This document shows positions 1 to 32,000 of a stretch of 32,000 bases of DNA, in pieces. The notes beneath the pieces were generated by a model. The model was not told the origin of the DNA. It was given only the letters and a program-made list of their open reading frames with translations, and searched no databases. Within the stretch, counting starts at the first letter, position 1; every line of letters begins with the position of its first letter. This DNA is from Methylorubrum extorquens (GTDB lineage: Bacteria; Pseudomonadota; Alphaproteobacteria; Rhizobiales; Beijerinckiaceae), in the NCBI GenBank assembly GCA_900234795.1, contig LT962688.1, positions 5,640,001 through 5,672,000 on the forward strand, written 5' to 3'. Both the position numbers and the translations under genes were made by a program.

Positions 1-8
1 TGCCCCTG

Positions 9-290
9 TTATCGCCTTGGGCCACCAGAGGTCATGCCGTAATTGGGCACATAGCGGTCATTGAGTTCCGCGTTGCCCTCTTTGTCTGAGCGATCGATGC
101 CGCGGTTCCAATGTGTGCCGATGGAGCCGGTCGTGAGGTCATCGAAGGCGTGCGGTGCCGGCCGATCCGTGAAGAAGCTCGACGGCTTTTCACCTCGGAT
201 CGTTGAATAGTTCTGAGCAAAGGCAGGCGGTGAGAACGCACTAACGCCCAGAACAAAAGCGGTGATAGCAGAATTGATACGAGTGTTCAT
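9..290 (-). CDS. small secreted hypothetical protein
   Basis: An internal Met of ORF 9..530 opens with a classic signal peptide, MNTRINSAITAFVLGVSAFSPPAFAQ. The 80 codons upstream of it have no protein-like logic. Stop TAA at 9-11. Confidence 0.4.
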   Translation of the reverse strand: MNTRINSAITAFVLGVSAFSPPAFAQNYSTIRGEKPSSFFTDRPAPHAFDDLTTGSIGTHWNRGIDRSDKEGNAELNDRYVPNYGMTSGGPRR

Positions 291-530
291 AGCACAACCC
301 TGTAAGGCTTGCGCGGTCTCCGTCGAATGGCGGCTGGCCGTGACTTGTTGCGTAGCGGTGAGGTAGGCCTGAACTTTCTGGAATGACGTGCCGTTTGGCA
401 CTGCACCATCGATGCCTTTCTCCTCATCCGATGTATCGCGACCCCGCAGGTTCTCCAGGTTTTCGTCGGCGGCTGGACCATGATGCTGATCGGCAGGATG
501 GTGACCCAGGCGCGTGGCGATTGTGAACAT

Positions 531-848
531 CTATCGCCGCCCGCGCCGGCCAGTATCGCCGATGTGCCGCCGCCCTTCCTCTATGGGCCTTGAGGGGCGG
601 TGGACCTGATACTCGAATTGCGCGATCTCGCCCGCCGCCAGAGGGAGGACACGGACCGGATCGCCGAGTGCGTCCGCATCATCTGAGAGGAGTCGAAACG
701 CCAGACCGAACTCCTCGGCCTCATTGAGCGCGAGCAAGGGATCGAGAACCGGGCTCATCACCCCGGAACCAGCCGTGAGCCCCTGCTTCGTCGCCATCAC
801 CCTGGCCAGCATGCTTGCGAGCGGGAAGCCGTCTAAGGACGCCCGCAC
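531..848 (-). CDS. hypothetical protein (GTG start, no recognisable domain)
   Basis: 105-aa ORF with acceptable GC3 bias. I recognise no motif, so it may be a gene fragment. Confidence 0.2.
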   Translation of the reverse strand: MRASLDGFPLASMLARVMATKQGLTAGSGVMSPVLDPLLALNEAEEFGLAFRLLSDDADALGDPVRVLPLAAGEIAQFEYQVHRPSRPIEEGRRHIGDTGRRGRR

Positions 849-2077
849 CTACCTCTACATCGGCCCAAGCACGCGCATCACGATCCTGCACTAAAGCGCA
901 TGAACCTTACATGTATTAATATTTCTTTAGATTTAGCGCGCAATCACCATATTACTATAAACTTATAAGCGATATTTGCATCGACAAGCACCTAATGTGC
1001 TGCAGGCGGGACAGCTGTTTGCGCAATTGATCGACCGATACGGCTCATCGGGGGCGCCGTCATTTGAGCGTTAGACATTGGCACGAGGATGCAGATCAAA
1101 AATAAGTTACGGGTATCGTAAGCGGTCGAACGTGAGGCGGCAGTCCGACCGCTCATAAGTTGTGAGTTATAAGTATATCGTGCGGCGGGTCGGTTGTGGT
1201 TGTTCGTATTGTATCCGGCCTGTCCGGATCCATAGGCCAAGCTTATGCGAGATGGCGGGATCCCATAGGCAGCCACAGAAATCGAATGGCTGCTGTTGGG
1301 TGCCAAACAGCCATTCCGACAGCGGAGATCGAAGTTCCGAAAGTGGCGCGTAGCCGACCAGTCGGCATGCTAACTCCTGACCCATAGCTGACTATTCGCA
1401 TCAACACTTTGAAGGTCTGCTCTTCGGCCTGAAGCAGACGCGTCACGGCCAGTCATAACGTCAGCAGGTGCGGGCAAATTTGCGACCGGATCGTACCCGG
1501 CCCTAAGGCCACGTCACATCCGGGCTAAAGCTTACTCACACCGACGATAGCGTGCGGCCTGCAAGCCGGGCAGTGCCCGCCTGCGTCCAGGACCGGTCGG
1601 GTGCCCAGGCGCACACTTTAGATCGCAAGCTAACGAATTGTTTGGCTTGCCACATCGTTCGAGGCTAGAAGGGACGAGACATCGACGCGCGGGAGAGAGC
1701 CGGCTTGGACCGGCCGCCGAAGGAGCAACCGCCCCGGAAACTCTCAGGCACCCGGACCGCACGTCGTTCAACACTCTGGAAAGCGGAGCGGCAGCTCCCG
1801 CCGATGGTGTAAGGTGTGGCCTCTCCCGAGGCCGCGTTGAAGCTCTCAGGCCGATGACAGAGGGGGCTCGCACGCATGCGGCGTGCGGAGCAACCTTGGA
1901 GGCCTGCGCGATGACGCCCCCATAGCCCGACACGCCGAGCCCTCGGGCTCGGCACATCCTTCCCATTCGCACCGACCGGCTCACACCGTGGGTCGCGGCG
2001 CCGACGCGCACGGCATCGACCATGCGGTGCGTCCGGTCCTGCGCGTCGGCGCCTCCCCCTATCCTGGATGTCATCCG

Positions 2078-2812
2078 ATGTTGGCCACCCGCCGCGCCTT
2101 CCTCCTCACTGCCGCCGTCCTTGCCCCGGCACGGGCCCAGGCCTTCTTCTGGGATAGCGAGCCTGATCCATCGACGGTGCCGCAGCCGGTCGAGACGCCA
2201 CGGACCCGCGATGCCTGGTACGTCGCCGAGATCCCGGACGAGCCTTTCAACATCCCGAAGGTCGACATGGCCCTCGTCCCGCCGGAGTTCCGCCGACAGC
2301 TCGTGGACTATGACGGGCCGGAGCGCGGAGGCACGGTCGTCATCGACACGCACCAGCGCTTCCTCTTCCTGGTGCGCGAGGACCGCACGGCGATCCGGTA
2401 CGGCATCGGCGTGGGCCGGGCCGGCTTCACCTGGTCAGGCATCGCGGTGATCAAGCGCAAGGCGAAGTGGCCGGGCTGGCGGCCGACCGCGGCCATGCTG
2501 AAGCGCCGGCCCGACATCCCCCGCTACGTCGAGCCGGGGGTCAACAACCCGCTCGGATGCCGCGCCCTCTACCTCTACCAGGGCGACCGGGACACGCTCT
2601 ACCGCATCCACGGCACCAACGAGCCCTGGACGGTCGGCGGCACCGATTCCTCCGGCTGCATCCGGCTCCTGAATGAGGACATCCTCGACCTCTACGGTCG
2701 TGTACCCCTCGGCACAACCGTCATCGTGAGGACCACGCAGCCCGAGGTCATGGTGCAGCGGGAATGGGACGAGCGCTCCCGCGCGGACAACCAAGTCCTG
2801 CTCTTCAGGTGA
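2078..2812 (+). CDS. L,D-transpeptidase (YkuD domain), Tat/Sec-exported
   Basis: ATG 2078 was chosen inside ORF 1883..2812 because it opens with the Tat-like leader MLATRRAFLLTAAVLAPARAQA. The YkuD catalytic signature HGTNEPWTVGGTDSSGCIRL is present. Confidence 0.85.
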   Translation: MLATRRAFLLTAAVLAPARAQAFFWDSEPDPSTVPQPVETPRTRDAWYVAEIPDEPFNIPKVDMALVPPEFRRQLVDYDGPERGGTVVIDTHQRFLFLVREDRTAIRYGIGVGRAGFTWSGIAVIKRKAKWPGWRPTAAMLKRRPDIPRYVEPGVNNPLGCRALYLYQGDRDTLYRIHGTNEPWTVGGTDSSGCIRLLNEDILDLYGRVPLGTTVIVRTTQPEVMVQREWDERSRADNQVLLFR

Positions 2813-2881
2813 GACACTGAGACGAGCCGGAGATCCACCGTACCCACGATGTCGCGCGGCCGATACCCGAGACGAGACACG

Positions 2882-3512
2882 ATGTTCGAGACTGCCACCG
2901 CAACCCTGGACTGGATCGGCGTGATCGTCTTCACGGTCACGGGCGCCCTCGCCGCCTCCCGTAAGGCGATGGACTTTGTCGGCTTCGCGGTTCTCGGCAC
3001 GGCGACCGGCATCGGCGGCGGCACCCTGCGGGACCTCTTGCTCGGGCTGCCGGTGTTCTGGACGGTCCAGCCGGCATACCTGCTGACCTGCCTCATCGTC
3101 TCGGGTGCGGTCTTTTTTTACCGCCCACATCCCGCAGTCCCGCTATCGGTACCTGCTGTGGCTCGATGCGCTTGGTCTGGCGCTGTTCGCCGTGGCCGGG
3201 GCGGAGAGGGCCCAGCAGGCCGGGGCGAGCCCCCTCGTCGCCATCGTCATGGGTGTGGTCACGGCCACCTTCGGCGGGGTGATCCGCGATCTTCTGGGAG
3301 GTGAGAGCCCGGTCATCCTCAGTCGCGAAATCTATGCCTCGGCGGCGGGCGCCGGCGCAGCGGTCTTCGCGATCCTGACCCTACTCGGCGTCCCACGCGA
3401 GTTCGCCTTGGGTATCGGCTTCGCCGTCGCTCTGCTCGTGCGGGCCGCATCGCTCCGCTTCGGCTTGACGCTCCCGCGATATCGCCCGCGCGCCGGCGTC
3501 CCCTACCATTAA
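2882..3512 (+). pseudogene. UPF0126 / TRIC-type (YadS-like) membrane protein, frame broken at a T7 run
   Basis: The two tandem UPF0126 repeats of one ~210-aa protein lie in different frames. Repeat 1 is at 2882..3118 (..VFTVTGALAASRKAMDFVGFAVLGTATGIGGGTLRDLL..). Repeat 2 is at 3120..3512 (..LWLDALGLALFAVAGAERAQQAG..GVVTATFGGVIRDLL..). Removing one T from the T7 run at 3113-3119 joins them. Confidence 0.75.
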
Positions 3513-3613
3513 TGTTGGCCGACCCGTCGCGGCCCGGCGACTTCGAGGCGTCTCGGAACGGTAGTCTTCATCGAAGAACCAACCCTGCGTTCTGATCATA
3601 AGGGAAAGCCAAG

Positions 3614-3713
3614 ATGGTCATCGGCAAACATCGTTGCGGGCTCGCTCTGGCGGCCCTCGTGTCGCTTGCGGCCCTTTCGAGTCCCGGGTTCGCCCAAACC
3701 GATGCCAAGGGGG
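3614..3713 (+). other. out-of-frame signal-peptide leader of the downstream M20 amidohydrolase
   Basis: ATG 3614 is preceded by aagggaaagcc. It encodes MVIGKHRCGLALAALVSLAALSSPGFAQTDAKG, a complete n-h-c signal peptide. After the G5 run at 3709-3713 this frame becomes Arg-rich nonsense, while the M20 frame begins LPSPTEEQLAKL. Confidence 0.5.
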
Positions 3714-4976
3714 TTGCCCAGCCCGACCGAGGAGCAACTCGCCAAGCTGCAGGCCATCTACGAGGACATCCACGCAAACCCCGAACTCTCGATGCAGGAG
3801 AAGCGCACGGCCGGCATCGCCGCCAAATGGCTCAAGGAGCAAGGCTTCGAGGTCACCGAGGGCGTGGGCGGCACCGGCGTGGTCGGCATCCTGCGCAACA
3901 GCGACGGCCCGACCGTGCTTCTGCGCGCCGATATGGACGCGTTGCCGATGAAGGAGAACACGGGCCTTCCCTACGCCAGCACGAAGAAGGGGACCGATCC
4001 GGCTTCCGGCCGGGAGACGGCGATCGCGCATTCCTGCGGCCACGACCTGCACGTCACATGGCTGATGGGCGCGACCCAGATCCTGGCCGCGAACAAGGAC
4101 ACGTGGCGCGGCACCGTCATGGCCGTGTTCCAGCCGGGCGAGGAGATCGGCGAGGGTGCCAAGGCCATGGTCGACGACGGCATGGTGAAGCGCTTCCCGC
4201 GGCCGGTCGTCACGTTGGGCCAGCACGTGCTGCCGTTCCCGGCCGGGCAGGTGCGCCTCGCCAGCGGCCCCGTACTGTCCCAGAGCGACAGCCTCAAGGT
4301 GACGCTGTACGGCCGCGGCGGGCACGGGTCCGGCCCGGAATCGACCATCGATCCGGTGGTGATGGCCGCCGCGACGGTGATGCGGCTGCAGACCATCGTC
4401 TCGCGCGAGGTCTCCATGACCGACAGCGCCGTGGTGTCGGTCGGGTCGATGCAGGCCGGCTCCAGCGCCAACATCATTCCGGACCAAGCCGAGCTTCAAC
4501 TCAACGTCCGAACCTACGACGAAGGAGTGCGGGACAAGATTCTCGCGTCGATCAAGCGGGTCGTCGATGGAGAGGCCTCCATCTCCGGCGCGCCGAAGCC
4601 GCCCCTCCTCACGATGCTCGGACGGTTCCCGCTGACGGTGAACGACGGGGAGGCGACGGCCAAGGTGACCGAGGCGCTTAAGCAGCGCCTGGGTGCGGAC
4701 CGGGTGCAGCCTGCCGGGCACGCGGCCGCCAGCGAGGACTTCACCGTCTTCGCCCGGACCTGGGACGTGCCCTCGGTGTTCTGGTTCGTCGGCGGCACCG
4801 ATCCGAAGCGCTACGCGGAGGCCGAGAAGGCCGGAACCCTGAATGCGCTTCCCTCAAACCACTCGCCGGAATTCGCGCCGGTCCTGACACCGACCCTTCG
4901 GACCGGCGTGGAGACGATGCTTGCGGCCGCCGCTCCCTGGCTGTCGCCCTGGGCTTCGGATGCGAAGGCACGCTGA
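3702..4976 (+). CDS. M20D-family amidohydrolase (hippurate hydrolase / aminoacylase-like)
   Basis: Family hallmarks are present: IHANPELSMQE, GVVGILRNSDGPTVLLRADMDALP, HSCGHDLH and FQPGEEIGEGAKAMV. The conservative start is ATG 3702. The true start is probably 3614 if the G5 indel is corrected. Confidence 0.85.
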   Translation: MPRGLPSPTEEQLAKLQAIYEDIHANPELSMQEKRTAGIAAKWLKEQGFEVTEGVGGTGVVGILRNSDGPTVLLRADMDALPMKENTGLPYASTKKGTDPASGRETAIAHSCGHDLHVTWLMGATQILAANKDTWRGTVMAVFQPGEEIGEGAKAMVDDGMVKRFPRPVVTLGQHVLPFPAGQVRLASGPVLSQSDSLKVTLYGRGGHGSGPESTIDPVVMAAATVMRLQTIVSREVSMTDSAVVSVGSMQAGSSANIIPDQAELQLNVRTYDEGVRDKILASIKRVVDGEASISGAPKPPLLTMLGRFPLTVNDGEATAKVTEALKQRLGADRVQPAGHAAASEDFTVFARTWDVPSVFWFVGGTDPKRYAEAEKAGTLNALPSNHSPEFAPVLTPTLRTGVETMLAAAAPWLSPWASDAKAR

Positions 4977-4984
4977 CGAGGCCG

Positions 4985-5011
4985 GAGTCGGGACGCCTGC
5001 CCCGGCTCTTT
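4985..5011 (+). terminator. candidate intrinsic terminator after the amidohydrolase gene
   Basis: An 8-bp stem pairs GAGUCGGG (4985-4992) with CCCGGCUC (5001-5008), including one G-U pair. The loop is 8 nt and is followed by TTT. It lies 9 nt after the stop. Confidence 0.4.
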
Positions 5012-5177
5012 GCTGAACCTTCAACGCGCCGGCTTAGCTTCAGGTCACGGCTTCGACCCGATACGGCGCCCCGGACCGGACGCGATCCGGCTCGCCATAG
5101 GGCCTGTCGGATGTCCCTGACGTCACGATCTGCCTCGCTGTCATTCTCACGTCTTCGCTGGGATCGCCGGCCGCTCT

Positions 5178-6125
5178 TCAACGGGTGGCTGCGCCGCGGG
5201 GCACGGGGTCCGGGGCGCCCCGCCAGGCACCGAACAGGCTGAAATGCGGGGTCTCGCCATCGGGCTCGACTGCGACCGTGGCGGTGCGACCCGCGACCAG
5301 CCGCGTCTGGTCGGGAACGCCGTCGAGCTTGATCCGCACCGGGATGCGCTGGGCGAGCCGGACCCAGGCGAAGGTCGGGTTGACGCTGGCGAGCAAGTTC
5401 GAGCCCGCCGTCCGCTCGCGGTCCTCGATACCGCCCGCGAAGCTCTCAACGTGGCCGGTCAGCGCCTCCTTCTCGCCCATCAGGCGGATGCTGGCCTTGT
5501 CGCCCACATGGATGCGCGGCAGCTTGGTCTCCTCGAAATAGCCCTCCACCCGCAGGGTGTCGCTATCGATGAGCGCCATGACGCCGTGGCCGGTCGAGAC
5601 GTAGCTGCCGGGCCGCAGGCCCATATTGGTGATGCGACCGTTGACCGAGGCCTTCACGGCGGAGCGGTCGAGGTTGAGCTTGGCGAGATCGCGGTCAGCC
5701 ATCGCCTGGCCATAGGCGGCCTTGGCCTCGAGGTCGGCCGCCTGCGCCGCCTCGACCCGTTGCTGGGACGCCGCGGCGTCGCTGAGCTTCAGGTATCGGG
5801 CGTAGTCCGCCGCGGCCTGCACAGCGGTCGCCTTCTTGCCCTCGACCACCGCCTCGGCCTGCCGCAGGGCCAGCGCGAAGCGGTCGGGGGCGATGCGGAA
5901 CAGGACGTCGCCGCGCTTCACCACTTGGTTGTCCGTGATCAGCACCTCTGTGACGAGGCCGGAGACGTCGGGGGCCACTTGAACCACGTCGGCCCGCACA
6001 CGCCCGTCCCGGGTCCAGGGGGCCTCCATGTAGTAGTCCCACAGGGCCAGCCCGACGACGATGGCGGCGGCGACCATCCCGAGGGTGACGAGGAGGCGAA
6101 ACGAGAGGGCGAGGAACCGAGACAT
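5178..6125 (-). CDS. HlyD-family membrane fusion protein (AaeA-like efflux subunit)
   Basis: N-terminal TM anchor, then WTRDGRVRADVVQVAPDVSGLVTEVLITDNQVVKRGDVLFRI (lipoyl-like hairpin), a coiled-coil and a beta-barrel region typical of HlyD/AaeA. Confidence 0.85.
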   Translation of the reverse strand: MSRFLALSFRLLVTLGMVAAAIVVGLALWDYYMEAPWTRDGRVRADVVQVAPDVSGLVTEVLITDNQVVKRGDVLFRIAPDRFALALRQAEAVVEGKKATAVQAAADYARYLKLSDAAASQQRVEAAQAADLEAKAAYGQAMADRDLAKLNLDRSAVKASVNGRITNMGLRPGSYVSTGHGVMALIDSDTLRVEGYFEETKLPRIHVGDKASIRLMGEKEALTGHVESFAGGIEDRERTAGSNLLASVNPTFAWVRLAQRIPVRIKLDGVPDQTRLVAGRTATVAVEPDGETPHFSLFGAWRGAPDPVPRGAATR

Positions 6126-6170
6126 GAGTCTATCCGGAAGGTCTGGGGCGTGGCCGGGCGCGCCCGTCGA

Positions 6171-6380
6171 TCAGGAGGTGAGCGGCACCGCGACCGAGAC
6201 GACGGCGCCCAGCAGCACGACGTAGAGGGCGAGATCGAACAGGGGGCGGTGCCAGACGAGGCGGTAGAATCCAGCCCAGGTCAGCACGCGCCGCAGCGGC
6301 AGGCCAATGACGAAGGCAAGCAGCATCCAGGCCGCCAAACTCGGCACGAAGACGCCGTAGAGGTCGAGTTCACCCGTCAT
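6171..6380 (-). CDS. DUF1656 small membrane protein (AaeX-like)
   Basis: 69 aa with two TM helices (GVFVPSLAAWMLLAFVIG.., LFDLALYVVLLGAVV). It overlaps the upstream FUSC gene by 4 nt and occupies the canonical position between the FUSC and HlyD genes. Confidence 0.75.
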   Translation of the reverse strand: MTGELDLYGVFVPSLAAWMLLAFVIGLPLRRVLTWAGFYRLVWHRPLFDLALYVVLLGAVVSVAVPLTS

Positions 6381-8419
6381 GCCGCGAGTTCCGGATGCGT
6401 GGTCGAAGGCAGGGTCGGACGGTAGGGCGGCGCATCGGGAAAGAGGCCGCGGCGGATGCCGACGAGCCCCATCAGTGCAGCACGCCCGGATGCCTGCCGC
6501 GCATTGAGGGACACGGCGCCGAGCGCACCGTCGATGGTGTCGAGCAGTTCGAGGGCAGGCTTCTCAGCTTGGTCCGCGAAGTGCCGCGACAACGCAGCGA
6601 GAAGCCTCTCGACGGCTTCCCGAGCGGGCTTTGAGAGGTGCCGGCGGTCCCGCCGCAACTCCACGACGTTGATGCCGACGCGCACCTCCGCCAGCAGGTC
6701 CGCCGTCCACTCCGCGTCCTCGGTCGGCAGGGCGGCCAGCCGCGGCGCGATCAGGCCGACCCGGTCGAGCATCAGGGCCGCGAGTTCTAGGCCGTTCTGC
6801 GCGCCCTGGCGCTCGGCCGCGCGGGCGAGGCTGCGGCGGTTGATGGCCCGCAGGCGTCGGGCCGACCAGCCGGCGCCGACCGAGCGGACGAGGCGTGTGA
6901 CGATGGCGGCCACCCACATTCCGACGATGACCGCGACGGACGAATTGGCGAAAGCGGCGAAGTCGCCCGTGTAGCTGCCCTGGAGAGCGATCATGGCCGA
7001 ACCGTTGACCGCCGCGCCCATCGCCAGGGGCGCCGTCTTCGGCTGCGCCATGAAGACCCCGCAGACGAGCAGGGCCGGCGTCAGCGCGAGGGCCAGCATC
7101 TCGAAGGTGGTCGCCAGCGGTAGGACCGCGAACAGGTAGGCGGCCGCCCCGAGGGCGCCGACGATGGCCGAGTTGGCGAAGCTGACGATGAACGGCGCAG
7201 GGTCGTCCTGCGCGGCGAAGAAGCTGCAGCCGACCGCCGCCATCATTGGGGCGGCCGAGCCGTGCGGCCATCCGGTCGCAATCCAGATCGCGCAAGTCAC
7301 CAGGATGGTCAGGAACACGCCCAGCGCCGACAGCAGCGCCATGCCATGGTCACGGTGGCGGATCGTGCGCGCCGCGGCGGTGTAGCGGAAGGTCATGTCC
7401 TCGGTAACCGGCGTCCCGTCGGCGATGTGCCGTTGAAGGATGCGGGCGTCCTGGCGCAGGTCGATGAAGTCGCGCACGCGCGCCAGCAGGCTCGCCAGCA
7501 CCAAGGCATCCCAGGATGGTCGCTCGCCGAGGGCGGGTTCGAGCGCGTCTGCGGCGGCTTTCAATCGCTCGGCTTGCGCCTGCTCGGTGGTTCCGGATGC
7601 AAGCCACGCGGCCATGTCGTCGAGCAGGGAGCGCAGCCTTTGCGGTAGGGGCCCCGCCCGCTCCAGCGTCTCGATGCGGTCCGAGACCGCGGAGGCAATG
7701 GGCAGGAACATCAGCATGTGCTGGCGCAACGTCGCCATCGCCTCCGCCGACCGCTCGGCCCCGGTCATGTCGTAGCGCAGGGGCGTCGCCAGGGCGTCGA
7801 AGGCGACGGCGTCCGAGGCCAGCTTCAGCCGCGTCGCGTGGGTATCCTTTGCCGTGCGGGCGCGGCCGAGGACGTTGATGGCCCAACCCCGGGCGTCGCG
7901 CAGCCAGAGGTCGAGCCGAGCGGTGATCACGGGCGCCACTGATTGCGGCAGCACGACCGTGTTCACGAGGCTAGCGCAGAGGATGCCGAGGGTGATCTCC
8001 TCGGCCCGGGCCACGGCAGTATCGAACATCGTTCCGGGGTCGCCGACAGCAGGGAAGCCGATCAAGGCCGCCGTGTATCCGCCGAGCATCATCAGGTAGC
8101 TGCGCGGGGTGCGGTCGAGCAGCGAGAAGTACAGGCACGTCGCCACCCAGAGCGCGATGGCCAGGGTGAGAAGCTCCGGAGCGTTCACGAGGTTCGGCAC
8201 GAGAGCCACCGTCACCACGGCCCCGAGCAGGGTTCCAAGCACCCGGTAGAGCGCCTTCGAGCGCGTGGCGCCGGCGAGCACCTGGCTGGTGATGTAGACT
8301 GTGCCGAGCGCCCAGTAGGGGTTTGGCAGGTCGATCCAGAACGCCAGGAACAGGGCCAGGATGGCCGCCGCGAAGGTCTTGAGCGCGAACGCCCAGTCGC
8401 GCCAGCCCGGCAGGATCAT
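6377..8419 (-). CDS. FUSC-family (fusaric acid resistance / AaeB-like) efflux permease
   Basis: 680 aa with two blocks of multiple TM helices separated by a long soluble helical region. N-terminus is ..WAFALKTFAAAILALFLAFWIDLPNPYWALGTVYIT.. It overlaps the marR stop by ATGA. Confidence 0.85.
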   Translation of the reverse strand: MILPGWRDWAFALKTFAAAILALFLAFWIDLPNPYWALGTVYITSQVLAGATRSKALYRVLGTLLGAVVTVALVPNLVNAPELLTLAIALWVATCLYFSLLDRTPRSYLMMLGGYTAALIGFPAVGDPGTMFDTAVARAEEITLGILCASLVNTVVLPQSVAPVITARLDLWLRDARGWAINVLGRARTAKDTHATRLKLASDAVAFDALATPLRYDMTGAERSAEAMATLRQHMLMFLPIASAVSDRIETLERAGPLPQRLRSLLDDMAAWLASGTTEQAQAERLKAAADALEPALGERPSWDALVLASLLARVRDFIDLRQDARILQRHIADGTPVTEDMTFRYTAAARTIRHRDHGMALLSALGVFLTILVTCAIWIATGWPHGSAAPMMAAVGCSFFAAQDDPAPFIVSFANSAIVGALGAAAYLFAVLPLATTFEMLALALTPALLVCGVFMAQPKTAPLAMGAAVNGSAMIALQGSYTGDFAAFANSSVAVIVGMWVAAIVTRLVRSVGAGWSARRLRAINRRSLARAAERQGAQNGLELAALMLDRVGLIAPRLAALPTEDAEWTADLLAEVRVGINVVELRRDRRHLSKPAREAVERLLAALSRHFADQAEKPALELLDTIDGALGAVSLNARQASGRAALMGLVGIRRGLFPDAPPYRPTLPSTTHPELAA

Positions 8420-8883
8420 TCCGCGGCCTCGCCGTGCGCGATCCTGTCCCGGGACATGCCGGGCTCGGGCGGGCCGCCCAAATGGTCCTGGATGGCCCGG
8501 AACACCCGCAGGCTCGCCTCCAGGTCGGACGCGCTCACCTTAGAGAACACTGCCTTGCGCAATCGGTCGAGGTCGGCCTCGATCCGCGCGACCACGGAGC
8601 GTCCGGTGTCGGTGAGGCTCAGGACCTTGGCGCGACGGTCGGTCGGGTCCTCCTTGCGCATCACGAGGCCAGCCGCTTCGAGTTGGTCCAAGAGGCGCAC
8701 GAGCGACGGCCCCTCGATCCCGACCGCTTCCGCCAACGCATTCTGGCGCGGCTCACCACCCAGACGTCCGATCAGCACCAAAGGCAACGCCTTCGCCTCG
8801 GAGACGCCGTGCGCTTCCGTGGTGGAATTGGCGAGCCGCCTCCACTGGCGGCCGGAGAGCAGAAGCGAGTGAGTGTAGGTCAT
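8416..8883 (-). CDS. MarR-family transcriptional regulator
   Basis: Winged-HTH core LIGRLGGEPRQNALAEAVGIEGPSLVRLLDQLEAAGLVMRKEDPTDRRAKVLSLTDTG. The start is set at Met39 of ORF 8416..8997; ATG 8913 is also possible. It is the first gene of the efflux operon. Confidence 0.8.
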   Translation of the reverse strand: MTYTHSLLLSGRQWRRLANSTTEAHGVSEAKALPLVLIGRLGGEPRQNALAEAVGIEGPSLVRLLDQLEAAGLVMRKEDPTDRRAKVLSLTDTGRSVVARIEADLDRLRKAVFSKVSASDLEASLRVFRAIQDHLGGPPEPGMSRDRIAHGEAAE

Positions 8884-9594
8884 CCAAAGTTGGCTCAAGC
8901 CCTTCGGCGCCATCGACCGCTTCCCTATGGACAGGGGTTGGGCACATCCCTCAGACCCACGCAATGAATAGCAAACTATCGATTGGTTTGCATCCATTCA
9001 AGCCGGGCCCGATCCTTGGGCGGCCGGACCTGACTTCGTTGGTCGAGCCGTACCCATCCTGGCGTCGAGAGGACGTTTATCAGCGAGCGAGTGCCATTAC
9101 GGCTGTCGCGGCCGCCGCTGCGTCCGGGCAGCCCTCGATTGCACATCTGAGGTCGAGCGAGGGGACGCCATTGAGGACCAGGACTCGTTCTGCAAGGGCC
9201 TGAGCCACGGGCGTGGGGTGGCTGAGGATCAGGTGTTGGAGAACGTGCTGGGCACCAAGGCCTGCACGACCGCCGACGGACGAGGACGCGCGATCGGCTT
9301 CCGGTCAAACCCAGTCTGTGAAGGAGGAGCGGTCTGCCGGTGATCGGACGTTCCGAGTGTCTGCAATGGGGCGAGATCGGCGGCTCGGCTCCTGCCGGCC
9401 CAAGGTCAGCTCATGGCGCGATCCGGACACTCGGCATCCATTGACCAAACTACCGCTTTCAACCCATTGCGGCTGTCGGAGACGTCCGCATTCCAGCGCA
9501 AGGCTAGCTACGAAACCTGCGGTCAGGGTGATGTGGGACGACCCGCCCCCGGGAGAGCGGCATGCGGAGACTGATGTCGCCTGTCTGAATTCCC

Positions 9595-9999
9595 TCACGG
9601 CTTGAGCACCGCGAGAACAGCTATCACGATCACGGACGGTATGACGAGGGCTGCGGCCCGCAGGGGCTTTACGTCCGCCGCCGCCGTGAGTCTCCGGATC
9701 TGTCCTGATTGCAGGCCGTGGACTGCGGACAGAAGCACGACGAGCACCAGCTTTGCTTGGAGCCAGCCGTACGTGAACCAGCCGCCCGAAGTCGCCAGGC
9801 TTATGCCGAAGGCCCAGACGCCCAACATCGCCGGCACCGTGATCAGGCGATCCCATCGCCTCTGGACTGGCGCGACCCGGGCTCTCGCCTCACGCCCTGT
9901 GGCGAGGACCAAACTGCTTGCAACGACACCGCCGACGAATAGCAGCGCGCACGCGACATGCAGCGCTTTGAGACATGTGTATGCGTCTATCGGGATCAT
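9595..9999 (-). CDS. CopD/HemJ-like integral membrane protein
   Basis: 134 aa from the internal Met of ORF 9595..10497. LKALHVACALLFVGGV.. and ..GWLQAKLVLVVLLSAVHGLQSG.. resemble the HemJ/CopD-type four-helix pattern. The ATGA overlaps the upstream gene. Confidence 0.6.
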   Translation of the reverse strand: MIPIDAYTCLKALHVACALLFVGGVVASSLVLATGREARARVAPVQRRWDRLITVPAMLGVWAFGISLATSGGWFTYGWLQAKLVLVVLLSAVHGLQSGQIRRLTAAADVKPLRAAALVIPSVIVIAVLAVLKP

Positions 10000-10400
10000 C
10001 TCGCCGAACCCCGATCGGGCCGTCCCGAGACGCGTCGAGTGAGGAAGCGTGCCGTGAGGTAGCCGGCCACGGGAACGAACGCGGAGGCGGCAAGCCGGGC
10101 CGCCTCGCTGCGCGACAGAAGGCCGGCACCGAGCGATCGGAGGAGCAGCCAGAGGTAAGCGACGAAGGTGAAGCCGTGGACCGGACCTAGGACGCGGACT
10201 GCCAAGGGCCAGTCGCCGAGGTGCTTCAAGGGGACTGCCACGCCAACGAGAAGGAGCAGCGTCGTCGCCTCCGCAATAGCGGCGATCCCGAGCCATTGCA
10301 GCGGCTTCAGGTCGGCATGTTCGCTTTCGACGGTCGGGACAACCGATCCGATCGGTTCGGGCCCGTAAAGCCACTCGTTTCGCCAACGATCCGTACTCAA
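9996..10400 (-). CDS. DUF3817-type membrane protein
   Basis: LQWLGIAAIAEATTLLLLVGVAVPLKHLGDWPLAVRVLGPVHGFTFVAYLWLL matches the DUF3817 pattern (E-x-S/T-x-L...P-L-K-x...G-x-x-H-G). Translationally coupled to 9595..9999. Confidence 0.65.
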   Translation of the reverse strand: MSTDRWRNEWLYGPEPIGSVVPTVESEHADLKPLQWLGIAAIAEATTLLLLVGVAVPLKHLGDWPLAVRVLGPVHGFTFVAYLWLLLRSLGAGLLSRSEAARLAASAFVPVAGYLTARFLTRRVSGRPDRGSAR

Positions 10401-10545
10401 GATTTTTGCCCCCGCGCTCGATGCCAGTTCTGGTTACCGGACGCGATAGACGCACCGTGAGTGGCGGAAACGACGTTGACCGATCGCTTTCTGCCAACCA
10501 TGCGATCCACTATGGATGGACGGGTAGCGAAGGGGCATCGGTGGC

Positions 10546-11502
10546 ATGGTTCACGTCGTCGGCGTGTTGGCGATGGATGGGGTCGTCCCTGTCGATCTAT
10601 CGATCCCCTGCGCGGTCTTCGAGCGGGTCGAACGGGCGGATGGCGTGCCCTTCTACGAAATTCGGGTTTGCGGTGAAGCGCCAGAGGTCCGTGCCCGCGC
10701 GTTCGGGTTACGGGTTCCCTTCGGACTGGATGCACTTTCTACGGTCGACACGCTCGTCGTCCCGGGCATCGATGATCCGACTGTGCCGGTGGCGCCGACC
10801 GTGCTTGCTGCCATCCGCCAGGCCTGGGCAGCCGGCGCACGGGTCGCATCGATCTGCTCGGGTGCCTTCGTGCTCGCGGCAACCGGCTTGCTAGATGGAC
10901 GGCGTGCTACGACGCACTGGCTTGCTGCGGGTCGCCTCGCCGAGCGTTACCCCTCCATCGACGTGGACCCGAACAGGCTGTTCATCGACGAGGGGCGCAT
11001 CATTACATCGGCCGGTGCCTCGGCAGGCCTGGACATGTGCCTGCATTTGGTGCGGCGCGACTTGGGACAGTCGGCGGCGGCGCAGGCTGCCCGTCTCGCA
11101 GTTGCTCCGCTCGACCGTGACGGAGGACATGCGCAGTTTATCCGCCACGAGCCGCCACGCACGAGCGCCTGCCTTGCACCCGTGCTCGAATGGATGCTCG
11201 AGAACGTCGACCAGCCCCTGAACATCAGGGCCATGGCCGCCCGTGCAGGCATGAGTGAGCGTACCTTCGCCCGGCGTTTCCAGGAACAGACAGGCACCAC
11301 ACCGATGCAGTGGCTCCTCTCAGTTCGGATCAGGCGTGGCCAAGAATTGCTGGAAAGCGGCAGTGCGTCGATTGATCAAGTGGCGCTGGCCAGCGGCTTC
11401 GCATCACCAGTCACCTTCAGGACGAGTTTCCGCAAGCTGACTGGGGTCAGTCCGGCATCTTATCGAGCACGCTTCAACGCAGAGCGTAGGCTGGAACGGT
11501 GA
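10546..11502 (+). CDS. GlxA-family regulator (DJ-1/PfpI domain plus AraC HTH)
   Basis: Nucleophile-elbow ICSGAFVLAATGLLDGRRATTHW in the N-terminal half. AraC-type double HTH in the C-terminal half (..RAMAARAGMSERTFARRFQEQTGTTPMQWLL..VALASGFASPVTFRTSFRKLTGVSP). Confidence 0.85.
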   Translation: MVHVVGVLAMDGVVPVDLSIPCAVFERVERADGVPFYEIRVCGEAPEVRARAFGLRVPFGLDALSTVDTLVVPGIDDPTVPVAPTVLAAIRQAWAAGARVASICSGAFVLAATGLLDGRRATTHWLAAGRLAERYPSIDVDPNRLFIDEGRIITSAGASAGLDMCLHLVRRDLGQSAAAQAARLAVAPLDRDGGHAQFIRHEPPRTSACLAPVLEWMLENVDQPLNIRAMAARAGMSERTFARRFQEQTGTTPMQWLLSVRIRRGQELLESGSASIDQVALASGFASPVTFRTSFRKLTGVSPASYRARFNAERRLER

Positions 11503-11718
11503 ATGCTGGGGACTGGCAACTTCTAAGAGGCCGCTCGGGACGTCAATGGCCAATGGGTCGCAGGCGATCCATGTGTCTCAAGTGGAAGGTCCGCTTCGAC
11601 GCGAAAGCCGAGGTGCCGCTTTCCACCTCGTCCAGACTTTCGGCCGCGGCGCCTCGAATGTCAGAAACGGGTCGATCACGATCCCTCGCAGCTGGTATCA
11701 AACACCGAATTTTGACGG

Positions 11719-12051
11719 CTAGTCGGCATACTCCGTTCCAATCTCTACGCGCTCCAGCCCCTGGGGAGTCATGCGGAATCGTGCCAAGACCCGGTTCTTG
11801 TCGTTGACGAGGATCGACTGGGTAGGCTTCTCCTTGGGGCCCTTCTTGGACTTGAAGTTGTACGCTAAGCGGCTACCCGTGGCCTCTATCGCTCCGTCCA
11901 GATCCTCCTTGGGATGAGGCACGTCGGGCACGCCCGCATCGCCGATGTTCGTGCAGTAGACCTTGATCGTTAGGAACTGGGTCACGGTGCTCTCATACTC
12001 AGCGGCAATCGCAGGGTGGCCCCACAGACCGCGCGCCGCTACAGGCGTCAA
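11719..12051 (-). CDS. hypothetical protein in a lower-GC patch
   Basis: 110-aa ORF with non-repetitive, Lys/Glu-containing composition, unlike the Arg-rich shadow ORFs. I recognise no domain. Confidence 0.3.
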   Translation of the reverse strand: MTPVAARGLWGHPAIAAEYESTVTQFLTIKVYCTNIGDAGVPDVPHPKEDLDGAIEATGSRLAYNFKSKKGPKEKPTQSILVNDKNRVLARFRMTPQGLERVEIGTEYAD

Positions 12052-12305
12052 CCCGCAGTAGCCGCTTGACCCCGTCTGGCGATCCCCGGCCTTTCGTTAT
12101 GCGTCGTGAGACGTGCGGGCAGGGCTCCGCCTCGCCCCTCCTGAACATCCCGTTTGACGCGTGTCGGTACTCTCGGCCGATTCCGCGCGTCATCGCCGAT
12201 CCCGCAGGCCAGTGCATTCGGCGCAGGCCACGAAGATGTGGTCGGCCATGGCGCAGACGTAGCACTCAAGCCTCGAACGCCCAGATTAGCCCAACGGGCG
12301 AGGAT

Positions 12306-12354
12306 CGCTCAGGGTCAAGAGCTCGCACGCCGCTTGTTCTGCCGTGCGCCACTT
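12306..12354. repeat. 49-nt repeat, copy A (41/49 identical to 30287..30335)
   Basis: cgctcagggtcaagagctcgcacgccgcttgttctgccgtgcgccactt was aligned by eye, without gaps, to copy B. Confidence 0.7.
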
Positions 12355-12585
12355 CCAGGCCTTCAAACATGGCTTCTGGAATGGCCGCTCTTGTCCCGCA
12401 AGCTGCCACTGCACGGAATGTTCAAGCGGGAGACACAAGATCCTGATGTCGTGACCGCCGCACAAAGGTGTGTTTCAGCGTGCAACTTTGACCCCTTGAG
12501 GCGGGGGATCGGCGTCCAATTCTGACCCCCTAACCTCGTTCTCGCAGACTGCCCTCCGGTGCGGCCGGAAGGGTGGTGCAGGGGG

Positions 12586-13542
12586 ATGAAGGGCGTGGAC
12601 ACGATTGCGCGCATCCGGCGCGAGTTCTTCACCCGCGGCCGCGCGATCAAGGACATCGTCCGCGGCCTGCACGTCTCCCGCAACACGGTCCGGAAGGTCA
12701 TCCGGTCGGGGGCCACTGCCTTCACCTACGAGCGCGACGTGCAGCCTCTGCCCAAGCTCGGGCCGTGGCGCGACGATCTCGATCGGATGCTGACCACCAA
12801 CGCCGGCAGGTCCGCCCGCGAGCGACTGACGCTGATCCGGATCTATGAGGCGCTGCGCGGGCTCGGCTACGAGGGCGGCTACGATGCCGTTCGGCGCTAT
12901 GCCAAAACCTGGAAGCGCGAGCGCGCCTCGGTCACGGCGCAGGCCTTCGTGCCACTCATCTTCGCCCCAGGCGAGGCCTACCAGTTCGACTGGAGCCACG
13001 AGATCGTGCTGATCGGCGGCACGACCGTCACGGTCAAGGTCGTTCACGTCCGGCTCTGCCACTCGCGCATGCTGTTCGTGCGGGCCTACGCCGAGCGCAT
13101 CGAGATCCAGCAGGGCGGGCGCGTCGTCGCCGAGCACGCGCGTGCCTTCGGCCGGGATCAGACCGTGTTCGATCCCTGGCACTACGTGCCCGTGCTCGCC
13201 CGCAAACCCGGCGCACTCCGGAACGGCGCACCGTTCAAGGACTGGATGCTGCCCGCCACCCTCGACCGGGTTCGACGCAAGCTCGCCGGCAGTACCGGGG
13301 GTGACCGGCAGATGGTCGAGATCCTCACCGCCGTGCTCGGCGCTGGGTTGCTGGCGGTCGAGGCGGCCTGTGCCGAAGCCCTGCGCGAGGGCGTCCACTC
13401 GGCCGATGTCGTCCTCAACATCCTCGCCCGGCAGCGCGAGCCGACCACGCCCGTCACCATCCTGACGCCTGAGAGCCTGCGGCTGCGCCACGAGCCGGTC
13501 GCCGACTGCGCCCGCTACGACAGCCTGAGGAGAGCACCATGA
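12586..13542 (+). CDS. istA: IS21-family IstA transposase, in-frame deletion of most of the DDE core
   Basis: The N-terminal HTH ([38 protein letters not shown]), the first catalytic-Asp block ([27 protein letters not shown]) and the C-terminal region ([47 protein letters not shown]) are present. The YDN and K-G-x-V-E blocks are absent. The protein is 318 aa, versus roughly 400-520 aa for the family. Confidence 0.85.
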
Positions 13543-14273
13543 TGGAACGCCAGCAGATCCTCGCCACCATGGGCGATCTGAAGCTCTTCGGCATGAAGGC
13601 CGCCTACGACGAGATCATCAAGGCTGCCGTGAAGCGCACCCACGAGCCGCAGCAGATCGTCGGCGACCTGCTCCAGGCCGAGATCTCCGAGAAGCAGGCA
13701 CGCTCGATCCGCTACCAGATGACCATCGCCAAACTGCCCCTGGCCAAGGACATCGCCGAGTTCGCCTTCGACGGGACGCCGATCAACGAGGTGCTGGTGC
13801 GTGATCTCGCCAGCGGCGAGTTCCGGGCGCATCAGCGCAACGTCGTGCTGGTCGGCGGCACCGGGACCGGCAAGACCCACCTTGCCATCGCCCTTGCACG
13901 AGCCTGCATCCGGGATGGCATGCGGGGCCGGTTCTACAACGTCGTCGACCTCGTCAACCGGCTCGAAGCCGAGGCACGCGCCGGCCGGCACGGCCGCATC
14001 GCCGACCATCTGGAGCGGCTCGACTTCGTAGTGCTCGACGAACTCGGCTACCTGCCGTTCGCGCAGTCGGGCGGCCAGCTCCTGTTCTACCTCATCAGCA
14101 AGCTCTACGAGACAACCTCCATCGTGGTCACCACCAACCTCGCCTTAGGGGAATGGCCGAGCGTGTTCGCCGGCGATGCGAAGATGACCACGGCGCTCCT
14201 CGACCGGCTTACACACCATTGCGAGATCGTCGAGACCGGCAACGAGAGCTGGCGCTTCAAGAACCGCGCCTGA
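13539..14273 (+). CDS. istB: IS21-family IstB ATP-binding helper protein
   Basis: Walker A is [11 protein letters not shown] and Walker B is FVVLDELGY. The C-terminus ..[24 protein letters not shown] is typical of IstB. ATGA overlap with istA. Confidence 0.9.
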
Positions 14274-14543
14274 CGCCGATGCACACGTCGCGCCTGCTGG
14301 CCCCCTGATCAACCCAACTGCGCCGCCCCGACCCGCTTCGCCGGGTTGATCAGGGGCGTCCCGCAATACCCATCCAAGGGGTCAAAGTTCGACGCCGTTC
14401 CAGGGTCAATGTTCAACGCTGTTTGACAAATAAACTCCGCGGAGCCCAAGTGACAGAGCTAGCCCCGGCCAAAGCACGGTCCGCTTCGTCTCCCGACATG
14501 CCTGGACGCACATCCCGACACCGGGGGTGTCGGAGGGAGATGA

Positions 14544-15050
14544 TCAAGGCCGCGACGGGAGCGCCTCAGCGCCTTCGACCTCAACCGACTGCGCTTGCAG
14601 GTATGCGACGATGTCCGCCCGGTCGAGCGGGTCGGGAACTCCGCGAAAACCCATGCTCGTGCCCGGCGCAAACTTCGCGGGGGCGGCAAGCCGAGCGCCC
14701 AACCTCTCCGGCGTCCAGACGCCGCCCGCCGACCGGAGAGCCCCCGTGTAGCCGAAGCGTCGGCTGTTACTCGCGACTGGCTTGCCAACCACGTCGTAGA
14801 GACCGGGACCGTTTCGGTCGCCGGCTCCCATCCTGACCGTGTGACAGGCGGCGCACTGGCCAAACAAGCGGGCGCCCCGACCCGCGTCGGCCACCCGCAT
14901 GAAGTCGCCGAAGCTCGGGGCGTCGCCCAAGGAACGGCGACGCTCCTGGCTATCATCTGAGCAGGCTGTGACGAGGAAGGCCAGCGCCAGCAGCATGACG
15001 GGCTGGCTGAGTGGGGGAAGACGGAAGGGGCGCGTCACCCGTTCGATCAT
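14544..15050 (-). CDS. class I c-type cytochrome (c2-like), probable lipoprotein
   Basis: Heme motif CAACH and distal Met in PGTSMGF. NGPGLYDVVGKPVAS and ADIVAYL are classic mitochondrial-type cytochrome c blocks. Lipobox-like LVTAC follows a hydrophobic leader. First ATG at 15050; the ORF track's TTG is at 15065. Confidence 0.8.
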   Translation of the reverse strand: MIERVTRPFRLPPLSQPVMLLALAFLVTACSDDSQERRRSLGDAPSFGDFMRVADAGRGARLFGQCAACHTVRMGAGDRNGPGLYDVVGKPVASNSRRFGYTGALRSAGGVWTPERLGARLAAPAKFAPGTSMGFRGVPDPLDRADIVAYLQAQSVEVEGAEALPSRP

Positions 15051-15085
15051 GTGAACCAACGTCAATCGTAGTTATCCGTCCGCCT

Positions 15086-16105
15086 TCACAGAGGTCGGAC
15101 AGGCAAGAGCTTGCCGCGCAGCAGCAGGCCCAAAGTCCTCAGAGCGATCCAGCCGATGATCAGGTTGGCCGTGACGAATAGCGGAACTGCGAGGGACGCG
15201 CTCGGCCCTTCCAAGCCGCGTTCCGTCAATTGCAACGCGGCGAGCGGAAGGGCCGAGACGCCGAACGTGTAGGCCCAGGCCGCTGGTGAGAACGGCTGCT
15301 GGCGCAACCATGGCACCAGCCGAACCATGACCAAAGCATGCAGCAGGGCGTAGCCGAAGAGGATCTGCGCAAGCCGGTCGGGCGGCCCGTCCGTGACCGC
15401 CAGGTAGGCGACGCAGGCCACCGCGGGCGGAGCCAAGTGAAGCCCGAGCGAGGCGCGAAGCGGCACGGGCAGGGTCTGGAGGATCAGCCTGTGAATGACG
15501 ACCGACTCCAACGTGAGCCATGAGAGGAGGCCGGCGCCGAAGAAGAGCAGACCGACCTCCTTCATGCCGAAGGCGGCGCAGGTGATGGCCGCCACGAATC
15601 CCCCGCCGACAGTGGGCATGTAGAGGATCGGCGTCGTCGCCTCGAAGGCGCGGTCGCCCATCCAAAGGCCGCCCACGCCCCAGACGGCGAAGAGGGTCGC
15701 CCCAGCAAGCCCTGCCAAAGCCATCACCCAGGCGACGTCCGGCCAGTGCGGCGCAAGGCCAACGCTGGCGATCATCGTGGCGACGGGCGCCAAAGAGGCG
15801 AAGAACGAGGACGTCGGGTCACGCGCCTCGAAGAGTACCGTCTCCCGGTCGTTCAGCCACCGAGAGGCATAGAGGGCCAGCCATGCCGCCCAGACTGCCA
15901 CGCCGAGGATGGAGAGCGCCTCGCCTATCCAGGCGGGCGCAAGCCCTAGGCGCGCGGCCGCGCGCCAGCCGTTTCCTAAGCCGCACAACCCCAGGACCAT
16001 CCCGAAGAAGGTGGCCGGGACCCTGGTCCGTCGAAGCCAAGTGAATTCACGCCAAGGTTTGACGGAGTCTTCTCGCTCCCCGGCCGGGCTCGCAACGTCA
16101 GGCAC
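15086..16105 (-). CDS. TehA/SLAC1-family (tellurite-resistance / dicarboxylate transporter family) membrane protein
   Basis: About 10 TM helices. The N-terminal FFGMVLGLCGLGNGWR block is typical of the TDT family. The GTG start at 16105 lies one nt after the mocR stop. Confidence 0.75.
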   Translation of the reverse strand: MPDVASPAGEREDSVKPWREFTWLRRTRVPATFFGMVLGLCGLGNGWRAAARLGLAPAWIGEALSILGVAVWAAWLALYASRWLNDRETVLFEARDPTSSFFASLAPVATMIASVGLAPHWPDVAWVMALAGLAGATLFAVWGVGGLWMGDRAFEATTPILYMPTVGGGFVAAITCAAFGMKEVGLLFFGAGLLSWLTLESVVIHRLILQTLPVPLRASLGLHLAPPAVACVAYLAVTDGPPDRLAQILFGYALLHALVMVRLVPWLRQQPFSPAAWAYTFGVSALPLAALQLTERGLEGPSASLAVPLFVTANLIIGWIALRTLGLLLRGKLLPVRPL

Positions 16106-16106
16106 G

Positions 16107-17498
16107 TCAGACGACCGTGGAGATCGCGCCAGGCGGATGCGCCAGGAGCGTCGCGAGCAGGCTCAAGCCATACCGCAAGGTCTCGGCATCCGGCGCCGCG
16201 CCCAAGGAAACGCGAATGGCCTCGGGTGCCGGTCCCAACGCGAAGGCGTCGCTCAGGATGACCGACAGCCCGAGCTGACGCGCGTGCGCCCCGAACTCGC
16301 CGCGACGCCACGGTTCGGGAAGCCGGAGCCAGAGGTGGTGCCCGCAGGAATGGGCCTGCACGTCGAGACCCTGCAAGGTCTCGCGCGCGACGGCCTGCCG
16401 GCGGCCGTTCTCCTGGCGGATGGCCGCGACGACCACGTCGAGCTCGCCCTCGCCGATCCATTGCGAGGCGAGCGCGGCTGCGAGCGGCGAGGCCATCATG
16501 TTGATGGCCCGCAGCTCGGCCGCGAGCCGCACCGCCTCGTTCGTCCCCGGCACGGCGACGTAGGCGATGCGCAGACCTGGGCTGACGCACTTAGACAGCG
16601 TCGCGATGTGCCACGTGATGTCCCCGGCCATGGCGGCGATGGGAGCCGGAGCGTCGGGCGGCAGCGCGCCGTAGGCGTCGTCCTCGATGATCGCGACGCC
16701 GTGCGAGCGTGCGACTTCGGCGATCCGCTCGCGGCGCGCCGTCGGCAGCGTCGCGGTCGTCGGGTTGTCCAGCGTCGGCACCAGGTACAAGGCTCGCGGC
16801 CGCTCGGCCTTGCAGCACTCTAGGAGCGCGTCCGGATCAAGCCCGTCCGCGTCGCAGGCGACCGGAACGAGGCGAACGCCGCGGCGCTCGGCGGCCATAC
16901 GCAGGCCGGGATAGGTCAAAGCCGGGACGCAGAGCGCATCCCCCGGCTTGAGGATGGCGGCGAGCACGGCTGCGAGCACGACCTGGGCGCCGCCTCCCAC
17001 AAGGGCGCGGTGCACCGGAAGAGGCCCGAGCCGCTGGCCGAGCCACTGCGCCGCCGCAGCGCGGTCGGCCTTGTTCCCGGCGCTGTCCTGGTACTGCATG
17101 CGATCGAGGAAGCCCGGCGAACCGGCAAGCCGCGATAAGCCTGTTTGCATACGCTCGGCCAGACGCGCCGCGACCGGCTGTGGGGGCATGTTCATGCTGA
17201 AGTCGACGCTTCCGGACGGGTCTGGCCTACGCATCTCAGCAGGCGAAGGCGTGGGTCCGCGAACGAAGCTGCCCCTACCGGCGGTGGCATTGATCAAGCC
17301 CGTCCGTCGCGCCTCGTTGAAGGCGCGCGTGACCGTGGTGAGGTCGACGTTGAGGTGCTTGGCCAGGGTGCGCTGCGGCGGCAGGCGCATGCCCGGCGGC
17401 AGCCGACCGGCACGAATGTCCTCGGCCAGCGCCTTGACGATGGCCAGGTACTTCGGGCCTGCGTCGCCGGTGATTGTAGGGCTCCAAGATTCCATCAT
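16107..17498 (-). CDS. MocR-type regulator (GntR wHTH fused to class-I aminotransferase fold), paralog 1
   Basis: The wHTH is YLAIVKALAEDIRAGRLPPGMRLPPQRTLAKHLNVDLTTVTRAFNEARRTGLINATAGRGSFV. The aminotransferase-like domain carries the PLP-lysine block ATLSKCVSPGLRIAY. The start is set at the MMESW doublet, by alignment with paralog 2. Confidence 0.85.
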   Translation of the reverse strand: MMESWSPTITGDAGPKYLAIVKALAEDIRAGRLPPGMRLPPQRTLAKHLNVDLTTVTRAFNEARRTGLINATAGRGSFVRGPTPSPAEMRRPDPSGSVDFSMNMPPQPVAARLAERMQTGLSRLAGSPGFLDRMQYQDSAGNKADRAAAAQWLGQRLGPLPVHRALVGGGAQVVLAAVLAAILKPGDALCVPALTYPGLRMAAERRGVRLVPVACDADGLDPDALLECCKAERPRALYLVPTLDNPTTATLPTARRERIAEVARSHGVAIIEDDAYGALPPDAPAPIAAMAGDITWHIATLSKCVSPGLRIAYVAVPGTNEAVRLAAELRAINMMASPLAAALASQWIGEGELDVVVAAIRQENGRRQAVARETLQGLDVQAHSCGHHLWLRLPEPWRRGEFGAHARQLGLSVILSDAFALGPAPEAIRVSLGAAPDAETLRYGLSLLATLLAHPPGAISTVV

Positions 17499-17519
17499 TG
17501 ACCCCCGCGCCAGTTTTAA

Positions 17520-17531
17520 TGTATGCATACA
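17520..17531. promoter_or_regulatory. perfect 12-bp palindrome TGTATGCATACA upstream of mocR paralog 1
   Basis: Read directly from the sequence. It lies 22 nt upstream of the 17498 start codon. The same core recurs at 20687-20696. Confidence 0.55.
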
Positions 17532-17603
17532 CATATCGTACAGGCAAGGCGCGACGTAGCTTCGGCCGGGAAGACGACGCTGAAGCAGTCGGTTTTGGCC
17601 AGG

Positions 17604-17630
17604 AATGTATGGATATTTAGGCCATACATT
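17604..17630. promoter_or_regulatory. inverted repeat AATGTATGG-N9-CCATACATT
   Basis: 9-bp perfect arms in the mocR1/DUF983 divergent intergenic region. Same half-site as the other TGTATG elements. Confidence 0.55.
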
Positions 17631-17688
17631 CGGGGCGCGCAAGGCGGCCTCCATGCCGCGGGTGGCGAGCAATTCAGGAATGGGAACG

Positions 17689-18093
17689 ATGCAAAGGACA
17701 ACCGATCAATCGATGCTTTGCGTTGGGCTGCGCTGCCGCTGCCCTCGCTGCGGCGAGGGGGACTTGTTTGACGGCTTCATCACTCTGAAGCCACGCTGCG
17801 AGGCGTGCGGACTCGACTATAGCTTCGCCGACCCAGCCGATGGGCCCGCCTTCTTCATCATGATGACGATGGCCTTCCCGGTGACAGCCTTCGGCATTTG
17901 GCTGGAGCTCGCCTACGAACCGCCGGTCTGGGTTCATGCGGTCGTGACGCTCCCGCTTCTCTTGCTCGCTTGCGTGCCGGTCATCCGGCCGCTGAAGGGG
18001 CTCTTCATCGCCAGCCAGTACATCAACAAAGCGGGAGAAGGTCGCCTCGCGACTTCGCCGGCCCCCAACGCGGGTCCTACGACCGGCGGCTGA
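17689..18093 (+). CDS. DUF983 family protein (zinc-ribbon plus 2 TM)
   Basis: CPRCGEGDLFDGFITLKPRCEACGLDY, followed by the DGPAFFIMM.. TM segments. ATG 17689 has AGGA about 10 nt upstream; ATG 17653 and 17680 are alternatives. Confidence 0.7.
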   Translation: MQRTTDQSMLCVGLRCRCPRCGEGDLFDGFITLKPRCEACGLDYSFADPADGPAFFIMMTMAFPVTAFGIWLELAYEPPVWVHAVVTLPLLLLACVPVIRPLKGLFIASQYINKAGEGRLATSPAPNAGPTTGG

Positions 18094-18197
18094 CCCGCCG
18101 CTCCGCCGCGCGGTCCCGACGGATGCGCTTTGGTGGCATGACCTGTCCTGCTTGGGCACCATGGCCGACTTGATCAGACCTCACGAGGACAGGGACA

Positions 18198-18814
18198 ATG
18201 CTCCCCCATTCTGACGTGCTCGAGGCCTCTCTCCAGAAGTTGCGTGAGGACGGCCGCTACCGAGTGTTCATAGCGCTTGAGCGGAATGTCGGCACGTTTC
18301 CGATAGCTGTCTGGAGGCATCGGACCGCAGCCGCCGGCCGGTCACTGTCTGGTGCAGCAACGATGACCTTGGGATGGGACACAGCCCCGAGGTCCTAGGC
18401 GCCATGCACGAGGCCTTCGACCGCTACGGCGCCGGTGCGGGTGGCACCCGCAACATCTCCTGCACGGCCTACGAGCACGTGCTGCTGGAGCGCGACCTGG
18501 CCGACTTGCACGGGAAGGAGGCCGCCCTCCTGTTCACCTCGGGCTACATCTCGAACCTCGCAGCGCTGAGCGTGTTCGGCCAAGTGCTGCCGGACAGCAT
18601 GATCCTGTCGGACGCCGGCAACCACAACTCGATGATCGAGGGCATCCGCCGCGCGGGAACCGAGAAGGCGATCTTCCCGCACAACGACGCCGCCGCGCTC
18701 GATCGGCTGCTGTCCCGGTACGAGCCCGATCGGCCGAAGATCGTGGCTTTCGAGAGCGTCTACAGCATGGACGGAGGCCTGGCGCCTATCGCCGAGATGT
18801 CCATCGCGCGCTGA
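18198..18814 (+). pseudogene. hemA: 5-aminolevulinate synthase-like (alpha-oxoamine synthase) remnant, frameshifted and C-terminally truncated
   Basis: Frame 0 reads ..LREDGRYRVFIALERNVGTFPIAVWRH. It continues in another frame as VTVWCSNDDLGMGHSPEVLGAMHEAFDRYGAGAGGTRNIS..LHGKEAALLFTSGYISN..NHNSMIEGIRR..FESVYSMDGGLAPIAE. It then stops before the DEVHAVG / PLP-lysine half of the family. Confidence 0.75.
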
Positions 18815-18918
18815 GGCGTCGGTGAGCCACGGCACGTGCTGCCAGGGGACGTCACGATCTGAGCTATGCCGCGCATCGCTGCCGGCGCTGGCCCGTTGCT
18901 CCCCCTAGAGGAGCCCTC

Positions 18919-19014
18919 ATGGCCAAACCATCCTATGCCGAGAAGTCACCTATCGGGGTGGCAATGCGAAGCCGGTGCCCCCGTTGTGGGCGAGGCCGCC
19001 TGAGTGCCATTTTT
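18919..19014 (+). pseudogene. N-terminal fragment of a second DUF983 gene
   Basis: MAKPSYAEKSPIGVAMRSRCPRCGRGRLSAIF parallels the CPRCGEGDLFDGF start of the intact DUF983 gene. Homology ends where the 3' end of mocR paralog 2 begins (19015). The rest of ORF 18919..19443 is antisense shadow. Confidence 0.35.
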
Positions 19015-20409
19015 TCAAATATAGGTCGAGGCGAGTGCCGGCGAGCCTTCGAGGGCGTGGGCGAGCACTTCCAGGCCGTGCGTGATCTGCTGCCGGGTCG
19101 AGGGGCCGCCGAGGCAGAGGCGCGCAGCCTCCGGCGGGGTCCCGGCCACGCAGAAGGGATCGCTGCCGACGACACCGAGCCCAGCCGACCGGCCCTGGCT
19201 AGCGAAGGCCGAGCGCGTCCAGCCCTCCGGCAGCGTGATCCAGACGTGGAAGCCATGCGGATCGGCGGTGTAGGTCCCGGCCGGAAGCAGCGAGGTCACA
19301 ATGCGCTGGCGCGCGGCCGACTCCTCGCGGACGAACTGGACGATGGCGTCCGCCGTGCCGTCCATAATCCAGCGTGTCGTCAGGGCCGTCGAGATCGGCG
19401 AGGCCATGACGGTCGCGGCCCGCAGCGCACCCGCGAGCGGTAGGGCGGACCGGGCGCTCGGGGCGACCAGGAAGGCAAGGCGAAGGCCGGCGCCCAGGCA
19501 CTTGGCCAACCCTGCCACGTAGTAGGTGACCTCGGGCGCGAGCTCGGCGAAGCTCGGCGGCGGTGCCGGGCAGATGCGCGCGTAGGCATCGTCCTCGATG
19601 ATGGTGACTGCGTAGCGCCGCGCCACTGCGATGATGGCTTCCCGCCGCGTGCGGGACAGGGTCGCGGTGGTCGGGTTCTGCAACAGCGGGTTCAGGTAGA
19701 TCGCCTTCGGCGCGACCTTGGTGCAGGCGGCCGCGAAGGCGTCGGGGTCGACCCCGTGGCGGTCCATCGGCAGATCGACGAGGCGCAGCCCCAGATGGGC
19801 GGCGAGCGCGCGGATGCCGGGATAGGTGATGCGCTCGGCGCAGATCGCGTCACCCGGCCGGGCAATCTGGCCGAGCACGCTGAACAGGGCGCTGTGGGCG
19901 CCGGGACAGATCAGCAAGCGCTCCCGCGTCGTCTCGATCCCTCGGCCCTTCAGCCACCGCAGCGCCGCCTCCTTGTCGTCGTCGGTGCCACCGAAGCCCT
20001 GGTAACGGAGAAGGTTGGCAAGGTCGCCGGAGAGTTCGGCGAAGGAGGCCTGCATGCGCGCCCGCAGGGCCGGCGCGTCGGGCTCCGGAGGGAGGTTCAT
20101 GGTGAAGTCGGCCGGCCCGACTTGTGGCACGCCGGCGGCAGCCCCTGCACGGGCAGAGCGAGCTGGGTCGACCACGAAAGTTCCTTGGCCGACACGGCCC
20201 TCAATCAGACCGCGCTTATGCGCCTCGACATAGCCGCGGGAGACCGTCGTGAAGTTGAGATCGAGCGCCTCGGCGAGGGCGCGCTGGGTCGGCAGGCGCG
20301 TTCCAGGCATCAAGCGCCCCGTCCGGATGTCTTCCGCCAGGGCCTCCGCGATGGCCAGGTAGTGCGGCTTGCCCCAGCGCTTCAGGTCCGGCGTCCAGGC
20401 CCCGGCCAT
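19015..20409 (-). CDS. MocR-type regulator (GntR wHTH plus aminotransferase fold), paralog 2, divergent from the nit cluster
   Basis: HYLAIAEALAEDIRTGRLMPGTRLPTQRALAEALDLNFTTVSRGYVEAHKRGLIEGRVGQGTFV, with the PLP-lysine block AGLAKCLGAGLRLAF. It is colinear with paralog 1 along its whole length. Start ATG 20409 (MAGAWTPDL) was chosen by alignment; 20454 is possible. Confidence 0.85.
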   Translation of the reverse strand: MAGAWTPDLKRWGKPHYLAIAEALAEDIRTGRLMPGTRLPTQRALAEALDLNFTTVSRGYVEAHKRGLIEGRVGQGTFVVDPARSARAGAAAGVPQVGPADFTMNLPPEPDAPALRARMQASFAELSGDLANLLRYQGFGGTDDDKEAALRWLKGRGIETTRERLLICPGAHSALFSVLGQIARPGDAICAERITYPGIRALAAHLGLRLVDLPMDRHGVDPDAFAAACTKVAPKAIYLNPLLQNPTTATLSRTRREAIIAVARRYAVTIIEDDAYARICPAPPPSFAELAPEVTYYVAGLAKCLGAGLRLAFLVAPSARSALPLAGALRAATVMASPISTALTTRWIMDGTADAIVQFVREESAARQRIVTSLLPAGTYTADPHGFHVWITLPEGWTRSAFASQGRSAGLGVVGSDPFCVAGTPPEAARLCLGGPSTRQQITHGLEVLAHALEGSPALASTYI

Positions 20410-20494
20410 GACATCCTGAGGGCTCGTCGGCCCTGCTCGCTTCGCCGCCCTCATCTGTTCCGAGCCTGCACCATCAACACACGATCAAATTTCG

Positions 20495-20562
20495 ATTGTA
20501 TGGCTAGCAAGCGTTATACCGCAACAACGGTTCGAAGCCGCTGTTCAATTTATCCATACAAT
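20495..20562. promoter_or_regulatory. ATTGTATGG ... CCATACAAT inverted half-sites (50-nt spacer)
   Basis: 9-bp perfect arms at 20495-20503 and 20554-20562 in the mocR2/nit intergenic region. Confidence 0.45.
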
Positions 20563-20683
20563 GCCATCAATCGTTGAGCCTCGAACGCGCATCTATTGAT
20601 CACCGAACGCGCAGGGTGTGCCGTAAGAATTGGCGCCCCGAAGTTTTGTACGCAGCATTGAAATCCAACAAATTGATCGCATA

Positions 20684-20696
20684 ATTGTATGCATAC
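20684..20696. promoter_or_regulatory. ATTGTATGCATAC element (palindromic core GTATGCATAC)
   Basis: Same core as 17520-17531. It lies about 40 nt upstream of the -24 element. Confidence 0.5.
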
Positions 20697-20736
20697 TACT
20701 TCAGCGTATTGATTGGCGCATTGATCGCCGAGGTTC

Positions 20737-20751
20737 TGGCACACCGCTTGC
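20737..20751 (+). promoter_or_regulatory. sigma54 (RpoN) -24/-12 promoter TGGCAC-N5-TTGC
   Basis: tctGGcacaccgcttGCca has exact GG-N10-GC spacing and exact TGGCAC and TTGC blocks. It sits 65 nt upstream of the first nit-cluster ATG, which has a strong AAGGAG RBS. Confidence 0.65.
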
Positions 20752-20815
20752 CATGATGGTCCGGTGACCGTTCGCAGCCCCGCCTGCCGCGGTCTCATCC
20801 TTCAAGGAGAGAGCA

Positions 20816-21298
20816 ATGCCTGCCGTGAACCGCGAACCCCACAAGAAGGGCGACTTCCTGGTCGACTACGAGGAGAAGGTCTTCGAGGACGTGAAGGCGG
20901 AGCCGGGCCAGAAGGCGCTCGTCACCTTTCACACGGTCGCGTTCGAAGGCTCCATCGGCCTCGTGAACCTGCTCCAGGCCACCCGCTTGCAGCGCAAGGG
21001 CTTCGACACCTCCATCCTGCTTTACGGTCCTGGCATCACACTCGGCGTCCAACGCGGTTTCCCGCGTCTTGGCGACGAGGCCTTCCCTGGCCACCTCAAC
21101 TTCAACAACCAGCTTGAGAAGTTCATGGCCGAGGGCGGCAAGGTCTATGCCTGCCGCTTCTCGACCCAGGCCCTCTACGGCCACGGCGAGGCGGCCTTCA
21201 TCGAGGGCATCCGCATGATCAACCCCCTCGACGTCCTCGACTGCATCCTCCTGCACAAGCGCGACAACGCGGTGATCATCGACACCTGGACCGTCTGA
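20816..21298 (+). CDS. MSMEG_0572 / Sll0783-family protein (first gene of Nit1C-type cluster)
   Basis: 160 aa at the first position of the conserved cluster. I recognise the sequence as the nitrogen-starvation-response family (..[45 protein letters not shown]..). The RBS is aaggagagagcaATG. Confidence 0.7.
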
Positions 21299-21381
21299 GC
21301 GGGCCGTCGGGTCCGTCGACCGGGACGTCGCATCCGGCGGCCGCACGCGACGCGGCCGCCGTCACAGCCGGAGGATCATCC

Positions 21382-22431
21382 ATGTCAGAGAACCGGATCG
21401 TGCGAGCCGCCGCCGTCCAAATCGCGCCGGACCTCGACCGGCCGGACGGCACCCTGGAGCGCGTGCTCAACGCCATCGACGAAGCCGCCGCCAAGGGCGC
21501 CCGCTTCATGGTCTTCCCCGAGACCTTCGTCCCCTACTACCCGTACTTCTCCTTCGTGCTGCCACCGGCCCTGCAGGGCTCGGAGCACCTGCGCCTCTAC
21601 GAGCGCGCGGTGGCGGTGCCAGGCCCCGTCACTCAAGCCGTCTCGGCCGCAGCCCGCCGCCACGGCGCCGTGGTGGTGCTCGGCGTGAACGAGCGCGACC
21701 ACGGCTCGCTCTACAACACGCAGCTGATTTTCGATGCGGACGGCAGCCTGGCGCTGAAGCGTCGCAAGATCACCCCGACCTACCACGAGCGCATGATCTG
21801 GGGTCAGGGCGACGGCGCCGGCCTCGCCGTCGTGGAGACCGCGGTCGGCCGGGTCGGCGCGCTCGCCTGCTGGGAGCACTACAACCCGCTTGCCCGCTAC
21901 GCGCTCATGGCGCGCCACGAGGAGATCCACGCGGCCCAGTTTCCGGGCTCGCTCGTCGGTCAGATCTTTGCCGACCAAATGGAGGTGACCATCCGCCACC
22001 ACGCTCTGGAGGCGGCCTGCTTCGTGGTCAACGCCACCGGCTGGCTCACCGACGAGCAGGTGGCGCAGGTCTGCCCGGACGAGCGACTGCGCGGCGCCTG
22101 CCGCGGCGGCAACTGCACCGCCATCATCTCGCCTGAGGGCAAGCACCTCGCGGACCCGCTCGGACCCGGCGAGGGCATCCTGATCGCCGACATGGACCTC
22201 GCGCTCGTGACCAAGCGCAAGCGGATGATGGACTCGGTCGGCCACTACGCCCGGCCCGAGCTCCTCAGCCTCCTCCACGACGACCGTCCGGCCTCGTTCG
22301 TGCACCAGCCGATCCGTTCCCAGACCGTTTCCCGGAGCCTCGACCATGAGCAGCAGCCCGCTTCCGACGAGCCTTCCCCTCGATCCCGCCGGCCGTGGCG
22401 GGCCTGGTCGGGATGCCGACGGAGCGCCTGA
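21382..22431 (+). CDS. nitrilase (Nit6803 / Nit1C-type, carbon-nitrogen hydrolase superfamily)
   Basis: The E-K-C catalytic triad is intact: [17 protein letters not shown] and [11 protein letters not shown]. The 3' end overlaps the next ORF, so the exact stop or the downstream start is uncertain. Confidence 0.9.
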
Positions 22432-23518
22432 TCAACGCGTTGCAGTCCTACGGCGTTAGGCTCGCCGATGCTCGCTCTGGGGCGCCGAGCCGCCGCGGCG
22501 GGGCGGGTCCCTCCGACCACAAAGCGATGACCATCGCGGGCCGCACCGTGATGGTGCCGGTCCACACCGAGACCGCCTTCGAGTCGCCGTTCCTGGTGCG
22601 CCGCCCGGACGCGAACGGCGTCTCGGTGATCGAGCACGACGGCGTGGTGATCGGGCAGGCTACCTTCCCGGGCAAGCCGCGCTTCTACGCGCTCTCGACC
22701 TTCGACGGCGTGCCCTACTCGAAGATCGCCGTGCTGCACGGACGGGACGTGCTCGCCACCACCGTGCTGCAGACCTGCATCCGCTATGCCAGCCGCACGA
22801 AGACCTGCCAGTTCTGCTCCATCGGCCAGTCGCTCGCGGCCGGCCGCACGGTGGCCCGCAAGACCCCGGAGCAACTCGCCGAGGTCGCTCGCGCGGCGGT
22901 GCTGCTCGACGACGTCAAGCATATATGGTGATGACGACCGGCACGCCGAACGCCACCGACCGGGGCGCTGCCGTGCTCTGCGAGAGCGCCTTCGCGGTCA
23001 AGGCGGCCGTTGCCCTGCCGATCCAGGCCCAGTGCGAGCCGCCCGACGACGACCGCTGGTTCGAGCGAATGAAGGCGTCCGGCATCGACGCCCTCGGCAT
23101 GCACCTGGAGGCCGTCACTCCGGAGGTCCGTACCCGCATCATGCCGGGCAAGGCGAGCGTGCCACTGGAGCGATACTACGAGGCCTTCGAGGCGGCCGTG
23201 CCGGTCTTCGGCCGTGGCCAGGTTTCGACCTACATCCTGGCCGGGCTCGGCGACGCTCCCGAGGCCATCCTGGAGATGGCCGAGCGGCTCGTCGGGATGG
23301 GGGTCTATCCCTTCGTGGTGCCGTTCGTGCCGATCTCGGGCACGCCGCTGGAGAGCCACCCGGCCCCCGGCCCTGACTTCATGCACGCCATCCTCAAGCC
23401 GCTCGCGGACATGCTGGCGGGCGCGGATCTGCGCTCGACCGACATCAAGGCCGGCTGCGGACGCTGCGGCGCCTGCTCGGCCCTCTCCACCTACGAGCGC
23501 GCAGGGGCGACGGCATGA
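22395..23518 (+). CDS. radical SAM protein (MSMEG_0568 family), interrupted by a 2-nt frameshift (ORFs 22395..22931 and 22925..23518)
   Basis: The N-terminal ORF carries RRGGAGPSD and the cluster motif [14 protein letters not shown]. The C-terminal ORF continues [35 protein letters not shown].. and ends with CGRCGAC. The two are colinear if AT is removed from catATATATgg at 22921-22926. Confidence 0.8.
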
Positions 23519-24060
23519 TCCTCGAACCCGTCCAGCCGTTCCGGCCGAGCCATTTCCGCGTGAAGTTCGCGGTCGCGCCGTGGGAGCGGCGCGCCTGCGC
23601 GGCGCTGCGCCGCCAGGTGTTCTGTAGCGAGCAGGGCATCTTCGCGGACGACGACCGCGACGCCATCGACGCGCACGCCATTCCCATCTGCGCCCTCTCG
23701 ACGCTTGGTGGCGAGGCCGACGCCGTCGTCGGCACGGTGCGCATCCACGAGGTCGCGGAGCGGCCTGGCGAGTGGTGGGGCTCGCGGCTTGCGGTCGCCA
23801 GGGCATTCCGCGGCATGGCCGCGCTCGGGGCCGGCCTTATCCAGGTCGCGGTCTCGTCCGCCCATGCCCGGGGCTGCACCCGCTTCCTCGCCCATGTGCA
23901 GGAACGCAACGTGCCGCTGTTCCAAGCCCTGCACTGGGCAAGCCTTGACGCCATCGACCTGCACGGGCGCCCGCACCACCTGATGCAGGCGGATCTTTCC
24001 GCCTACCCGCCGATGCTCGACCCCGAGCACGGGCTTGTCACCCTCGCCAAGGCCGCGTGA
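23515..24060 (+). CDS. GNAT N-acetyltransferase (MSMEG_0567 / Sll0786 family)
   Basis: GNAT core ..GTVRIHEV..WWGSRLAVARAFRGMAALGAGLIQVAVSSAHARGCTRFLAHVQ. ATGA overlap with the radical SAM gene. Confidence 0.8.
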   Translation: MILEPVQPFRPSHFRVKFAVAPWERRACAALRRQVFCSEQGIFADDDRDAIDAHAIPICALSTLGGEADAVVGTVRIHEVAERPGEWWGSRLAVARAFRGMAALGAGLIQVAVSSAHARGCTRFLAHVQERNVPLFQALHWASLDAIDLHGRPHHLMQADLSAYPPMLDPEHGLVTLAKAA

Positions 24061-25055
24061 TGACGGCCCCCTTCGATATCCAGGCCCTGGCCCGTCAGAT
24101 CCAGGACGCGCGCGGCGTCGCGCACAAGCGCGACATCGACGCGGTGGTGGCACGGCTGGGGCTGGGCGGCCGGCACGCCGCGGTGCCGGTCGGCGACGAC
24201 TGTGCCGCCATTCCCGACGGCGACGGCCATCTGCTCCTCGCCATCGAGGGCTTTCTCGACAGCTTCGTCGCCGCCGACCCGTACTTCGCCGGGTATTGCG
24301 GGATCATGGTCAATCTGAGCGACGTGGCCGCCATGGGCGGGCGTCCGCTCGCGGTGGTCGACGCCCTGTGGAGCCGAGACGCCGGGGCAGCGGACCCGAT
24401 CCTGGCAGGCCTGGCCGACGCGGCCGCGCTCTACGGCGTGCCGGTGGTGGGCGGCCACACCAACACGCGCGCCGATGCCGGCAACCTCGCGGTCGCCGTG
24501 CTCGGGCGGGCGGGCCCGCGCCTGCTGACGAGCTTCGACGCAGCGCCGGCCGACGACCTCGTCGCCGCCATCGACCTGCGCGGGCGGTTCCGCGATCCGC
24601 ACCCCTACTGGGACGCCTCCACCGGCGCTCCGGGCGAGCGGCTGCGCGGCGACCTCTCACTGCTGCCGGGGCTCGCCGAGGACGGCCTGGCCTGTGCGGC
24701 CAAGGACATCAGCATGGCAGGCGTCGTCGGCACAGCCCTGATGCTGCTCGAATGCTCGAACATCGGCGGCGTCATCGACCTCGACGCGATCCCGAGGCCG
24801 GACCACGTCCCACTCGCACGCTGGCTGACCGCCTTCCCAAGCTTTGGCTACCTGCTGAGCGTGCGCCCCGACCGCACGCCGGCCGTGCTCGCGCGCTTCG
24901 CGGAGCGCGGCATCGCGGCCGCCGGGATCGGGCGCCTCGATAAGAGCCGAGTCGCCCGGGTCCGCGGCGCTACGGGCGACGAGGCCGTGGTCTGGGACTT
25001 TGCGGCCAACCCCCTCATTGGCTGCGGCCGGGCCTGTTCCGGAGCCGCATCATGA
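24057..25055 (+). CDS. AIR-synthase-related (PurM superfamily) protein, sll0787 family
   Basis: PurM-like N-domain VPVGDDCAAIPDG..LLLAIEGF, then MVNLSDVAAMGGRPLAVVDAL and GVPVVGGHTN. Start at GTG 24057 or ATG 24060, overlapping the GNAT stop. Confidence 0.8.
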   Translation: MMTAPFDIQALARQIQDARGVAHKRDIDAVVARLGLGGRHAAVPVGDDCAAIPDGDGHLLLAIEGFLDSFVAADPYFAGYCGIMVNLSDVAAMGGRPLAVVDALWSRDAGAADPILAGLADAAALYGVPVVGGHTNTRADAGNLAVAVLGRAGPRLLTSFDAAPADDLVAAIDLRGRFRDPHPYWDASTGAPGERLRGDLSLLPGLAEDGLACAAKDISMAGVVGTALMLLECSNIGGVIDLDAIPRPDHVPLARWLTAFPSFGYLLSVRPDRTPAVLARFAERGIAAAGIGRLDKSRVARVRGATGDEAVVWDFAANPLIGCGRACSGAAS

Positions 25056-26227
25056 CGGCCCTGCGCATCGCCATCCTGACCCACTCCACCAATCCGCGCG
25101 GCGGCGTCGCCCACTGCCTTGCCCTGGCCGAGGCGCTCTGGGCCCTCGGGCACGATGCGGTGGTGCACGCGCCCGATCCGTCCGGCCGCGGCTTCTTCCG
25201 GGATGCGGCCTGCCCCACCGTGTCGGTGGCGGCCCAGGCGGTCAAAGGTGCGACGGTCGACCTCGTGCGGGCCCGCATCAACGACTACCTGCGCCACTTC
25301 TCGACGCCGGCCGCCTGCGACTTCGACGTCTTCCACGCCCATGACGGGATTGGCGGCAACGCGCTCGCAACCCTCAAGCACCGGCGCCTGATCCCGGGCT
25401 TCGTGCGCACGGTCCACCACGTCGACAGCTTCTCCGACCCGCTGCTCGCGGAGTGGCAGGACCGCTCGATCCGAGAGGCCACGCGCCTGCTCTGCGTCAG
25501 CCGAACCTGGGCAGACTGGATCCGGGACGACCTCGGTGCCGAGGCCAATGTCGTCGGGAATGGGGTGGACCTCTCGGTCTATCGCACCGAACCGACCGAG
25601 GCGGACACGGCCGTGCGGGAGCGTTGGGGCCTTGGGCCGGGGCCGGTGATCCTCAGCGTGGGTGGCTTTGAGGAGCGCAAGAACACGCTGGGCATAATCG
25701 AGGCCTTCGCCCGTCTGCGCGCGCGGCATCCTCAGGCGCAGCTCGTCCTTACCGGCGGCGCCTCGCTCCTCGATCATGCCGCCTATCGCGCCGCCTGCCG
25801 CGCGGCCCTGGTGGCGCACGGACTTGCCGTCGGCCTTGGCGAGGCCGTGGTTGAGACGGGCCCCGTCCCGCAGGCCAACATGCCCGCGCTCTACCGGGTC
25901 GCCAACGTCCTGGCCTTCCCCTCCTGGAAAGAGGGGTTCGGCCTTTGCGTGCTGGAGGCGATGGCCTGCGGCACGCCCGCCATCGTCTCACGGCAACCAC
26001 CGTTCACCGAGTACCTCGCGGAGACGGATGCCCTCTTCGTCGATCCGGCCGATCCCGACGCCATCGCGGACGCGATGGCGGAAGCCCTGGCGCCGGACAC
26101 CCGCGCGCGACTGCGACCGGCCGGTTTGGCCCGGTCCGCCGCCCATTCCTGGCGCGCCTGCGCGGAGCGCCACCTCGACGCCTACGCGACCTGCGCCCGC
26201 ACCCGACAGGAACCGATCCATGCCTGA
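25052..26227 (+). CDS. GT4-family glycosyltransferase (MSMEG_0565 family)
   Basis: N-terminus is RIAILTHSTNPRGGVAHCLALAEAL. The E-x7-E motif is FPSWKEGFGLCVLEAMACGTP. ATGA overlap with the upstream gene. Confidence 0.85.
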   Translation: MTALRIAILTHSTNPRGGVAHCLALAEALWALGHDAVVHAPDPSGRGFFRDAACPTVSVAAQAVKGATVDLVRARINDYLRHFSTPAACDFDVFHAHDGIGGNALATLKHRRLIPGFVRTVHHVDSFSDPLLAEWQDRSIREATRLLCVSRTWADWIRDDLGAEANVVGNGVDLSVYRTEPTEADTAVRERWGLGPGPVILSVGGFEERKNTLGIIEAFARLRARHPQAQLVLTGGASLLDHAAYRAACRAALVAHGLAVGLGEAVVETGPVPQANMPALYRVANVLAFPSWKEGFGLCVLEAMACGTPAIVSRQPPFTEYLAETDALFVDPADPDAIADAMAEALAPDTRARLRPAGLARSAAHSWRACAERHLDAYATCARTRQEPIHA

Positions 26228-26501
26228 GATGCGCTTTCACGTCCGCTGGCCCGATGGCCGCCGTGAGGCCTGCTACTCGCCCTCGCTCGTCGTGAAGGAC
26301 TTCTTCACGCCGGGAGAGAGCTACCCCCTGGACGACTTCGTGGAGAAGTCTCGCACTGCCTTGAACATCGCGAGCGAGCGGGTGCGCGAGAAGTACGGCT
26401 TCGCGTGCTCATCGGCCATGGACCAGCTCGCCCGCATCGAGGCCGCCGCGAAGCGGCAGGAGCCCGGTGGCCAAGTCACCATCGAGTCCTTCGAGCCCTG
26501 A
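26220..26501 (+). CDS. MSMEG_0570-family small protein
   Basis: 93 aa from the internal ATG of ORF 25776..26501 (MPEMRFHVRWPDGRREACYSPSLVVKDFF..). It overlaps the GT stop by 8 nt. Size and position match the small conserved cluster member. Confidence 0.65.
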   Translation: MPEMRFHVRWPDGRREACYSPSLVVKDFFTPGESYPLDDFVEKSRTALNIASERVREKYGFACSSAMDQLARIEAAAKRQEPGGQVTIESFEP

Positions 26502-26539
26502 GCCAACGCCCTCTCCCTGACCCTCATGGAGCCAGAGCC

Positions 26540-27808
26540 ATGACCTCCACCCCCCGCCATGTCCCTGTCGTCATCGTCGGCGGCGGCCAAGCCGGCCTCT
26601 CGGTCAGCTACCACCTCAAGCAGCGCGGCATCGAGCATCTCGTGTTCGAGAAGAAGACCGCCGCACATACCTGGGAAACCCAGCGCTGGGACACCTTCTG
26701 CCTCGTTACGCCGAACTGGCAGTGCGACCTGCCAGGCCACCGCTATGACGGTCCGGACCCGGACGGGTTCATGAAGAAGGACGAGATCGTCACCTATCTC
26801 AAGGCCTTCGTCGCCAAGGTGGACCCGCCGATCCGCGAGGGCGTGGCGGTCACCCGCGTCGAACGGCGCGAGGACGGCATCTTCTCGGTCCAAACCTCGG
26901 CAGGCGACTACTCCGCGGACGAGGTCGTCGTCGCCTCGGGCGGCTATCACACCCCGATCATCCCGCGCATGGCCGAGAAGCTGCCGGGCTCGATTACCCA
27001 GATCCACTCGAACCAGTACCGCAACCCGGCCCAGTTGCCTGAGGGCGAGGTGCTGGTGGTGGGCTCCGGCCAGTCCGGCGCGCAGATCGCCGAGGACCTG
27101 CACCTCGCCGGACGCAAGGTGCACCTGGCGGTGGGCGACGCGCCCCGCTGCGCCCGCTTCTATCGCGGTCGCGACGTCGTCACCTGGCTCGCCGACATGG
27201 GCTACTACGAGATGACTGTCGACAACCATCCGCTGCGCGACGGCGTCCGCGACAACACCAACCACTACGTGACCGGCCGCGACGGTGGTCGCGACATCGA
27301 CCTGCGCCGCTTCGCCACCGAGGGCATGCGGCTCTACGGCCTGATGGAGGACTACCGGGACGGCAACCTGCGTTTCCGCGACGACCTCAAGCGCTCGCTG
27401 GACCAGGCCGACCGGACCTACAACGGCATCAATGCGGCTATCGACAAGTACATCGCCGAGAAGGGCATCGAAGCCCCGGCGCAGGAGCACTACACGCCGG
27501 TCTGGGAGCCGGGCGAGCCGGTCACCAGCCTGCCGCTGGAAGGCTCCGGCATCACCAGCGTCGTCTGGTGCATCGGCTTTACGCCGGATTTCCGCTGGCT
27601 CGATGCCTCGGTGTTCAACGGCGCGGGCAACCCGAAGCACAAGCGCGGCGTGACAAACGAGGACGGCGTCTACTTCATTGGCCTGCCCTGGCTGAACACC
27701 TGGGGTTCGGGCCGCTTCGGGGCGGTCGGTCGCGACGCCGAGCACGTCGTGCAAGCGATCCAGAAGCGCCTCGGTGCCGAGCGGCCCGCCCTCAGGTTCG
27801 CGGTCTGA
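26540..27808 (+). CDS. flavin-dependent oxidoreductase (MSMEG_0569 family, two dinucleotide-binding sites)
   Basis: VVIVGGGQAGLS (FAD site) and VLVVGSGQSGAQIAEDL (NAD(P) site). ATG 26540 has GGAG 9 nt upstream. Confidence 0.85.
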   Translation: MTSTPRHVPVVIVGGGQAGLSVSYHLKQRGIEHLVFEKKTAAHTWETQRWDTFCLVTPNWQCDLPGHRYDGPDPDGFMKKDEIVTYLKAFVAKVDPPIREGVAVTRVERREDGIFSVQTSAGDYSADEVVVASGGYHTPIIPRMAEKLPGSITQIHSNQYRNPAQLPEGEVLVVGSGQSGAQIAEDLHLAGRKVHLAVGDAPRCARFYRGRDVVTWLADMGYYEMTVDNHPLRDGVRDNTNHYVTGRDGGRDIDLRRFATEGMRLYGLMEDYRDGNLRFRDDLKRSLDQADRTYNGINAAIDKYIAEKGIEAPAQEHYTPVWEPGEPVTSLPLEGSGITSVVWCIGFTPDFRWLDASVFNGAGNPKHKRGVTNEDGVYFIGLPWLNTWGSGRFGAVGRDAEHVVQAIQKRLGAERPALRFAV

Positions 27809-28010
27809 CCCGAGAGCCCGTCGGTCCTTTGGTGCCACCCGTTAGGGGCTGGCGAATACGCTTCGTGGACCCCGAGGCGGGCCAATCCGATCTGTCGTCC
27901 AGGCGCATCATGTGCCTGTGCCGTTCCTGCAACAAGACGATCCTCAAAGCACTGCCTGAGCATTATCGATTAGACTCTAAGATTTTGCGGTGCAGAATAT
28001 AAGTATTGAA

Positions 28011-28039
28011 GGAATTACATACAGTTTGTATGTATTTCC
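28011..28039. promoter_or_regulatory. 29-bp near-perfect palindrome GGAATTACATACAGTTTGTATGTATTTCC
   Basis: The arms ACATACA/TGTATGT are flanked by GGAA/TTCC. It lies in the AT-rich gap between the nit cluster and the OMP gene, about 110 nt upstream of ATG 28148. Confidence 0.55.
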
Positions 28040-28147
28040 ATGCAATCAAGACAAATCCGCTATAACATCTCACGTAGACTTCATTGCCGCCGATGCTTTC
28101 CGGCGAACGGGCGCGGCTGGCCGGTGCGTAGGCCAAGAAGGGGACCG

Positions 28148-29083
28148 ATGATGCTGAAGAACTTCGCGGCCGCGGCGGGAGCGTTCGCCGCAGTCACCCT
28201 GGGCGCGACCGCCGCCTACGCCCAGGCAACCACGATCCCCGGCGAGCAGGTCGGCCTCGCAGTCGGTGCCCCTCTGCCCGAGGGCATCTACGCCATCGAC
28301 ACCTTCATCTACCGCCGGAACGACACCCGGTTCTCGACCGACACGGCGATCAACGTGCCGGTCCTAGTCTGGTCGACCGGCTACAAATTCCTCGGTGCCA
28401 ACATACAGCCCTTGCTAGCCCAGCCGACTGTGTTCGGGTTCCCCAACAACCCGGCGGGCGTGCCCAACCGCGACTTCACCGTCAACGTCGGCACCCTTGT
28501 CGGATCGATCTTCGCCTGGGATCTCGGTAATGGCTTCGGCGTCAGCTACCTCGCGGCTGTCCACTTGAACGACCTCGACGCCGGCCGCGGCCTGCCGCAG
28601 TTCTCCTCCAACACCTACCGCCAGGGCTTCGCGGCCAGCTACACCGCCGATGGCTGGAACCTAACGGCCAACCTGACCCACAACTTCTACGACTCCCCCG
28701 GCCGGTTCGAGGGTGCCGTCGGACGGGCGATTGGTCCGCTCTACCTCGCGGACGCCCTCCTGCTCGACCTCACGGCGACCAAGAAGTTCGGCAAGTTCGA
28801 GATCGGCGCGGTGGCATACGGGGTGACGGATCTGCCGCTCGGCGGTCGCGACTTCGCGCGCGCCTCCGCGCAGGGCTACACCCGGGCCGGACGCTTCGCG
28901 GTCGGCGGCTTGATCGGCTACGACTTCGGGCCGTTCACCGCGCAGCTCATGGTGGCCCGCGACGTCGCGGTTCGGACCCGCGGCACGGAGTCGACGGACG
29001 GCTTCATCCGCCTCATCGCGCCGCTCTACACGGCTCCGAAGGCCGCCGCGGTCGAGCCCGTCGCTCTGATGCGAAAGTATTGA
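28148..29083 (+). CDS. putative outer-membrane beta-barrel protein
   Basis: Signal peptide MMLKNFAAAAGAFAAVTLGATAAYAQ. Alternating aromatic/Gly-rich strands follow (..GFGVSYLAAVHL.., ..GFAASYTADGWNLTANLTHNFY.., ..FEIGAVAYGVTD..). Good RBS aagaagggga. The function is not assignable. Confidence 0.6.
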   Translation: MMLKNFAAAAGAFAAVTLGATAAYAQATTIPGEQVGLAVGAPLPEGIYAIDTFIYRRNDTRFSTDTAINVPVLVWSTGYKFLGANIQPLLAQPTVFGFPNNPAGVPNRDFTVNVGTLVGSIFAWDLGNGFGVSYLAAVHLNDLDAGRGLPQFSSNTYRQGFAASYTADGWNLTANLTHNFYDSPGRFEGAVGRAIGPLYLADALLLDLTATKKFGKFEIGAVAYGVTDLPLGGRDFARASAQGYTRAGRFAVGGLIGYDFGPFTAQLMVARDVAVRTRGTESTDGFIRLIAPLYTAPKAAAVEPVALMRKY

Positions 29084-29246
29084 AGAGCGTTCCCGCGGCC
29101 CTGGCCCCCTCTTCGAGGTGATGCCCCGGGCGCGGTCGAGATCGAAGTGAACTCCTTCCCAAGGATCCCGCTTCGACAGGGGCCGGGTGGCCAAGTCTCG
29201 ACAGCTACCACCACCCGGTCTCGCCCTTTCCCGAAGGAGAAGGCCG

Positions 29247-30085
29247 TTGGGTCTGCACACGAGACTCGAAGGGGTCGACACGCCCCTGACGGATGCCTGC
29301 CGCCATGTCCTGGGCATGCCGCATCTCTGCCCGAGCGGCCTCTCCGAGAACTGGCTCTGGAAAGAGCTTGGGCACCGCCACTGGGGTTTGATCGCCAAGG
29401 CGTTCGGCAGGGCCGAGGCCGGGTTCGGGCCTACGGGCGAGCCGCCCGTCTACGCGGCGTTCCGGAGGATCGCCCTGCAGGGCGGCGACCTCGGCGCCGT
29501 TTGCGAGAACGACGCGTTGGACGTGCGCTCGACGGTCACGTACCTTTCGGAGACCTGGGTCGTCAGCCGGCACGTCGCGACGTGCCGGGACCGGCTGGTC
29601 GCGGACGTGGAGATGACCTCCGTGTTCGGGAGGCGCCAGACCGAGGGCGCGAACCGTTCCATAGCCCGGGTAAGGATCGAGGGTCGGCAGCGCACCATAC
29701 CCGCTTTCGGGGCCATGCCCGCCCAGCCCGCTAGCACCGAGCACGCGTCTTCGGGGGCTATCACAGCGCTGGACGAGCGCGAGCTCGGAACCTTGGTCGT
29801 CGATCCATGTCCCCACCTAACTTTAACGGGGCCGGGCTCCTGTACTTCAGCAGCTTCGTCGCCGCCGTGGATCGGGCCGAGTGGCACTTCCTCGGGAAGC
29901 GATCAGGCAACTACGCCACCCGTGTGCGTCGAGCTTTGTTCCACGCGAACGTCGATATGGGTGACCGTCTCTCAGTGCGGGTGCTGGCTTCGAGCGACGA
30001 GGCTAATTGCTGCCATCGTGCGATTTTGTCGACGGTGGATGGCAAGCTACTGGCGGAGATAGTAAGGCACCGCACCAAACTATAA
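29247..30085 (+). pseudogene. LnmK / Pnap_2097-like double hot-dog fold protein, frame broken at a C4 run
   Basis: The TTG 29247 start has AAGGAG 7 nt upstream. The N-terminal half reads GMPHLCPSGLSENWLWKELGHRHWGLIAKAF. The second hot-dog half (PNFNGAGLLYFSSFVAAVDRAEWHF..) is in another frame (ORF 29807..30085). Adding one C to CCCC at 29811-29814 joins them. Confidence 0.55.
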
Positions 30086-30286
30086 GATGGATACAAGAGG
30101 CCGGTGCTATATACTGATTTGAAGCCGGCCATATGGCGAGCATGTAATCGGTTCCTGGTTATCGCCAACTTCCGGCGCGCTGTTGCCAAGTTCTGCTAAT
30201 ACTTCGATAGCGGACCTTCGCATACGTAAATTCGTATGTCCGCTGACCACCCCATCCGGACCTTCGCCAGCGGCGCTTCCAGGGTC

Positions 30287-30335
30287 CGCTTAGGGTCAGG
30301 AGTTCGCACTCCGCTTGTTCAGCTGTGTGCCAATT
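30287..30335. repeat. 49-nt repeat, copy B (41/49 identical to 12306..12354)
   Basis: cgcttagggtcaggagttcgcactccgcttgttcagctgtgtgccaatt. It ends 17 nt before the IS110-family inverted repeat. Confidence 0.7.
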
Positions 30336-30352
30336 TTGTTCTCTAATGAGTC

Positions 30353-31658
30353 AATGGGCGGCAGCTCAATCCAGAGCGTTCGACGCTTTCGGGTGCCTGC
30401 GTTCTCTACGTGCTCGTGCGGCACTTGATGGGGTCAGCTGGGTGCAAAGCGGCTCGGTTGAAAGCGCAGTCGGCGCAAGGCCGCATGCTACAGAATCGGC
30501 GCCATCTTCTGCTCCCTTCCTCGGGCGTCGCTCCCGCTCGGGAGCTCGGTTCGGCCTCCTGTCCGGTGATGTCAGCCGCTACGCAGGTCGGAACTCGGTG
30601 CCCTGCCGCAGCATCGCGTGCATGATGATCGCTAGCCGGCGCGCGAGAGCGATGCGGGCCTTGCGCATCGTAGAGCGCTTCGCGATGGCCAGAGCCCAAG
30701 CCTTCAGCTTCAGGGGCTGCCTGCAGCGCGTCAGCATCACGTTGGCGGCTTCGTACAGCAGCGTTCTGACCCGCCGGTCGCCGCACTTCGAGATGCTACC
30801 GGTGTAGTCGACCTCGCCCGATTGGTAGCGTCGCGGAACAAGGCCAAGATACGGACCGACGTCGCGGGAGCGCCTGAAGCGCTCAGGATCATCGACGGCT
30901 GCCGTGAAAGCGAGCGCGGTGAGTTGACCGACGCCCGGGATCGTCATCAACCGCCGGCAGGCATCTGAGGCTCGGACCATCCGCTTGATATCTGCATCGA
31001 TGGCGGCGACAGCTGCCAGCACGGCAGCTCGTGCTCCGATCAGGCCGCGCATGGCGGCGGACAGTCCAGCGATCCCCTCGCTCGAACGCAGAGCCTGCTC
31101 GATGAACGCAGGGCTGAGCGCCCGCGGTAGCCGCACCCCGAACACGACGGCAAGACCGCGGATCTGGTTCTCCAGCGTGACCCGCTGGCCGACCAGCTTC
31201 TTGCGCGCGATGATCAACGACCTCACGGCGTGTGCCGGCAGCGACTTCACGTGCACCGGCTTGAAGAAGCCTGTTCGTGCCAGATGAGCCAGACCGCGCG
31301 CATCGTTCCGGTCGGTCTTGTGCGTCGTAAGCGACTTCAAGGCTTGGTAAGCCTGCCGGCTCTCGACGCAGACGACCGGCACACCATGGTCGGCCAAGCC
31401 GTGGAACAGCATTGGAGCCATCCGGCCTGTCTCGAACACAACCCGACGGCAGGCAGGCGCCTTCGCGAGTTCCTGCGCGATGTCGGCAGGCGTAGAGGCC
31501 ACCTTCGCCTGATGGGTAACTACTCCGTCGCGGTCGACCACGCAGACGTGCGTCTCCTCCATCGAGACATCTAGGCCAGCGAAATACTCCATAATCAGCC
31601 TCCTCTTCCGGCAGCGGAGCCGATCCTATCGACTTCCGCAGAAGAGCTGCCGCCCATT
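30353..31658 (-). mobile_element. IS110-family (IS1111-like architecture) insertion sequence
   Basis: Perfect 15-bp inverted repeats AATGGGCGGCAGCTC (30353-30367) and GAGCTGCCGCCCATT (31644-31658) bracket the transposase gene. The 5' leader is 51 nt and the 3' non-coding region is 211 nt. These are minimum extents. Confidence 0.7.
30579..31592 (-). CDS. IS110-family DEDD transposase
   Basis: The N-terminal RuvC-like DEDD blocks are AGLDVS, VVFETG and HKTDRNDARGLA. The C-terminal domain reads LMTIPGVGQLTALAFTAAVDDPERFRRSRDVGPYLGLVPRRYQSGE..SKCGDRRVRTLLYEAA. RBS is ggaggctgattATG. Confidence 0.9.
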   Translation of the reverse strand: MEYFAGLDVSMEETHVCVVDRDGVVTHQAKVASTPADIAQELAKAPACRRVVFETGRMAPMLFHGLADHGVPVVCVESRQAYQALKSLTTHKTDRNDARGLAHLARTGFFKPVHVKSLPAHAVRSLIIARKKLVGQRVTLENQIRGLAVVFGVRLPRALSPAFIEQALRSSEGIAGLSAAMRGLIGARAAVLAAVAAIDADIKRMVRASDACRRLMTIPGVGQLTALAFTAAVDDPERFRRSRDVGPYLGLVPRRYQSGEVDYTGSISKCGDRRVRTLLYEAANVMLTRCRQPLKLKAWALAIAKRSTMRKARIALARRLAIIMHAMLRQGTEFRPA

Positions 31659-32000
31659 ACCCGATGTTGAAAAATTTGCGTCGGATTTGGATCCAGTGCT
31701 GAGCGGCCGCGCGCCGGTCCGGTGTAACTGGCGGCATGCCTAATTCGAATCCGACCGTCAGCGAACTCTTCAAGGCCAAGGCCATCACCGACGAGCAGGT
31801 GAACGCGGCGGTAGAGGTGTAAATTTCGGATTTAGAATCGGGCATCTTTCCGATTGATGATGGACATGTCGTCGATGCCGATGCGGTGGTCGTCCCGTAT
31901 TTTGGGCCGGTCACGCCATCGCCAACGCGGGGTCGAGCCTTGGCTTGGAGCGTGGCGCCGTCCGCATCGCGATCTTGCTGGCGCGGGCTCAGAAGGCTTG

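Follow-up and report, generated by a model that had tools for sequence, protein, structure and literature searches.

Organisation of the cluster

A genuine Nit1C cluster, in its glycosyltransferase (GT)-containing eight-gene variant (nitB, nitC, nitD, nitE, nitF, GT, nitG, nitH), occupies positions 20816-27808 on the + strand of the window, the whole 32-kb stretch of DNA analysed here. The host replicon is that of Methylobacterium/Methylorubrum. This type of cluster has been known since 2005 and is widely conserved, and the present copy is an ordinary Methylobacterium one. All eight families were recovered with ORF calls and NCBIfam HMMs:

20816..21298 (+), nitB, MSMEG_0572/Sll0783-family protein of 160 aa; TIGR04044, 277 bits (cut-off 110)
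21382..22431 (+), nitC, Nit6803-family nitrilase; TIGR04048, 555 bits (cut-off 503)
22413..22931 (+), nitD, N-terminal half of the radical-SAM protein as read; TIGR04043 positions 2-164, 243 bits (cut-off 303.7)
22921..22922 (+), 2-bp AT insertion, (AT)2 to (AT)3, frameshifting nitD; from comparison with relatives
22925..23518 (+), nitD, C-terminal half of the radical-SAM protein as read; TIGR04043 positions 164-354
23515..24060 (+), nitE, MSMEG_0567/Sll0786-family GNAT; TIGR04045, 233 bits (cut-off 68)
24060..25055 (+), nitF, sll0787-family AIR-synthase-like protein (PurM superfamily); TIGR04049, 439 bits (cut-off 321)
25052..26227 (+), MSMEG_0565-family GT4 glycosyltransferase; TIGR04047, 474 bits (cut-off 260)
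26220..26501 (+), nitG, MSMEG_0570-family protein of 93 aa; TIGR04042, 136 bits (cut-off 80)
26540..27808 (+), nitH, MSMEG_0569-family flavoprotein of 422 aa with two dinucleotide-binding sites; TIGR04046, 685 bits (cut-off 498)

Membership in Nit1C, assigned by an earlier note on this DNA, is supported by HMM scores, gene order and synteny. Of the family models that the note had proposed as a check, seven score above their curated cut-offs; the eighth, that of the radical-SAM protein as read, does not. The cluster had been called complete, which does not hold for the window sequence: its radical-SAM ORF is interrupted.

The junctions between the eight same-strand genes were found as described earlier: ATGA overlaps at 23515 and 25052, GTGATG at 24057 and an 8-nt overlap, ATGCCTGA, at 26220. 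At the third of these nitF has an alternative start, GTG at 24057, and close relatives use ATG 24060. The true start of nitH is ATG 26540, giving 422 aa with the two GxGxxG motifs expected of a two-site flavoprotein. Judged from the sequence, gene order and stop/start overlaps would fit one translationally coupled transcript.

We surveyed 80 species-level loci, chosen as the best matches to Methylobacterium NitB, so that the sample is biased towards Proteobacteria. All seven core genes occur together in 69 of the 73 evaluable loci and are colinear in 66. Every cluster member is highly conserved between classes; nitB, for instance, is 81-87% identical to relatives outside Methylobacteriaceae. 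The glycosyltransferase is an optional member, placed between nitF and nitG in 42 of the 69 complete clusters; a 2005 paper had already treated it as an insertion confined to certain lineages (PMC1199592).

Control region and flanking genes

Upstream of nitB lie a divergent regulator gene and a control region:

19015..20454 (-), MocR-family regulator (GntR-type HTH and aminotransferase-fold effector domain; Pfam GntR and Aminotran_1_2)
20455..20815 (no strand), control region with four TTGATYG boxes at 20482, 20673, 20709 and 20721 (core of ATTGATCGCAT)
20737..20751 (+), sigma-54-type -24/-12 promoter element, TGGCACaccgcTTGC, 65 nt upstream of the nitB start codon

The best NCBIfam model for the regulator is an EhuR-type MocR, at 434.8 bits (cut-off 480, not reached). 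A MocR neighbour had been considered an unusual context; it is in fact the usual one. In 59 of 77 loci an orthologue lies immediately upstream of nitB in divergent orientation, and in 10 more it lies elsewhere within the locus; M. extorquens CM4 has this neighbour as well. TTGATYG occurs 8.77 times per kb in 62 MocR-nitB intergenic regions (median of 3 copies per region) but only 0.25 times per kb in the remainder of those loci, a 35-fold enrichment. These boxes are candidate MocR operators.

The sigma-54 element is the sole match in the window, where 0.09 would be expected, and both CM4 and AM1 share it. In 66 of the 80 loci a match to the strict pattern falls between 50 and 130 nt upstream of nitB; elsewhere there are 6 matches in 3.03 M strand-bases. 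Ours had been described as a cluster with MocR instead of a dedicated sigma-54 activator. No such activator was found within the window, but this does not set the copy apart: the sigma-54 promoter is conserved, and an activator (an ORF with a GAFTGA motif) is found nearby in just 5 of 80 loci. We suggest that nitrogen limitation would drive transcription through sigma-54 and a general NtrC-type activator encoded outside the window, and that MocR may add a pathway-specific layer of control, using PLP to sense an intermediate that is a primary amine. Nitrogen-limitation control of Nit1C has been published for three other phyla or genera; described arrangements are control by GlnR (PMC6039565) and by the sigma-54 activator NitA with ammonium repression.

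Two further genes follow nitH:

28151..29083 (+), 310-aa protein with a signal peptide, earlier termed an OMP; start according to the gene call in a related contig (L003)
29316..30085 (+), Pnap_2097/LnmK-like gene, frameshifted near 29820; TIGR04099 match across two ORFs

The first has no match in Pfam, NCBIfam or the PDB. Its RefSeq homologues are named just 'transporter', and it is specific to Methylobacterium, in only 8 of the 80 loci. The LnmK-like gene matches TIGR04099 at positions 1-176 in ORF 29187-30062 and at positions 175-258 in ORF 29807-30085; compared with AM1, Leaf118 and M. aminovorans, the gene has lost 1 bp. It too had been listed as distinguishing this copy, but it is a recurrent accessory gene, with a homologue after nitH in 31 of 71 loci.

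Relation to known clusters

The same cluster is already annotated on plasmid pCMU01 of M. extorquens CM4 (MCHL_RS26290-26330). Together with the AM1 megaplasmid copy it shares about 89% (89-90%) DNA identity with ours over the whole cluster, nine genes in the same order, including the divergent MocR-type 'PLP-dependent aminotransferase family protein', and the same sigma-54 element. CM4 differs in having an intact 367-aa radical-SAM protein, a 358-aa nitrilase and other genes downstream of nitH.

The nitABCDEFGH clusters of Pseudomonas pseudoalcaligenes (oleovorans) CECT5344 and P. fluorescens NCIMB 11764 contain the seven core families, likewise in this order, together with a Nit6803-family nitrilase and sigma-54-dependent expression, which is predicted for the window too. 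Their sigma-54 activator, NitA, is a dedicated one of the Fis family, and they lack a glycosyltransferase, whereas the window has a MocR-family regulator, no activator in its 32 kb, a GT4 gene placed between nitF and nitG, and the LnmK-like gene downstream.

The gpr cluster of Mycobacterium smegmatis (MSMEG_0565-0572) comprises the same eight families, GT included, and gives the NCBIfam models their names. It is induced by nitrogen starvation under GlnR, not sigma-54, and its published phenotype is peroxide resistance and NADPH level (PMC6039565). In Synechocystis PCC 6803, sll0783-sll0787 accompany Nit6803 (PDB 3WUY), Sll0783 being of the NitB family. The cyanobacterial cluster was described without a GT (PMC1199592), unlike the window, and a related cyanobacterial one begins with nitH, in the order nitHBCDEFG.

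Frameshifts in nitD and nitC

The radical-SAM gene had been taken as one intact member, and both its split and an extra C in nitC had been missed. The AT insertion turns CATATG into CATATATG (positions 22917-22925 of the window read CATATATGG) and splits nitD into two ORFs. The N-terminal half carries C-x9-C-x2-C and ends with two extra residues (IW) and a TGA; ATG 22925 of the C-terminal half overlaps that stop (ATGGTGA). Repaired NitD is identical to the protein of a short-read contig (L005) and scores 603 bits with TIGR04043, and an intact 367-aa NitD is called in relatives. In nitC the catalytic domain is intact; the extra C at 22376 alters the C-terminal tail, leaving 349 aa against 358 aa in relatives, and is absent from contigs L003-L009.

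Compared over about 20 kb with Logan short-read contigs from many samples (L005-L009, L013-L019), the window shows almost no substitutions, and none in most. The differences are four insertions, each of them in a short repeat within a coding gene: T6 to T7 at 3119, G4 to G5 at 3713, C3 to C4 at 22376 and (AT)2 to (AT)3 at 22921. The last is missing from CM4, AM1, L003-L009 and the only metagenome match (L100), which carries the intact allele. Because independent, otherwise identical short-read assemblies lack these insertions, errors of assembly most likely account for the nitD break and for the changed tail of nitC, and the lineage most likely has an intact Nit1C cluster.

Alternatively, the nitD frameshift could be real: the radical-SAM gene would be inactivated in a decaying Nit1C cluster of an IS-rich island, or made as two polypeptides by termination-reinitiation at ATGGTGA (ATG 22925, TGA 22929-22931), the halves then reassembling. 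This is how the sequence reads as given. The split falls cleanly at profile position 164, with zero residues lost and just 'IW' added, and the new ATG overlaps the stop much like other coupled junctions of the operon. The surroundings comprise an IS21 element (12.5-14.3 kb), an IS110 transposase (30.6-31.6 kb), a truncated aminotransferase fragment (18374-18814) and the frameshifted LnmK-like gene. We nevertheless hold a real frameshift to be improbable. Three further short-repeat insertions accompany it relative to assemblies with almost no substitutions, and a real mutational history should include substitutions. The split allele was not found in any other public assembly or metagenome searched, neither half-protein occurs as a called gene among 153 billion gene positions, and no Shine-Dalgarno sequence was found upstream of 22925.

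Two observations count against the reading as assembly errors. A classic homopolymer error would not insert a dinucleotide, and both IS richness and the frameshift in the LnmK-like gene are as expected of decaying DNA.

Folds and conserved residues of the Nit proteins

The nitrilase had been credited with an intact E-K-C triad; E47, K129 and C163 are indeed invariant in 77 homologues, as is E136 among those compared, and NitC matches 3WUY with an E-value of 3e-148. Both motifs noted in the radical-SAM protein are likewise invariant: C122, C132 and C135 (C-x9-C-x2-C) in 78 of 78 sequences, and C348, C351 and C354 of the C-terminal CGRCGAC. With C207, kept in 77 of 78, NitD has seven conserved cysteines, six of them invariant, a small addition of the present work. 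So is the predicted DsrE-like fold of NitB with an invariant cysteine: its AF2 model (pLDDT 70) matches DsrE/DsrF/TusBCD/YchN folds at an E-value of 6e-6, and C113 is kept in 80 of 80 homologues. We further add that NitG has no PDB fold match (AF2 model, pLDDT 95.6; best E-value 0.59) and is sometimes fused to NitH (P0265, P0288, P0304 and P0377). Its C63 is invariant (60/60) and C18 is kept in 58 of 60.

The remaining proteins have recognisable relatives. NitE matches Pfam Acetyltransf_1 and, weakly, FeeM (E-value 4.5e-5). NitF scores 224 bits with the methanogenesis marker 2 model, and its family profile retrieves from the PDB ThiL (1.6e-22), then PurL, SelD and HypE at 6e-11. The closest solved structures to NitH are the bacterial class-B flavin monooxygenases 4USQ, 4USR and 4A9W.

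Proposed chemistry of the pathway

The earlier statement that the chemistry and the natural nitrilase substrate are undefined agrees with the literature searched, in which we found no paper defining either; NitB and NitG were still listed as proteins of unknown function in 2024 (PMC11049912). The best explanation as a whole, at a probability of roughly 0.65, is a genuine Nit1C copy with artefactual changes in nitD and nitC and with regulation and chemistry as proposed here.

On the chemistry itself, we put forward tentatively, at slightly worse than even odds, that the Nit1C enzymes act jointly on one small nitrogenous metabolite and do not carry out bare nitrile hydrolysis. NitF would activate an amide or carbonyl oxygen with ATP; NitD would perform radical SAM chemistry and bind a second Fe-S cluster through C207 and C348/C351/C354. 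NitB may serve as a Cys113-based carrier, NitG may partner the NADPH flavoprotein NitH, and NitE would N-acylate an amine. The GT would glycosylate the product in some lineages only, and NitC would convert a nitrile intermediate to carboxylate and ammonium. The proposal rests on the DsrE fold of NitB, the conserved cysteine sets, the PurM-superfamily relatives of NitF, the monooxygenase relatives of NitH, the NitG-NitH fusions and the conservation of all members across classes. The absence of the GT from about 40% of clusters that are otherwise complete weakens the earlier idea that the metabolite is glycosylated.

It is also conceivable, if rather unlikely, that the operon primarily scavenges nitrogen: NitC would free ammonium from nitriles that are exogenous or arise spontaneously, for example the cyanohydrin formed from oxaloacetate and cyanide, and the other proteins would have accessory roles (protection, cofactor supply, substrate capture) and would not make up a single biosynthetic route. 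The published phenotypes fit a simple assimilation of nitriles or cyanide by NitC on its own: in Pseudomonas, nitA, nitB and nitC mutants fail to grow on cyanide or on aliphatic nitriles (PMC5939895), and cyanide assimilation requires NitC (PMC7815647). Expression reportedly rises with cyanide and under nitrogen limitation and is repressed by ammonium; at the present locus the sigma-54 promoter is conserved, and the nitrilase has its family score and full catalytic set. In vitro, however, NitC favours unnatural unsaturated nitriles, its physiological role being called 'unclear' in 2021 (PMC7815647), and the M. smegmatis phenotype does not concern nitrile use (PMC6039565).

Joint action on one metabolite is favoured by the presence of anabolic-type enzymes: an ATP-dependent PurM-like enzyme, a GNAT, often a GT4, and a radical-SAM protein with two predicted Fe-S clusters. 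In 66 of 73 loci these remain colinear with the nitrilase, and across classes they are 56-82% identical, which is hard to square with dispensable helpers.

A Nit1C cluster of the glycosyltransferase-containing type

The ORF listing and its translation give a series of same-strand ORFs over 20700-27900. Here, eight genes at 20816-27808 (+) follow the order nitB, nitC, nitD, nitE, nitF, a glycosyltransferase gene (GT), nitG and nitH. The earlier note had recognized them as a complete Nit1C cluster, and the assignment to Nit1C is upheld by both the family scores and the synteny among related loci. Judged by NCBIfam models at their curated (trusted) cut-offs, seven of the eight families pass; the radical-SAM protein NitD is divided between two ORFs as read, and its N-terminal half stays at 243 bits against a cut-off of 303.7. 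The observation was thus real but overstated, the radical-SAM ORF being broken in the window sequence.

NCBIfam assignment of the seven proteins scoring above their cut-offs
NitB, MSMEG_0572/Sll0783 family: TIGR04044, 276.7 bits (cut-off 109.85), full length
NitC, Nit6803 nitrilase: TIGR04048, 555.1 bits (cut-off 502.6)
NitE, MSMEG_0567/Sll0786 GNAT: TIGR04045, 233.1 bits (cut-off 68.45)
NitF, sll0787-family AIR-synthase-like protein: TIGR04049, 438.5 bits (cut-off 321.3)
GT, MSMEG_0565-family GT4: TIGR04047, 474.3 bits (cut-off 259.85)
NitG, MSMEG_0570 family: TIGR04042, 136.3 bits (cut-off 79.85)
NitH, MSMEG_0569-family flavin-dependent oxidoreductase: TIGR04046, 685.1 bits (cut-off 498.35)

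NitC matches Nit6803 (PDB 3WUY) at E 3e-148, and the E-K-C triad ascribed to it (E47, K129, C163) is invariant among 77 homologues. Equally invariant are the two motifs that had been noticed in the radical-SAM protein, C-x9-C-x2-C and CGRCGAC. The position of the GT4 gene, between the AIR-synthase-like and MSMEG_0570-family genes, identifies the GT-containing Nit1C variant, known from Burkholderia and Rubrivivax since 2005 (PMC1199592). The nearest annotated records are the megaplasmid of M. extorquens AM1 (89.7%) and plasmid pCMU01 of strain CM4 (89.3%). In RefSeq, all eight genes of pCMU01 already carry the same family names, and the plasmid also has a divergent gene for a 'PLP-dependent aminotransferase family protein'. 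NitB is encoded in at least 590 species-level genomes. The cluster type is already known, and on its chemistry the window copy adds no new handle beyond hundreds of genomes.

The tight packing of the genes is as first described. We find ATGA overlaps at 23515 and 25052, GCGTGATGACG at 24057-24060 at the nitF junction, and an 8-nt overlap, ATGCCTGA, at 26220; altogether, stop/start overlaps occur at five of the eight junctions of the cluster. In close relatives nitF starts at ATG 24060, which gives 331 aa. Spacers of 83 nt and 38 nt lie between nitB and nitC and ahead of the flavoprotein gene nitH, respectively; the start of the latter is ATG 26540 (422 aa), versus GTG 26405 in the ORF listing. 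A terminator scan of the operon region returned nothing on the + strand and a single match on the - strand, against 3.2 in shuffled sequences. Taken with the conserved sigma-54 element described below, the overlaps and the scan lend indirect support to a putative single operon inducible by nitrogen limitation or cyanide. The hairpin of the 83-nt spacer (-42.5 kcal/mol) is not significant against shuffles (z = -0.40), an Rfam scan gave no match in or adjoining the cluster, and the promoter scan gave one sigma-70-like site, at 20658-20685, which is at chance level.

The frameshift in nitD

In place of the one intact radical-SAM gene that had been read, the window holds two ORFs:

22413-22931 (+), N-terminal part of nitD, TIGR04043 profile positions 2-164, 243 bits
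22925-23518 (+), C-terminal part of nitD in another frame, TIGR04043 positions 164-354, 343 bits

At the break the window reads GTC AAG CAT ATA TGG TGA, where CM4 and AM1, whose Nit1C copies are about 89% identical, both have GTC AAG CAC ATG GTG ATG. The site with the insertion is CATATATGG; its insertion-free form is CATATGG at 22917-22923. Compared with the related contigs L005-L009, the window reads an additional AT at 22921-22922, turning (AT)2 into (AT)3. Base by base, for stretches of up to 10.2 kb, these contigs differ from the window in nothing except this AT and an extra C at 22376 (C3 to C4), which alters only the non-conserved nitrilase tail past profile position 300. Once corrected for the AT, the radical-SAM protein is the same as in L005, with a TIGR04043 score of 603 bits. 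An exact look-up of the GT protein retrieved many Logan short-read contigs and one NCBI genome, GCA_001423385.1 (99.86% identity along 14.6 kb). Every one of them has the radical-SAM protein intact, at 367 aa, and a nitrilase of 358 aa.

The same pattern recurs elsewhere in the window. Positions 2595-12389 show almost no substitutions with respect to same-lineage contigs, and two further single-base insertions stand out against 6-7 independent near-identical contigs: T6 to T7 at 3119 and G4 to G5 at 3713. The first frameshifts a PF03458 glycine-transporter-family gene (209 aa in relatives) and the second an M20 peptidase gene (453 aa in relatives), both intact in every other assembly. Over about 20 kb compared with many independent samples, this amounts to four insertions, all in short repeats, with essentially no substitutions. 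Insertions without substitutions are the signature of an assembly consensus error and not of divergence; we put the probability that the nitD frameshift is an assembly artefact at roughly 0.75-0.8.

A real lesion is the improbable alternative. In that case, ATG 22925 would overlap the new TGA (ATGGTGA), and both halves of NitD could arise by reinitiation, yet we found nothing in support of such an event. Three further results agree with an artefact. Look-ups of the two half-proteins among 153 billion called genes found no record of either. An exact-pattern scan of genome contigs returned 0 matches for either allele of the frameshift site, and the sole metagenome match at the nitD site is the intact allele. 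A programmed frameshift or a naturally split nitD was rejected as the leading reading, since the allele is seen nowhere else. Without a check of the reads, the window should not pass for a case of a natural nitD pseudogene.

Conservation of the cluster and of its companions

We mapped the window proteins onto the best 80 of at least 590 species-level loci encoding a NitB relative. The sample is biased towards relatives of Methylobacterium NitB and covers Alpha-, Beta- and Gammaproteobacteria and Polyangiales. The expected co-occurrence of the families is found: among these best 80 loci, 69 of the 73 evaluable ones have all seven core genes, and in 66 of the 73 the core genes are colinear on one strand. 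The GT lies between the AIR-synthase-like gene and nitG in 42 of the 69 complete clusters from the same best 80.

The surroundings of the window copy had been considered distinctive, with a MocR gene on one side and an LnmK-like gene (Pnap_2097 family) on the other:

19015-20454 (-), MocR-type regulator gene, divergent from nitB
29187-30062 and 29807-30085, two ORFs holding TIGR04099 profile positions 1-176 and 175-258 of the LnmK-like gene

Across the best 80 of at least 590 loci, this view proves wrong. A MocR homologue is divergent and directly upstream of nitB in 59 of 77 loci, and elsewhere in the locus in 10 more; outside Methylobacteriaceae, these homologues share 39-56% identity. The Pnap_2097/LnmK-like gene follows nitH on the same strand in 31 of 71. 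At such frequencies, both are common companions of Nit1C in Proteobacteria and are not peculiar to the window copy. In the window, the LnmK-like gene is frameshifted by a 1-bp deletion near 29820 with respect to three relatives.

Two loci, from Methylobacterium oryzae TC3-10 (L029) and Methylobacterium sp. E-065 (L031), have no tblastn match to NitG in otherwise complete clusters. Their flavoprotein gene begins about 1.2 kb after the GT, and nitG may be lost or strongly diverged.

Predicted dual control of the cluster

Sigma-54 control had been regarded as replaced in this copy. A candidate element is nonetheless in place:

20737-20751, TGGCACaccgcTTGC, predicted sigma-54 element, 65 nt upstream of the nitB ATG

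With its GG, its GC and the exact spacing TGGCAC-N5-TTGC of a -24/-12 element, it is a predicted sigma-54 promoter. It is the sole match within the window, where 0.09 are expected, and in CM4 and AM1 it falls within the part of the intergenic region that is conserved best. In 66 of the best 80 of at least 590 loci, the strict pattern TGGCAY-N5-TTGC occurs at a distance of 50-130 nt upstream of nitB; elsewhere in those 80 loci, there are only 6 matches in 3.03 million strand-bases. The GAFTGA activator motif is found in none of the annotated window ORFs. Across the best 80 of at least 590 loci, a GAFTGA ORF lies within 10 kb in five, three of which are Polyangiales without MocR.

The MocR protein combines a Pfam GntR domain (residues 32-94) with an Aminotran_1_2 domain (residues 142-462). 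Its score with the EhuR-type model, 434.8 bits, is below the cut-off of 480, which is why we do not file it as EhuR. The heptamer TTGATYG, the core of the often palindromic ATTGATCGCAT, has a density of 8.77 per kb across 62 intergenic regions between MocR and nitB, versus 0.25 per kb elsewhere in the loci, a 35-fold enrichment. Of the four copies present in the window, two closely precede the -24 element.

Neither the MocR neighbour nor the sigma-54 promoter is a local oddity; both are family-wide features, and together they suggest a testable model in which control is dual. An activator with a general role in nitrogen limitation, for example NtrC, encoded at a distance from the cluster, would act on the sigma-54 promoter, while the MocR protein would bind the TTGATCG boxes and answer to an amine via PLP; its effector is a possible route to a pathway intermediate. 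The model agrees with the published nitrogen-starvation control in other lineages, namely by GlnR in M. smegmatis (PMC6039565) and by NitA with sigma-54 in Pseudomonas (PMC7815647, PMC11049912, PMC5939895). Podar et al. (2005) reported that they saw no upstream sites to be conserved (PMC1199592). What papers on cyanide in Pseudomonas call 'MocR' was set aside, being a regulator of the cio/nit4 cluster and not of nit1C. CGCACCA/TGGTGCG heptamers, possibly NtrC half-sites, appear in 27 of the 62 intergenic regions, a raw count, uncorrected for background, that we do not use as evidence.

Features of the individual proteins

NitB keeps 81-87% identity between Methylobacterium and Beta-/Gammaproteobacteria or Polyangiales, with 97 of 160 positions at least 97% conserved. 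A sequence search of the PDB gave nothing useful for it, and the Pfam DsrE model matches at E 0.13 only. In Foldseek, its AF2 model, of moderate confidence (pLDDT 70), matches structures of DsrE/DsrF, TusBCD and YchN with E between 6e-6 and 5e-3 (3MC3, 6e-6; 2HY5_B, 5.9e-5; 1JX7, 8e-5). On the strength of this model, the predicted fold of NitB is that of DsrE/DsrF/TusBCD/YchN, with a conserved cysteine: Cys113 is invariant and stands at the end of the third strand (109-113). The prediction agrees with the YchN assignment made in 2005 (PMC1199592) and with a remark on DsrE for this family from 2018 (PMC6039565).

Seven cysteines are conserved in NitD. C122, C132 and C135 belong to the SAM cluster; the conservation of C207 and of C348/C351/C354 leads us to predict a second Fe-S cluster. 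The protein has no close solved relative in the PDB, the best matches being RlmN (E 2e-3) and BioB (0.075), and among named families only the LipS2 lipoyl synthases are distantly related to it (42 bits).

NitF belongs to the PurM superfamily, nearest to ThiL, PurL, SelD and HypE, and scores 224 bits with 'methanogenesis marker 2'; from its family, it presumably uses ATP to activate an oxygen or an amide. An in-frame stop in its Brenneria homologue (locus L069) was considered as a selenocysteine codon and rejected: it is a natural TAA that the HSP ran past.

The AF2 model of NitG is very confident (pLDDT 95.6), and a fold search of the PDB with it found no match (best E 0.59). C63 is invariant (60/60) and C18 is present in 58 of 60. 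Relatives of NitG number only 395 among 1.84 billion representatives and are nearly all free-standing. In four of them, NitG is fused to the N-terminus of NitH, full length in P0265 (536 aa) and partial in P0288, P0304 and P0377; these fusions suggest that the two proteins work as a pair. The nearest relatives of NitH are bacterial class-B flavin monooxygenases. Apparent fusions of NitG to the GT or to NitF (P0330, P0367, P0317) are fragments and may be miscalls across overlapping genes.

Possible chemistry of Nit1C

A literature search for a solved pathway of the Nit1C, sll078x or MSMEG_056x-057x families found none. The chemistry had been presented as open, and the question is indeed genuine, though it is twenty years old and is not advanced by the window copy. 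Nit1C is among the better-known conserved clusters with unsolved chemistry: nitrogen starvation switches it on in several phyla, growth on cyanide requires it, and it has a link to NADPH balance.

In Pseudomonas, growth on cyanide and nitriles depends on NitC, and mutants in nitA or nitB show the same defect (PMC5939895); the physiological substrate of NitC is given as undefined (PMC7815647). Plain nitrogen scavenging by NitC, with the other proteins as accessory helpers, we consider a rather unlikely explanation. The nitrilase is accompanied, in colinear order and with high conservation, by an ATP-dependent enzyme, a GNAT, a radical-SAM enzyme for which two Fe-S clusters are predicted and, in many cases, a GT. 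For this reason we lean, at slightly short of even odds, to a single multi-enzyme route that would act on one small nitrogenous metabolite made when nitrogen is limiting, and in which NitC would hydrolyse a nitrile intermediate.

In M. smegmatis, the cluster as a whole increases both NADPH and resistance to peroxide (PMC6039565). A more speculative proposal, to which we grant only a slim chance, is that Nit1C serves the synthesis and NADPH-dependent recycling of a sulfur-containing low-molecular-weight redox metabolite. It is prompted by NitB with its predicted DsrE fold, NitD with its predicted second cluster, a GT resembling MshA/BshA, the GNAT, and the pairing of NitG with NitH. The nitrilase would process a nitrile precursor and NitF would provide ATP-dependent activation. 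NitB, as modelled, could be a DsrE-type persulfide carrier via Cys113, and NitD, with its two predicted Fe-S clusters, a radical-SAM enzyme that inserts sulfur and distantly resembles the LipS2/BioB type. NitE would N-acylate the product with an acyl group supplied by the Pnap_2097/LnmK-like protein, and in some lineages the MshA/BshA-type GT4 would add a sugar. The two-Cys NitG and the flavoprotein NitH would spend NADPH to maintain the product in its reduced state, and the conserved MocR regulator would sense an amine intermediate. In logic, such a scheme parallels mycothiol and bacillithiol biosynthesis; if true, it would account for the phenotypes of Mycobacterium and Synechocystis that concern peroxide and NADPH.

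Solving Nit1C would probably yield new enzymology from the radical-SAM enzyme, the PurM-like enzyme and two orphan folds. The genetically tractable strains AM1 and CM4 carry the same cluster.

Surroundings of the cluster

Other features annotated in the window are the following:

1680-1769 (+), glycine riboswitch aptamer (RF00504, 66 bits, E 7e-12)
12526-14273 (+), IS21-type istA (Mu-transposase-C-domain) and istB (IstB ATPase)
15086-16162 (-), SLAC1/TehA-type anion channel, adjoining the second MocR paralogue
16107-17672 (-), second MocR paralogue (EhuR-type model, 404 bits)
18374-18814 (+), class I/II aminotransferase fragment of 146 aa, between the two MocR genes and also found in related locus L004
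28151-29083, ORF with a signal peptide, termed 'OMP' in the earlier note
30579-31592 (-), IS110-family transposase

The IS21 pair and the IS110 transposase flank the cluster region. Identity to the close relative L003 stops at 29622, inside the region of the LnmK-like gene. Just upstream of the aminotransferase fragment, in a stretch outside the coverage of the identical-lineage contigs, +C and -C at 18062 and 18094, in C-runs 32 nt apart, form a compensating pair with respect to L003 and L004. The 'OMP' has no Pfam, NCBIfam or PDB match; its RefSeq homologues are named only 'transporter', and it has a homologue in 8 of the best 80 of at least 590 loci. The glycine riboswitch is located upstream of an ORF with a YkuD L,D-transpeptidase domain (1883-2812) and also of the PF03458 'glycine transporter' family gene, at about 2849-3512.
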